Shown: positions 1-64,000 of the stretch, piece by piece | Layout of the letters: each line of letters begins with the position of its first letter | How positions within the stretch are numbered: the stretch's first letter is position 1 | Assembly (NCBI RefSeq): GCF_001677475.2 | Contig: NZ_CP015229.1 | Strand: one strand, 5' to 3' | Length of the DNA: 64,000 nucleotides | Origin: Escherichia coli | Lineage (GTDB): Bacteria; Pseudomonadota; Gammaproteobacteria; Enterobacterales; Enterobacteriaceae | The notes under the pieces: model-generated | Seen by the model: the letters and a program-made list of their open reading frames with translations, nothing else | What the model was told of the DNA's origin: nothing | The model's database searches: none | Program-made: the position numbers and the translations under genes

Positions 1-12386: not shown

Positions 12387-13373
12387 ATGAAGATGAGGTC
12401 ATTTACCCGCTCATTAGTCTGCGCATCCTTGCTGGCTCTGGTTAGCACTGGCGTAAACGCCGCAGAAAAAGTGACGTTAAAGTTAGCACACAACCTGGAA
12501 AGAAGTCATGTTGTACATCAGAGTTTTGAAGAGCTGGCGAAAGAGGTAAAACAGCTGTCAAAAGGTAATATGGTGATCCGTATTTATCCCAGCAGCCAGA
12601 TGGGTAATGCGCGAGAAACTATGGAATTGTTGCAAAATGGCGCACTGGATATGACCAAAGGTTCCGCCAGTGATCTGGAGTCTTTTGATAATATTTATGC
12701 TATCTATAATTTGCCGTTCTTATTTAAAGATCAGGCGCACTTCAACAAAGTTGTTTTTGGTGAAGTTGGTAAAGAAATTATGGACTCTACAAAAGATAAA
12801 GGCTTTTTTTCTTTATCAGCTTATGTAGCGGGTACTCGCAGTTTCTATGCGAAAAAACCGATTACTAAGCCAGCAGATCTTAAAAGACTGAAAATTCGTG
12901 TTCAGCCAAGTCCGACCACCATCAAAATGATTGAACTGATGGGTGGTTCACCCACTCCAATTTCATTTGGCGAAGTTTATACTGCGATGCAGCAAGGTGT
13001 AGTAGATGGCGCAGAAAATAACGTGCCTTCCTGGGTGCAGACTCGACATATTGAAATTGCCACAGTCTTTTCTGAAGATGAACACGCCTCAATTCCTGAC
13101 TTTTTGGTTATCTCCACCAAAACATGGAATAAATTAACCCCAGAACAGCAACAAATCCTCGAAACAGCGGCGAAGAAATCCGAAGCTTATCAACAAAAAT
13201 TGTGGGAAAAAATTGACGCTGACACACGTGCTCAGGCGAAAGCTATGGGTGGTGAAATCGTTAAGGTTGATAAAGCCCCATTCCGTGCCGCAGTTCAACC
13301 TCTGTTTGACGACTTCAAAAAAGATCCAAAACAAGCTGCTTTGTTAGAGAAATTCGACAACGCTGCTCAATAA
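12387..13373 (+). CDS. TRAP transporter substrate-binding protein (DctP family)
   Basis: 328 aa with signal peptide; DctP-like periplasmic SBP; followed by small and large TRAP permease genes. Confidence 0.8.
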   Translation: MKMRSFTRSLVCASLLALVSTGVNAAEKVTLKLAHNLERSHVVHQSFEELAKEVKQLSKGNMVIRIYPSSQMGNARETMELLQNGALDMTKGSASDLESFDNIYAIYNLPFLFKDQAHFNKVVFGEVGKEIMDSTKDKGFFSLSAYVAGTRSFYAKKPITKPADLKRLKIRVQPSPTTIKMIELMGGSPTPISFGEVYTAMQQGVVDGAENNVPSWVQTRHIEIATVFSEDEHASIPDFLVISTKTWNKLTPEQQQILETAAKKSEAYQQKLWEKIDADTRAQAKAMGGEIVKVDKAPFRAAVQPLFDDFKKDPKQAALLEKFDNAAQ

Positions 13374-13377
13374 TATT

Positions 13378-13405
13378 TCGGGCCAGTCTCTGGCCCTGAT
13401 TTTCC
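13378..13405 (+). terminator. intra-operon hairpin/attenuator between the TRAP SBP and permease genes
   Basis: GGGCCAG-TCTC-TGGCCC followed by a T-run, just before the dctQ-like start. Confidence 0.45.
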
Positions 13406-13408
13406 AGG

Positions 13409-13921
13409 ATGCTTACAATGATATTTAACCGCCTGAAACTTGCGGTAGACCGCGTCATTGCCGCGTTTTCTGTCGCCGTAATGCTTGCTCTGGTTGTATG
13501 CGTAGTCTGGCAAGTATTTAGCCGCTACGTACTTAACCAGCCAAGTACATTAACCGATGAGCTGGCACGCTTTTTGATGATCTGGGTAGGATTATTAGGT
13601 GCTGCATATACCGTCGGCGCGCAGAGACATCTCTCTATCGATTTATTTGCTCTCGCCCTGAATAAGCGCAAGCAATTACTTCTTAGTATAGTCATTAACG
13701 TTCTTATTTTAGGTTTTGCCGGTTCGGTCATTGTGACTGGTGGCCTGAAATTAATTGATAAAACACTGGCAACATCACAGGTATCTGCCGCGATGCAAAT
13801 ACCGATGGGATACGTATATATCATTCTGCCATTAAGTGGATTGGTGATGATGTTTTATGCCTTGTGTTTTATTAATCAAAGCATTCAACAACTGAAACAA
13901 CCTGCGCAGGAGGCCAGTTAA
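13409..13921 (+). CDS. TRAP transporter small permease (DctQ family)
   Basis: 170 aa, four hydrophobic segments; position between the SBP and the large permease. Confidence 0.7.
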   Translation: MLTMIFNRLKLAVDRVIAAFSVAVMLALVVCVVWQVFSRYVLNQPSTLTDELARFLMIWVGLLGAAYTVGAQRHLSIDLFALALNKRKQLLLSIVINVLILGFAGSVIVTGGLKLIDKTLATSQVSAAMQIPMGYVYIILPLSGLVMMFYALCFINQSIQQLKQPAQEAS

Positions 13922-14507
13922 TGGATAGTTATATCGCGCTTACACTGTTTGGCTGTTTTTTTGTGCTGGTCTTTATTGGTGTGCCCATTTCGTTCTCAAT
14001 CGGTATTGCCACTGTAGCTTCAATGCTGTTGATGTTTCCCTGGGATATCGCGGCAATCACTGTTTCGCAGCGACTGGCTAATGGACTGGATAACTTTGCC
14101 CTATTGGCAATCCCCTTTTTCATCTTTGCCGGAACGCTGATGAACAGCGGCGGTATTGCGATACGTTTGATTAACCTCGCCCAGGTAATGGTTGGCCGCG
14201 TTCCTGGTTCGCTTGGTCATGTGAACGTCCTGGCGAATATGATGTTTGGTTCCATTTCTGGTTCAGCCGTTGCGGCAGCTGCTGCCGTTGGTGGCACACT
14301 GAATCCCATTCAGACCAAAGAAGGTTATGATCCGGCATTTTCTACCGCTGTAAACGTCTCATCCTGTATTACTGGATTACTGATACCGCCCTCAAACGTG
14401 TTAATTGTGTTTTCCCTGACAGCTGGCGGCGTTTCTGTAGCATCGCTATTTATGGCGGGATATTTGCCAGGGATCTTAATGGGTCTCGCGGTAATGGTTG
14501 TCTGCGC
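13921..14507 (+). pseudogene. TRAP large permease (DctM family), N-terminal fragment truncated by IS66
   Basis: 196-aa hydrophobic ORF whose stop codon is created by the IS66 end; the C-terminal continuation is found at 45325-46046 on the minus strand. Confidence 0.75.
14501..14507. repeat. 7-bp direct repeat TCTGCGC (target duplication of the IS66 insertion in dctM, left copy)
   Basis: Same 7 bp found in reverse complement at 46040-46046, abutting the other IS66 copy. Confidence 0.6.
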
Positions 14508-14592
14508 GTAAGCGTAAACCGACCGCCGTATGTAGCCATTAGACAAGAATTGGTAACTTAGACGCCCATCTGACACAGACGGACATCTAAGT

Positions 14593-15012
14593 ATGGAATT
14601 ACAGGACTGGCGAAAAGAACCTCGTAAAAAGTATTCGAATGAATTCAAACTTCGTATGGTTGAACTGGCATCACAACCCGGTGCTTGTGTGGCTCAGATT
14701 GCACGAGAAAATGGCGTCAATGATAATGTTATTTTCAAATGGCTCAGACTCTGGCAAAACGAAGGGCGTATATCACGGCGTCTTCCGGTGACAACCACTT
14801 CTGATGCAGGCCTTGAATTATTACCTGTAGAGATAACCTCTGATGAGCCGAAAGAACCGATGGCTGCTCTTACTCCGCCCTTATCCACTCAGACTACTGT
14901 CAGTGCCAGCTCCTGCAAGGTGGAGTTCCGTCACGGTAACATGACGCTGGAAAATCCTTCACCAGAGCTGCTCACTGTATTGATTCGTGAACTGACCGGG
15001 AGGGGAAGATGA
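14593..15012 (+). CDS. IS66 family accessory protein (orfA/TnpA)
   Basis: 139 aa with HTH-like N-terminus; first gene of the IS66 triad. Confidence 0.85.
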   Translation: MELQDWRKEPRKKYSNEFKLRMVELASQPGACVAQIARENGVNDNVIFKWLRLWQNEGRISRRLPVTTTSDAGLELLPVEITSDEPKEPMAALTPPLSTQTTVSASSCKVEFRHGNMTLENPSPELLTVLIRELTGRGR

Positions 15013-15359
15013 TCTCACTCCCATCCGGTACCCGTATCTGGCTCGTTGCCGGGATAACCGATATGCGTAAGTCTTTCAACGGGCTGGGTGAACAGGTACA
15101 GCATGTGTTAAATGTTAATCCCTTCTCCGGTCACCTGTTTATCTTCCGTGGCCGACGGGGTGACACCGTTAAAATTCTTTGGGCTGATGCTGATGGTCTG
15201 TGCCTGTTCACCAAACGCCTGGAGGAAGGCCAGTTTATCTGGCCTGCGGTGCGTGACGGTAAGGTATCCATTACCCGCTCGCAACTGGCAATGCTCCTCG
15301 ATAAGCTGGACTGGCGTCAGCCAAAAACATCCCGCCTTAACGCCCTGACAATGTTGTAA
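15009..15359 (+). CDS. IS66 family accessory protein (orfB/TnpB)
   Basis: 116 aa; ATGA overlap with orfA. Confidence 0.85.
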   Translation: MISLPSGTRIWLVAGITDMRKSFNGLGEQVQHVLNVNPFSGHLFIFRGRRGDTVKILWADADGLCLFTKRLEEGQFIWPAVRDGKVSITRSQLAMLLDKLDWRQPKTSRLNALTML

Positions 15360-15389
15360 AAAACGCCTGGCCGCATTATAAAAACGGCC

Positions 15390-16982
15390 ATGAGTCAGAA
15401 ATACCTCATTCGCATTGCAGAACTGGAAAGCCAGCTCCGTCAGAAAGACCAGCAACTGAGTCTGGTTGAAGAGACGGAGGCCTTCCTGCGCTCTGCACTG
15501 GCACGTGCCGAAGAAAAGATCGAAGAAGATGAACGGGAAATAGAACATCTGCGGGCTCAGATAGAAAAACTGCGCCGGATGCTGTTCGGTACCCGTTCTG
15601 AAAAACTGCGTCGTGAAGTTGAACAGGCTGAGGCCCTGCTGAAACAACGCGAACAGGACAGCGATCGTTACAGTGGGCGGGAAGACGATCCACAGGTTCC
15701 CCGCCAGTTGCGACAGTCGCGCCATCGTCGTCCGTTACCGGCACACCTTCCCCGTGAAATACACCGTCTGGAGTCTGAAGAAAGTTGTTGCCCGGAATGT
15801 GGCGGCGAGCTGGATTATCTGGGGGAAGTCAGTACTGAGCAGCTGGAACTGGTGAGCAGCGCCCTGAAAGTGATCCGCACAGAACGGGTAAAAAAAGCCT
15901 GTACAAAATGTGACTGCATCATTGAAGCACCGGCGCCGTCCCGCCCGATAGAGCGTGGTATCGCGGGCCCCGGATTACTTGCCCGCGTGTTAACGGGAAA
16001 ATACTGCGAACACCTGCCACTGTATCGTCAGAGTGAAATCTTTGCCCGACAGGGTGTCGAACTGAGCCGTGCATTACTCTCCAACTGGGTTGACGCGTGC
16101 TGCCAGTTAATGATGCCGCTGAATGATGCCCTGTACCGTTATGTGATGAATACCCGCAAGCTTCACACTGACGACACACCGGTAAAGGTACTGGCACCGG
16201 GCTTGAAAAAGACGAAAACAGGGCGCATCTGGACGTATGTCCGGGATGATCGCAATGCGGGTTCGTCATCTCCTCCGGCGGTCTGGTTCGCGTACTCACC
16301 GAACCGGCAGGGGAAACACCCGGAGCAACACCTCCGCCCCTTCCGGGGTATCCTGCAGGCGGATGCGTTCACAGGTTATGACAGGCTGTTCAGTGCAGAA
16401 CGTGAAGGTGGTGCGCTGACAGAAGTTGCGTGCTGGGCCCATGCCCGGAGAAAAATCCACGATGTATACATCAGCAGCAAAAGTGCGACGGCAGAAGAAG
16501 CCCTGAAGCGAATCAGTGAACTGTACGCCATCGAGGATGAAATACGGGGATTACCAGAGTCAGAGCGTCTTGCAGTCAGACAGCAGCGAAGCAAAGCGTT
16601 ACTGACGTCGCTGCATGAATGGATGGTGGAGAAGAATGGCACGCTGTCGAAAAAATCCAGACTGGGCGAAGCGTTCAGCTATGTACTGAATCAGTGGGAC
16701 GCCCTCTGTTATTACAGTGATGACGGACTGGCGGAGACGGACAATAACACAGCGGAAAGAGCGCTTCGTGCAGTCTGTCTTGGAAAGAAAAATTACGTGT
16801 TCTTCGGTAGCGATCACGGTGGCGAGCGTGGTGCACTGCTATACGGGCTGATCGGCACCTGCCGTCTGAACGGTATCGATCCGGAAGCGTATCTGCGCCA
16901 TATTCTGAGCGTACTGCCGGAATGGCCCTCCAACCGTGTTGACGAACTCCTGCCATGGAACGTGGTTCTCACCAATAAATAA
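15390..16982 (+). CDS. IS66 family transposase (TnpC)
   Basis: 530 aa with N-terminal coiled coil/leucine zipper, CxxC zinc-finger motifs and DDE-type core. Confidence 0.9.
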   Translation: MSQKYLIRIAELESQLRQKDQQLSLVEETEAFLRSALARAEEKIEEDEREIEHLRAQIEKLRRMLFGTRSEKLRREVEQAEALLKQREQDSDRYSGREDDPQVPRQLRQSRHRRPLPAHLPREIHRLESEESCCPECGGELDYLGEVSTEQLELVSSALKVIRTERVKKACTKCDCIIEAPAPSRPIERGIAGPGLLARVLTGKYCEHLPLYRQSEIFARQGVELSRALLSNWVDACCQLMMPLNDALYRYVMNTRKLHTDDTPVKVLAPGLKKTKTGRIWTYVRDDRNAGSSSPPAVWFAYSPNRQGKHPEQHLRPFRGILQADAFTGYDRLFSAEREGGALTEVACWAHARRKIHDVYISSKSATAEEALKRISELYAIEDEIRGLPESERLAVRQQRSKALLTSLHEWMVEKNGTLSKKSRLGEAFSYVLNQWDALCYYSDDGLAETDNNTAERALRAVCLGKKNYVFFGSDHGGERGALLYGLIGTCRLNGIDPEAYLRHILSVLPEWPSNRVDELLPWNVVLTNK

Positions 16983-17012
16983 GCGTCAATACGGTGCTCC
17001 GTTGACGCTTAC

Positions 17013-17020
17013 GGCCAGCG
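17013..17020. repeat. 8-bp target-site duplication GGCCAGCG of the IS66 insertion in IS629 (one copy)
   Basis: Identical 8 bp (as CGCTGGCC) abuts the other IS66 copy at 48552-48559. Confidence 0.8.
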
Positions 17021-17624
17021 ATACATACTGAGAACCTTTATCACTGTGATGGATTGTGCCGGACGGCCGACGGGCCCACAACGCCTGCTCCAGTGCATCC
17101 AGCACGAATGTTGTTTCCATGGATGATGAGACCTGCCATCCCACGATGTATCCGGCGAACACATCAATGATGAACGCCACATAAACGAAGCCCTGCCATG
17201 TGCTTACCCAGGTAAAATCAGCCACCCACAACTGGTCTGGACGTTCTGCCACGAACTGACGGTTTACGCGGTCGCATGCGGCAACGGCTTTCCGGCTGAC
17301 GGTAGTGCGGACCTTTTTACCCCGGAGAACACCGGCAAGTCCCATAACTGCCATGAGACGTGCCACAGTGCATCTGGCCACTCTGATACCTTCCCGTAAC
17401 AACTGACGCCAGACTTTACGCACACCGTATACCTGGTGATTTTCATCGTATACGCGCTGTATCTCTTTCTTCAGCCAGTCATCGTGCTGCGCACGGGCAC
17501 TGCGTTTATCCGGATGATGTCGCTGTTGCTGACAATGGTAATACGTTGACGGGGCAATATGCAGTTCGCTGCATACCGGTCCGACCCCGTACTGCTCACG
17601 CAGCTTATCCAGCAGTGGCATCAT
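17013..17624 (-). pseudogene. IS629 transposase orfB, N-terminal fragment interrupted by IS66
   Basis: IS3-family OrfB sequence ...HHSDKGSQYVSLA ends at the IS66 junction; the remainder YTQRLKEAG... is at 48560-48838. Confidence 0.8.
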
Positions 17625-17947
17625 TTTTTCCAGAGGCGGTCGAACTCCGCCTTCGCAAAATAAGCGGAAGCCTGGCGAAGGATATCGTTACTGCGGCGCA
17701 GTTCACGATTTTCACGTTCCAGCTCTTTCAGACGCTGACGTTCAGCGCTGGTGAGCCCACCATCACCGCCCCCGGTATCCCGCTCATGCTGGCGAACCCA
17801 GACACGCAGAGTCTCCGGCGTACAGCCAATCTTTGGGGCAATGGAACAAATTGCCGCCCACTGTGAGTCATATTCATCCTGACTTTCCAGAACCATACGA
17901 ATCGCCCGCTGACGGACTTCGGGGGAAAAACGAGTATTTTTAGTCAT
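17621..17947 (-). CDS. IS629 orfA (IS3 family transposase N-terminal protein)
   Basis: 108 aa, [22 protein letters not shown]... with leucine zipper; overlaps orfB in the -1 frame as in IS3 family. Confidence 0.85.
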
Positions 17948-18001
17948 CCTGTTTACCTCTTTCTCAGGGAGTTTAGTCTCCAGGATTTCCGGGGCGGTTC
18001 A

Positions 18002-18550
18002 GAGCAGCAACTCAGGGCGCTGCTGACACCCTCACCGGATGTGCTTTCAGCAGACCAGATGATGCAGCTCAGCAGAACACTGTTAAATCATGCGTCAGAG
18101 TGGATAACCCTTTCCGGTCAGCAGATAACGCGACTGACAGAATTCCCCCCGGCATACAACCTGCAACGCAGTGTGCAATTGCTGCAGCAACTGATGGTAC
18201 TTTTCCCCGACAATCCTCGTGTTCAGGAAATGGTGGATAACTGGCAGAAGAGTGCAAGGAGTCGTGCGCTCCCGGAAGAGGCGATGACTGGCTGGAACGA
18301 AGGCATGACCCGCTTACAGCTGTTGGCTGAGCGCCTGAACCGTCCAGATGAACAGCGGGGAAAATACATGACGGTCAGTGAGCTGAAAACGGAGGTGTCT
18401 GGCATCATGCAGGCTTTTAACCGGCATATCCTGGCAGAAGAACAGTTGTGTCACTATGGTGAAGTCCGCAACCAGAATGGAAGCGAGCAGCAGCAAAAAC
18501 AAATGAAAGATGCATTTGTTAAGCTGATTCATTTTTACTGTTTTATATAA
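18002..18550 (+). pseudogene. C-terminal part of a TssA/ImpA-like gene separated from its N-terminal part by IS629 and the inversion
   Basis: Reading frame is open from the IS629 end at 18002 and continues the frame that ends ...PAE at 48881 on the other IS629 flank. Confidence 0.4.
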
Positions 18551-18603
18551 AGCCTTTAGGATGTGGGGTAAGGGGAGTGTTGCAATTTATTCGGTGAGAT
18601 AGT

Positions 18604-19311
18604 TTGTTTGTGGAGTGTTTAAGCGCTTTTGGATGTTCGTCTGTTGTTTCGAATAGTATGGTGAATATGAATGGTAAATATAATGTCAGGAGTGAATTGT
18701 TAGCTCGTTGTATCGGAACTGGTAGATTGAAAGGAGATGTGAGAAGTGATTTTATTGGGTTTAATGGTAGTAAACAGGTAGGTTATGTTTTATTAACTTT
18801 ATTCTTAACGAAAGTAACAAATTCTGATTTGCTCTCTCATTATCGTATATTTAATCGTTTTTTGCATTATGAGAGAAAAGTTATGGACATATATAATTCT
18901 TTGAGTGATATAGAAGTTGATTGTATTTGCCAGGAAGTGATGGCTATATATGAACATACTCAGCGATGCTGCAACGAAAAGAAAATCACAACTATCCAGT
19001 TAGGCAGGAAACTTAATGGCAGGTATGCAGATACGATTGCTGAGTTAAAAGAAACAGCAGAGATAAGAGGGGAGGATGTGATTTCTTTTGAGATGGATAT
19101 ATTGAATTCTTTTAATGATGCGGATGAATATCACGGACGTGTTAAACTGGAGTTGGATATACCTGCTTCAGATATATTATATTGCCATGATTTTATTGAT
19201 TCAAAACATGTAAACTCCTGGTTGGTTGAACCACATGAGTGGGTGGTTATAAATCGTTCTCTCAATGGGATTGTTACAGTGCCAGTATCATCAATAAAGA
19301 TTCTTTATTGA
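18604..19311 (+). CDS. hypothetical protein (AT-rich island gene)
   Basis: 235-codon ORF in a markedly AT-rich segment; true start may be internal; no recognisable motif. Confidence 0.35.
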   Translation: MFVECLSAFGCSSVVSNSMVNMNGKYNVRSELLARCIGTGRLKGDVRSDFIGFNGSKQVGYVLLTLFLTKVTNSDLLSHYRIFNRFLHYERKVMDIYNSLSDIEVDCICQEVMAIYEHTQRCCNEKKITTIQLGRKLNGRYADTIAELKETAEIRGEDVISFEMDILNSFNDADEYHGRVKLELDIPASDILYCHDFIDSKHVNSWLVEPHEWVVINRSLNGIVTVPVSSIKILY

Positions 19312-19451
19312 TAAATATGTTTGTAATATGTTTTATATGTTCATCAGGATGAAAGTAAGCAATTTTAGTAGTGGCTAATTAAACGTCATTTAATGTTTGT
19401 TGCTATATGTTGAAAGCATAAACAGGTTTCTTTTGCATAAAGTAAAAATAA

Positions 19452-20684
19452 ATGAATGATAATTTTTTAACGGAGAAAGTCCTTACTGGAGAGAATGTTC
19501 TGCGTGCAGCAATTGCTCGTATTGAGTGGATTTTTGAAACATTTCCATCAGTTTGTCTCTCTTTTTCCGGTGGTAAAGATTCCACCGTGCTTTTCCATCT
19601 TGTGGCTGATGTGGCCCGCAGGAAAAGACGTCGTTTCTCTGTACTGTTCATTGACTGGGAGGCTCAGTACCAGTGCACCATTGAACATATTCAGAAGATG
19701 CGGGAAATGTACTATGATGTGACGGAAACCTTTTACTGGGTGGCGCTTCCCCTGACCACGGTAAACGGTGTCTCGCAGTTTCAACCGGAGTGGATATGCT
19801 GGGAGCCTCGTGTGACCTGGGTTCGCCAGCCACCGGAAGAGGCCATTACGGATATGGCGTATTTTCCCTTTTACCGGTATGCCATGGCGTTTGAAGAATT
19901 TGTTCCGGCATTTTCTTCCTGGTTTGCTGGCAACCGGTGTGGAGTGGCAGTGCTGACCGGTGTCCGGGCGGATGAATCCCTCAACCGCTTTATGGGACTG
20001 GTGTCCCAGCGCAAACTGAGATATGCCAATGATAAGCCTTGGACCACGGCATCGCCTGAAGGGTTTTACTACACTATGTATCCGCTGTATGACTGGAAAA
20101 CTCGTGATATCTGGATATATCACACCAGAACCCGTGCCATCTACAATCCCCTGTATGATCTGATGTACCGTGCCGGCGTACCGTTACGCAACATGCGTGT
20201 CTGTGAACCTTTTGGTCCTGAACAACGTAAGGGACTGTGGCTTTACCATGTTCTGGAACCGGAAACCTGGGCCAGGATGTGTGAGCGGGTGTCAGGGGCT
20301 GCCAGCGGGGCACTTTATGCCAATGAAAGCGGGGCTTATTTTGCCCTGCGTAAGCGCATATCAAAACCAGCCCATCATACCTGGCGCAGCTATGCGATGT
20401 TTCTGCTGGATGTGATGCCGGAAAGAACGGCAGAACATTACCGCAACAAGATAGCTGTCTATCTGCGCTGGTATCAGACGCGGGGCTTCCCGGATGACAT
20501 CCCGGATGAACAGGAGAATGACCTGGGGAGCCGGGATATTCCGTCCTGGCGACGTATCTGTAAGACTCTCATAAAGAATGATTTCTGGTGCCGTACCCTC
20601 TCCTTCAGTCCGAACAAACCCCGGCACTATGAACGTTATCTGCAGCGTATGAAAGAAAGGAGGAAGGAATGGGGGATTCTGTGA
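19452..20684 (+). CDS. ibrA: PAPS-reductase-like protein, IbrA-like (co-activator of prophage gene expression)
   Basis: 410 aa with SGGKDS PP-loop motif near the N-terminus; partnered with a ParB-like gene as in the described ibrAB pair. Confidence 0.75.
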   Translation: MNDNFLTEKVLTGENVLRAAIARIEWIFETFPSVCLSFSGGKDSTVLFHLVADVARRKRRRFSVLFIDWEAQYQCTIEHIQKMREMYYDVTETFYWVALPLTTVNGVSQFQPEWICWEPRVTWVRQPPEEAITDMAYFPFYRYAMAFEEFVPAFSSWFAGNRCGVAVLTGVRADESLNRFMGLVSQRKLRYANDKPWTTASPEGFYYTMYPLYDWKTRDIWIYHTRTRAIYNPLYDLMYRAGVPLRNMRVCEPFGPEQRKGLWLYHVLEPETWARMCERVSGAASGALYANESGAYFALRKRISKPAHHTWRSYAMFLLDVMPERTAEHYRNKIAVYLRWYQTRGFPDDIPDEQENDLGSRDIPSWRRICKTLIKNDFWCRTLSFSPNKPRHYERYLQRMKERRKEWGIL

Positions 20685-21307
20685 CACCGGAGATACTGAG
20701 CAACATGATTCGTCAGTACTTCAGCCAGGAACGACCAGAAGAAGAGGCCATACAGGCCCTGAATCATCTGCGCAGGGTGCTTCATGAGGTCAGTCCATTT
20801 GCACAGGAGCCTGTGGACTGTGTGCTGTGGGTGAAAGCAGATGAGGTGGTGGCCAACGATTATAACCCCAATGTCATGGCGCCGGGTGAGAAGAAACTGC
20901 TGAAACATTCACTGGAGCAGGATGGGTTCACGCAGCCTGTGGTTGTCTCGGAAGAGAAGGAGCATTATCTGGTCGTGGATGGTTTTCATCGTCAATTACT
21001 GGGCAGGGAAGCAGGTACGGGAAAACGCCTGAAGGGCTGGTTGCCAGTGACCTGTATTAATCCGGAAAGAAAGGGACAGGCCTCACGTATTGCTGCAACC
21101 ATTAGACATAACCGGGCCAGGGGGAAGCACCAGATAACTTCAATGTCTGATATTGTCAGGGACCTGTCGCGGCTGGGCTGGACGGATGAACGTATTGGTA
21201 CGGAGCTGGGTATGGACCAGGATGAAGTTCTCAGGTTGAAACAGATTAGCGGGCTGACGGAGCTGTTTCTGGAAGAGGATTTCAGTCCGGCATGGACGGT
21301 TCGCTGA
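20669..21307 (+). CDS. ibrB: ParB-like nuclease domain protein, IbrB-like
   Basis: 212 aa; overlaps the ibrA 3' end by 16 nt; ParB/Srx-type N-terminal region. Confidence 0.7.
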   Translation: MGDSVTPEILSNMIRQYFSQERPEEEAIQALNHLRRVLHEVSPFAQEPVDCVLWVKADEVVANDYNPNVMAPGEKKLLKHSLEQDGFTQPVVVSEEKEHYLVVDGFHRQLLGREAGTGKRLKGWLPVTCINPERKGQASRIAATIRHNRARGKHQITSMSDIVRDLSRLGWTDERIGTELGMDQDEVLRLKQISGLTELFLEEDFSPAWTVR

Positions 21308-21346
21308 GACCGTCATATATGTATATTATTTCAGTGAGTTAATGTT

Positions 21347-21655
21347 TTGAGCAGGAAAAAGAGTACCCCGGAAGTCGTGGAAGACATGGTTGCACAGAAG
21401 CTGGAGGCTGCGGGTTGCTGGCGCAGAGCTTCCGCCCGCTGGCTTTTTGTTATGGGAAATGTTGAATGTACAGAAGCACAACGGGAGTGGTTGTTGTTGC
21501 GCAGGAATTATTGCCTGGCGCAGATATCGTCCCCGCCGCTACCTGAAAAGCTGGATATCAGCGAAGTGGCGAAAGCTGCAGATGCCACGCTGAGGCGAAT
21601 GGGGATTGCCAGTCCGTCCGGGGAGGTATTCAGAAAAGGTACACCGGTCTGTTGA
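21347..21655 (+). CDS. hypothetical small protein (weak resemblance to PerC-family activators)
   Basis: 102 aa; LEAAGCWRRASARW segment resembles PerC/Pch-type proteins as I recall them; not verified. Confidence 0.35.
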   Translation: MSRKKSTPEVVEDMVAQKLEAAGCWRRASARWLFVMGNVECTEAQREWLLLRRNYCLAQISSPPLPEKLDISEVAKAADATLRRMGIASPSGEVFRKGTPVC

Positions 21656-21675
21656 TATTCAGGTAACAGGTATTA

Positions 21676-22320
21676 ATGATAAAGAAAGGAATGGCAAACA
21701 GTATATCAATGACATGGCAACTTTTATGCGATGATCATGGTTTTACCCGGGAGCACTACAATCAGCTGAAGAAATTCAGCCCGGAGGCATTACGTGAAAT
21801 TATTGCTGAAATAGCCTGCTGCCATCCGTCAACCAGTATATTGCTCAGGAATAAGTGGCTGACACCGCCGGAGGATATTCCGGAGCAGGTTACCCGTGAA
21901 TACGAACGAAGAATACAGAACTGTCCATCTTTCAGGAGCGAGAAAGAGGCGGAATCCTGGCTAAATGAACTGTTTTTTGCTGTGATTGCGCCGCTATACC
22001 GGGTTGTCCCCGGACAATCAGAACAGGTTGAATCCTTTGTTCTGCAGCTTATTGCCGAACAGGAGCGGGTTTGGGAGCTTATTCTAACCAATGATGGTTA
22101 TTCATGGCATTGCGCACTTTATGATATATTATTTCATCTGGTTTTACGAAATATGGAAGACCAGCCTGAACATCAGAGACAGCGAATAACAAAAATACTT
22201 AATGAGTCCGATACAAGGCGGGTTGCAGAAGAGATTAAATTCCGGATTCAATATCTTCAGGATGAAGAACAAAAGAGAGTTTTAAGTGAGTTGGTAAATG
22301 TCCTGATTTCAAAAAGATAA
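21676..22320 (+). CDS. hypothetical protein
   Basis: 214-codon ORF co-directional with ibrAB; no recognisable motifs. Confidence 0.4.
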   Translation: MIKKGMANSISMTWQLLCDDHGFTREHYNQLKKFSPEALREIIAEIACCHPSTSILLRNKWLTPPEDIPEQVTREYERRIQNCPSFRSEKEAESWLNELFFAVIAPLYRVVPGQSEQVESFVLQLIAEQERVWELILTNDGYSWHCALYDILFHLVLRNMEDQPEHQRQRITKILNESDTRRVAEEIKFRIQYLQDEEQKRVLSELVNVLISKR

Positions 22321-22384
22321 AACATGTCGGAGTAATTTTTCTATATATTAAAAAAACAGGTTCGTATTACCATAAAGGAGATCG

Positions 22385-22708
22385 GTGAGTAACCGTTATT
22401 GGATGATCTCCTTCCATAAAAATACGCGCAATCTAACGGTTTGCTCTGTGCCAAAAAAAGACATTGCTCACAATATCGAGTTAATCATTCGGCCGTTGAA
22501 CATTCCCATTGAAAAATTTCTCAGTATAGAATATACCAATGTTGAGGGCATTCCTCTTACATCTCGAAGGATAACTATCATGGGTCTAAAACCAGGTCCA
22601 AAACCAATTGCTAAGTCAACAGGAAAACCGGATCAACGCCGACGCGATAATAAAGATACTCCTGGCAATACTCCGGGATTAAAGCCAAGTAAGTCCACAG
22701 GTAAGTAA
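22385..22708 (+). CDS. hypothetical protein
   Basis: 107-codon ORF with a Pro/Lys/Gly-rich C-terminus; convergent with the helicase gene. Confidence 0.3.
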   Translation: MSNRYWMISFHKNTRNLTVCSVPKKDIAHNIELIIRPLNIPIEKFLSIEYTNVEGIPLTSRRITIMGLKPGPKPIAKSTGKPDQRRRDNKDTPGNTPGLKPSKSTGK

Positions 22709-22755
22709 AAAATAAGGGTATAAATACTTATTTATACCCTGACTACATATCCAGT

Positions 22756-24954
22756 CTACTGAAGGTGTTTCTGCAGCCAGATGCACGTTCCTTTTATATC
22801 ATACGCCTGTGCCCCATACCCTTTAGCAAGCAAAGTCTCTGGTAAATACTCGTCATATTTATCCAGATACTTGTCGGGAACAACTGCAGCAAGCTCAAAC
22901 TCTGAAGGTAGCCCCGACAATAGCATTTTCTTAAGTGCACGCTGGACAGAGGCAACGCCTGAGTCCTCTACCTCTATCACACCTGCAAATGAACTGGCTT
23001 TAAAGCCACAACGTATAATCAGGGACGTAATTGTATTGACAATTTTATCCCCCATCCACGGGATCACGTAGCAGTTCTGACCACTGGCAATAAAACAGTC
23101 ATTTTGTAGATTGTAGCGTTGGAAGTTGTCACTTCCTTCCGCGAAGAGGCTTCTGGCTGCGGCATCAGCATAATCGACTCTCTTGTTGCCTACCGCGATA
23201 CGGTAATCATTTTCCCTGTAGATAGTGAGCATTTCCTGGCGAACAACATCATGAACAGACATCCCGGTACCACTGAATAGTGGCGGCTGACCGCCTTTAG
23301 TCGTCTCAACATAGATAACCTTTTTTTCAACCTCGATCTCTGTCACTTTCCAGCGCCGTCCGCCGAAGATGATGTGCTGCTCCGGCAAAAGTGGGGAGTC
23401 TACAGGCACTGTGCCAAGAGTTCGGTTTCCCGTTACAATGCGAAACTCCTCAGGTGTATTGAATACGGCATAAAACGTGTAGTGATTAGTCAGCTTCTCC
23501 CCCTCAGCCCCGACAACTATTTCACCGCTGGTTAGTTGAGTGAGCAGGCCACATGTCCCCATATGTTTAAGCAGACTTTTGAAGTCATTTATATCCACAT
23601 TCCGGAACGGACCTGTCTGGCAAAGTTGTGACCAGAGCTGATCGGCACGAACACCTCCCCATTGCGCAGTAATAGCCAGGATCTGGTGTAGTAGTGTGGA
23701 GTAATGTTTCTGCCGGATATCTGCAGGCTCGAACCAGCGCTTAGAGATCATCAACCTGATCATTGCCATCGCCTGAACCAACTGCAGCCGTAAATGATCC
23801 ACAATGCTGCTGGTTGCGGTAAGTTCAGGTTCAGTAATTAACATTCTCAGCACCGATGGGGAATCGCGCCGCCCTGAACGTCCCATGCGTTGACGCAGAC
23901 TGGAAACAGAATGCGGAGGTGTCACTTGTATGACAGACTGCACCTTACCAATATCAATACCCAGCTCCAGCGTCATTGTACAAACAGCGGTTGTGGGCAA
24001 ATTCCCTTTCTGCAGTCGGGCTTCAAGCGCCTCACGCAACTCCCTTGCAAGGGAACCATGATGAGGAAAGAATTCATTAGGAACGACATTTGCTTCACAC
24101 ATGTCGCTCAGTGTTGCCGCTATGCTTTCAGTACGCTTTCGACTGTTAGCAAAGACCAGGTGGGAATCGCCACGGCAGAGCCTGAAAATATCCGCGCAGA
24201 CGAGCTGTTCAGCAGAGCTCTGGAGCTCTTCTCCTTTTTCGGGCACCCGCTCAAGATAACCTTTAACCTGAACCTGTAGTGTGGCTTTGCTATTACTGTC
24301 TGTTACCGTTTCACAAGGTAATCTCTTATCCGGGCGCAATAGTTCTGGTACTTTTTCCAGCTCTCCCAGCGTGGCACTCAACGCGACACGGGGAACTGGA
24401 TTCAACTGGCGTCCCAGCACATGGTCAATTCTGTTAAGCAGAGAAAGCAGCTGTATACCACGCTCTGAGCCAATAAAAGCATGGAACTCATCAATAACAA
24501 TGTATGCCACAGAAGAAAACGCCTGTTTGAGCCAACCCAATGAGTTTATGAGCAAAGACTCAAGTGATTCAGGTGTGATAAGTAAGATGCCAGAAGGGGT
24601 TGTCCGTGCTTTCTTCTTTTTGCTTTGTGGTACATCCCCGTGCCAGGGCGTCACTTGCATTTCCAGGGCTTCACCAAGACTCTCAAGACGACGGTGTTGA
24701 TCGTTAATTAATGCCTTCAATGGACTGATATAGATAATGCCAAATCCACCAGTGAGATCTGCAATCGCTGAACAGGCAGGAAGAAAGAAAGCCTCTGTTT
24801 TACCCGCAGCTGTACCTGCACTAATTAGTACATCACGATCACGGGCTAAAATTGCCGGAATAGAGCTTTCCTGCAAGGGCCTTAAGGATGACCAGCCCTG
24901 CTTATAAACCCACTTACGGACACGGGGATCAAGACTATTGTAGGCACTACTCAT
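22756..24954 (-). CDS. SF2 DExH-box helicase (Lhr-like), third gene of a candidate defence operon (SngC-like)
   Basis: 732 aa with motif I AGTAAGKT, motif II DEFH, motif III SAT, motif VI QRMGRSGRR; ATGA start/stop overlap with the upstream ATPase gene. Confidence 0.8.
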   Translation of the reverse strand: MSSAYNSLDPRVRKWVYKQGWSSLRPLQESSIPAILARDRDVLISAGTAAGKTEAFFLPACSAIADLTGGFGIIYISPLKALINDQHRRLESLGEALEMQVTPWHGDVPQSKKKKARTTPSGILLITPESLESLLINSLGWLKQAFSSVAYIVIDEFHAFIGSERGIQLLSLLNRIDHVLGRQLNPVPRVALSATLGELEKVPELLRPDKRLPCETVTDSNSKATLQVQVKGYLERVPEKGEELQSSAEQLVCADIFRLCRGDSHLVFANSRKRTESIAATLSDMCEANVVPNEFFPHHGSLARELREALEARLQKGNLPTTAVCTMTLELGIDIGKVQSVIQVTPPHSVSSLRQRMGRSGRRDSPSVLRMLITEPELTATSSIVDHLRLQLVQAMAMIRLMISKRWFEPADIRQKHYSTLLHQILAITAQWGGVRADQLWSQLCQTGPFRNVDINDFKSLLKHMGTCGLLTQLTSGEIVVGAEGEKLTNHYTFYAVFNTPEEFRIVTGNRTLGTVPVDSPLLPEQHIIFGGRRWKVTEIEVEKKVIYVETTKGGQPPLFSGTGMSVHDVVRQEMLTIYRENDYRIAVGNKRVDYADAAARSLFAEGSDNFQRYNLQNDCFIASGQNCYVIPWMGDKIVNTITSLIIRCGFKASSFAGVIEVEDSGVASVQRALKKMLLSGLPSEFELAAVVPDKYLDKYDEYLPETLLAKGYGAQAYDIKGTCIWLQKHLQ

Positions 24955-26267
24955 AATCTGAAATTCGCCAGGCCATCATCGTCATCACTTTCCTCCACAA
25001 TGGCATCATCCATATCGCTGAGCTTGTCTTCTTCAATCGCCACCCCCTCAATGAGGGTTTGCCAGTTCATCGTTCTGTTTTGTTCCAGCACAGCCAGCAT
25101 ATCCAGAAAACCTTTTATGGTATTGCGGGGAGTTCGAAAGTAAGCATCTCCGATGGTTTTGCTGCAGTGATGCAGAAACCCGGTCAGAGCATCATCTGGC
25201 ACCAGATAATTTGCGGGATCTCCACCAGCATAAACATGACGAAGGTTTTTCAGTAAAATATACAGTTCCTCAGGAGTGAGGCTGGCAAGATGCAGCGTGG
25301 GGGACGAGTAGTCAATCACGCCAGCTTTCTGTGCGAATCGGTTTTCTGCCAGACGCGACTGGAGCGCTTCATAGCTGTAGAGCCCCTTACGTGGATCGAA
25401 AAGAAATTCTGGCGTCCCCCCGAGGATAAAACCAATATTTTCGGCGGAGCCTTGCAGGCAGTCATTCAGGATCCGCAAAATTTGTTCGTAGTTGGCCGTT
25501 CTCGCTTGCGTATTATTCAACTTGAAGAGGTTCACCATCTCGTCGAGGCTAACTAAAAGTCCGGCATAGCCTGCCTGACGGACAAAAAGGCTCATCAACT
25601 TCAAAGAATCATAGAACGAGGCGTCTGAGATAATCGTTCGGACGTCAAGATCATTACGGGCATCAGTTTTTGTGGTGTACTCGCCCCGCAACCAGCGAAT
25701 AGCATTGGATTTTAAGGTTTCGTTATCCTGCTCATGCCCGCGCCAGAATGCGTCAATGACCTTCGCAAAGTCATATCCTCCCACCATATCTGACAAAGCA
25801 GCAAGGCGTTTATGAATAACGGATGAGACCAGGGAGCCGTTCGCATCAGCTTCCTTCCTTGCCTCAGTAACAAACCTTTCCACAACGCTAAGTAATGCAT
25901 TGCCATCTGGTTTGTTTCTGGTGGACATATTTTTCATAAGCTCTGAGTAGAGATTACGAGCCTGACCTCCCGATGAGTGGATACGTCTGTCGGGAGAAAG
26001 GTCTGCACTGACCGTGACCAGCTTCTTCTCTAACGCAATAGACCGTACAACACTTAAAAAGAATGTTTTCCCGGAACCGTACTCACCAATGATAAGTCTG
26101 AAGCTTGCCCCGCCATCAGCAATCCGTTCAATATCCTGATGGAGGGCGGTTATCTCATTCACGCGGCCAACCTGGATATGCTGAATACCTATTCTTGGCG
26201 TTACTCCCGACTTAAGTGACTGAATGATAGCGTCGCGCTCTTTCACTCTTATACGTGTTACAGACAT
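24951..26267 (-). CDS. P-loop ATPase, second gene of the candidate defence operon (SngB-like)
   Basis: 438 aa with Walker A GEYGSGKT and Walker B-like LLVSLDEM; acidic C-terminus. Confidence 0.8.
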   Translation of the reverse strand: MSVTRIRVKERDAIIQSLKSGVTPRIGIQHIQVGRVNEITALHQDIERIADGGASFRLIIGEYGSGKTFFLSVVRSIALEKKLVTVSADLSPDRRIHSSGGQARNLYSELMKNMSTRNKPDGNALLSVVERFVTEARKEADANGSLVSSVIHKRLAALSDMVGGYDFAKVIDAFWRGHEQDNETLKSNAIRWLRGEYTTKTDARNDLDVRTIISDASFYDSLKLMSLFVRQAGYAGLLVSLDEMVNLFKLNNTQARTANYEQILRILNDCLQGSAENIGFILGGTPEFLFDPRKGLYSYEALQSRLAENRFAQKAGVIDYSSPTLHLASLTPEELYILLKNLRHVYAGGDPANYLVPDDALTGFLHHCSKTIGDAYFRTPRNTIKGFLDMLAVLEQNRTMNWQTLIEGVAIEEDKLSDMDDAIVEESDDDDGLANFRL

Positions 26268-26270
26268 TCA

Positions 26271-28580
26271 CTAACCCTCTAATTCTTTGGCTATTTCCAG
26301 GTCAATCCAAATGTGATCATCAGCATCTTCCAGCACTGGTGCATCAACCACCGCATAGGACCAATCGTTAATCACCTCAAGCGCACCGCCGAGCATCAGG
26401 TTCCAGTTACTACACAACTCTGTCGCCTCTTTTCTGGACCATTGTTCTTTCTCCAGCAACCTGCGATAAAGTTGGCTATGAGCGGAGTCAAGTCCCCCTT
26501 CCCCGGTTAATGAGGCTGGAGCGCTTTCTGGTTGTTCTGGTTCTTCTTCAGTGAAAATTGAGTTCAGTAATTTACGAACATCATCAGTGGCAGATTCGTG
26601 GCGGGCAAGTACGTTGGCATCCAGCGTAAACCCTGCCGTCGACTGATTAGCTGGTACAGATGAAACGAGAGCAGTTTCAGTTGCGGAATGCTGATGGATA
26701 TTGCTTGATACGGATGAGGGATCCAGTCCCAGGCTTGTATAAATCTTCTCAAGCTGTTTGATTTCGGCAGGCGTAATTCTGCCGTCAGAGCAAGCGACAC
26801 TAACGATAACCTTACCCACAGCTGATTTTTCCGCTGCACCGAGTAATTCAATCCGGCTTTTCATTCCCGTCATATTCGCCGGAGTATGAAGCTGCCACGT
26901 TAAATATGCGTGCAGAGAGCGCTTTTCATCATCGCTGAAGCTGGCATTGTTGTTGATGGCATTCTCAAGCACTTTCTGTTCGGCTTGATCGAGAGAATTG
27001 TCAATCAAGGCGACTACCGAACCTAATCGGAGCGTCAATACAGCTGTGATAAATTCAGGAGAAGGTGAGAAACGTCCTCTTTCACCAGCAGGGAATAAAA
27101 CAAGTACACCATCGACATCTGCCTTTACGTGGTGGTGATAGGGGTCAGGAGCCAGACAGTATCCCATTTTCTGTGCAAAGGCTTGCATTAAGTCGGCCTC
27201 TTTTTTATTGATCTTCGCCGGACAGGTGGCATTCATATGTGACCAGTAGTCAGCAACTGAAACTATCCCACCCTTACTGCGGATTGCGTCATCAGCCCAG
27301 TGTTTGAATGTACTTAATATTTTTTCTGCGCTTTCGTTAACGATTTCTGAAGGCAGCAACAAAATTGCAGCGGTATCATTTGCTGAAGTACCTTTTCTAC
27401 CAAGGTAACGACTGTAAGCATCCAGTTCACCTGTGCATATATCGGCAATGGCCATAAGCTTCTGAACAGGGCCTTTCAATGCACCTGGATCAGGCAAGTC
27501 GGGAACAGGAAGCCGAATACCTCGCAAACTGGGACTTGCAGGCGTGTAATCTAAACGCAGACGCGCTTTATTCGGCTTCACTACCATCCCTTCACCGTAT
27601 TTAAGGGTGTAACGCCGTTTAAATAGTGCAGCAAATTCTTTCGCACAGCGGCGGGCGGGGGTTCGTAATGAGTATTCAGCATGGTTTGTCACCCACGTCA
27701 GAGCCAGATCCGCTGGAACCGGGGCTCCTGTATCAACAGTCTTTGCCAGGATTAACCTGAACTGCATGCTATTGCTGAACTCCGAATCATCGTTGAGAGC
27801 TGCTGCAAGATTTTCGTTCGGACGAAGAATGGACATCGCTTCAAGTAACTGGGATGAGTAATTCCGGAAAGATCGGTTTTCATTGAAAACCGATCTGAGA
27901 CGGCAGATCTCTTTGAAAAGAGAATAGAACTCATCGTCGGATATATTGTTGTCCCTGCTGTCAACAAGCGCCCTTCTTTCCAGACCATACAGATAAATGA
28001 AAACGTAACCAATTGGGCAGGAAGTGTCGCATCTGTCGCTGGCAAGCCAACTCAGGTACGCACCACGAGCTTCAGGTGAAAGTGAGGAAAAACTGGGCCA
28101 ATACCCTAATGAACTATCTTCGTAAATGTAAGGTGTGGGGGATATTTTAAGCGTGTCGTCAACTAGCGATGCCTCGTTATTGCCATCATAATAACCGCCT
28201 GAGTTATGCCCGGCAGGTTTCATACGCTGCCCAAGATAGAAGTGACCGCCGGTAACCTCTATCCCACTGACTGTGATCATCTCTCCCGGAAAAATCCAAC
28301 GAGCCAAAGCACCGGTAGTTTTTGAGAAATTCTGGCGTTGAGTGGCTGTTATGCTGTATTCGACATTCCGCCCGCCACTTAGTGTAAACGTAGCCAGATT
28401 GTCATCTTCGCTGTCCTCGTTTTGCATTACAGACTGATTTTTTTTGTTGTTAGCAAGCCATTCTTTAGGTGGTGCTTTCACAGGAGCGGAAGTATAAGAG
28501 CCCGCGGACTTAGTTTTCTTCTTTTTGAAAAAAAGAATATAAATCAAATAAATAGCTACTATAAATATCCATAACTCCAT
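26271..28580 (-). CDS. large N-terminally membrane-anchored protein, first gene of the candidate defence operon (SngA-like; TerB domain not verified)
   Basis: 769 aa; N-terminal hydrophobic helix MELWIFIVAIYLIYILFF followed by KKKK; 3-nt spacing to the ATPase gene. Confidence 0.7.
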   Translation of the reverse strand: MELWIFIVAIYLIYILFFKKKKTKSAGSYTSAPVKAPPKEWLANNKKNQSVMQNEDSEDDNLATFTLSGGRNVEYSITATQRQNFSKTTGALARWIFPGEMITVSGIEVTGGHFYLGQRMKPAGHNSGGYYDGNNEASLVDDTLKISPTPYIYEDSSLGYWPSFSSLSPEARGAYLSWLASDRCDTSCPIGYVFIYLYGLERRALVDSRDNNISDDEFYSLFKEICRLRSVFNENRSFRNYSSQLLEAMSILRPNENLAAALNDDSEFSNSMQFRLILAKTVDTGAPVPADLALTWVTNHAEYSLRTPARRCAKEFAALFKRRYTLKYGEGMVVKPNKARLRLDYTPASPSLRGIRLPVPDLPDPGALKGPVQKLMAIADICTGELDAYSRYLGRKGTSANDTAAILLLPSEIVNESAEKILSTFKHWADDAIRSKGGIVSVADYWSHMNATCPAKINKKEADLMQAFAQKMGYCLAPDPYHHHVKADVDGVLVLFPAGERGRFSPSPEFITAVLTLRLGSVVALIDNSLDQAEQKVLENAINNNASFSDDEKRSLHAYLTWQLHTPANMTGMKSRIELLGAAEKSAVGKVIVSVACSDGRITPAEIKQLEKIYTSLGLDPSSVSSNIHQHSATETALVSSVPANQSTAGFTLDANVLARHESATDDVRKLLNSIFTEEEPEQPESAPASLTGEGGLDSAHSQLYRRLLEKEQWSRKEATELCSNWNLMLGGALEVINDWSYAVVDAPVLEDADDHIWIDLEIAKELEG

Positions 28581-28809
28581 GAGGCAGTAACCTTAAAAAT
28601 AGCTTTTCACGCACACCAAAAAGGATGACGATGGGAAGTGGATTAATCTCAAAATAATACTTCTAAATTAAAAAGGTTAAAAGCAAATCACAACCTTCCT
28701 GAGCTTCCGCTTTTCTCTTTCAGAGGGCTGAAGTCGTTATCTGTAACCAGAGGAGATCAGTAGCCCGTTATGCCAGCTAAAGCACTCCGGGCAGATTGCC
28801 CGGAGTGCT

Positions 28810-28990
28810 TAATATTTTAATGGATTGTTAATCTTCGCATACTCAAAGGGGCTGGTATTTTCTTTCGAGTTTGTATCCAGAAAATCCCCCCACCACTGTA
28901 GCATCAACCGACGCTATTCCAGGTGTTCTGTTTTATGGATATAAGCCGCCCTTAATGAATTACGTTCCATGTGGCTCATCTGACGTTCAG
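28810..28990 (-). pseudogene. remnant of the 3' end of a second P4-type integrase gene
   Basis: ~180 bp closely similar to the 3' end of the intact integrase gene at 31928 (encodes ...AKINNPLK-like C-terminus); same flanking hairpin CCGGGCA...TGCCCGG. Confidence 0.6.
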
Positions 28991-29208
28991 CCGCTTTATC
29001 TCGTGCTGTTTTGGTCTTAATACTTCCATGCCGCTGCGATTACCTCTTAAACCCGCCCTTACCATTTTTATGGGTACGATAAGAAAACTTTATCGGGCAC
29101 GATCGATTTTATCGATCGATTCGATCGAAAACATTCCTTTTACCCTATCTTTTGCATGGTTTTAGAATGAGCAACCCCATTTATCGTTCGGGGAAAGTGA
29201 TAGCGGAG

Positions 29209-29958
29209 ATGATTGAAATGAATAAGGTTATTGCGGTTTCAGCGCTTGCCATGGCAGGCATGTTTTCGACCCAGGCTCTGGCTGATGAGAGCAAAACAGG
29301 CTTTTATGTGACCGGTAAAGCAGGTGCTTCTGTTATGTCACTTGCAGACGAGCGTTTCCTGTCGGGTGATGGAGAGGAAACATCAAAATATAAAGGCGGT
29401 GATGGCCATGATACGGTATTCAGTGGCGGTATCGCGGCCGGTTATGATTTTTACCCGCAGTTCAGTATTCCGGTTCGTACGGAACTGGAGTTTTACGCTC
29501 GTGGAAAAGCTGATTCGAAGTATAACGTAGATAAAGACAGCTGGTCAGGCGGTTACTGGCGTGATGACCTGAAGAATGAGGTGTCAGTCAACACACTGAT
29601 GCTGAATGCGTACTATGACTTCCGGAATGACAGTGCATTCACACCATGGGTATCTGCAGGGATTGGCTACGCCAGAATTCACCAGAAAACAACCGGTATC
29701 AGTACCTGGGATTATGGGTACGGAAGCAGTGGTCGCGAATCGTTGTCACGTTCAGGCTCTGCTGACAACTTCGCATGGAGCCTTGGCGCGGGTGTCCGCT
29801 ATGACGTAACCCCGGATATCGCTCTGGACCTCAGCTATCGCTATCTTGATGCAGGTGACAGCAGTGTGAGTTACAAGGACGAGTGGGGCGATAAATATAA
29901 ATCAGAAGTTGATGTTAAAAGTCATGACATCATGCTTGGTGTGACTTATAACTTCTGA
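29209..29958 (+). CDS. putative outer-membrane beta-barrel protein
   Basis: Signal peptide (…AMAGMFSTQALA), alternating beta-strand-like pattern, C-terminal ...LGVTYNF with terminal Phe. Confidence 0.55.
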   Translation: MIEMNKVIAVSALAMAGMFSTQALADESKTGFYVTGKAGASVMSLADERFLSGDGEETSKYKGGDGHDTVFSGGIAAGYDFYPQFSIPVRTELEFYARGKADSKYNVDKDSWSGGYWRDDLKNEVSVNTLMLNAYYDFRNDSAFTPWVSAGIGYARIHQKTTGISTWDYGYGSSGRESLSRSGSADNFAWSLGAGVRYDVTPDIALDLSYRYLDAGDSSVSYKDEWGDKYKSEVDVKSHDIMLGVTYNF

Positions 29959-30109
29959 CAAAACTGCTCCTGAAAGATAATAATTACCCATCTTCTGTAA
30001 TTAAACGAAGACTCCCTGCAGTAATTATACTGCAGGGTTGTTTGTTATCTGTTTCACAGGAGACTTCTGATTTTTATTCTCTTCACAATAATGTTGTCGA
30101 TATACTCCG

Positions 30110-31609
30110 ATGAATATCAGAAAGCTGTTTTATACGGACAATATATCCCGGATTTTATTGTTTTTATTCTTCCCGGGCATGTGTGTAATAACCACTGCCG
30201 CATGCGGATACACTGAGAAGAATGCCACCGGGAATGTGTTGCTGCTGTTTCTCCTTCTGATTCTTGCACACAGAAATACCCTTACATCCATTACAGCTCT
30301 GTTATTTCTGTTCTGTTGTGCACTGTATGCACCTGTCGGTATGACGTACGGAAAAATCAACAACAGTTTTATTGTCGCGTTGTTGCAGACCACGGCGGAT
30401 GAGGCTGCGGAGTTTACCGGGATGATTCCTGTTTATCATTTTCTGGTCAGTGCCGCGATTCTGGTGTTCATGGTTATTTTCTGGCGGACACACCACCGTG
30501 GTCAACGTAACGCGATGGCTCTGTTGTTATTCGTATTATGCTCTGTAAACAGCTGGCCGTTACGGATGGTTAAAGGAACAGTTGTGGGGACAACTGACAC
30601 ATTGCGTGAAATGCAGCGTTATGAACAACTGAGTCGGCACGGTGCTGACAGCTGGAAAATCCTGCCGGGAGCACCATTATATGACACGATTGTTATTGTT
30701 ACTGGTGAGAGTGTCCGCAGGGATTATATGTCGGTATATGGTTATCCCGAGCCAACCACACCATGGCTGAATACGGCTCCCGGTTTATTTATTGACGGTT
30801 ATACATCGGCAGCAGCCAGCACCGTGCCTTCCCTGAGCCGGACACTGATTTATGACTATGAGCAGAACCCTGATTCCGGCAACAACGTGGTGGCGCTGGC
30901 AGCAAAAGCAGGATACAGCACATGGTGGATATCCAATCAGGGAAAACTGGGAGAGCATGACACACGCATCTCTGTTATTGCTTCTGATGCGGACCATACT
31001 GTTTTCCTCAAGAAAGGCAGCTTTGCTTCCCGTAAAACGGATGACATGTTGTTGTTACAGGAAACAGAACGTGCGCTGGCAGATACATCCACTCCGAAGG
31101 TGATTTTCCTGCACATGATGGGGTCTCATCCGAACCCGTGTGATCGGCTTCACTCCTGGCAGAATAATTACCTGGAGCAGTATTCCCGAAAAATTGCCTG
31201 TTATCTTGCCAGCATCAGTAAACTGGATAACTTTCTTGGTCAGCTTGATGGTATCCTTCGCCGACACTCACGTCATTTCGCCATGCTTTACTTTTCTGAC
31301 CATGGGCTGTCGGTCAGCGACAGTGCTAATCCTGTTCATCATGATGGTCATGTGCAGGGAGGCTACAGCGTGCCCCTGATTATTACCGCCAGTGATATAA
31401 CCTCTCATCAGTCCCTCAGCAGAAAAATCAGTGCCCGTCATTTCACAGGTATTTTTCAGTGGCTGACCGGTATTCGTACCGAAAATATACCGCCATTCAA
31501 TCCACTGACAGACGAAGATAATGAACGCATTATGGTTTTTAACGGAGAGAGGTATGTACAGGAAGACAGTCTGAAACCGCAGCCGCTTATTCTTCCGGAC
31601 CACAGGTAA
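30110..31609 (+). CDS. sulfatase-family phosphoethanolamine transferase-like membrane protein
   Basis: 499 aa; N-terminal transmembrane segments then IVIVTGESVRRDYMSVYGY and HMMGSHPNPCDR motifs resembling EptA/YhbX-type enzymes. Confidence 0.6.
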   Translation: MNIRKLFYTDNISRILLFLFFPGMCVITTAACGYTEKNATGNVLLLFLLLILAHRNTLTSITALLFLFCCALYAPVGMTYGKINNSFIVALLQTTADEAAEFTGMIPVYHFLVSAAILVFMVIFWRTHHRGQRNAMALLLFVLCSVNSWPLRMVKGTVVGTTDTLREMQRYEQLSRHGADSWKILPGAPLYDTIVIVTGESVRRDYMSVYGYPEPTTPWLNTAPGLFIDGYTSAAASTVPSLSRTLIYDYEQNPDSGNNVVALAAKAGYSTWWISNQGKLGEHDTRISVIASDADHTVFLKKGSFASRKTDDMLLLQETERALADTSTPKVIFLHMMGSHPNPCDRLHSWQNNYLEQYSRKIACYLASISKLDNFLGQLDGILRRHSRHFAMLYFSDHGLSVSDSANPVHHDGHVQGGYSVPLIITASDITSHQSLSRKISARHFTGIFQWLTGIRTENIPPFNPLTDEDNERIMVFNGERYVQEDSLKPQPLILPDHR

Positions 31610-31927
31610 TCATATATGGCAAACTGTAATACAGTTGCTTGTACTGAAAAGTATTCTGTATAAAACAGAATCCGTATTCATATCAGCACAAGGGACCACC
31701 AAATCCCGGCAGTATTCCTTACGTCAGTTATCCCGCATCACTCTGTGAGTGAGTTTTTTTATGAGGTTACTTTTTCATTGAATATAAATAATGAATAACC
31801 GCAGATTCTGATAATCCTCCTCCAGGGAACAATCAGGTAAACAGTAAATACATCAGTTAATACCATTTTGTCTTTTTAACAAAGAAAATATTCATGGAGT
31901 AAGTTCCCGGGCATTTGCCCGGGATGA

Positions 31928-33193
31928 TTACTGTTTTAATGGATTATTAATCTTTGCATATTCAAATGGACTGATAAATCTTTCTCTGTTTGCATCCAGA
32001 AAATCGGCCCACCATTGTAGCATCAAGCGGCGTTCTTCCAGATGTTCTGCTTTATGAATGTAAGCAGCACGTACACCGTTACGTTCCTGATGGCTCATCT
32101 GACGTTCAACAGCATCGCGGGACCACAAACCTGATTCTATTAACGCACTACATGCCATCGCCCGGAACCCATGACCACAGACATCCCGGGTTGTGTCATA
32201 CCCCATAACCCTCAGGGCTTTATTTACGGTGTTTTCACTGATTGGTTTACGTGGGTCATGTGCTCCCGTAAAGATCAGACCATTTTCACCAGCCCATGTC
32301 TGAAGTTCTGCCAGTATGGCTACAGCCTGTTTGCTGAGTGGCACAAGATGTGGTGTTCGCATCTTGGATCCCCGGTGTGAGAATTTTACGCCTGGCAGAG
32401 GTTCGCGCTCAGCTGGAATAGTCCACATGGCATTGTCAATATCAATTTCCGACCAGCGGGCATATCTGAGTTCACTGGAACGAATAAAAACCAGTAAATT
32501 CAGCATAACTGCCAGTTGGGTGACAGGCTGGCCTTTATAACCGTCAATACGCGACAGAAGTTCAGGCAGGCGTGAAAGATCCAGAGCAGGGCGGTGCTGG
32601 CGTTTTACCGTGGTCAATGCACCAGCCATATCCAGAGCCGGGTTATATCTGATGATGCCAGACTGTACGGCATAACGCATTACAGCAGATATTCTTTGCT
32701 GCAGACGACTGGCGATTTCATAAATTTGTTTAGCTTCTGCAGCACGAACAGGGATAAGCAGGTCCGGGGTACTGAGTGTTGTGATATCCCGGTTGCCGAT
32801 AAAGGGGAAAACGTGTGTCTCGAGGCTTTTGAGTACTTTATCGCTGTGTGATTGTGCCCATTGTTTATTACTGACATGCCAGCGTCGTGCAATATGTTCA
32901 AAAGAGAGTTGTAAATCAGGGACTACTTTTTTAGCTCTTTTCTGTTCGCAAGGGTCAATCCCCTCCGAAATCAGTTTTCGGGCCTCATCCCGTTTTGTAC
33001 GAGCTTCGGAGAGAGAAACTTCCGGATACACACCAAGTGCCAGAGTCTTCTCCTTACCCAGAATACGATAACGGAGACGCCAGTAACGGGAACCATTGGG
33101 ATGTACCAGCAGGAACATGCCAGCCCCGTCAGTGAGTTTATAAGCCTTGTCAGTGGGCTTTGCAGCCCGGATTTTTGCGTCAGTCAGTGCCAT
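31928..33193 (-). CDS. P4-type tyrosine integrase
   Basis: 421 aa, MALTDAKIRAAKPTDKAYKLTDG... typical of P4-like integrases; adjacent to the pheV 3' end. Confidence 0.9.
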   Translation of the reverse strand: MALTDAKIRAAKPTDKAYKLTDGAGMFLLVHPNGSRYWRLRYRILGKEKTLALGVYPEVSLSEARTKRDEARKLISEGIDPCEQKRAKKVVPDLQLSFEHIARRWHVSNKQWAQSHSDKVLKSLETHVFPFIGNRDITTLSTPDLLIPVRAAEAKQIYEIASRLQQRISAVMRYAVQSGIIRYNPALDMAGALTTVKRQHRPALDLSRLPELLSRIDGYKGQPVTQLAVMLNLLVFIRSSELRYARWSEIDIDNAMWTIPAEREPLPGVKFSHRGSKMRTPHLVPLSKQAVAILAELQTWAGENGLIFTGAHDPRKPISENTVNKALRVMGYDTTRDVCGHGFRAMACSALIESGLWSRDAVERQMSHQERNGVRAAYIHKAEHLEERRLMLQWWADFLDANRERFISPFEYAKINNPLKQ

Positions 33194-33347
33194 AGTTCAG
33201 CCTTCTGAATGCGTTAAAGAGGGTACAAATTCTGTCGAACTGGGGTATACCCGCAATTATACCCACACAATGGGGTTGATGTGGGGGGAATCTGGTTGAG
33301 TTCGGTAGAATTGATTTGGAGGAAGAACACTTAAATCATGGTGTTCT

Positions 33348-33381
33348 GAAACGAAAAACGGACCTCCGTGGAGGTCCGTTG
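33348..33381 (-). terminator. terminator downstream of pheV
   Basis: Hairpin GGACCTCCACGGAGGTCC followed by a T-run on the minus strand. Confidence 0.6.
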
Positions 33382-33390
33382 ATATGAATT

Positions 33391-33466
33391 TGGTGCCCGG
33401 ACTCGGAATCGAACCAAGGACACGGGGATTTTCAATCCCCTGCTCTACCGACTGAGCTATCCGGGC
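33391..33466 (-). tRNA. pheV: tRNA-Phe (GAA anticodon)
   Basis: Reverse complement reads GCCCGGATAGCTCAGTCGGTAGAGCAGGGGATTGAAAATCCCCGTGTCCTTGGTTCGATTCCGAGTCCGGGCACCA. Confidence 0.95.
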
Positions 33467-33571
33467 AACGGGGCGCATTAAACCTGATTCGCCTCGTCTC
33501 GTCAATCAAATTTCTTCAATTTAGTGCAGACTGCACAATCTATCATCACTTTGCCGCTATTGCACGCATTT

Positions 33572-34300
33572 TCAGGCAAACCAGGCGGTCCAGGCGGCGG
33601 AAAGCGGCATTGCCAGAAGGAGTGCTGGAAGCATGTTGACCACCGGGAACATTTTAATGCCACAGATGCGTAATCCGGTTGCCAGCAGCAATAAACCGCC
33701 TACGGCGCTGAAGTCTGCCATCATCGACGGTGTGGTCAGCGGTAATATCAGCGCGGCAGCCCACGCCAGCGTTAACTGGATGATCAGTAATGGGATACTA
33801 ATTACCGACACCGCAATACCCAACGAGCAGGCGAAGATCATCGCCGTAAAGAAATCGAGAAATGACTTGGCGATTAAAATACTCGGATCGCCGGTCATCC
33901 CTTCGTTCATCGCCCCGAAGATCCCGGTGCCGCTGGCGCAAAACAGGACAATAATCGCGACATAATTCTGAATAAAAGATTCATGCGCTGGCTTCTTACG
34001 TGAGTGGCGAAACAGATTTTGTGCTTTGGTGACCGCGGTATTGACGCCTTTTTCCAGCAGACAAATTTCGCCGATTAATGCACCGAGTAAGGTTGCTAAC
34101 ACCATCGCAGGAAGGTTGGCGCATTTCACCACCAGTAAAATACCAATCCCCAGCGATGCCAGACCAAAAATTGATGTCATGGAGACGCGGATACGTTCCG
34201 GTAAGCGTTGGCTAAGGAGTGCACCGAGAACGCCACCCAGTAATACTGCACTTGCGTTGATAAAAGGACCGATGACCACAAGAGTTCCTGTTAGCTGCAT
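33572..34300 (-). CDS. yqgA: DUF554 family inner membrane protein
   Basis: Hydrophobic 242-codon ORF next to pheV as in the K-12 arrangement. Confidence 0.8.
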
Positions 34301-34676
34301 TATCTGATTTTCTTATTATGAACGTTTGGCACCTTCGATGGCTTGTTTGTTCGCAAAGTCCTGGCTTGCACGCTTTAGCGAAAGGTGCCATGATTGCGCG
34401 AATTTTCTCCTCTCTGTACGGAGTTTGCCCGATGCACGCCATCTCCTTACATTCTCTCGCTTATCGCCGTTTCGCGCGAAACTCTTCTCTTTTTATGCTA
34501 CTGCTTATGCGGTGAAGTTAACGCACGTTCACTGCAGGACAACAGTAAAATCAGAGCATTTCTGCTTTTACTGATGTCTGGCGGTCGGAGCTGGTGACCA
34601 GTTTGACCCATATCTCATGGGGCAGGGTTTTCCACCTTGTCCGGTATTCTTACTTCCCCGAAACGGGTTTGCGCTT

Positions 34677-36812
34677 ATGAAATCAATGAATATTGCCGCC
34701 AGTAGTGAACTGGTATCCCGACTTTCTACTCATCGCCGCGTGGTGGCGTTGGGAGATACTGATTTTACGGACGTCGCGGCAGTCGTCATTACCGCTGCGG
34801 ATAGTCGCAGTGGCATTCTTGCGTTGCTTAAGCGCACCGGTTTTCATCTACCGGTGTTTTTGTATTCCGAACATGCTGTTGAATTACCTGCGGGCGTTAC
34901 GGCGGTAATCAATGGCAACGAGCAGCAGTGGCTGGAGTTGGAATCCGCAGCCTGTCAGTATGAAGAGAATTTGCTGCCACCGTTTTATGACACGCTGACG
35001 CAGTACGTTGAGATGGGCAACAGCACTTTTGCTTGCCCTGGGCATCAACATGGTGCGTTCTTTAAAAAGCATCCTGCCGGACGCCATTTTTACGATTTCT
35101 TTGGTGAGAACGTCTTTCGCGCCGATATGTGTAATGCTGACGTAAAATTGGGCGATCTGCTTATTCATGAAGGATCGGCGAAGGATGCGCAGAAATTCGC
35201 AGCCAAAGTCTTTCATGCCGATAAAACCTATTTTGTCCTGAACGGCACATCGGCAGCGAATAAAGTGGTGACGAATGCGCTGTTAACGCGTGGCGATCTG
35301 GTGCTCTTCGACCGTAACAACCATAAGTCGAATCATCACGGCGCGCTGATTCAGGCGGGGGCGACGCCGGTCTATCTGGAAGCTTCACGTAACCCGTTTG
35401 GTTTCATTGGCGGTATTGATGCGCACTGTTTTAATGAAGAGTATCTGCGCCAGCAAATTCGCGACGTTGCGCCAGAAAAAGCCGAGCTGCCCCGCCCGTT
35501 TCGCCTGGCGATTATTCAGCTGGGAACCTATGACGGCACTGTCTATAACGCCCGCCAGGTGATCGATACCGTTGGGCATCTGTGTGATTACATTCTGTTT
35601 GATTCCGCATGGGTCGGTTACGAACAGTTTATCCCGATGATGGCGGATAGCTCGCCGCTGCTGTTAGAACTTAACGAAAACGATCCGGGGATCTTTGTGA
35701 CTCAGTCGGTGCACAAACAGCAGGCGGGATTCTCACAGACGTCGCAGATCCATAAAAAAGATAACCATATCCGCGGACAGGCGCGTTTTTGCCCGCATAA
35801 GCGGTTAAATAATGCCTTTATGCTCCATGCTTCTACCAGCCCGTTCTACCCGCTGTTTGCCGCGCTGGACGTTAACGCCAAAATTCATGAAGGGGAGAGT
35901 GGGCGTCGGCTGTGGGCTGAGTGCGTTGAGATAGGGATTGAAGCGCGCAAGGCGATTCTTGAGCACTGTAAGCTGTTCCGCCCGTTTATCCCGCCCATTG
36001 TTGATGGCAAATTGTGGCAGGATTATCCGACATCAGTGTTAGCCAGCGACCGTCGTTTTTTCAGTTTTGAGCCGGGGGCGAAGTGGCACGGCTTTGAAGG
36101 ATATGCCGCGGATCAGTATTTTGTTGATCCGTGCAAGCTGTTACTCACTACACCAGGTATCAATGCCGAAACTGGCGAATATAGCGACTTTGGCGTTCCG
36201 GCGACGATTCTGGCGCACTATCTGCGTGAGAACGGCATTGTGCCGGAGAAGTGCGATCTCAACTCCATTCTGTTCTTATTAACTCCGGCGGAAAGCCACG
36301 AGAAGCTGGCACAACTGGTGGCGATGCTGGCGCAGTTTGAACAGCATATTGAGGATGACTCGCCGCTGGCTGAGGTGTTGCCGAGCGTTTATAACAAATA
36401 TCCGGTGCGCTATCGCGACTACACCCTGCGCCAGTTGTGTCAGGAGATGCACGATCTGTATGTCAGTTTCGACGTCAAAGACCTACAAAAAGCGATGTTC
36501 CGCCAGCAGAGTTTCCCGTCAGTGGTGATGACCCCCCAGGACGCGCATAGCGCTTATATTCGCGGTGAAGTGGAGTTGGTGCGGATTCGTGATGCCGAAG
36601 GGCGAATTGCGGCAGAAGGGGCGTTGCCTTATCCACCAGGCGTGCTTTGCGTGGTACCCGGAGAAGTCTGGGGTGGGGCGGTTCAACGTTATTTCCTTGC
36701 GCTGGAAGAAGGGGTGAATTTGTTGCCGGGATTTTCGCCGGAGCTGCAAGGTGTCTATAGCGAAACCGATGCAGATGGCATGAAACGATTGTACGGTTAT
36801 GTGTTGAAGTAA
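34677..36812 (+). CDS. speC: ornithine decarboxylase (constitutive)
   Basis: Translation MKSMNIAASSELVSRLSTHRRVVALGDTDF...; fold-I PLP decarboxylase; start at internal ATG. Confidence 0.93.
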   Translation: MKSMNIAASSELVSRLSTHRRVVALGDTDFTDVAAVVITAADSRSGILALLKRTGFHLPVFLYSEHAVELPAGVTAVINGNEQQWLELESAACQYEENLLPPFYDTLTQYVEMGNSTFACPGHQHGAFFKKHPAGRHFYDFFGENVFRADMCNADVKLGDLLIHEGSAKDAQKFAAKVFHADKTYFVLNGTSAANKVVTNALLTRGDLVLFDRNNHKSNHHGALIQAGATPVYLEASRNPFGFIGGIDAHCFNEEYLRQQIRDVAPEKAELPRPFRLAIIQLGTYDGTVYNARQVIDTVGHLCDYILFDSAWVGYEQFIPMMADSSPLLLELNENDPGIFVTQSVHKQQAGFSQTSQIHKKDNHIRGQARFCPHKRLNNAFMLHASTSPFYPLFAALDVNAKIHEGESGRRLWAECVEIGIEARKAILEHCKLFRPFIPPIVDGKLWQDYPTSVLASDRRFFSFEPGAKWHGFEGYAADQYFVDPCKLLLTTPGINAETGEYSDFGVPATILAHYLRENGIVPEKCDLNSILFLLTPAESHEKLAQLVAMLAQFEQHIEDDSPLAEVLPSVYNKYPVRYRDYTLRQLCQEMHDLYVSFDVKDLQKAMFRQQSFPSVVMTPQDAHSAYIRGEVELVRIRDAEGRIAAEGALPYPPGVLCVVPGEVWGGAVQRYFLALEEGVNLLPGFSPELQGVYSETDADGMKRLYGYVLK

Positions 36813-36814
36813 GA

Positions 36815-36850
36815 AAAAAACGGGTCACCTTCTGGCGACCCGTTTTTCTT
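36815..36850. terminator. bidirectional terminator between convergent speC and nupG
   Basis: A-run, hairpin AACGGGTCACC...GGCGACCCGTT, T-run. Confidence 0.7.
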
Positions 36851-36857
36851 TGCGTAA

Positions 36858-38114
36858 TTAGTGGCTCACCGTCTGTGTGCCTGTCGGGACACGAACGTGT
36901 TTATATTTGAACATCGCCATGAACGCGAAGGCCAGAACCACGGAGTAACCAGCGAAAATCAACCATACGGTCTGCCAGTCGGTAATGCCGTTTTGGGTGT
37001 ACATCTCAACAACTTTACCGCTCACGATGCCGCCAAGGATACAGCCGAAGCCGTTAGTCATCATCAGGAACATCCCCTGCGCACTGGCGCGAATTGCCGG
37101 GCTAACTTCTTTTTCGACAAACACCGAACCAGAGATGTTGAAGAAGTCGAATGCGCAACCGTAAACGATCATCGACAGTACCAGCAGCACGGTACCGAAC
37201 GGAGTCGGGTCGCCGTAAGCAAACAGCGCAAAACGCAGGATCCACGCCACAATACTGATCATCATTACGTTCTTAATACCGTAGCGGCTTAAGAAGAACG
37301 GGATAGTCAGAATGAACAGGGTTTCAGAGATCTGCGAAATCGACATGATGATTGACGCATGCTGCACGATGAAGCTGCTGGCAAACATCGGATCTTTGTC
37401 GAAGCTGTGCAGGAAGGTGTTACCGAACATGTTGGTAATCTGCAGTTCCGCGCCCAGCAGCATTGAGAAGATGAAGAAGATTGCCATACGTTTGTTTTTA
37501 AACAGCGCGAATGCATCGAGGCCCAGCAGGGTTGTCCAGCTCTGATTCGCTTGCTGTTTAGCAACCGGAATATGCGGCAGAGTCAGGGTAAACAGAACCA
37601 GAATGGCGGAAAGCGCTGCGCCAATATACAGCTGCATGTGGCTTAATTCGAAGCCAGACAGGCTCACCACCCACATTGCCATGATAAAGCCGATGGTGCC
37701 CCAGATACGAATTGGCGGGAAGTCAGTAACGATATCCATCCCGGCATTTTGCAGGCGATAGTAAGAGATGGTGTTGATTAACCCAAGCGTTGGCATATAA
37801 GCAAACGAGTTAATCAATATCACAAGGAACATCGCCTCCGGCGTAGTGACCTCTGCCGCCATGAACAGCGTGATAGCGCCAATGGTGTGGCAAATGGCAT
37901 AGACCCATTTCGCACTTAACCATTTGTCGGCCACAATCCCCAGCAGCGCAGGCATAAAGACCGCGGCGATACCCAGTGAGCTATAAACTGCGCCGATAGA
38001 AGCACCGTCAAACTTCAGGGTAACAAACATATAGGAGCCGAGGGTCGTCAGCCAACTTCCCCACAGACAGAACTGCAGAAAAGAGAGGATTTTCAGCTGC
38101 AGCTTAAGATTCAT
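36858..38114 (-). CDS. nupG: nucleoside:H+ symporter
   Basis: Translation MNLKLQLKILSFLQFCLWGSWLTTLGSYMF...; start at internal ATG. Confidence 0.93.
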   Translation of the reverse strand: MNLKLQLKILSFLQFCLWGSWLTTLGSYMFVTLKFDGASIGAVYSSLGIAAVFMPALLGIVADKWLSAKWVYAICHTIGAITLFMAAEVTTPEAMFLVILINSFAYMPTLGLINTISYYRLQNAGMDIVTDFPPIRIWGTIGFIMAMWVVSLSGFELSHMQLYIGAALSAILVLFTLTLPHIPVAKQQANQSWTTLLGLDAFALFKNKRMAIFFIFSMLLGAELQITNMFGNTFLHSFDKDPMFASSFIVQHASIIMSISQISETLFILTIPFFLSRYGIKNVMMISIVAWILRFALFAYGDPTPFGTVLLVLSMIVYGCAFDFFNISGSVFVEKEVSPAIRASAQGMFLMMTNGFGCILGGIVSGKVVEMYTQNGITDWQTVWLIFAGYSVVLAFAFMAMFKYKHVRVPTGTQTVSH

Positions 38115-38315
38115 GTTAATTTCCTCACATCGTGATGCGGATGAGTGTTTGAAAAAGCACATTTGACCGTGCGAGATGATGCGATTCTATCAATTTCGCG
38201 GACTGGTTTTTTGTTACCTGCGGCAAATAATTGCAAACATTCCCAATTTGCAAAACGAAATTGTGATGTGGATAACATTTTTGCCCCTGAGCATCGTCAG
38301 GGGCGGTTAGTGGAA

Positions 38316-39422
<1,107 letters not shown>

Positions 39423-39459
39423 TTATGCAAGTTGCCGGAGGCGTGCTCCGGCACTGTTT

Positions 39460-39738
<279 letters not shown>

Positions 39739-39762
39739 TCATCCTCTTTATCGACTCACGCG

Positions 39763-40815
39763 CTAAACCGGCGCGCCAGTGCGTAACTGCTGTAACAAAC
39801 GCTCCACGGGAGCCGCCAGGCCAACTGACGGCGGTTGCGCTAAGTTATACCAGAGCGCATTGCCTTCATCCATGCAGCCGGTGAATGACGACACGGGAAG
39901 CCACATAGGCACAATATCTAAGTGGAAATGGCTGAAGGTATGCCGAAACGCGGTCAGTTGCGTCAGGTTATCGGCAGCAATCTGCCGTTGCGCCAGCCAT
40001 AGTCGCAAACTTTCTTCATTGGCAAACTGCGGGAAACAGTATAAACCGCCCCACAATCCACTCGGCGGGCGCTGCGCCAGCAATACCTCATCATCATGCT
40101 GTAACAGTAAAAAGTAACCCGTGCGCTCCGGTAGCGTCTGCTTTGGTTTTTTGCCCGGATAAAGCGACCAGCTATTGTTGGCGGTGGCAATACATCCGTT
40201 TTGTAGCGGACAGAGCGAACATTTCGGCTTCGAGCGCGTACAAATCATCGCGCCCAAATCCATCATCGCCTGATTAAACCGTTCCACGCCGACCGCGGGC
40301 GTCATCTGCGCGCTCAAACTCCATAGTTTATTCTCGACCTCTTTTTTCCCAGGCCAGCCGCTTACAGCATAGCAGCGCGCCAGCACCCGTTTGACGTTAC
40401 CGTCGAGAATCGGAAAGTGCTTACCCAGAGAAAGCGAGAGAATCGCGCCTGCGGTGGAACGCCCGACGCCCGGTAACGCCGCGACTTCTTCAAAGGTTTC
40501 CGGGAATTTACCGCCGTGTAAGGTCGCCACTTGTTGTGCCGCTTTATGCAGATTGCGCGCGCGGGCGTAATAGCCAAGCCCGGTCCACAAGTGGAGAACT
40601 TCGTCGAGCGGCGCATTGGCGAGATCGGTCACCGTTGGGAAGCGCGCCATAAAGCGTTCAAAATAGGGGATAACGGTCGCAACCTGTGTTTGTTGCAACA
40701 TCACTTCTGAGAGCCATACTTTGTAGGGCGTCTTGTCAATTTGCCAGGGCAGCGTTTTCCGCCCGTATTTATCGTACCAGTCCAGAACCTGGGCTGAAAA
40801 TTGCGACGCTTGCAT
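39763..40815 (-). CDS. mutY: adenine DNA glycosylase
   Basis: Translation [25 protein letters not shown]...; HhH-GPD and CxxxxxxCxxC cluster; start at internal ATG. Confidence 0.9.
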
Positions 40816-40975
40816 GGTCACCGAATTCACTGTTGTTGGGGGCAAGATTGCAGCACAGCGACGGCAGGGTGTAAACCGGAACTTTCCGCAGCCACGGCCT
40901 TATCATGCTTGCATCCGGCAACTAACTTTGGATAATGCCCGTTTTCAGAACACTTTCACAAGCGACTAAATCTTT

Positions 40976-41695
40976 ATGAAAAACGACGTCATTTCACCGG
41001 AATTTGATGAAAACGGCCGCCCACTGCGCCGTATCCGTAGTTTTGTGCGCCGCCAGGGGCGACTGACCAAAGGCCAGGAACATGCGCTGGAAAACTACTG
41101 GCCGGTGATGGGCGTTGAGTTCAGCGAAGATATGCTGGATTTCCCCGCGCTTTTTGGCCGTGAAGCGCCGGTGACGCTTGAGATTGGTTTTGGCATGGGG
41201 GCGTCGCTGGTGGCAATGGCTAAAGATCGCCCCGAGCAGGACTTCCTCGGCATTGAAGTGCATTCACCGGGCGTTGGTGCGTGCCTGGCTTCTGCGCATG
41301 AAGAGGGCTTAAGCAACCTGCGCGTGATGTGTCACGATGCGGTTGAAGTGCTGCATAAAATGATTCCTGACAATTCATTGCGCATGGTGCAGCTCTTTTT
41401 CCCTGACCCGTGGCACAAAGCGCGCCATAATAAACGCCGTATCGTTCAGGTGCCGTTTGCCGAACTGGTAAAAAGCAAACTGCAGCTGGGGGGCGTATTC
41501 CATATGGCGACCGACTGGGAACCTTATGCGGAACATATGCTTGAAGTGATGTCTTCTATTGACGGTTATAAAAACCTGTCAGAGAGCAATGATTACGTAC
41601 CGCGTCCGGCATCACGTCCGGTGACGAAATTTGAACAACGTGGTCATCGTCTTGGTCACGGAGTATGGGACTTAATGTTCGAGAGGGTGAAATAA
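40976..41695 (+). CDS. trmB: tRNA (guanine-N7)-methyltransferase
   Basis: 239 aa, [31 protein letters not shown]... Confidence 0.93.
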
Positions 41696-42021
41696 TGGCA
41701 AAGAACCGTAGCCGTCGTCTGCGTAAAAAAATGCACATCGACGAATTCCAGGAATTAGGATTTTCGGTGGCATGGCGATTCCCGGAAGGTACATCGGAAG
41801 AACAGATTGATAAAACCGTTGATGATTTTATTAACGAGGTTATCGAACCGAACAAACTGGCCTTTGACGGCAGCGGCTATCTGGCCTGGGAAGGTCTGAT
41901 CTGTATGCAGGAAATCGGCAAATGCACCGAAGAACATCAGGCGATTGTGCGTAAGTGGCTGGAAGAGCGCAAACTGGATGAGGTACGCACCAGCGAACTT
42001 TTCGACGTTTGGTGGGACTAA
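41695..42021 (+). CDS. yggL: DUF469 protein
   Basis: Translation [23 protein letters not shown]...; start abutting the trmB stop. Confidence 0.85.
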   Translation: MAKNRSRRLRKKMHIDEFQELGFSVAWRFPEGTSEEQIDKTVDDFINEVIEPNKLAFDGSGYLAWEGLICMQEIGKCTEEHQAIVRKWLEERKLDEVRTSELFDVWWD

Positions 42022-42052
42022 GAAAGCATACGGGCGATGACAAATGCAAAAC

Positions 42053-42133
42053 TGCCTGATGCGCTACGCTTATCAGGCCTACAAAGATGCACGATCGAGT
42101 AGGCGGGATAAGGCGTTTACGCCGCATCCGGCA
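42053..42133. repeat. REP elements
   Basis: GCCTGATGCGCTACGCTTATCAGGCCTAC and GCGTTTACGCCGCATCCGGCA palindromic units. Confidence 0.6.
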
Positions 42134-42204
42134 TGGAAAACGCGTACTTTGTTATCAATCTGGGGCCAGCAAATGCTGGCCTGATTTGTTCTTGAGGGAA
42201 GACT

Positions 42205-42924
42205 ATGATGCGCAAAATGCTGCTGGCGGCAGCACTTTCAGTGACGGCAATGACCGCTCACGCCGACTACCAGTGCAGCGTCACGCCGCGTGACGATGTG
42301 ATTGTCAGCCCGCAAACCGTGCAGGTGAAGGGCGAAAACGGCAATCTGGTGATCACGCCAGACGGCAACGTGATGTATAACGGTAAGCAATATTCCCTGA
42401 ATGCCGCCCAGCGCGAGCAGGCGAAGGATTATCAGGCTGAACTACGTAGCACCCTGCCGTGGATTGATGAAGGCGCGAAAAGCCGCGTCGAGAAAGCCCG
42501 TATTGCGCTGGATAAAATTATCGTTCAGGAGATGGGCGAAAGCAGCAAAATGCGCAGCCGTCTGACCAAACTTGATGCGCAGCTGAAAGAGCAGATGAAC
42601 CGCATTATCGAAACGCGCAGCGATGGCCTGACGTTTCACTATAAAGCCATTGATCAGGTTCGCGCCGAAGGCCAGCAATTAGTGAATCAGGCAATGGGCG
42701 GAATTTTACAGGACAGCATTAATGAGATGGGCGCGAAAGCGGTGCTGAAAAGCGGCGGCAACCCATTACAGAATGTGCTGGGAAGCCTGGGGGGGCTGCA
42801 ATCCTCAATCCAAACCGAATGGAAAAAGCAGGAAAAAGATTTCCAGCAGTTTGGCAAAGATGTTTGTAGCCGCGTTGTGACTCTGGAAGATAGCCGCAAA
42901 GCCCTGGTCGGGAATTTAAAATAA
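42205..42924 (+). CDS. yggN: DUF2884 periplasmic protein
   Basis: 239 aa with signal peptide MMRKMLLAAALSVTAMTAHA; synteny. Confidence 0.85.
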   Translation: MMRKMLLAAALSVTAMTAHADYQCSVTPRDDVIVSPQTVQVKGENGNLVITPDGNVMYNGKQYSLNAAQREQAKDYQAELRSTLPWIDEGAKSRVEKARIALDKIIVQEMGESSKMRSRLTKLDAQLKEQMNRIIETRSDGLTFHYKAIDQVRAEGQQLVNQAMGGILQDSINEMGAKAVLKSGGNPLQNVLGSLGGLQSSIQTEWKKQEKDFQQFGKDVCSRVVTLEDSRKALVGNLK

Positions 42925-43099
42925 TCCTCTATTTTAAGACGGCATAATACTTTTTTATGCCGTTTAATTCTTCGTTTTGTTACCTGCCTCTAACTTTGTA
43001 GATCTCCAAAATATATTCACGTTGTAAATTGTTTAACGTCAAATTTCCCATACAAAGCTAAGGGATAATGCGTAGCGTTCACGTAACTGGAGGAATGAA

Positions 43100-44146
43100 A
43101 TGGAGTTTTTCAAAAAGACGGCACTTGCCGCACTGGTTATGGGTTTTAGTGGTGCAGCATTGGCATTACCCAATATCACCATTTTAGCAACCGGCGGGAC
43201 CATTGCCGGTGGTGGTGACTCCGCAACCAAATCTAACTACACAGCGGGTAAAGTTGGCGTAGAAAATCTGGTTAATGCGGTGCCGCAACTGAAGGACATT
43301 GCGAATGTTAAAGGCGAGCAGGTTGTGAATATCGGCTCCCAGGACATGAACGATAATGTCTGGCTGACACTGGCGAAAAAAATTAACACCGACTGCGATA
43401 AAACCGACGGCTTCGTCATTACCCACGGTACCGACACGATGGAAGAAACCGCTTACTTCCTCGACCTGACGGTGAAATGTGACAAACCGGTGGTGATGGT
43501 CGGCGCAATGCGCCCGTCCACGTCTATGAGCGCAGACGGTCCATTCAACCTGTATAACGCGGTAGTGACCGCAGCTGATAAAGCCTCTGCTAATCGTGGC
43601 GTGCTGGTAGTGATGAACGACACCGTACTGGACGGTCGCGACGTCACCAAAACCAACACCACCGACGTAGCGACCTTTAAGTCTGTTAACTACGGTCCTC
43701 TGGGTTACATTCACAACGGTAAGATTGACTACCAACGTACCCCGGCACGTAAGCACACCAGCGACACGCCGTTCGATGTCTCTAAGCTGAATGAACTGCC
43801 GAAAGTCGGCATTGTTTATAACTACGCTAACGCATCCGATCTTCCGGCTAAAGCACTGGTAGATGCGGGCTATGATGGCATCGTTAGCGCTGGCGTGGGT
43901 AACGGCAACCTGTATAAAACCGTGTTCGATACTCTGGCGACCGCCGCGAAAAACGGCACTGCGGTAGTGCGTTCTTCCCGCGTACCGACGGGCGCTACCA
44001 CTCAGGATGCCGAAGTGGATGATGCGAAATACGGCTTCGTCGCCTCTGGCACGCTGAATCCGCAAAAAGCGCGCGTTCTGCTGCAACTGGCTCTGACGCA
44101 AACCAAAGATCCGCAGCAGATCCAGCAGATCTTCAATCAGTACTAA
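43100..44146 (+). CDS. ansB: periplasmic L-asparaginase II
   Basis: 348 aa, MEFFKKTALAALVMGFSGAALALPNITILATGGTIAGGG... Confidence 0.95.
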   Translation: MEFFKKTALAALVMGFSGAALALPNITILATGGTIAGGGDSATKSNYTAGKVGVENLVNAVPQLKDIANVKGEQVVNIGSQDMNDNVWLTLAKKINTDCDKTDGFVITHGTDTMEETAYFLDLTVKCDKPVVMVGAMRPSTSMSADGPFNLYNAVVTAADKASANRGVLVVMNDTVLDGRDVTKTNTTDVATFKSVNYGPLGYIHNGKIDYQRTPARKHTSDTPFDVSKLNELPKVGIVYNYANASDLPAKALVDAGYDGIVSAGVGNGNLYKTVFDTLATAAKNGTAVVRSSRVPTGATTQDAEVDDAKYGFVASGTLNPQKARVLLQLALTQTKDPQQIQQIFNQY

Positions 44147-44262
44147 TCACCTCGCCCCGGTAACGTGCCGGGGCTTTTTCACTTCAGACTTACGTCCATT
44201 GCCAATTTTCATTACCCTAGTGATAATCACATGAATAAATTATTCCGCGCGAGGGTTTTCGG

Positions 44263-45270
44263 GTGAAAAAGCAATGGATTGTTGGCACGGCGCTGCTTAT
44301 GTTGATGACTGGTAATGTCTGGGCAGATGGCGAACCACCAACTGAAAATATCTTAAAAGATCAATTCAAAAAGCAGTATCACGGCATTCTCAAGCTTGAT
44401 GCTATCACCTTAAAAAATCTTGATGCTAAGGGTAATCAGGCCACCTGGTCAGCGGAAGGCGATGTCTCTTCCAATGACGATCTCTATACCTGGGTCGGTC
44501 AGTTGGCAGATTACGAGCTGCTCGAACAGACCTGGACGAAAGATAAACCGGTAAAATTCTCGGCGATGTTAACCAGTAAAGGAACGCCCGCGTCTGGCTG
44601 GTCGGTGAACTTTTACTCTTTTCAGGCGGCAGCCAGCGATCGTGGGCGGGTGGTCGACGATATCAAAACGAATAATAAATATCTGATCGTGAATAGCGAA
44701 GATTTCAATTATCGCTTTAGTCAGCTTGAATCAGCGTTGAATACCCAGAAGAACTCGATTCCTGCGCTGGAAAAGGAAGTGAAAGCGCTTGATAAGCAAA
44801 TGGTGGCGGCGCAGAAAGCAGCGGATGCATATTGGGGAAAAGATGCAAACGGCAAGCAAATGACCCGCGAAGACGCCTTTAAAAAAATTCATCAACAGCG
44901 TGATGAGTTTAATAAACAGAACGATAGCGAGGCGTTTGCGGTTAAATATGACAAAGAGATTTATCAACCGGCGATTGCGGCATGTCATAAACAGAGTGAA
45001 GAGTGTTATGAAGTGCCGATTCAGCAGAAACGAGATTTCGATATCAACGAACAACGGCGACAGACTTTTCTGCAATCACAAAAAATTAGCCGTAAATTGC
45101 AGGATGACTGGGTAACGCTAGAAAAAAGGCAATATCCGTTAACGATGAAAGTTTCGGAAATAAACAGTAAAAAAGTCGCGATTTTGATGAAAATTGACGA
45201 TATCAATCAGGCTAATGAACGCTGGAAAAAAGATACCGAACAACTGCGGCGCAATGGGGTGATTAAGTAA
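44263..45270 (+). CDS. yggM: DUF1202 family protein
   Basis: 335 aa with signal peptide; synteny next to ansB. Confidence 0.85.
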   Translation: MKKQWIVGTALLMLMTGNVWADGEPPTENILKDQFKKQYHGILKLDAITLKNLDAKGNQATWSAEGDVSSNDDLYTWVGQLADYELLEQTWTKDKPVKFSAMLTSKGTPASGWSVNFYSFQAAASDRGRVVDDIKTNNKYLIVNSEDFNYRFSQLESALNTQKNSIPALEKEVKALDKQMVAAQKAADAYWGKDANGKQMTREDAFKKIHQQRDEFNKQNDSEAFAVKYDKEIYQPAIAACHKQSEECYEVPIQQKRDFDINEQRRQTFLQSQKISRKLQDDWVTLEKRQYPLTMKVSEINSKKVAILMKIDDINQANERWKKDTEQLRRNGVIK

Positions 45271-45285
45271 CTCATGTTAAGTGCC

Positions 45286-45326
45286 TTTGCCGGATAATAT
45301 AAAAGTTATCCGGCAAATTATTTTTT
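45286..45326. terminator. terminator hairpin after yggM
   Basis: GCCGGATAA...TTATCCGGC followed by a T-run. Confidence 0.6.
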
Positions 45327-46046
45327 ACATTAGCCCTAGTAGCTGTGGAATGAACAAGGATATTTGCGGAATGTAAGTGATCATCATCAACGCTACTAGC
45401 AATGCAGCATAAAATGGCAGCAATGGTTTGATTAAATGTTGAATCTTCACACCCGAGATAGAACAACCAACAAATAGCGCACTACCCACCGGCGGTGTTA
45501 ACAGCCCAATACAAAGGTTGGCCACCATCATAATACCGAAATGTACAGGGTCCATTCTCAGCTCTTGTGCAATCGGCAAGAAGATCGGTGTAAAGATTAG
45601 TACAGCCGGTGTCATGTCCATAAAGATGCCGACAATTAATAAGACGATATTAATCAGCAGCAATATGATCAGTGGGTTATCAGAAATCCCCATCAACGCG
45701 TCGCTGATCATATAAGGAATATCAGCATTGGTCATTGCCCAGGACATGCCCACGGAAAAACCGATCAACAGTAATACAATCGAAGTGGTAACAACCGATT
45801 CCAGAATCAGTTTGGGTAAGTCGCGCCATTTTACTTCCCGGTAAATCAGCACCGAGAGAATAAATGTGTAGACAACGGCAATTGCTGACGCTTCAGTTGC
45901 GGTAAAAATGCCGCCCAGAATGCCGCCCATCACAATGAACACCAGAAGCAAACTTGGTAGGGCATCCAGAAACGCTTTACAGGCCTGAGCAAAGGTTGCT
46001 CTTTCTGAAAGTGGGTAACCACGGCGTTTAGCAATAATGGCGCAGA
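45325..46046 (-). pseudogene. TRAP large permease (DctM family), C-terminal fragment
   Basis: Hydrophobic frame running from the IS66 junction at 46046; in-frame continuation (...VVCA|IIAKRRGYPLSERATF...) of the fragment at 13921-14507. Confidence 0.75.
46040..46046. repeat. 7-bp direct repeat (GCGCAGA, reverse complement of TCTGCGC), right copy of the dctM target duplication
   Basis: Matches 14501-14507 in reverse complement; both abut IS66 ends. Confidence 0.6.
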
Positions 46047-46076
46047 GTAAGCGTCAACGGAGCACCGTATTGACGC

Positions 46077-47669
46077 TTATTTATTGGTGAGAACCACGTT
46101 CCATGGCAGGAGTTCGTCAACACGGTTGGAGGGCCATTCCGGCAGTACGCTCAGAATATGGCGCAGATACGCTTCCGGATCGATACCGTTCAGACGGCAG
46201 GTGCCGATCAGCCCGTATAGCAGTGCACCACGCTCGCCACCGTGATCGCTACCGAAGAACACGTAATTTTTCTTTCCAAGACAGACTGCACGAAGCGCTC
46301 TTTCCGCTGTGTTATTGTCCGTCTCCGCCAGTCCGTCATCACTGTAATAACAGAGGGCGTCCCACTGATTCAGTACATAGCTGAACGCTTCGCCCAGTCT
46401 GGATTTTTTCGACAGCGTGCCATTCTTCTCCACCATCCATTCATGCAGCGACGTCAGTAACGCTTTGCTTCGCTGCTGTCTGACTGCAAGACGCTCTGAC
46501 TCTGGTAATCCCCGTATTTCATCCTCGATGGCGTACAGTTCACTGATTCGCTTCAGGGCTTCTTCTGCCGTCGCACTTTTGCTGCTGATGTATACATCGT
46601 GGATTTTTCTCCGGGCATGGGCCCAGCACGCAACTTCTGTCAGCGCACCACCTTCACGTTCTGCACTGAACAGCCTGTCATAACCTGTGAACGCATCCGC
46701 CTGCAGGATACCCCGGAAGGGGCGGAGGTGTTGCTCCGGGTGTTTCCCCTGCCGGTTCGGTGAGTACGCGAACCAGACCGCCGGAGGAGATGACGAACCC
46801 GCATTGCGATCATCCCGGACATACGTCCAGATGCGCCCTGTTTTCGTCTTTTTCAAGCCCGGTGCCAGTACCTTTACCGGTGTGTCGTCAGTGTGAAGCT
46901 TGCGGGTATTCATCACATAACGGTACAGGGCATCATTCAGCGGCATCATTAACTGGCAGCACGCGTCAACCCAGTTGGAGAGTAATGCACGGCTCAGTTC
47001 GACACCCTGTCGGGCAAAGATTTCACTCTGACGATACAGTGGCAGGTGTTCGCAGTATTTTCCCGTTAACACGCGGGCAAGTAATCCGGGGCCCGCGATA
47101 CCACGCTCTATCGGGCGGGACGGCGCCGGTGCTTCAATGATGCAGTCACATTTTGTACAGGCTTTTTTTACCCGTTCTGTGCGGATCACTTTCAGGGCGC
47201 TGCTCACCAGTTCCAGCTGCTCAGTACTGACTTCCCCCAGATAATCCAGCTCGCCGCCACATTCCGGGCAACAACTTTCTTCAGACTCCAGACGGTGTAT
47301 TTCACGGGGAAGGTGTGCCGGTAACGGACGACGATGGCGCGACTGTCGCAACTGGCGGGGAACCTGTGGATCGTCTTCCCGCCCACTGTAACGATCGCTG
47401 TCCTGTTCGCGTTGTTTCAGCAGGGCCTCAGCCTGTTCAACTTCACGACGCAGTTTTTCAGAACGGGTACCGAACAGCATCCGGCGCAGTTTTTCTATCT
47501 GAGCCCGCAGATGTTCTATTTCCCGTTCATCTTCTTCGATCTTTTCTTCGGCACGTGCCAGTGCAGAGCGCAGGAAGGCCTCCGTCTCTTCAACCAGACT
47601 CAGTTGCTGGTCTTTCTGACGGAGCTGGCTTTCCAGTTCTGCAATGCGAATGAGGTATTTCTGACTCAT
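46077..47669 (-). CDS. IS66 family transposase (TnpC)
   Basis: 530-aa translation identical to that of copy 1. Confidence 0.9.
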   Translation of the reverse strand: MSQKYLIRIAELESQLRQKDQQLSLVEETEAFLRSALARAEEKIEEDEREIEHLRAQIEKLRRMLFGTRSEKLRREVEQAEALLKQREQDSDRYSGREDDPQVPRQLRQSRHRRPLPAHLPREIHRLESEESCCPECGGELDYLGEVSTEQLELVSSALKVIRTERVKKACTKCDCIIEAPAPSRPIERGIAGPGLLARVLTGKYCEHLPLYRQSEIFARQGVELSRALLSNWVDACCQLMMPLNDALYRYVMNTRKLHTDDTPVKVLAPGLKKTKTGRIWTYVRDDRNAGSSSPPAVWFAYSPNRQGKHPEQHLRPFRGILQADAFTGYDRLFSAEREGGALTEVACWAHARRKIHDVYISSKSATAEEALKRISELYAIEDEIRGLPESERLAVRQQRSKALLTSLHEWMVEKNGTLSKKSRLGEAFSYVLNQWDALCYYSDDGLAETDNNTAERALRAVCLGKKNYVFFGSDHGGERGALLYGLIGTCRLNGIDPEAYLRHILSVLPEWPSNRVDELLPWNVVLTNK

Positions 47670-47699
47670 GGCCGTTTTTATAATGCGGCCAGGCGTTTT

Positions 47700-48050
47700 T
47701 TACAACATTGTCAGGGCGTTAAGGCGGGATGTTTTTGGCTGACGCCAGTCCAGCTTATCGAGGAGCATTGCCAGTTGCGAGCGGGTAATGGATACCTTAC
47801 CGTCACGCACCGCAGGCCAGATAAACTGGCCTTCCTCCAGGCGTTTGGTGAACAGGCACAGACCATCAGCATCAGCCCAAAGAATTTTAACGGTGTCACC
47901 CCGTCGGCCACGGAAGATAAACAGGTGACCGGAGAAGGGATTAACATTTAACACATGCTGTACCTGTTCACCCAGCCCGTTGAAAGACTTACGCATATCG
48001 GTTATCCCGGCAACGAGCCAGATACGGGTACCGGATGGGAGTGAGATCAT
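47700..48050 (-). CDS. IS66 family accessory protein (orfB/TnpB)
   Basis: Identical translation to copy 1. Confidence 0.85.
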   Translation of the reverse strand: MISLPSGTRIWLVAGITDMRKSFNGLGEQVQHVLNVNPFSGHLFIFRGRRGDTVKILWADADGLCLFTKRLEEGQFIWPAVRDGKVSITRSQLAMLLDKLDWRQPKTSRLNALTML

Positions 48051-48466
48051 CTTCCCCTCCCGGTCAGTTCACGAATCAATACAGTGAGCAGCTCTGGTGA
48101 AGGATTTTCCAGCGTCATGTTACCGTGACGGAACTCCACCTTGCAGGAGCTGGCACTGACAGTAGTCTGAGTGGATAAGGGCGGAGTAAGAGCAGCCATC
48201 GGTTCTTTCGGCTCATCAGAGGTTATCTCTACAGGTAATAATTCAAGGCCTGCATCAGAAGTGGTTGTCACCGGAAGACGCCGTGATATACGCCCTTCGT
48301 TTTGCCAGAGTCTGAGCCATTTGAAAATAACATTATCATTGACGCCATTTTCTCGTGCAATCTGAGCCACACAAGCACCGGGTTGTGATGCCAGTTCAAC
48401 CATACGAAGTTTGAATTCATTCGAATACTTTTTACGAGGTTCTTTTCGCCAGTCCTGTAATTCCAT
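48047..48466 (-). CDS. IS66 family accessory protein (orfA/TnpA)
   Basis: Identical translation to copy 1. Confidence 0.85.
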   Translation of the reverse strand: MELQDWRKEPRKKYSNEFKLRMVELASQPGACVAQIARENGVNDNVIFKWLRLWQNEGRISRRLPVTTTSDAGLELLPVEITSDEPKEPMAALTPPLSTQTTVSASSCKVEFRHGNMTLENPSPELLTVLIRELTGRGR

Positions 48467-48551
48467 ACTTAGATGTCCGTCTGTGTCAGATGGGCGTCTA
48501 AGTTACCAATTCTTGTCTAATGGCTACATACGGCGGTCGGTTTACGCTTAC

Positions 48552-48559
48552 CGCTGGCC
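48552..48559. repeat. 8-bp target-site duplication (CGCTGGCC), second copy
   Basis: Reverse complement of GGCCAGCG at 17013-17020. Confidence 0.8.
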
Positions 48560-48880
48560 TACACGCAGCGGCTTAAGGAAGCCGGATTACTGGCATCAAC
48601 AGGGAGTACTGGTGACTCGTATGACAACGCGATGGCGGAGAGCATCAATGGTCTTTACAAAGCGGAGGTAATACACCGTAAGAGCTGGAAAAACCGGACA
48701 GAAGTGGAACTGGCCACACTAACGTGGGTGGACTGGTATAACAATCGACGATTGCTGGAAAGGCTGGGCCATATTCCTCCGGCAGAAGCAGAAAAAGCTT
48801 ATTATGCTTCCATCGGAAATAATGATCTGGCAGCCTGAGTTCACAGATAAAATACTCTCCAGGAAACCCGGGGCGGTTCA
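48552..48880 (+). mobile_element. IS629 (IS3 family), right 329 bp with the 3' end of orfB and the right terminal repeat
   Basis: Encodes YTQRLKEAGLLASTGSTGDSYDNAMAESINGLYKAEV...; terminal repeat ...CCCGGGGCGGTTCA at 48880. Confidence 0.8.
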
Positions 48881-49682
48881 TTCCGCCGGTGATGGCTGTG
48901 TCAGAAACTGCCATCCCGGAATGGCCACGCAGACCGCCAGCAATGCCGTACAGACACCTGTAACAAACGTTTTCAAAAACGTGAGCGGGGATTTTTGAAG
49001 GAAGAGTGTGGGCTCTGTTTTTGTTTCAGAAACAACATACACCAGACGGGAGTGCGGCAGGGTCTGATGTTCCTGCACATCCGGAGCTTCAAGCCTGAGT
49101 GCCTGCGCCAGTAGCGTTACCGGAGACGATACTTCCCCCTGCACAGGCTGGTTCTCCAGGCGGGTGATATATCCCTTCACCATGGCTTCCGGTAAAGCCA
49201 CTTTACTGCTCTGTTTAAGTTCGTGCCAAGCCTGCGTATTTTCATGGAAGGAGATCACTCAGTGTCTTCAGGAATGTTTCGGTCTGATACAGCAGGGGCA
49301 GGTTGCCACGGTTATCCGGAGGCATGGCCCGGAGCGTTTTTTGCAGACGGTTGAACAGACCGGTAATAATTTCCAGCCGGGAGTGTGTATTCAGCGGCCA
49401 CATCACTGACCAGTGATGCCGGGTCAGCGCAGCAATCAGAGCCAGCCCTTCATTCAGACCACTTAACCCTGTTGTATGCATCCGGGCAATGGTGTACCAG
49501 GATGCCGTCTGTAATTCCACACCATTGTGTTCATACAGACGCAGGCAGAGCGTTTCCACGTAACGCCAGTCCACATCAGGGCGTGCCGGGTGGGTCAGTT
49601 TGCTGATTTCATCGCGCAGGGCAGCATAATCCGGTAATGACCGGGGGTCACCACCGGTTTTCAGTTTCACTTCAGAAGTCAT
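48881..49682 (-). pseudogene. N-terminal part of a TssA/ImpA-like gene (frameshifted, truncated by IS629)
   Basis: ORF 49242-49682 (…GGDPRSLPDYAALRDEISKL…WRYVETLCLRLYEH…, ImpA-N-like) and overlapping out-of-frame ORF 48878-49258 ending inside the IS629 terminus. Confidence 0.45.
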
Positions 49683-50075
49683 CGGCAGATTCAGTGTTTA
49701 GGTATTAAACCATTGTTAATTATAGGGAGAGAGTCAGTGCGATACCGTTACCCAGGAAAGGTATTCCACTGCGCAGATGATTGCCGGTGTCACATCCCAC
49801 CGCCGTTTCAGAACCGGTAACAGCTCATTAAGGTTTCTGATATAACGCTCAGTGAAAACCGGACTGATTACAGGTAATGGTGATATGACAGGTATCGTTG
49901 CCAATATACACGGCTTCCAGAGGTATGAATCTTACATTCCAGTACCAGGAGTACGGCGAGTGGTTCAGATGAAAAAGACGCATCTGAATATCGTTAAATA
50001 ACGGGTTCATGGCGAATTAAATAAACCTGATAATAACAGTATGGGGAAAGTCCGGAATAAAGAAATGGTCCGGTA

Positions 50076-51863
<1,788 letters not shown>

Positions 51864-52055
51864 AAACGCACCTTAATCTGTGAACAAAAAAATAATCACC
51901 ACCGACACCCACGACGTTATATCGTGGGTGTCGTTTTATTCAGAAATAAAAAACAGAATCATTAACATGACCGGAATACTGTGAACCATGCTGCAGGATA
52001 TCTGCAGATATCCCTCCTGTTATATCCGGCCGGAATAAAATCAGAACACTGATTG

Positions 52056-53300
52056 TCAGGCAGCTTCATTTTCCGCGTACTCCAGACTCTGCAGATACTG
52101 CAGCGCCGCCGGATCAGCCACATATTCCACCTGCCCGTGGTGACGCTCCACTTCATTAATGATTCTCTCAAGTTTCACGCGGAAAAATTCTTTACGCAGG
52201 TTAATCCTGTTAATGCGGTATTTTTCCAGACTGTCATGAAGTGTTTTTTCCAGCGCGGGCGCATCATCACAGGAAATCATGGCGTGAACATCAAAATCAA
52301 ACGGAACAGAAGCACCACTTAACTCTTTGACCCTGTCCATGGGTTCCAGCCGTCGGGTCATACCAATTTTAAAGACATCCTCACCAAACGAACCAATATT
52401 CGAAATGATATAAACATGCCCCTGTTTCGTAAGCTGAGCCATGGATTTAGCACGTTCATACTGCGCATGCGCTTCCTGAATTTTCTGTTCCAGCGCCAGG
52501 CGTTGTTTCTCTAACGCCTCCCTGTGAGCCCCTTCTGCTGCACGCAGCGCCTCTTCAATCAGTTTCTGCTGCTCAGCAAGACGCCGTTCTTCCTCTTCCG
52601 CTTCCCGCTGGCGCCGGTCAAGTTCATCCTGACGCTCTTTTTCTTCACGCATCTGACGCTTAAGCTCTGCCTGATATTCCTTTTCTTCCTGCGCTTTTTC
52701 CAGTAATGCCACTTTGTCCAGAAACTGTTGCCTGACACTCTCCCAGTCAGAATTATCTTCCAGGTTAAGAAAGGCTATTTTCTCACTGACAGCAGCGTAA
52801 GCCTCTCTTTCCTTACGAAGCTGATCATATTTGTTTTGCCAGTTATTAATCGTTACACCAGCCAGCAGAGTTTTCGCCTTAAATTTCCAGGCGGAATCAA
52901 CAATCCGTTGCATTGCACGGCTGGCCTTCTGTCTGGCGGTATGAAACTCCTCACGACGTCTGGCAAGTTGCTTCTTTTCCTGTCGTATTCCCCGGGCTAT
53001 CGCGGCATTGACAGTTTCATTAAAATCCCGCTCCCTCTGAACCAGCTCCGAAACGGCCTGCTCAAAGGCTGCTGTTTTCTTTCTGAGTCTCCGGTAAATA
53101 AAAAAACGAAGTAAAATTGCAAATACAGTAAGCAAACCAAAAAACAAACCAATAATACCTGCCGGATTCGATACTGCATCAATAAAGCGCTCATTAAGAT
53201 TTATCAGCGCCCTGACCGCCACATAAATCCCCCAGAGAATAACGCAAATTAAAATCAGGACAAATCCCGCTGCATTATCATCTTTTTTTCTTCCTGCCAT
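52056..53300 (-). CDS. membrane-anchored coiled-coil protein with C-terminal T5orf172/GIY-YIG-like domain (DUF4041-like architecture)
   Basis: 414 aa; N-terminal hydrophobic helices, long E/R/Q-rich coiled coil, C-terminal GHVYIISNIGSFGEDVFKIGMTRRLEPMDRVKEL. Confidence 0.6.
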   Translation of the reverse strand: MAGRKKDDNAAGFVLILICVILWGIYVAVRALINLNERFIDAVSNPAGIIGLFFGLLTVFAILLRFFIYRRLRKKTAAFEQAVSELVQRERDFNETVNAAIARGIRQEKKQLARRREEFHTARQKASRAMQRIVDSAWKFKAKTLLAGVTINNWQNKYDQLRKEREAYAAVSEKIAFLNLEDNSDWESVRQQFLDKVALLEKAQEEKEYQAELKRQMREEKERQDELDRRQREAEEEERRLAEQQKLIEEALRAAEGAHREALEKQRLALEQKIQEAHAQYERAKSMAQLTKQGHVYIISNIGSFGEDVFKIGMTRRLEPMDRVKELSGASVPFDFDVHAMISCDDAPALEKTLHDSLEKYRINRINLRKEFFRVKLERIINEVERHHGQVEYVADPAALQYLQSLEYAENEAA

Positions 53301-53455
53301 GACTTTCCTTTATTTTCCTTCTCAGTAACTGAATATTTATGATTAACGCCCTCCGGAAATATTTATACCCGGAAGGTTGTCCGGCTTTATGATGCCCGCC
53401 ACTACAGAATTAACTGCAGGCTGAGCACAGATTCCTCTGCTATTTCAGTGTCAGA

Positions 53456-53857
53456 TTAATACTGATTACCGGAACAAATGGGCAGATGCGTAAATCCGGG
53501 TTTGCTGGCCATATAAAGCGGCGCACAGGTGGGTTTACGGGGTTCAGTGACCGGTACAGCCTCATTTTTCTCAGCCACCGACGGTTGTGACACCTTCCGG
53601 GCAGCCGCTGATTTTTTCTTCTGAACCGGCTTAGTGGCGACTGGTGATTTCACCTGACGTCTGGCGGGTGCCACGCCATAACCGGAACAAAAGCGCTTCG
53701 ACTGACTCAGACTTCCGTCATTGCAGACAAAACGTCCGTCCGACGTGCAGTGTGAAATACCACCTTTAGCACCCGAGCAAGGCTTTCTTCCCCGTGCTGC
53801 ATCTGCCTGAACAGAAAATAAAATACCTGCTAACAGAAGATATATAAATTTATTCAA
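53456..53857 (-). CDS. small secreted Cys-containing hypothetical protein
   Basis: 133 aa with signal peptide MNKFIYLLLAGILFSVQADA and several Cys; immediately upstream of the DUF4041-like gene on the same strand. Confidence 0.4.
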   Translation of the reverse strand: MNKFIYLLLAGILFSVQADAARGRKPCSGAKGGISHCTSDGRFVCNDGSLSQSKRFCSGYGVAPARRQVKSPVATKPVQKKKSAAARKVSQPSVAEKNEAVPVTEPRKPTCAPLYMASKPGFTHLPICSGNQY

Positions 53858-55056
53858 TCGAATATCCCCGAATAATCATTTAGCATTTTTAACTATTAAA
53901 TTTACAGAGTTTCGGTCAATTCCTGCATCTTCACCACCTGGCTCAACTTTCTCCTTGTTCGTTGCACCAGGCCAGTTCCTTACCCGGATCAGGTTATTTG
54001 TTTTCGTAAGTATTGCCTCCGCTCAGCAACCTGAAGAGATAAAAGCAATAATAATGCAGAAATCAGCATCCGGGATAAAAAAGACCGATGGTTCCAGTAT
54101 GAGTTTTGCGCTTCAGATACTACGCACCTGCAACATGCTTTTTAGCAAAATAAAAACCTTTTGTTCATTGTATATCAACAATTGTCCAGCAACCTCCTGT
54201 CGATGCCTCCCACCATTTTTGCAATGGCACGCTACCGCCCTCCCGGAATTTACCTGCGTCAACAGGCACCAGAGCCCTGAGCAAAAAATAAACCATTTTC
54301 GACTGATTTAAATTTGACCATTATGGAATAATGATCAACAAAACATTAATATTACAGATATATCGAACAATACAACAGCAGCATACTGCTTATTATTCTG
54401 ACAATGATCACAAAACCAAAACACCGGTCAGCCCACTGATTTTGTTGCTGAACCCGGTATATCCACCGGTTTTCCACAGCCCGGGAGGAAGAGAGCATCA
54501 TAAGGCGTGATAGTGCCTCCGAACTCCACGGCTCCCTGAAAGCCCCCACCGGACTGCCATCCGGTATCAGCAGAAACTTTTCCGCAAATTAATAAAGAAA
54601 GAGAAAAGACAATAATAAGTAAAATATCAATTACAGCATCCTGACGCACATCCACTCCCCTCTGAGACTCCTTCACCTGTATTATTCACTCGTGGTGAAA
54701 TTTCTTTTATTTTTCTGTAAACCTCACTGAAGTCATCTTCCACCATTACATGACCTTCAATTCCCCTGATATGAAGTTCACAAAAAATACCTTTCTGAAC
54801 GACGAAACTGATATCTTTTATATTCACCAGAAGATTTCGCCCCTGCCTGCTGACAAAGTGAATAAACACGTCTGCCACTCAACACAAAAACATGAACAAA
54901 AGAATAAAAAACAAAAAAAGTCGAAGTTAAGAAGAAAAACTCTGCCGGAGTCTGAAAAATGCGATGTGGCACATCATTTGTCAGAAATAAAATGAAATTA
55001 CTTAAATGTATTTAATTTTATTTTTCAGGAGTGACTTACTGATTACACAGCTGGCG

Positions 55057-55815
55057 TTACCTGTACTCACAACAAAATGTATCCACTTTTTCCGGTCTGC
55101 CGAAATAAAACCCCTGCAGATAATCCACCCCCATAGAGCACAGACAGTTCACCTGCGCCTGTGTTTCCACACCTTCTGCCACCGTATCAATACCCAGCTT
55201 TCCTGCCAGCCCGACAATACTTTCCACGATATGCCGGGATGTCTTTTCACTCAGAATGTCCTGTGTGAAGCTTCTGTCCATTTTTATATAACTGACCGGG
55301 AAGTGCTTCAGGTACGACAGTACGGAACATCCGGTTCCGAAATCATCCAGCGCAAATGCCACTCCGGCATCACTCAGCCGGCTCAGTTTCTCTTCGGTCT
55401 GTCTGTCCATGTTAAACGGCTGCTGCTCCGTCAGCTCCAGAACCAGATGTATGCTGTCATGCCCTGCCAGCGCCAGACACATCTGAGTGAACTCACGCTC
55501 AGCCAGCAGGGCCGGCGTCACGTTCACGGCAAGCCGGAAACCACGCGGCAGCATGGCTTTAACCTCCGAAAGCCCTGCCACCGCACGGTTCAGGATTTTT
55601 TCCGTCACAGGCAACAACAGACCGGCAGATTCCACCCGGTTAATGAAATATGCCGGCGGAAGGATTTCTCCCGTCGGCATATGCCAGCGAACCAGAAGCT
55701 CTGCACCGGACATAGTAAGGTTGGATGCAGAAACCACCGGCTGGAGATACGGTTCAAACTCCCCGTTACTGAGCGCACGCATCAGTCTGTCTGCGGATAC
55801 AAAATCACTGTCCAT
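55057..55815 (-). CDS. EAL-domain protein (putative c-di-GMP phosphodiesterase)
   Basis: 252 aa with ELTE (EAL-type) and DDFGTG motifs. Confidence 0.7.
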   Translation of the reverse strand: MDSDFVSADRLMRALSNGEFEPYLQPVVSASNLTMSGAELLVRWHMPTGEILPPAYFINRVESAGLLLPVTEKILNRAVAGLSEVKAMLPRGFRLAVNVTPALLAEREFTQMCLALAGHDSIHLVLELTEQQPFNMDRQTEEKLSRLSDAGVAFALDDFGTGCSVLSYLKHFPVSYIKMDRSFTQDILSEKTSRHIVESIVGLAGKLGIDTVAEGVETQAQVNCLCSMGVDYLQGFYFGRPEKVDTFCCEYR

Positions 55816-56386
55816 ACTGTCGGTCTTCCATTTTATGAACCTCCCGGTCCAGCCCGGTCATCAACAGCATCCTGAAATCCCTGACGCCCACATTCTCTGC
55901 CAGCCGGGCATAATGCCAGTACAGCCCCCGTTCACTCTGTTTCAGATTCAGGGGACGGTCTCTTCCTCTCTCAGAAAGACGCTTCAGTGCCTGTCGTTGT
56001 CCGGACGTCAGGCGGAATTTACCGGTACGGGCTGTCTTTCTGTTCAGTGCCATGCGGACAGTTCTTTCCAGGCACGACAGCGACATGCATCCGCTGTACA
56101 CCGGGCAGATATTTCGCAACACCTTCAGCATTTCCAGCCTTTCCGGTACCAGAACCAGCATTTCACCGGGCATTTCTGCCCTCAGTTCACGTATCCAGGA
56201 CAGATGACGCCCCCAGCCCGTAACAGGCTCTGCACTCAGCGCCACAATAATCAGGTCCCAGCCATGCCGGGCACAGGGATACCCCGGAGGTACACGGTAA
56301 ACGTTGTGGCCCTGTGCGGATAACAGGTGCCACAGCCCTGTCAGCTCATACCAGCAGGTTCCGGTCAGAAGGATTTTTTGCCTCAT
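55805..56386 (-). CDS. putative regulatory protein downstream of the fimbrial genes
   Basis: ORF with ATG at 56386; helix-turn-helix-like C-terminal region; family not determined. Confidence 0.35.
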   Translation of the reverse strand: MRQKILLTGTCWYELTGLWHLLSAQGHNVYRVPPGYPCARHGWDLIIVALSAEPVTGWGRHLSWIRELRAEMPGEMLVLVPERLEMLKVLRNICPVYSGCMSLSCLERTVRMALNRKTARTGKFRLTSGQRQALKRLSERGRDRPLNLKQSERGLYWHYARLAENVGVRDFRMLLMTGLDREVHKMEDRQYGQ

Positions 56387-56519
56387 ACTTACGACCTTCA
56401 CCACATCAGTACCGCACAGAACATCACCAGTGTCAGTACCAGACATGCCATACAGGTTGCTGCCACACAGACACCAACCACCCACCACATCGGTATTAAC
56501 ACTTTTCGTTGCCGGGCCA

Positions 56520-57323
56520 TCAGAAATACCCCACCACCGGCGTCAGATTACCCTGCCAGCGTTTTACCGGCTCCTCAGCACCGGGGAAATTCACCCGCAC
56601 ATCACTCAGGGATGTCACCCAGGCACCGGCAATATGCTGGCTGCCATTCTCCTGTGACAACAGCGACTCAGCGCCTGAAATAAACACATCAGGACGCGCG
56701 GTTAACCCGGCATAGTCCGGGGTCCATTCATAGCCGTTCACCTGCCATAACTGGTGTTTTACCTGTTTTTCGGCCCCCGGCGTCACCTCTCCGCTGACCA
56801 CACTCCATCCATGCCCGGCAGTAATGTTGTCCTGCCATACCAGCAAATGGCGAACGGTGAACGTAATTTCCCCGTAACGCACCTGCCCCCGGGCAAGCTC
56901 TCCCCGGGCCTCAATACGGGGGGATGACGGTGTCACCTGAAGCAATGTCACTGACGGCTGCAGTCCCGGACGGGCGGTTGTCAGCGATGTGGTATGTCCG
57001 CCCAGAATATAAAAAACCTGCCCAGCCCGGCCTTCACTGACCATGCCACCTTTACCCGTTGTCAGACCAGCCTGCACGGCGTCTGGTGTACTCATCCGTA
57101 CAGAGTGGGGCTGCCACTGCCAGGAAACCTCAGGGACATACAGCGTGCCGCTGAATTCCGTCACCCCCACGGCCATCCCCTCCTGCCAGTGTCCCGGTGG
57201 AATAATCAGGGGCTGCGCCAGCACACTGGCTGAAGTCAGAAAAAACAGAGCCGGAAACATACCGGACTTCAGACGATGAATAATATTCAGCACCGGACCC
57301 TCCTCCTGCTTACTGGTACTCAA
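56520..57323 (-). CDS. fimbrial subunit/adhesin-like protein (paralogue 4)
   Basis: 267 aa; secreted; one of four tandem ~265-aa genes in a chaperone-usher cluster. Confidence 0.5.
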   Translation of the reverse strand: MSTSKQEEGPVLNIIHRLKSGMFPALFFLTSASVLAQPLIIPPGHWQEGMAVGVTEFSGTLYVPEVSWQWQPHSVRMSTPDAVQAGLTTGKGGMVSEGRAGQVFYILGGHTTSLTTARPGLQPSVTLLQVTPSSPRIEARGELARGQVRYGEITFTVRHLLVWQDNITAGHGWSVVSGEVTPGAEKQVKHQLWQVNGYEWTPDYAGLTARPDVFISGAESLLSQENGSQHIAGAWVTSLSDVRVNFPGAEEPVKRWQGNLTPVVGYF

Positions 57324-58098
57324 TACTTACCGGCAGTGACACCCGCCAGCGTTCCGGCATCGCGCCGTTCAGACGTAATTCAGCACTTCCTGCCACAGTC
57401 TGTGCACCATACGCACCTTCAATCTGGCGCAGGGAGGCATCACTGAAATGACTCACTCCCGAATAACCACTGACTGTCATTGTCTGCAGCCAGCCGGGGC
57501 CTTCGCCACTGAACATTTTCTGCAGAACACCCGGAATATCAGAAGCTTTCATGGCCGAGCTTTCACCAGGCAGGCCATTTGCATTCAGGTCGTCATACAC
57601 GCCGTCATACACCGGCTGCCCGTCCTTCACATGGCGCAACACCCCTGCAGTCTGCATTCTGAAAACAAATGTGCCTGCCCGGGCGTTATTATCTCCGGTG
57701 ACAGGCAGCGTCACCTCCGCCACGCCTGGTGCTGTCCATTCAAGCGAAAATCCCTCAGTACCCTTTCCGTAACTGACCCGGGGAGAAAGCCCCTCACGTC
57801 CTGCCGGTGTGGTCAGGGTGGTTTTTCCCAGTAAAACAGTCATCGCCGGTAGTGGAACCGGCACTCCCCCACCGTCACGAACACCGCGGCTCTGTTTAAC
57901 CTCCAGACCTTCATTTCCCTGCCCGACTTTCCACACCCACGGGTTACGGATGCTGGTCACCGGGCCTTCCAGCTTAAGCTCTCCGCTGAAATCTTCTCCC
58001 GGCGTGTTCCAGGCAAGTACACAGGAAGGCAGGAGGCTGGCAGCAAACAGAAACAACGTCACCTTTTTCATTTCTCTTCTCTCCTTATATCCCTGCAA
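57310..58098 (-). CDS. fimbrial subunit/adhesin-like protein (paralogue 3)
   Basis: 262 aa with signal peptide MKKVTLFLFAASLLPSCVLA; C-terminus ...VSIEYQ typical of pilin donor strands. Confidence 0.55.
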   Translation of the reverse strand: MQGYKERREMKKVTLFLFAASLLPSCVLAWNTPGEDFSGELKLEGPVTSIRNPWVWKVGQGNEGLEVKQSRGVRDGGGVPVPLPAMTVLLGKTTLTTPAGREGLSPRVSYGKGTEGFSLEWTAPGVAEVTLPVTGDNNARAGTFVFRMQTAGVLRHVKDGQPVYDGVYDDLNANGLPGESSAMKASDIPGVLQKMFSGEGPGWLQTMTVSGYSGVSHFSDASLRQIEGAYGAQTVAGSAELRLNGAMPERWRVSLPVSIEYQ

Positions 58099-58101
58099 CC
58101 A

Positions 58102-58905
58102 TCACTGTACCGTGACTGTCACATTCAGCCCCGCCTGCCATGCCGCAGGTGTACCCTCTGCCGGCAGACGCAGCTCAAAATCCGACACCGCAGAGGCATA
58201 TGCCGCAGCCAGATTCATCACCCGACCATCAGCCAGTATCCCCTGACTGATAACCTGTCCGTTATCCACCGCATTCATGCCATTTCCAAAATTCTGATTC
58301 ATCAGTAATAAGGCAGACAGACGGTTCTTCAGCCCCTGTGGCAGACTTCCCGGCTGTACATCCGTCACACTTTGTCCACTTACCAGCGACATACCGGCCG
58401 GTACGGATACCCCGTCTTCCTGTCGACCGGCACTGACTGCCATCCCCTGATTCAGGGTAAAAGAAAGCTGTCCCGACACATTTCCCGTTTCCGGGTCACG
58501 CACCGGGACAGAGGCGCGGAAACGTTGCGCCGTAGTGCCACTGCCTTCCTTTACGGTAAAAGGCTGTCCGTTACTGCTGAAGGTAATAAATGGCGTGAAC
58601 CCGGGACCACCGCGCTCTGCCACCTCATGCAGATGCCCCTCCAGAAACGGCAGAGCCCCTTTATCACGCAAATTAAAAACCAGTTGCCCGTTCTCTGTAC
58701 GTGCATCAGCAGTATCCACTGCCCAGGTCTGGTCCGGTGAACTTATCTGCCAGGTCCATTTGGGGGCTTCATCCGTGACAAAGCCGTTAAACTGAATTTC
58801 GCCGCCATCAAGAATATCTGCATGTGGTGCTGCCGAATAAAACAGGGTCACCGAAATAATGGCAGAAAGAAGGGATTTATAATGATGCGTTATTTTCATC
58901 GACAT
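58102..58905 (-). CDS. fimbrial subunit/adhesin-like protein (paralogue 2)
   Basis: 267 aa; C-terminus ...LNVTVTVQ. Confidence 0.55.
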
Positions 58906-59103
58906 TCACTCTGTTTTATCCGGAGGATACAGCCCCCCTCAAAGTAATTTGGTCAAATATAAAACAGCACAAAACCGACATGCGTCACAAAATATCAAAA
59001 TATCTGCTCCGCATGCCGATTCTGTGTATTCTGAACTCTAAAAACAGAGTCCAGAAAATTTAATCAACAGCAAACGAGGTATTTACTGTCAACGATTACT
59101 GAA

Positions 59104-59895
59104 TTACATGTAGGTAACAGTAATCGGCAGAGAAGCTGTCCAAGTTGTAGCATTAGACAGTGCGTTGCTAAGCTTAATATTAATAGATTGACCAGACTTA
59201 ATTCCTGAAGCATATAAACCAGAATAGGAATAATTGTTGCGATCAAAAGTATTTTCATCGTAGGCTCCGTTTCCGTCCGGGCCAGGAACAAAAGTCTCAT
59301 CAACACCGGGGAAAAGCGTAGACGCCAGATCAAGTGCTTCCTGAGTATCTTGTACTATATTATTTTCTGATTTACCCACACCACCATAAAAGGCCATCCC
59401 TGCTTTAGACGCATACATTGAGGATGAAACCCCTTCTACACCATATCCTTCATCTGCACTCCAGGATTTAATACCGCTGGAGGAAATTTTTGTGGTTAAA
59501 GTGCCGATAGTTTGAGAACCAGACTTAACCGATAGCGTCAAGTCAGCTGACCCATTAACAAAAGTATCCAGATCAACAGCTCCGTCATAACTAATTTGAG
59601 GCGTAATACCAGCCTGACCAGCAAACATCTTATGCTCTGTCGGGCGAATACCTAATATACTAATTGGGCTGGTCACATTAATTGTTACATCTTTTTGCCC
59701 GGCTTCAAGGGTTGCATCCAGATCTGTTACGTTATTACCGACAGCAACTGACCACGGATTCCCAGTCTGAGATGGAGGTGTCAGCTGACCGCCCATTTCA
59801 AAAGAACCATTAAAATCACCAGGAGTCCAGGCAAATACTGAACCAGACACAACGGCAGAAGTAGCCACTGCCAGTGCAATCAGAGTCTTTTTCAT
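59104..59895 (-). CDS. fimbrial subunit/adhesin-like protein (paralogue 1)
   Basis: 263 aa with signal peptide MKKTLIALAVATSAVVSGSVFA; C-terminus ...LPITVTYM. Confidence 0.55.
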   Translation of the reverse strand: MKKTLIALAVATSAVVSGSVFAWTPGDFNGSFEMGGQLTPPSQTGNPWSVAVGNNVTDLDATLEAGQKDVTINVTSPISILGIRPTEHKMFAGQAGITPQISYDGAVDLDTFVNGSADLTLSVKSGSQTIGTLTTKISSSGIKSWSADEGYGVEGVSSSMYASKAGMAFYGGVGKSENNIVQDTQEALDLASTLFPGVDETFVPGPDGNGAYDENTFDRNNYSYSGLYASGIKSGQSINIKLSNALSNATTWTASLPITVTYM

Positions 59896-60143
59896 AAAAA
59901 GAAATTCCTTTCAGATTTACAAAAAAACAAAAAATATAATTTATGCTGTATCAGCAACCCCTTTATCGGAATTACCGCAAAACCATCCCCTGCGGATTCA
60001 TTTAAATAACCGCACTTCATTAAACACATTGTTTAACTCAGAATGGTTTTACGTTATTCCCGTTAAAAAACGGTAAATCCCTTTACCAATATGACCCGTT
60101 CCGGAGTTACGGATGTATTGCATCTGTTGTCGGAGATGAATTC

Positions 60144-60635
60144 TCAGTCTTCCACCTGCAGCGCTATCTGCAGATTTCCCCGGTAACTGACCGGAACTTC
60201 CAGTTCTGCCGGTGCATCCGTTCTTAACTCAACCTGCTTCTGTGCTTCCGGCACGGTTATCACCACATCCTCACCCTGCTGTCTGGCACTGAGTGTCACT
60301 CTCTTTCCGTCAACCATCAGGGCCGTCTTCAGGGTGATGCGGGCTTCCCCGTTATCCGGCAGAGTCTGCTTCACCGTGATATACGTCAGGCCACCTGATG
60401 CCGCCCTGGACTCTGCGCTGCGGATGGTCAGGCTGCCGGGAAGAGGCGTCGTGTCTCCACTCCGGTACAGCACCGGGTCTGTCGGTGTACGGGTCACCTT
60501 CACCACACTGTTACCCACCACCTGACCGTTCACTACTCCCAGATACTGTGTTTTCTCGCTGTATTCAGCGGACAGTGCAGACTGAATACTGAACGCACTT
60601 AAAACAAGGGCGGCTGCCATCATTGTTTTCTTCAT
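60144..60635 (-). CDS. small secreted protein within the fimbrial cluster (possible minor subunit)
   Basis: 163 aa with signal peptide MKKTMMAAALVLSAFSIQSALSA. Confidence 0.45.
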   Translation of the reverse strand: MKKTMMAAALVLSAFSIQSALSAEYSEKTQYLGVVNGQVVGNSVVKVTRTPTDPVLYRSGDTTPLPGSLTIRSAESRAASGGLTYITVKQTLPDNGEARITLKTALMVDGKRVTLSARQQGEDVVITVPEAQKQVELRTDAPAELEVPVSYRGNLQIALQVED

Positions 60636-60669
60636 TTATTACCCCTCTGTTCCGTGTTCCGGAGGGCGG

Positions 60670-61545
60670 TTATTTTTTATCTGCTTTATCAGGCAAATTA
60701 ACCGACGAATCAGATACCTTCTCCCCGGAAGACGCTGACGTTTTTTTCTGGTTAATTGTCCAGGTCTGCAGTTCACCGTAATCATTCAGAGAATCCACTT
60801 TCACCACATTTCCCTTCACCTGCACTTCATCACCCGGCATGAACATCAGCAGTTTCTGTGCTGTCTCATTATCCGTGGCAATTTTCTTCCCGTTTCCGTC
60901 CAGCAGGCTGCCAATCGCAAAAATGTACGGCGTGGTGTTCACCAGCATAGTCCTGCCATCCGGGCGGCTCTGCAGGCTGAGTCCTTCCTCTGCCCCCTTG
61001 CGACCTTCAAGCAGTGCCTTCGGGCGATAGAACAGTTTCAGCTTCGTGCGCAGCGCCACCGCAATACCACTACCCTCCAGAGCCGGCGGAATATCCTGCA
61101 GGTTCAGCCAGTACACCGACTCCCTGTCCTTCGGCAGATGATCCGAGGCCATGATGATACGCAGTGTCTGCTGACCGTTCGGCTTCACCCTGAAGAAGGA
61201 CGGCGTCACCACAAAGGTCGGACGGGTGTCCTTCTCCACGATATTGTCCACCCAGGCCTGTCCACCAAAGGTACGTTCCTTGTCATTGTTGGTGACCGTG
61301 ATGGTCAGTGCATCCTTGTCTCCGCGAAAGATATAGCGGGTCTGGTCTGCTGCCAGGGAAGCCATCGCACTCTGACAGGTCATCATCAGCGCCAGGGTCA
61401 TCCCCAGCGTTTTTGTTACCCGGTTAGTGAAAAACTTCGTTACTGCACTACGCTTATTCACACGTAATCTCCTGTAGTTTCTCAGTATCCTGCAGTTTCT
61501 CCGCAGGTATCCGGCACCGCCCCAGAGTGATATCCCCCGGCGCAT
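60670..61545 (-). CDS. periplasmic pilus chaperone (PapD-like)
   Basis: Two-domain chaperone-like sequence; true start probably the internal ATG giving MTLALMMTCQSAMA signal peptide (about 61401). Confidence 0.75.
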   Translation of the reverse strand: MRRGISLWGGAGYLRRNCRILRNYRRLRVNKRSAVTKFFTNRVTKTLGMTLALMMTCQSAMASLAADQTRYIFRGDKDALTITVTNNDKERTFGGQAWVDNIVEKDTRPTFVVTPSFFRVKPNGQQTLRIIMASDHLPKDRESVYWLNLQDIPPALEGSGIAVALRTKLKLFYRPKALLEGRKGAEEGLSLQSRPDGRTMLVNTTPYIFAIGSLLDGNGKKIATDNETAQKLLMFMPGDEVQVKGNVVKVDSLNDYGELQTWTINQKKTSASSGEKVSDSSVNLPDKADKK

Positions 61546-63931
61546 CCACCGTGTTAATCATCAGTACGCCGTTGTTGGCCACAAAGCCCAGCGGCGTGTT
61601 CTTACTGTCACGTGCCCAGGTTCCGCCTGACACAAACTCACCGTCACGCTGCTTCACCTGCAGCAGGTAACGCTTAACTTTCAGGGCATCAAACGGCATC
61701 CACACCACCGCCCTGTCCGTCGGCACCACCTTCTGACTGGTGTTCGTCAGTTCGGTGCTCAGCGGCAGTGTGCCCGCATCAATCGTCACCGTGTTCCAGT
61801 CATAGCTGTTCAGCGGTACCACCAGGTTGCCGTCACTGTCAGTCTGTCCGTCACCGGATGTCACTTTCACTCCGGGCGTATCCTTCACGTTCACCACGGC
61901 CACGGTATCCCCGGTCGTGCGGCTGAACATAATGTCCTTCGCCGCCGGAACGGCCAGTACCGAACCACTGACCGAGACAGAACCACTGGTTCCGCCGGAC
62001 TGAGAGTGGTTCAGGGCACCACTCAGATAAGCCCGGTCACCGCTGTACGACGCGTTCAGATAACTGCTGGCACCGCCATCACTGTCACGACCACCGCCCA
62101 GACCATAACTGAAACGGTCATTCAGCGAGCCGGACACACCAGTGCTGAAGCCTGTGCCACCGTCTTTACTCGTACTCACCGACGTACTGCTGCTGTAGCG
62201 ACGGTCAAACAGCGTGAAAGGTACCGATACTGACGCCGATGCAGACCAGTTGTTTTCCCCCCGGGTGTTCCGTGAACCGGACCAGCCCAGGTTAAGACTG
62301 ACACCCTTAATCTGTGTGCTCAGGGTGCCGGTAATCCCCGTGTCCTTACCGTTGTCATCGCTGTACCAGTAACTCCCGGTCATGGATGCGGGGTAATAAC
62401 TCCGCTGCCAGCCGGACACCGACAGACTGAACAGACCACCCACCGGCTGACTGACACCGGCATTCCATTCCTCCTTCGTCCGGCGACCATGATTTGACTG
62501 CGACCACAACTCTGTCGGGTCAAAGGAGGACATGTCCTCATATTCCTCACTCTGCCGTGACCAGCTCACCCGCAGTCCGGTGTTCGTCATCTCCAGTTGT
62601 TTACTCCAGGATAACTGCACCTTATTTCCGCTGCGGCTGCCGTCACGGTATTTCGCCGTGGCATAAGCGCCGTCAGCAGACACCGCCCCCAGGTAACTCA
62701 GCCCCAGAACCGCCCCGGCGCTGACGCCCTGCCAGTCCTGGTTAAACACCCCGCCGGTGCGCAGTGTCAGCCCGTCCAGACCGTAACCGTATGACGCCGC
62801 AAACACACCGCCTTTCAGGTCACTGTCATCGTCAGGCAAACCGGCCGCCACACTGAACTCGTGCTGCCCGGGGCTTAACTGCCCGGCCATCACCGACAGC
62901 GGGAAGTTCTGCACATGTTCCCGGCCATCCTCGCCGGTCACCGTCATCTTCACATCCCCACTGGTGTACAGCGGCACATCCGTGATGGCGAACGGACCTG
63001 CCGGCACCATCTCCGAATGCAGCAACCGTCCGTTCTGCGTCAGTGTCACCCTCGACGGCCCGTCCGCAATGCCGCTGAAAACCGGGGTATACCCCAGATT
63101 GCCCGGCTTCATGCTGTTGTTCCGGCTCAGCGACACGCCGTACGTTCCCGTGCTGCCCAGCAGACTGTCCCCGGTGGATGTTTTCCCGACAGCCAGGTCC
63201 GCACTCAGTGCGCGGATGGCCCGGGTGGCCGTGAACATGTTTATCGTGGTGGAGTTATCCCCGCTGTCACCACCGCTGGCCGTGGCAGAAGAACTCACCA
63301 CCCAGCGCCCGATATTGGCTTTCAGGTCTGCTGAGCCAAAGGCCGAGGTGTTATTACGGCCGGTGTTGGCGTTCGCGTTATAGTTCACGCGAAATGCACT
63401 GGTCCCGTAATCCCAGTCCACATTCTCCGGCATCTTCACCAGCCCTTTCTGGGGAATGGACAGCGCCAGACTCTGGGTGGAAACATCAAAATCCACCTTC
63501 ACCGACGGGGCTTTTGTCAGCACATAGCACTGTCGTGTGGCGTCATACCCCTCACGAAAGTAATCCGCACTGACGTAAATCCCGGCCTTCGTCAGCCATG
63601 CCTCTGTCAGACACAGTTCATTACTGTCCTGTGGTGTCACATCCAGTATCTGTTTCCCGGCCTCCTTCCCGTTCAGGGACAGGTCAACCAGATAACGCCC
63701 CGGCGCATAGCTGCCGTTCAGGGCTGCCCAGACTTCCGGATTAACCCCGGCACCACCCTGGATAAAGGACATATCCAGTTTTTCACCTGCAACACCTGTG
63801 GCGCTGGCGAAAGCAGCTGATACGGCAAGCGCAAGTGTGGCCCGACGGAAAAATACGGACGAAACCTGTTTTGTGATTGTTTTTACTTCTGCACGCACAA
63901 TCTTTACTCTGTTACTGATACGTGACCACAA
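61454..63931 (-). CDS. fimbrial usher protein
   Basis: 825 aa; large beta-barrel-type protein with C-terminal Cys pair (…GRCRIPAEK…ITCE); track start is a non-ATG codon, true start uncertain. Confidence 0.85.
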   Translation of the reverse strand: MWSRISNRVKIVRAEVKTITKQVSSVFFRRATLALAVSAAFASATGVAGEKLDMSFIQGGAGVNPEVWAALNGSYAPGRYLVDLSLNGKEAGKQILDVTPQDSNELCLTEAWLTKAGIYVSADYFREGYDATRQCYVLTKAPSVKVDFDVSTQSLALSIPQKGLVKMPENVDWDYGTSAFRVNYNANANTGRNNTSAFGSADLKANIGRWVVSSSATASGGDSGDNSTTINMFTATRAIRALSADLAVGKTSTGDSLLGSTGTYGVSLSRNNSMKPGNLGYTPVFSGIADGPSRVTLTQNGRLLHSEMVPAGPFAITDVPLYTSGDVKMTVTGEDGREHVQNFPLSVMAGQLSPGQHEFSVAAGLPDDDSDLKGGVFAASYGYGLDGLTLRTGGVFNQDWQGVSAGAVLGLSYLGAVSADGAYATAKYRDGSRSGNKVQLSWSKQLEMTNTGLRVSWSRQSEEYEDMSSFDPTELWSQSNHGRRTKEEWNAGVSQPVGGLFSLSVSGWQRSYYPASMTGSYWYSDDNGKDTGITGTLSTQIKGVSLNLGWSGSRNTRGENNWSASASVSVPFTLFDRRYSSSTSVSTSKDGGTGFSTGVSGSLNDRFSYGLGGGRDSDGGASSYLNASYSGDRAYLSGALNHSQSGGTSGSVSVSGSVLAVPAAKDIMFSRTTGDTVAVVNVKDTPGVKVTSGDGQTDSDGNLVVPLNSYDWNTVTIDAGTLPLSTELTNTSQKVVPTDRAVVWMPFDALKVKRYLLQVKQRDGEFVSGGTWARDSKNTPLGFVANNGVLMINTVDAPGDITLGRCRIPAEKLQDTEKLQEITCE

Positions 63932-64000
63932 AGGTCAGCGCCCCCGTGTATTCCCCCGCCTTCACGTCAGCCGGAAACACTGGCTGCGCACGAAAACGGA
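63911..64000 (-). CDS. fimbrial major subunit, 3' end only (gene continues beyond the window)
   Basis: Minus-strand frame ends ...GEYTGALTFVVTYQ*, typical of a type-1-like pilin C-terminus. Confidence 0.5.

Follow-up and report, generated by a model that had tools for sequence, protein, structure and literature searches.

A putative SNIPE-like, membrane-anchored GIY-YIG nuclease encoded in a T6SS cluster remnant of Escherichia coli

Introduction

SNIPE (PD-lambda-1) is a 500-aa protein of E. coli ECOR26 (RCP76574.1; PMC9519451; bioRxiv 10.1101/2025.11.03.685801). It is a membrane-tethered nuclease by which lambda DNA is cut during injection (bioRxiv 10.1101/2025.11.03.685801). Its DUF4041 domain (PF13250) is required for defence and for DNA binding, and its middle domain binds the phage tape-measure protein (bioRxiv 10.1101/2025.11.03.685801). 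SNIPE homologues vary in their N-terminal regions, with a TM helix in 66% and two TM helices in 7% of them (bioRxiv 10.1101/2025.11.03.685801). SNIPE stands for a new principle of self/non-self discrimination, which relies on the location of DNA and not on its identity.

Here we describe a gene for a 414-aa SNIPE-like protein found in a 64,000-nucleotide stretch of E. coli DNA, called the window below. An earlier note on this DNA had assigned to the protein the architecture of membrane-associated nucleases attacking incoming phage DNA, and had named a small gene upstream as a possible partner.

Results

The ORF for the 414-aa protein is a real gene and no chance ORF, since full-length homologues (75–98% identity, E down to 1e-256) are found in many Enterobacterales and the gene is present in about 147 of 5,426 complete E. 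coli genomes. In RefSeq, members of this clade are named just 'GIY-YIG nuclease family protein'. The features of the locus are collected in Table 1.

Table 1. Features of the nuclease locus, in window coordinates.
Feature	Position	Strand	Basis or remark
146-aa ORF, N-terminal ImpA_N part of a vasL/TssA-like T6SS gene	49242..49682	-	NCBIfam TssA; tblastn VasL
595-aa NERD + UvrD-like helicase gene	50076..51863	-	PADLOC candidate C3a187; downstream of the nuclease gene
GC-rich hairpin, 12-bp stem, T/A-run flanks	51903..51933		Terminator-like on both strands; between the nuclease and NERD/UvrD genes
414-aa SNIPE-like, putative membrane-anchored T5orf172/GIY-YIG nuclease gene	52056..53300	-	ORF, ATG start; Pfam, PADLOC, homologues, AF2
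T5orf172/MUG113 (GIY-YIG clan) nuclease domain, aa 293-390	52131..52424	-	Pfam; invariant residues
Charged helical hairpin, aa 201-292, joining middle region and nuclease	52425..52700	-	AF2 helices 186-254, 258-292
Middle region, aa 129-200: helix end, loop, helix; putative short divergent DUF4041-core counterpart	52701..52916	-	hhalign, AF2
TM helix 2, aa 47-68, followed by YRRLRKK	53097..53162	-	Hydropathy
TM helix 1, aa 13-33, after the basic N-tail MAGRKKDD	53202..53264	-	Hydropathy; AF2 helix 10-43
133-aa YdcA-family secreted protein gene	53456..53857	-	TTG start; NCBIfam PRK10040 sub-threshold; PF27300 on orthologues

The AF2 model of the protein (mean pLDDT 84.8) has helices at residues 10–43, 46–147, 154–174, 186–254 and 258–292, and an alpha/beta domain at residues 294–388. 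The N-terminal hydrophobic helices of the earlier note are found again as two TM-like segments in the hydropathy profile and as AF2 helices, and its long charged coiled coil as charged long helices, which occupy ~220 residues between the TM anchor and the C-terminal domain. Both TM helices are flanked by K/R-rich segments. They are joined by a 13-aa loop, NLNERFIDAVSNP, which is kept within the clade. By the positive-inside rule this loop is predicted to be periplasmic, and the hairpin would have its N- and C-terminal ends inside.

The C-terminal segment quoted in the earlier note, GHVYIISNIGSFGEDVFKIGMTRRLEPMDRVKEL, is found at aa 294–327 of the ORF. Pfam places MUG113 at residues 310–386 (2.3e-18) and T5orf172 at residues 294–386 (9.4e-17), so the T5orf172/GIY-YIG-like C-terminus proposed before is upheld. 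In the family alignment 16/16 family-invariant residues are kept, among them, in the nuclease domain, G294, Y297, N301, G303, G306, K311, G313, R316, R317, R323, E351, N364 and E371. The hallmarks of the GIY-YIG superfamily are all present, namely GIY…YIG-type beta strands, the Arg, the catalytic Glu, the Asn and the alpha/beta fold. A Foldseek search against AFDB50 gives DUF4041 and GIY-YIG family proteins throughout its match list, and Slx1 is a weak match of the nuclease domain. A sequence search of the PDB with the family profile gave spurious coiled-coil and TM matches only and no solved relative.

Sequence conservation within the clade is highest in the middle region, the linker and the nuclease (major-allele frequency 0.93–0.96), and this pattern points to a functional protein under purifying selection. 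The charged helical hairpin carries the family motif EKE.Q..[IL].RQMREE, and N153 in the middle region is at least 90% conserved.

The resemblance to anti-phage nucleases is substantiated by three lines of evidence. Two PADLOC PD-Lambda-1 profiles match the protein at 3.8e-88 and 4.8e-83 (294.5 bits over positions 264–476 of 491, and 277.7 bits over positions 189–475 of 496). Residues 211–406 share 52% identity over ~200 aa with SNIPE (BLASTP, E 3e-60), where SNIPE is represented by L010:5754-7256, a 500-aa DUF4041-annotated prophage gene of SNIPE length. The catalytic E414 of SNIPE aligns with E351. Based on these matches, the 414-aa protein is by sequence a true relative within the SNIPE / PD-lambda-1 superfamily, and a distinct variant of it. 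The match covers only the C-terminal 43–58% of the PD-Lambda-1 profiles, whereas SNIPE itself scores 658 bits over positions 1–485 and a P2-prophage homologue 401 bits over positions 36–481.

The two proteins differ most in the region of DUF4041. A DUF4041 match, which the earlier note had named as a check, is absent: Pfam PF13250 gives no hit at E<=10 in the 414-aa protein or in its 120 closest homologues. Among more distant relatives 18 of 40 carry the domain. The middle region shows a weak colinear similarity to the DUF4041 profile (hhalign probability 58%, E 1e-4), and an HMM built from residues 100–200 of the clade reached one DUF4041 protein only, with a marginal E of 0.004. From the core onward the AF2 secondary structure is colinear in both proteins, and at the site of the Pfam DUF4041 core both have a helix-loop-helix; W138 aligns with F203 of SNIPE and the conserved Asn N153 with N218. 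A helix and beta strands at residues ~134–184 of SNIPE, ~50 residues of its globular domain, have no counterpart in the 414-aa protein. We read the middle region as a reduced, divergent DUF4041 core and not as the domain of the family as defined. The hhalign comparison of alignments A2 and A3 gave 100%, which is circular because the alignments share members, and was kept for lining up residues only.

The nearest outgroups of the nuclease clade are prophage genes, L22 of phiP27 and P0121 in a Mu-like prophage. L22 (NP_543074.1, 409 aa) is located between the Q antiterminator and stx2e in the lambdoid Stx2e prophage. L22 and the nuclease agree in their short middle region, linker and nuclease domain, with 63% identity over residues 117–413. 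In the PADLOC comparison L22 covers profile positions 265–481 only and, like the nuclease, has no Pfam-type DUF4041 match. It also has an N-terminal TM helix, but a single one, and its N-terminal 100 aa are unrelated to the nuclease. In IMG/VR, matches of the full-length form (L075–L077 and L082) lie at predicted provirus edges together with a ydcA-nuclease(-NERD) block. We did not count these matches as proving a phage-borne 414-aa form.

The main context of the nuclease gene, missed by the earlier note, is a T6SS cluster. Close homologues (70–80% identical) lie in many Enterobacterales between tssE and a vasL-type gene. The order tssE-nuclease-vasL, all on the same strand, is found in Serratia, Enterobacter, Pluralibacter, Huaxiibacter, Salmonella enterica subsp. 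arizonae, Tenebrionibacter, Kosakonia, Lelliottia and Klebsiella, with gaps of 15–75 bp around the nuclease gene. The window holds a remnant of such a cluster on a tRNA-Phe-associated island, and the 146-aa ORF marks its decayed end; the vasL-like gene is annotated as a pseudogene by RefSeq in L001. IS elements surround the decayed locus. Across loci, the gene next to the nuclease is vasL or encodes a helicase or a secreted YdcA-like protein.

A rival reading takes the nuclease for a functional T6SS accessory component, for example a membrane-anchored factor acting with the TssA-like VasL cap protein, or for a secreted effector such as a nuclease toxin. Its conservation across genera equals that of tssE (mean 84% vs 83%), and its divergence follows that of tssE and vasL (Spearman 0.65 and 0.56), which speaks for such a role. 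However, among six T6SS cluster ends picked via VasL, independently of the nuclease gene, the nuclease is intact in just one, a remnant in two and absent from three. It is also a C-terminal pseudogene in apparently intact clusters of E. coli (L071) and Rosenbergiella (L027). The sampled clusters and these pseudogenes show the gene to be dispensable cargo; in evolutionary terms it is an old resident of the Enterobacterales tssE-vasL slot. Furthermore, its nearest relatives are the prophage genes described above, and in ~95 E. coli genomes the block persists with no T6SS core genes next to it. None of the delivery domains PAAR, Rhs, MIX and VgrG was found in the protein by Pfam, no cytoplasmic immunity gene is adjacent, and the stable hairpin predicted for the anchor argues for the membrane of the producer itself. 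The effector and core-component readings were rejected on the co-occurrence and pseudogene evidence, and we consider a role of this kind very improbable. A search of open-access papers gave nothing relevant on T6SS together with T5orf172 or GIY-YIG.

Two further genes flank the nuclease gene on the same strand in the window. The 133-aa gene upstream, noted before, is indeed present on that strand with a gap of 155 bp, and its ORF length matches the RefSeq annotation of an orthologue. Its product begins with MNKFIYLLLAGILFSVQADA, read from the sequence as a typical Sec signal peptide, followed by a Cys-rich YdcA-like N-terminal part of 58 aa and a C-terminal extension. On the other side lies the NERD/UvrD gene. 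The window and ~95 E. coli genomes have the ydcA-nuclease-NERD/UvrD trio on a single strand, and the same trio is found in Enterobacter sp. kpr-6 (L013), an uncultured Enterobacteriaceae MAG (L018) and the IMG/VR contig L082. Of 13 species-representative loci carrying the nuclease, 10 also have a YdcA gene. Together with the conserved, predicted periplasmic loop of the nuclease, this could mean that the nuclease works only in a multi-gene system with the helicase, the YdcA-like periplasmic protein or both.

The distribution of the three genes speaks against such a system. Cases of the nuclease lacking YdcA come from Serratia (L002, L014, L021), and cases lacking NERD/UvrD from Enterobacter and many other genera. 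Conversely, the Erwinia locus L110 has YdcA but no nuclease, and L108 and L112 have NERD/UvrD but no nuclease; NERD/UvrD is present in 614 E. coli genomes vs about 147 for the nuclease. The nuclease and NERD/UvrD genes are in addition parted by the terminator-like hairpin, and both SNIPE and L22 are single genes. As each of the two neighbours occurs without the nuclease, neither is an obligate partner: the YdcA-family gene often lies beside the nuclease in the T6SS slot but is no dedicated partner, and the NERD/UvrD gene is an independent neighbour. The obligate-partner reading, too, was rejected on the co-occurrence and pseudogene evidence, and we hold a multi-gene requirement to be improbable. 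Nothing relevant on NERD/UvrD defence or on YdcA function was found among open-access papers.

Discussion

We propose that the 414-aa protein, a putative GIY-YIG (T5orf172) endonuclease of the SNIPE / PD-lambda-1 superfamily, is anchored in the membrane constitutively, acts alone and is most likely directed against phages (probability about 0.6). The linker and nuclease homology to SNIPE, the intact set of catalytic residues and the predicted anchoring lead to this reading, as do the behaviour as dispensable cargo, the prophage outgroups and the neighbourhood of Kiwa, Hachiman and Shango. Kiwa and Hachiman adjoin vasL in related T6SS clusters (Kiwa in L108, L110 and L113), and Shango SngABC is found in the same window. 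Weighing against the reading are the absence of Pfam DUF4041, the missing ~50 globular residues of SNIPE, the partial profile coverage, a predicted hairpin topology unlike that of SNIPE and the stability of the gene across genera, taken up below. For the 414-aa protein we infer nuclease activity, a phage phenotype, a target and the sparing of self DNA.

In the proposed mechanism, the two-helix hairpin would be inserted in the inner membrane, its two ends facing the cytoplasm. A helix of ~100 residues, the short basic helix-loop-helix (the putative degenerate DUF4041 core) and the helical hairpin would tether the nuclease near the inner membrane face and keep it away from the nucleoid. By analogy with SNIPE, foreign DNA would be cut while it threads through the inner membrane. 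Which entry machinery is recognised would be set by the middle region together with the variable N-terminal part.

A different outcome of the same architecture would be a barrier to conjugation or transformation, a narrow superinfection exclusion of the prophage type or, in this strain, an inactive relic. The domain which SNIPE uses for the tape-measure protein is shortened and divergent in the nuclease, the locus is a decayed remnant amid IS elements, and frameshifted and truncated copies of the nuclease are common in databases. Nevertheless, the window carries a full-length ORF in which no invariant residue is lost, the conservation pattern points to purifying selection, and no conjugation genes are linked to the locus. 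We judge this alternative unlikely. To be noted, the N-terminal-only database proteins P0125, P0128 and P0191 were considered as domain swaps and rejected; they are frameshifted copies.

The conservation equal to that of tssE and the co-divergence with the cluster are unusually stable for a defence gene and leave room for a T6SS link. The clade of the T6SS slot might be coupled to the T6SS, being co-transcribed with tssE and vasL, with its hairpin at the envelope complex, and guarding that breach in the envelope, or cells in T6SS combat, against entering DNA. Such coupling seems improbable to us; if true, it would connect a contractile weapon with an entry-site nuclease in a way not described before.

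Within one group of Enterobacterales T6SS clusters, the tssE-vasL slot and the region past vasL form a new hotspot, which holds the SNIPE-like nuclease, the NERD/UvrD helicase, Kiwa and Hachiman. Anti-phage genes thereby sit within an anti-bacterial weapon locus. The hotspot also offers a simple rule by which further candidates can be found, for example a conserved 156-aa protein and the YdcA-like proteins. The SNIPE-like clade in this slot escapes rules based on Pfam or on full-coverage HMMs.

Compared with SNIPE, the 414-aa protein looks like a natural minimal version, in which the anchor, the linker and the nuclease are kept and half of DUF4041 is lost. If it still defends, the requirement for entry-site recognition would be narrower, and a smaller protein would be at hand for structural work. 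Both proteins have an N-terminal membrane anchor, long helices, the linker EKEEQ..MREE and a C-terminal T5orf172/GIY-YIG nuclease, and both behave as single genes. They differ in length (414 vs 500 aa) and in the anchor, as SNIPE has one TM helix and a periplasmic N-terminus while the 414-aa protein has two TM helices and probably a cytoplasmic N-terminus. They also differ in their location: close homologues of the 414-aa protein occupy the T6SS slot, whereas those SNIPE-type genes that were examined are carried by prophages (L010 lambdoid, L011 P2-like). Zorya and Kiwa are membrane-sited defences acting at phage DNA entry. They are multi-gene systems of unrelated proteins, and no sequence similarity of the nuclease to Zorya or Kiwa proteins was found. 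The nuclease would resemble them in its membrane location and in acting at or near the injection site.

Architecture of the 414-residue protein

The 414-residue protein contains two hydrophobic helices with cores at residues 13–33 and 47–68, flanked by MAGRKKDD and YRRLRKK and joined by the loop NLNERFIDAVSNP. By the positive-inside rule the anchor is predicted to be a hairpin with both the N- and the C-terminal end in the cytoplasm. An AlphaFold2 model calculated with 136 relatives as input (mean pLDDT 84.8) shows helices at residues 10–43, 46–147, 154–174, 186–254 and 258–292, followed by a compact alpha/beta domain at residues 294–388. In Pfam, residues 294–386 match MUG113 (2.3e-18) and T5orf172 (9.4e-17). 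The earlier note had proposed DUF4041 as a further HMM check; beyond these two families Pfam gives no significant match, DUF4041 included. GIY-YIG and DUF4041 family proteins fill the Foldseek list against AFDB50 from top to bottom, and no close solved structure was found. The ORF listing, the hydrophobic cores, the model and the Pfam matches thus confirm what had been observed: a hydrophobic N-terminus, a T5orf172/GIY-YIG C-terminus and a 133-residue gene 155 bp upstream.

Features of the window and of related loci
Feature	Position	Strand	Remark
414-aa ORF (nuclease)	52056-53300	-	ORF listing
133-aa ORF	53456-53857	-	ORF listing; 155 bp upstream of nuclease ORF
595-aa ORF (NERD/UvrD helicase)	50076-51863	-	ORF listing; 192 bp downstream of nuclease ORF
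ImpA_N fragment, 146 aa	49242-49682		next ORF past helicase gene
tRNA-Phe	33391-33466
Shango SngABC	22756-28580	-	SngA TerB-like, 769 aa; SngB ATPase, 438 aa, 8.7e-187; SngC helicase, 732 aa, 4.6e-278
IS66, two identical copies, 2,505 bp	14508-17012; 46047-48551		inverted orientation
EAL-domain protein, LuxR-type regulator, F4 (K88)-like fae fimbrial operon	55057-63931	-
Three ORFs, 328/170/196 aa	12387-14511	+	low-GC stretch (38-43%)
phiP27 P27p22/L22, 409 aa	L070:3701-4930		Stx2e prophage; short-middle-domain subclade
vasL-end defence genes	L108:6383-11380; L110:6389-8547; L113:6404-11386
156-aa conserved protein	L006:4991-5461		orthologues in L018, L019, L022, L108-L111

Relation to SNIPE

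PD-lambda-1 of E. coli ECOR26 is a single-gene system of 500 residues, with DUF4041 at 197–252 and T5orf172 at 357–448 by HHpred (Vassallo 2022, supplement). It was later characterised as SNIPE, whose globular DUF4041 domain is a DNA-binding and probably also a tape-measure-binding part, while the GIY-YIG nuclease cleaves lambda DNA at injection and E414A abolishes defence; N-terminal regions of its homologues are highly variable, with two TM helices in 7% (bioRxiv 10.1101/2025.11.03.685801). The PADLOC PD-Lambda-1 profiles match the window protein at 3.8e-88 and 4.8e-83 with partial coverage, only profile positions 264–476 of 491 and 189–475 of 496. As a stand-in for SNIPE we used the L010 gene of an E. 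coli lambdoid prophage, which has SNIPE's length of 500 residues and a DUF4041 annotation. On the PADLOC scale this protein reaches 658 bits, with the entire profile covered; a P2-prophage homologue reaches 401 bits and the window protein 294. In BLASTP, window residues 211–406 are 52% identical to the stand-in, with no significant match N-terminal of residue 211. Glu351 is the counterpart of SNIPE Glu414, and all 16 family-invariant columns among 136 aligned members are kept. Homology to SNIPE is nearly certain.

The middle of the protein is less readily matched. Precomputed DUF4041 matches are found in none of the 120 closest homologues and in 18 of 40 more distant relatives. In a non-circular profile–profile comparison, residues 90–215 of the clade of close homologues matched 52 DUF4041 segments with a probability of 58% (E 1e-4) in the expected register, and an HMM of clade residues 100–200 retrieved a single DUF4041 protein (E 0.004), at the correct position. 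Both alignments conserve Asn153 (SNIPE Asn218) at 90% or more, and Trp138 aligns with the near-invariant Phe203 of SNIPE. The AlphaFold2 model of the L010 protein (pLDDT 89.6) has an extra loop, a helix (146–165) and beta strands (173–184) between the long helix and the DUF4041 core; their counterpart is missing from the window protein, and the two are colinear from the core onward. The window protein thus falls outside DUF4041 as the domain is defined. From the lack of a DUF4041 match, the weak in-register profile match and the missing elements, we therefore conclude that its middle is a reduced, divergent helix-loop-helix core, with about half of the SNIPE globular domain missing.

Residence in T6SS clusters

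Close homologues in Serratia and Enterobacter (414 residues, 75–80% identical) lie in a type VI secretion system (T6SS) cluster, between tssE and the ImpA_N+VasL gene, on the same strand as these neighbours and with short gaps. When one genome was scanned for each species, 18 loci reached an identity of at least 70%, and nearly all with flanks available show this position (Serratia, Enterobacter, Pluralibacter, Huaxiibacter, Salmonella enterica subsp. arizonae, Tenebrionibacter, Kosakonia, Lelliottia and Rosenbergiella); only the Citrobacter braakii copy, which is truncated, departs from it. About 40 distant homologues (<60% identity) all lack T6SS neighbours. This residence in T6SS clusters is mentioned neither in the preprint on SNIPE nor in the open-access literature searched. 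Most of these clusters, with or without the nuclease, carry directly past tssE a conserved 156-residue protein, which has no match in Pfam or PADLOC.

The window is E. coli, its core genes sharing 98.1% identity with genomes of that species. Past the ImpA_N fragment beside the helicase gene come an IS3 remnant and an IS66 copy; the locus is thus one end of a T6SS cluster that has decayed. The remnant lies on a tRNA-Phe-associated island. Beside the same tRNA-Phe, E. coli PapRG-06-5 (L071) has an apparently complete T6SS cluster, its vasL end closest, and retains only a C-terminal pseudogene of the nuclease.

Across ten intact loci, the mean pairwise identity is 84% for the nuclease, 83% for TssE and 72% for VasL, and nuclease divergence follows that of TssE (Spearman 0.65) and VasL (0.56); since the pairs lack independence, these values serve for description only. 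Nuclease divergence does not follow TssF, TssG or TssJ, which form two lineages (about 62% versus 93–97% identity; L002-L026). With conservation equal to TssE and divergence following TssE and VasL, the nuclease gene is thus an old resident of the tssE-vasL block. The T6SS clusters are mosaic, the tssE-nuclease-vasL block (75–95%) not matching the TssF/TssG/TssJ lineages; recombination has apparently exchanged this end block between two backbones of the cluster.

To avoid seeding bias from the nuclease gene, six cluster ends were sampled via VasL homologues. The nuclease is intact in one, Klebsiella michiganensis; Pectobacterium keeps a remnant (residues 254–389) with ydcA and NERD remnants, Cedecea a remnant (367–414), and Edwardsiella, Pantoea and Erwinia lack it. 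Taken with the pseudogene copies in clusters that appear intact, this occupancy shows the gene to be dispensable for the T6SS; its behaviour is that of defence cargo in a hotspot.

Directly beyond vasL, three of these six ends carry Kiwa (KwaAB) and two Hachiman (HamAB). In L108, L110 and L113 a conserved gene of about 215 residues comes first and KwaA/KwaB follows; two of the loci also have Hachiman, made up of HamA and a DEAD helicase. In these Enterobacterales T6SS clusters the vasL end looks like a defence-gene hotspot. The nearest outgroups of the clade are prophage genes. L22 of phiP27 is 63% identical over residues 117–413 and has a different N-terminus with a single TM helix. It is flanked by the gene for the Q antiterminator and by the tRNA/stx2e region, where prophage accessory (moron) genes are typically found; it is a candidate prophage defence gene. 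Another homologue (P0121), 65% identical, is carried by a Mu-like prophage. The window itself holds a complete Shango system (SngA, SngB and SngC).

Flanking genes and rearrangements

The 133-residue protein, suggested earlier as a partner, belongs to the YdcA family (signal peptide, Cys-rich N-terminal 58 residues and an extension). Of 13 species loci with the nuclease, 10 also have its gene, which is missing from the Serratia nuclease loci and occurs without the nuclease in Erwinia. It looks like a separate occupant of the same slot rather than a partner dedicated to the nuclease. The NERD/UvrD gene is PADLOC candidate C3a187 (1e-142; '3'-5' exonuclease' in RefSeq). Of 5,426 complete E. coli genomes, 614 have it, about 147 have the nuclease and about 104 have the long ydcA; nuclease loci of other genera are mostly without NERD/UvrD. 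Between the NERD/UvrD gene and the nuclease gene lies a terminator-like hairpin with a 12-bp stem. In intact clusters (L002, L108, L112) the end of the NERD/UvrD gene and the start of vasL share 14 bp, and in O157:H7 strains the NERD/UvrD gene is truncated by IS66.

The 29 kb between the two IS66 copies (ibrAB, Shango, an integrase, tRNA-Phe and core genes yqgA, speC, nupG, mltC, mutY through yggM) has the opposite orientation to that in other E. coli (L071, L074), an inversion probably mediated by IS66. The three low-GC ORFs between hemW and the left copy have no PADLOC match; in other E. coli, hemW is directly beside yggM. The EAL/LuxR/fae region (faeH/I/J-like subunits and usher) adjoins the ydcA-like gene. 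Elsewhere in E. coli, as in L001, CdiA (VENN) toxin fragments come next to the same block instead, which marks the junction near 53912 as a point of rearrangement.

Proposed function and comparison with SNIPE

By analogy with SNIPE, the role we consider most likely (probability about 0.6) is that of a stand-alone membrane-tethered endonuclease, which would destroy foreign DNA, most likely that of phages, at the point of entry. Activity, target and self-sparing we infer from homology. The reduced middle domain, the predicted hairpin anchor and the long-term residence in the T6SS cluster slot make it a distinct variant within the SNIPE relatives. SNIPE has a single TM helix and a periplasmic N-terminus (bioRxiv 10.1101/2025.11.03.685801), whereas the window protein is predicted to be held by a two-helix hairpin with its N-terminus in the cytoplasm.

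Follow-up and report, generated by a model that had tools for sequence, protein, structure and literature searches.

A predicted K88/F4-family fimbrial operon with an exchanged major-subunit cassette and a distal putative regulator–EAL gene pair on an Escherichia coli chromosome

The window, a 64,000-nucleotide stretch of an E. coli chromosome (contig NZ_CP015229.1), was found to carry a cluster that we assign, on the basis of its gene order and predicted proteins, to the K88/F4 family of chaperone-usher fimbriae (kappa clade, Klf-like). The cluster appears to be an intact operon that is predicted to be expressed and assembled into a fimbria. We give this explanation a probability of about 0.85, a value that covers operon identity, assembly, the swapped adhesin, and the distal regulatory pair taken together.

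Gene content and organization of the operon

The open reading frame (ORF) map of the minus strand comprised the 3′ end of faeC, an usher, a chaperone, a 163-aa FaeF, four subunits of 253–267 aa, an ORF of 193–227 aa, and an EAL protein. The gene order faeC-D-E-F-G-H-I-J on one strand is that of the K88/F4 family, as indicated by the ORF map, the domain matches, the collinear alignment with the K88 plasmid, and the RefSeq annotation of homologous loci, which bear the names faeD, E, F, H, I, and J. The initial annotation had described a chaperone-usher fimbrial cluster on the minus strand with an EAL-domain protein as its last gene, and this description was borne out by the ORF map, by matches to Pfam Usher/PapC_N, PapD_N, DUF5462, Fimbrial_K88, and EAL, and by the intact active-site motifs of the EAL protein. 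The features are as follows:

63912–64000, minus strand: faeC-like minor (tip) subunit, 3′ end only; frame ending in AGEYTGALTFVVTYQ and a stop codon, remainder past the window
61454–63898, minus strand: faeD-like outer-membrane usher, 814 aa; Pfam Usher (E 5.5e-95) with PapC_N and PapC_C, NCBIfam, and A41 FaeD matches
60670–61461, minus strand: faeE-like periplasmic chaperone; Pfam PapD_N (E 4.6e-31), 95.8% identity to K88 FaeE
60144–60635, minus strand: faeF-like minor subunit, 163 aa; Pfam DUF5462 (E 2.3e-67), 89% identity to K88 FaeF and 99% to A41 FaeF
59104–59895, minus strand: major subunit/adhesin at the faeG/klfG position, 263 aa, rare allele; Pfam Fimbrial_K88 (E 8.5e-54)
58932–59787, minus strand: exchanged cassette (mature part of the major subunit and most of the G–H spacer), delimited by homology breakpoints
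58906–59103, minus strand: structured spacer with three hairpins following the major-subunit gene, from RNA minimum free energy (MFE)
58102–58905, minus strand: faeH-like minor subunit, 265–267 aa; Pfam Fimbrial_K88 (E 6.4e-77), 90.6% identity to K88 FaeH
57310–58071, minus strand: faeI-like minor subunit, 253 aa from ATG; Pfam Fimbrial_K88 (E 2.2e-76), 87% identity to K88 FaeI
56520–57293, minus strand: faeJ-like accessory subunit, 257 aa; 90.3% identity to K88 FaeJ
55805–56386, minus strand: KlfK-family putative regulator (K protein), 193 aa; receiver-like domain and helical C-terminal domain
55057–55815, minus strand: stand-alone EAL-domain protein, 252 aa; Pfam EAL (E 1.4e-64, 218 bits)
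54428–54676, minus strand: remnant of an additional F4-type subunit gene, located downstream of EAL; 82-aa ORF with signal peptide and motif DTGWQSGGGFQGAVEFGGTITP

Several of these genes have longer ORFs than the ones listed. The longest usher ORF starts at 63931 (61454–63931, 825 aa), the 814-aa product from 63898 being likelier; for the chaperone (longest ORF 60670–61545), the start at 61461 is likelier and lies 8 nt before the usher stop, and the same 8-nt overlap occurs in the gene calls of a contig from a second sample (L009). The longest ORFs of the faeI-like and faeJ-like genes start at 58098 and 57323, respectively, and the K ORF is open to 56488 (227 aa, 55805–56488), with a 193-aa product from the ATG at 56386 being likelier. 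The usher was classified by its NCBIfam profile in the PefC/AfrB/FaeD usher family, scoring 1211.7 bits with NF011760 (PefC/AfrB family; cut-off 752) against 190.7 bits for the runner-up model, and it shares 96.6% identity with FaeD as annotated in E. coli A41.

The partial gene at the window edge, with its C-terminus TFVVTYQ followed by a stop codon at 63912–63914 and its frame open off the window end, had been taken for the 3′ end of the major pilin. It occupies the faeC position and corresponds instead to the minor tip subunit (the gene at this position in L009 encodes 180 aa and matches Pfam K88_fimbrial_pA), while the first of the four genes of about 265 aa encodes the major subunit. Upstream of faeC, genes for PapB- and FaeA-family regulators are present in L009, and PapB-type and PapI/FaeA-type genes are also found in A41; in our stretch this region is beyond the window end. 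At the opposite end, DNA homology with A41 extends to 54422, and the A41 counterpart of the subunit remnant is 119 aa long and scores above the Pfam Fimbrial_K88 cut-off (27.7 bits, E 2.2e-6, over profile positions 9–75). Because this remnant lies after the EAL gene, the cluster did not, strictly speaking, end with the EAL gene in the past.

The four subunits of about 265 aa had been considered an unusual tandem and had suggested diversified tip adhesins. However, a faeG-H-I-J tandem defines the K88/F4 operon (PMC3174951) and recurs in homologous loci, so that four subunit genes of similar size are the normal layout of this family. Pairwise alignment and profile searches gave weak but real mutual similarity, chained from one subunit to another (G–I, E 7e-11; H–I, 1e-3; H–J, 2e-3), and a strong match in three of the four (about E 1e-54 to 1e-77; 183–259 bits) to Fimbrial_K88, the family of the large subunits (~26–28 kDa) that characterize K88/F4 fimbriae. 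The FaeJ homologue matched this profile weakly (E 5e-4, 20 bits, under the 26.2 cut-off), yet it is 90% identical to K88 FaeJ. We therefore read the four, from their sequences, as the major adhesive subunit at the FaeG position followed by FaeH, FaeI, and FaeJ. That they are instead recently diversified paralogous tip adhesins with several binding specificities would fit their similar sizes, their signal peptides, and the placement of all four within or near Fimbrial_K88, but we consider it highly improbable. The paralogues are ancient, with 20–25% identity among them; three of the four are each 87–91% identical to their own K88 counterpart, FaeH, FaeI, or FaeJ; and only the first gene varies between loci. 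Moreover, F4 fimbriae adhere through their polymerized major subunit, FaeG, with FaeH serving as a minor component of the shaft, and receptor binding is unchanged by mutations inactivating FaeH, FaeI, or FaeJ (PMC3174951).

Regarding the genomic setting, the GC content of the cluster was 54.0%, compared to 42.5% for the neighboring 2 kb and 50.0% across the whole window. The earlier impression of a cluster richer in GC than its neighborhood is consequently correct on average, but the cluster is a mosaic in which the major-subunit gene has 43.4% GC (GC3 31.8%) and the other genes 53–58%. A match to the cluster was identified in 163 of 5426 complete E. coli genomes, with at least 80% of the cluster in 69 of them, and 175 of the 203 places of such matches were on plasmids. 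The island around our operon contains IS66 flanks and gene fragments (a truncated DctM and an ImpA_N fragment) in addition to the subunit-gene remnant, surroundings that would suit a leftover of horizontal transfer that is silent or decaying and no longer functions. Many chaperone-usher operons are also cryptic in the laboratory. Nevertheless, a relic appears quite improbable to us, since every gene from the usher through the EAL gene is full length and encodes a protein 92–99% identical to its counterparts in other strains (the swapped major subunit excepted), the same variant is present in L009 with 98% identity, and the EAL protein retains its catalytic residues.

The major-subunit allele and its cassette

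The major subunit matched the FaeG structure 2j6g over its full length (E 1.2e-8), but its identity to the FaeG proteins of K88, A41, and pESI is only 29%. A search of 72,556 plasmids gave a best identity of 46%, and among 5.8 billion proteins there was one exact cluster, the next best match having 79% identity. The gene lies in an AT-rich cassette of 856 bp (43% GC) whose boundaries are identical when compared to K88 and to A41. Homology to the K88 plasmid and A41 ends at 59788, past the signal peptide and roughly the first 14 residues of the mature protein, and is back at 58931, 26 nt before faeH; megablast returned two pieces spanning 90% of the cluster. The rarity of this allele would imply a different receptor specificity, in an E. 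coli lineage absent from the complete-genome set.

The spacer that follows the major-subunit gene (58906–59103) is predicted to be strongly structured, with an MFE of −79.3 kcal/mol and a z-score of −8.3, and none of 200 shuffled sequences folded as well. Hairpins are found at the same place in A41, K88, and pESI, and their sequences are unrelated, suggesting a role in attenuation or mRNA stabilization.

The distal K and EAL genes

The K and EAL genes point in the same direction as the rest of the operon, and the EAL start overlaps the K gene by 11 nt. From faeJ to the EAL stop, no terminator-like site was detected except one weak match inside the EAL gene. The EAL protein aligned with the EAL domain of YahA/PdeL (E 8.5e-53), keeping all catalytic positions (ELLVR, N, ELTE, DDFGTG, K-x-D, EGVE, and QG), and is predicted to be an active c-di-GMP phosphodiesterase. 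The K protein groups by sequence with a small orphan family to which Salmonella KlfK also belongs. The functions of KlfJ, KlfK, and KlfA are unknown; in a study of klfD transcription in Salmonella, a klfA mutant was examined, effects were reported only for klfL and klfB, and klfK was not among the genes tested (PMC5560535).

Structure prediction gave a confident CheY-like receiver fold for the N-terminal part of the K protein. When placed by eye against canonical receivers, the family consensus DLIIVALSAEP carries a nearly invariant Ala where strand 3 ends and the phospho-acceptor Asp would be expected, and ILLTGTC replaces the acidic pair after strand 1. The C-terminal domain is less readily classified, as it produced no significant fold or Pfam match, and Pfam GerE had no match in 62 members of the K family. 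The isolated domain was modeled with a pLDDT of 73, its best TM-scores being 0.43–0.50 to GerE, QscR, VqmA, and SdiA at a probability below 0.3, and in the subfamily present here the scaffold helix of a helix-turn-helix (HTH) is replaced by a Pro-containing loop. On the other side, hhalign aligned the K C-terminus in register with 13 Pfam-validated GerE domains (E 1.8e-4, probability 48%), distant members of the family have a clearer HTH-like sequence, and the full-length Foldseek matches of the K protein are NarL/FixJ-type regulators. Among the fold and profile comparisons of this domain, hhalign alone favors an HTH, and the C-terminal domain is a probable, divergent LuxR-type HTH. The proposal of a putative regulator before the EAL gene accordingly stands as plausible by fold, with a C-terminal domain that lacks a significant DNA-binding match.

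The same data bear on another reading, namely that the K protein is a pseudo-receiver acting as a protein–protein adaptor, which would control the co-translated EAL enzyme or another partner and would not be a transcription factor. The confident receiver fold without phospho-acceptor Asp and acidic pocket, the want of a significant DNA-binding fold match together with the Pro-containing loop, and the coupled synthesis suggested by the 11-nt overlap all point in this direction. We hold it to be somewhat unlikely in view of the GerE alignment, the HTH-like sequence of distant relatives, the NarL/FixJ-type matches, and the many K-family members that have no neighboring EAL gene. Indeed, the K–EAL pairing is not obligatory, because divergent homologues of K are found where there is no EAL gene, some of them on IncF plasmids apart from fae subunit genes.

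Returning to the K protein as a putative DNA-binding regulator, a more far-reaching and unlikely proposal is that K and EAL form a two-chain PdeL-like switch, composed of a DNA-binding part and a c-di-GMP-degrading part, which would be ancestral to F4-type operons, would have been lost from classical K88 plasmids, and would tie fimbria production to c-di-GMP level, motility, and biofilm. If true, this switch would represent a new regulator family, receiver-like and independent of phosphorylation, that accompanies adhesin clusters and has distant members next to pef-like and Longus pilus genes. Dozens of E. coli genomes and plasmids share the distal pair in conserved form, and it is poorly studied; our literature search found no paper tying K88/fae operons to an EAL gene. 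Should the pair connect F4-type fimbriation with c-di-GMP signaling, the textbook K88 operon would be a truncated version of a longer ancestral unit.

Proposed function and comparison with known systems

By analogy with the fae system, the FaeE-homologue chaperone would capture the subunits in the periplasm and the FaeD-homologue usher would build thin flexible fibers, with the FaeC homologue at the tip, many copies of the FaeG-position subunit forming the body, the FaeF and FaeH homologues as minor components, and the FaeI and FaeJ homologues as accessory subunits. The polymerized major subunit would bind the receptor. Because the major-subunit gene sits in an AT-rich cassette exchanged between otherwise conserved operons, a fiber with different receptor specificity and antigenicity is expected. 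The hairpins after this gene probably raise its expression above that of the downstream genes. The K protein, presumably not phosphorylated in the usual way and probably bearing a divergent LuxR-type DNA-binding end, would together with the EAL protein most likely link production of the fimbria to a lowered c-di-GMP level and to the cross-regulation of further surface structures, as judged from SfaY, STM0551, and MrkJ.

Allele swapping, operon architecture, and GC mosaic have already been described for K88 and Klf. When compared to the K88 (F4) operon faeA-J of porcine enterotoxigenic E. coli (ETEC), our cluster shows the same order faeC-D-E-F-G-H-I-J, an usher of the PefC/AfrB family, and about 89% DNA identity to the classical K88 plasmid over faeC–faeF and faeH–faeJ (the major-subunit cassette left out), the FaeE, F, H, I, and J proteins being 87–96% identical. 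In contrast, the K88 FaeG is the divergent 29% match noted above, the match to K88 plasmids ends 124 bp past faeJ without the K and EAL genes, and the operon is located there on an ETEC plasmid and here on a chromosomal island. The Klf clusters of Salmonella Infantis pESI and related Salmonella are organized in the same way and likewise carry, between conserved flanks, a low-GC major-subunit allele that can be exchanged (Aviv et al. 2017, PMC5560535), the interchanging KlfG alleles having 42% GC compared to 61% in the rest of the cluster (PMC5560535). In pESI, a 196-aa hypothetical protein encoded after klfI is the KlfK homologue; it shares 41% identity with the K protein, and its gene comes directly after the faeI/faeJ region. 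Unlike our cluster, pESI has a truncated faeJ and a klfK followed by a FaeA/PapI-type gene (KlfA) with no EAL gene, and the shared proteins are only 67–88% identical.

The identical arrangement of ten genes, including the hypothetical (K) gene and EAL, occurs in uncharacterized F4-family loci annotated in E. coli genomes and IncF plasmids, such as those of the A41 chromosome (NZ_CP028735.1) and plasmid NZ_CP054565.1, with 92–99% protein identity when the major subunit is left out; K and EAL of the plasmid are 98.3% identical in DNA. These loci differ from ours in their major-subunit allele (29% identity to that of A41), insertion site, and flanks. Finally, there is precedent for EAL genes, stand-alone or HTH-fused, that lie within a chaperone-usher cluster or next to one, as in SfaY, a stand-alone phosphodiesterase encoded in the sfa (S fimbriae) cluster (PMC6385356), STM0551 of Salmonella type 1 fimbriae (PMC3487979), MrkJ of Klebsiella type 3 fimbriae (PMC3161979), and FimK/Fim2K, which lower c-di-GMP and/or modulate fimbrial expression (PMC6385356, PMC3487979, PMC3161979, PMC9487511, PMC3419637). 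The likeness to these systems is one of gene placement, the best structural-sequence match of our protein being the PdeL/YahA EAL domain. The partner of the EAL protein also differs, being an orphan receiver-like protein here and a MarR-like protein (SfaX), a PilZ protein (MrkH), or a fused HTH elsewhere.

Gene content and family of the fimbrial cluster

The cluster at 55057-64000 on the minus strand is a K88 (F4)-family operon. The ORF map reproduced the tightly packed run of genes listed in the initial annotation. The reading frames are intact, gene content and orthology were established directly, and the fimbrial locus is real, intact and of a well-understood kind.

Genes of the cluster (all minus strand, 55057-64000) and their Pfam assignments
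faeC-position gene: subunit C-terminus ending in TFVVTYQ*; the gene continues past the window end
Usher gene: at most 825 aa, 814 aa by gene calls in homologous loci; Usher/PapC_N/PapC_C
Chaperone gene: PapD_N
163-aa secreted protein gene: DUF5462
Four large subunit genes: 253-267 aa, each with a signal peptide; the first is the major-subunit gene (263 aa, 59104-59895), followed by faeH-, faeI- and faeJ-like genes
K ORF, 55805-56386 (193 aa) or 55805-56488 (227 aa)
EAL gene, 55057-55815: 252 aa; EAL

Three of the four large subunits carry the Pfam domain Fimbrial_K88 (E-values from 1e-54 to 1e-77), and the fourth gave a weak match to it under the cut-off (E 5e-4). Pairwise BLASTP linked all four at a weak 20-25% identity (E-values: G-I, 7e-11; H-I, 1e-3; H-J, 2e-3), so both the mutual similarity and the fimbrial family of these ORFs were present. 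With the NCBIfam PefC/AfrB-family model, whose cut-off is 752, the usher scored 1211.7 bits and thus passed.

When the 9-kb cluster was compared to 5426 complete E. coli genomes by megablast, matches were obtained in 163, with at least 80% of the cluster covered in 69, and 175 of the 203 places were plasmid-borne. The RefSeq names on these matches were faeD, faeE, faeF, faeH, faeI and faeJ. The cluster was also matched by 388 plasmids from Escherichia, Salmonella, Shigella, Edwardsiella and Citrobacter. A classical K88 plasmid shared 89% DNA identity across 63998-59788 and 58931-56396, and the identity to the K88 proteins was 96% for FaeE, 89% for FaeF, 91% for FaeH, 87% for FaeI and 90% for FaeJ.

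The published gene order of the K88 fae operon is the same as that of the cluster (PMC3174951), and the tandem of four subunit genes of about 265 aa, initially regarded as unusual, is therefore a hallmark of the family. In the fae system, FaeC forms the tip, FaeD is the usher, FaeE the chaperone, FaeF and FaeH are minor shaft subunits, FaeG is the adhesive major subunit, and FaeI and FaeJ have no defined role (PMC3174951). The proposal that the tandem genes encode diversified tip adhesins was thus not borne out, as the tip is FaeC and the adhesin is FaeG. Likewise, the incomplete gene at the edge of the window, first taken for the major pilin, occupies the faeC position; in L009, a contig 98% identical to the cluster, its counterpart encodes a 180-aa K88_fimbrial_pA protein, with genes for PapB- and FaeA-type regulators ahead of it. 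By reference to the fae literature, a chaperone-usher assembly pathway would build a fibre in which the 263-aa subunit predominates and also serves as the adhesin, and the FaeC, FaeF and FaeH homologues would be minor fibre components.

The major-subunit cassette and the genomic setting

Against both K88 and E. coli strain A41, which bears an uncharacterised F4-family locus (NZ_CP028735.1), the homology breaks at two identical points. The upper break, at 59788, falls within the gene of the first large subunit, past its signal peptide and roughly 14 residues of the mature protein, while at the lower break, 58931, the homology returns 26 nt ahead of faeH. The 856 bp in between contain the major-subunit gene, with a GC content of 43.4% and a GC3 of 31.8%, compared to 53-58% GC in neighbouring genes. 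Its product matched the FaeG crystal-structure sequences over the full length (E 1.2e-8) and Fimbrial_K88 with 183 bits, and is only 29% identical to the proteins at the FaeG position of K88, A41 and pESI, the Salmonella Infantis plasmid with a Klf cluster. The best identity in the plasmid collection was 46%. A search of 5.8 billion proteins returned a single exact cluster, which came from one assembled read set, followed by matches at 79% and then 61-67%. The contig from that read set, L009, is 98% identical to the fimbrial locus across 6.2 kb, and the variant is therefore present in at least one other sample. In Salmonella Klf clusters, low-GC major-subunit alleles are exchanged between conserved flanks (klfG 42% GC vs. 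61% in the remaining genes; PMC5560535). Allele swapping of this pattern is thus already known, the major-subunit allele itself is new or rare, and because of the rarity of this adhesin allele the cluster counts as a fresh case of a known locus type.

Folding of the spacer at 58906-59103 (minus strand), located 3′ of the major-subunit gene, gave three strong hairpins (MFE -79.3 kcal/mol, z -8.3). A41, K88 and pESI have hairpins of unrelated sequence at the same position, suggesting a conserved attenuator or mRNA-stabilising element carried along with each allele cassette. Scans of promoters and terminators gave matches no more numerous than in shuffled sequence.

Concerning base composition, the cluster had been described as more GC-rich than its AT-rich neighbours. 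This holds for the immediate surroundings (54.0% in the cluster vs. 42.5% in the adjoining 2 kb), but the cluster itself is a mosaic. The GC content was 49.1% for the island at 46000-55056 and 50.0% for the whole window. For the core genes from speC to ansB and yggM (34000-45270), the highest identity to any complete E. coli genome was 98.4%. The start of the island lies beyond yggM, near 45.3 kb, at an IS66, and its elements are listed in their order, in which an AT-rich stretch and then the fimbrial cluster come after the T5orf172 protein.

Island elements from yggM up to the fimbrial cluster (45325-53857)
Within 45325-53857: truncated DctM-type transporter gene
46077-48466: IS66
Within 45325-53857: ImpA_N type VI secretion fragment
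50076-51863: NERD/UvrD-type helicase
52056-53300: T5orf172/MUG113 protein
53456-53857: 133-aa Cys-rich secreted protein, no Pfam match

A location in the pheV island was rejected, given that core genes spanning roughly 12 kb, speC to yggM, separate the tRNA-Phe gene (33391-33466) from the island.

The distal end of the operon and the EAL gene

Beyond faeJ, K88 plasmids, such as NC_017639.1 and the locus L002 (11339-11462), have only 124 bp in common with the cluster (56396-56519, minus strand) and then diverge, and the ten-gene form with the K and EAL genes occurs in numerous chromosomes and plasmids of E. coli. Both observations suggest that the textbook K88 operon may derive from a longer unit by truncation. 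The last 93 bp of the shared segment were 97.8% identical, vs. approximately 89% for the genes; extra constraint may act on this GT-rich stretch. Immediately downstream of the EAL gene, at 54428-54676 (minus strand), there is a remnant of an F4-type subunit gene with a signal peptide and DTGWQSGGGFQGAVEFGGTITP; the EAL gene thus once had a further subunit gene after it. The homology of this region to A41 extends to 54422; in A41, the counterpart of the remnant has 119 aa and passes Fimbrial_K88 (27.7 bits, E 2.2e-6).

The 252-aa product of the EAL gene consists solely of an EAL domain (Pfam, 218 bits), its nearest solved relative by sequence being the EAL domain of YahA/PdeL (E 8.5e-53). Because the alignment to YahA/PdeL showed all motif positions conserved (ELLVR, N, ELTE, DDFGTG, K-x-D, EGVE and QG), the protein is predicted to be an active c-di-GMP phosphodiesterase. 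Comparable genes include SfaY, a stand-alone phosphodiesterase encoded within the sfa cluster (PMC6385356), STM0551 in the Salmonella fim cluster (PMC3487979), MrkJ adjoining mrk (PMC3161979), and FimK and Fim2K, also attached to chaperone-usher clusters (PMC9487511, PMC3419637). The initially proposed c-di-GMP-linked control of the cluster is a reasonable idea, the principle of which is not new. Among the papers searched, none connected K88/fae operons with an EAL gene; an "EAL" mention in a cryptic-clade paper concerned ealA, a toxin gene with no relation to this one.

The K protein and its relatives

The putative regulator, a KlfK-family protein, matched no entry in Pfam, NCBIfam or PDB sequences, either as a single sequence or as a 42-sequence profile. 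All 108 homologues, from Escherichia, Salmonella, Shigella, Edwardsiella and Citrobacter, were labelled "hypothetical protein". A full HMMER profile scan of 1.84 billion representatives yielded only 111 relatives, none of which bridges to a known family; none of the 20 distant relatives examined had a Pfam domain or an NCBIfam or PDB match. The conserved core begins at KILLTGTCWYELTGL. The most plausible start is the ATG at 56386, preceded by GAAGG at a distance of 8 nt, but no stop interrupts the frame up to 56488, and some of this N-terminal extension is conserved among homologues.

The AlphaFold model built with the family alignment was confident (pLDDT 85.6, pTM 0.80) and predicts a receiver fold for the N-terminal part, which is a pseudo-receiver: by the family alignment, with positions placed by eye, the phospho-acceptor Asp is replaced by a near-invariant Ala (DLIIVALS), and TGTC follows strand 1 in place of the acidic pair. 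The C-terminal 78 residues modelled alone were of lower confidence (pLDDT 73) and gave no significant structural match, with best TM-scores of 0.43-0.50 (GerE, QscR, VqmA, SdiA). Profile-profile comparison with 13 GerE domains, each validated against Pfam GerE, placed LTSGQRQALKRL...SERGLYWHYARLAENVGV in register with LTKREREVFELL...SEKTVRNHISNAMQKLGV (probability 48%, pairwise E-value 1.8e-4). The C-terminus is thus a probable, though unproven, divergent LuxR-type DNA-binding domain. In the chimeric 207-aa Salmonella enterica protein P0100, the initial ~87 residues share 97% identity with K across its N-terminal extension and receiver-like region, and the remainder is an AraC-type HTH (PF12833, PF00165), which looks like the product of recombination or fusion.

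On the model of SfaY, STM0551 and MrkJ, the EAL enzyme at the distal end would lower c-di-GMP during expression of the operon, and K may cross-regulate other genes or the EAL enzyme. The K-EAL pair is uncharacterised and of modest interest.

Distant K homologues (26-55% identity) were also located on three IncF plasmids (L004, 8998-9570; L005, 9001-9666; L007, 5317-5877), none with an adjacent EAL gene. One adjoins Longus type IV pilus genes, another a GerE-family regulator gene, and the third is downstream of a pef-like usher-chaperone-DsbA cluster. In pESI, the K homologue (41% identity) is klfK, of unknown function (PMC5560535). There, klfK is followed by the FaeA/PapI-type klfA (PMC5560535), whereas in our cluster K is followed by the EAL gene; the candidate reading of KlfA as an EAL protein was rejected, as it is of the FaeA/PapI type and pESI bears no EAL gene at that position.
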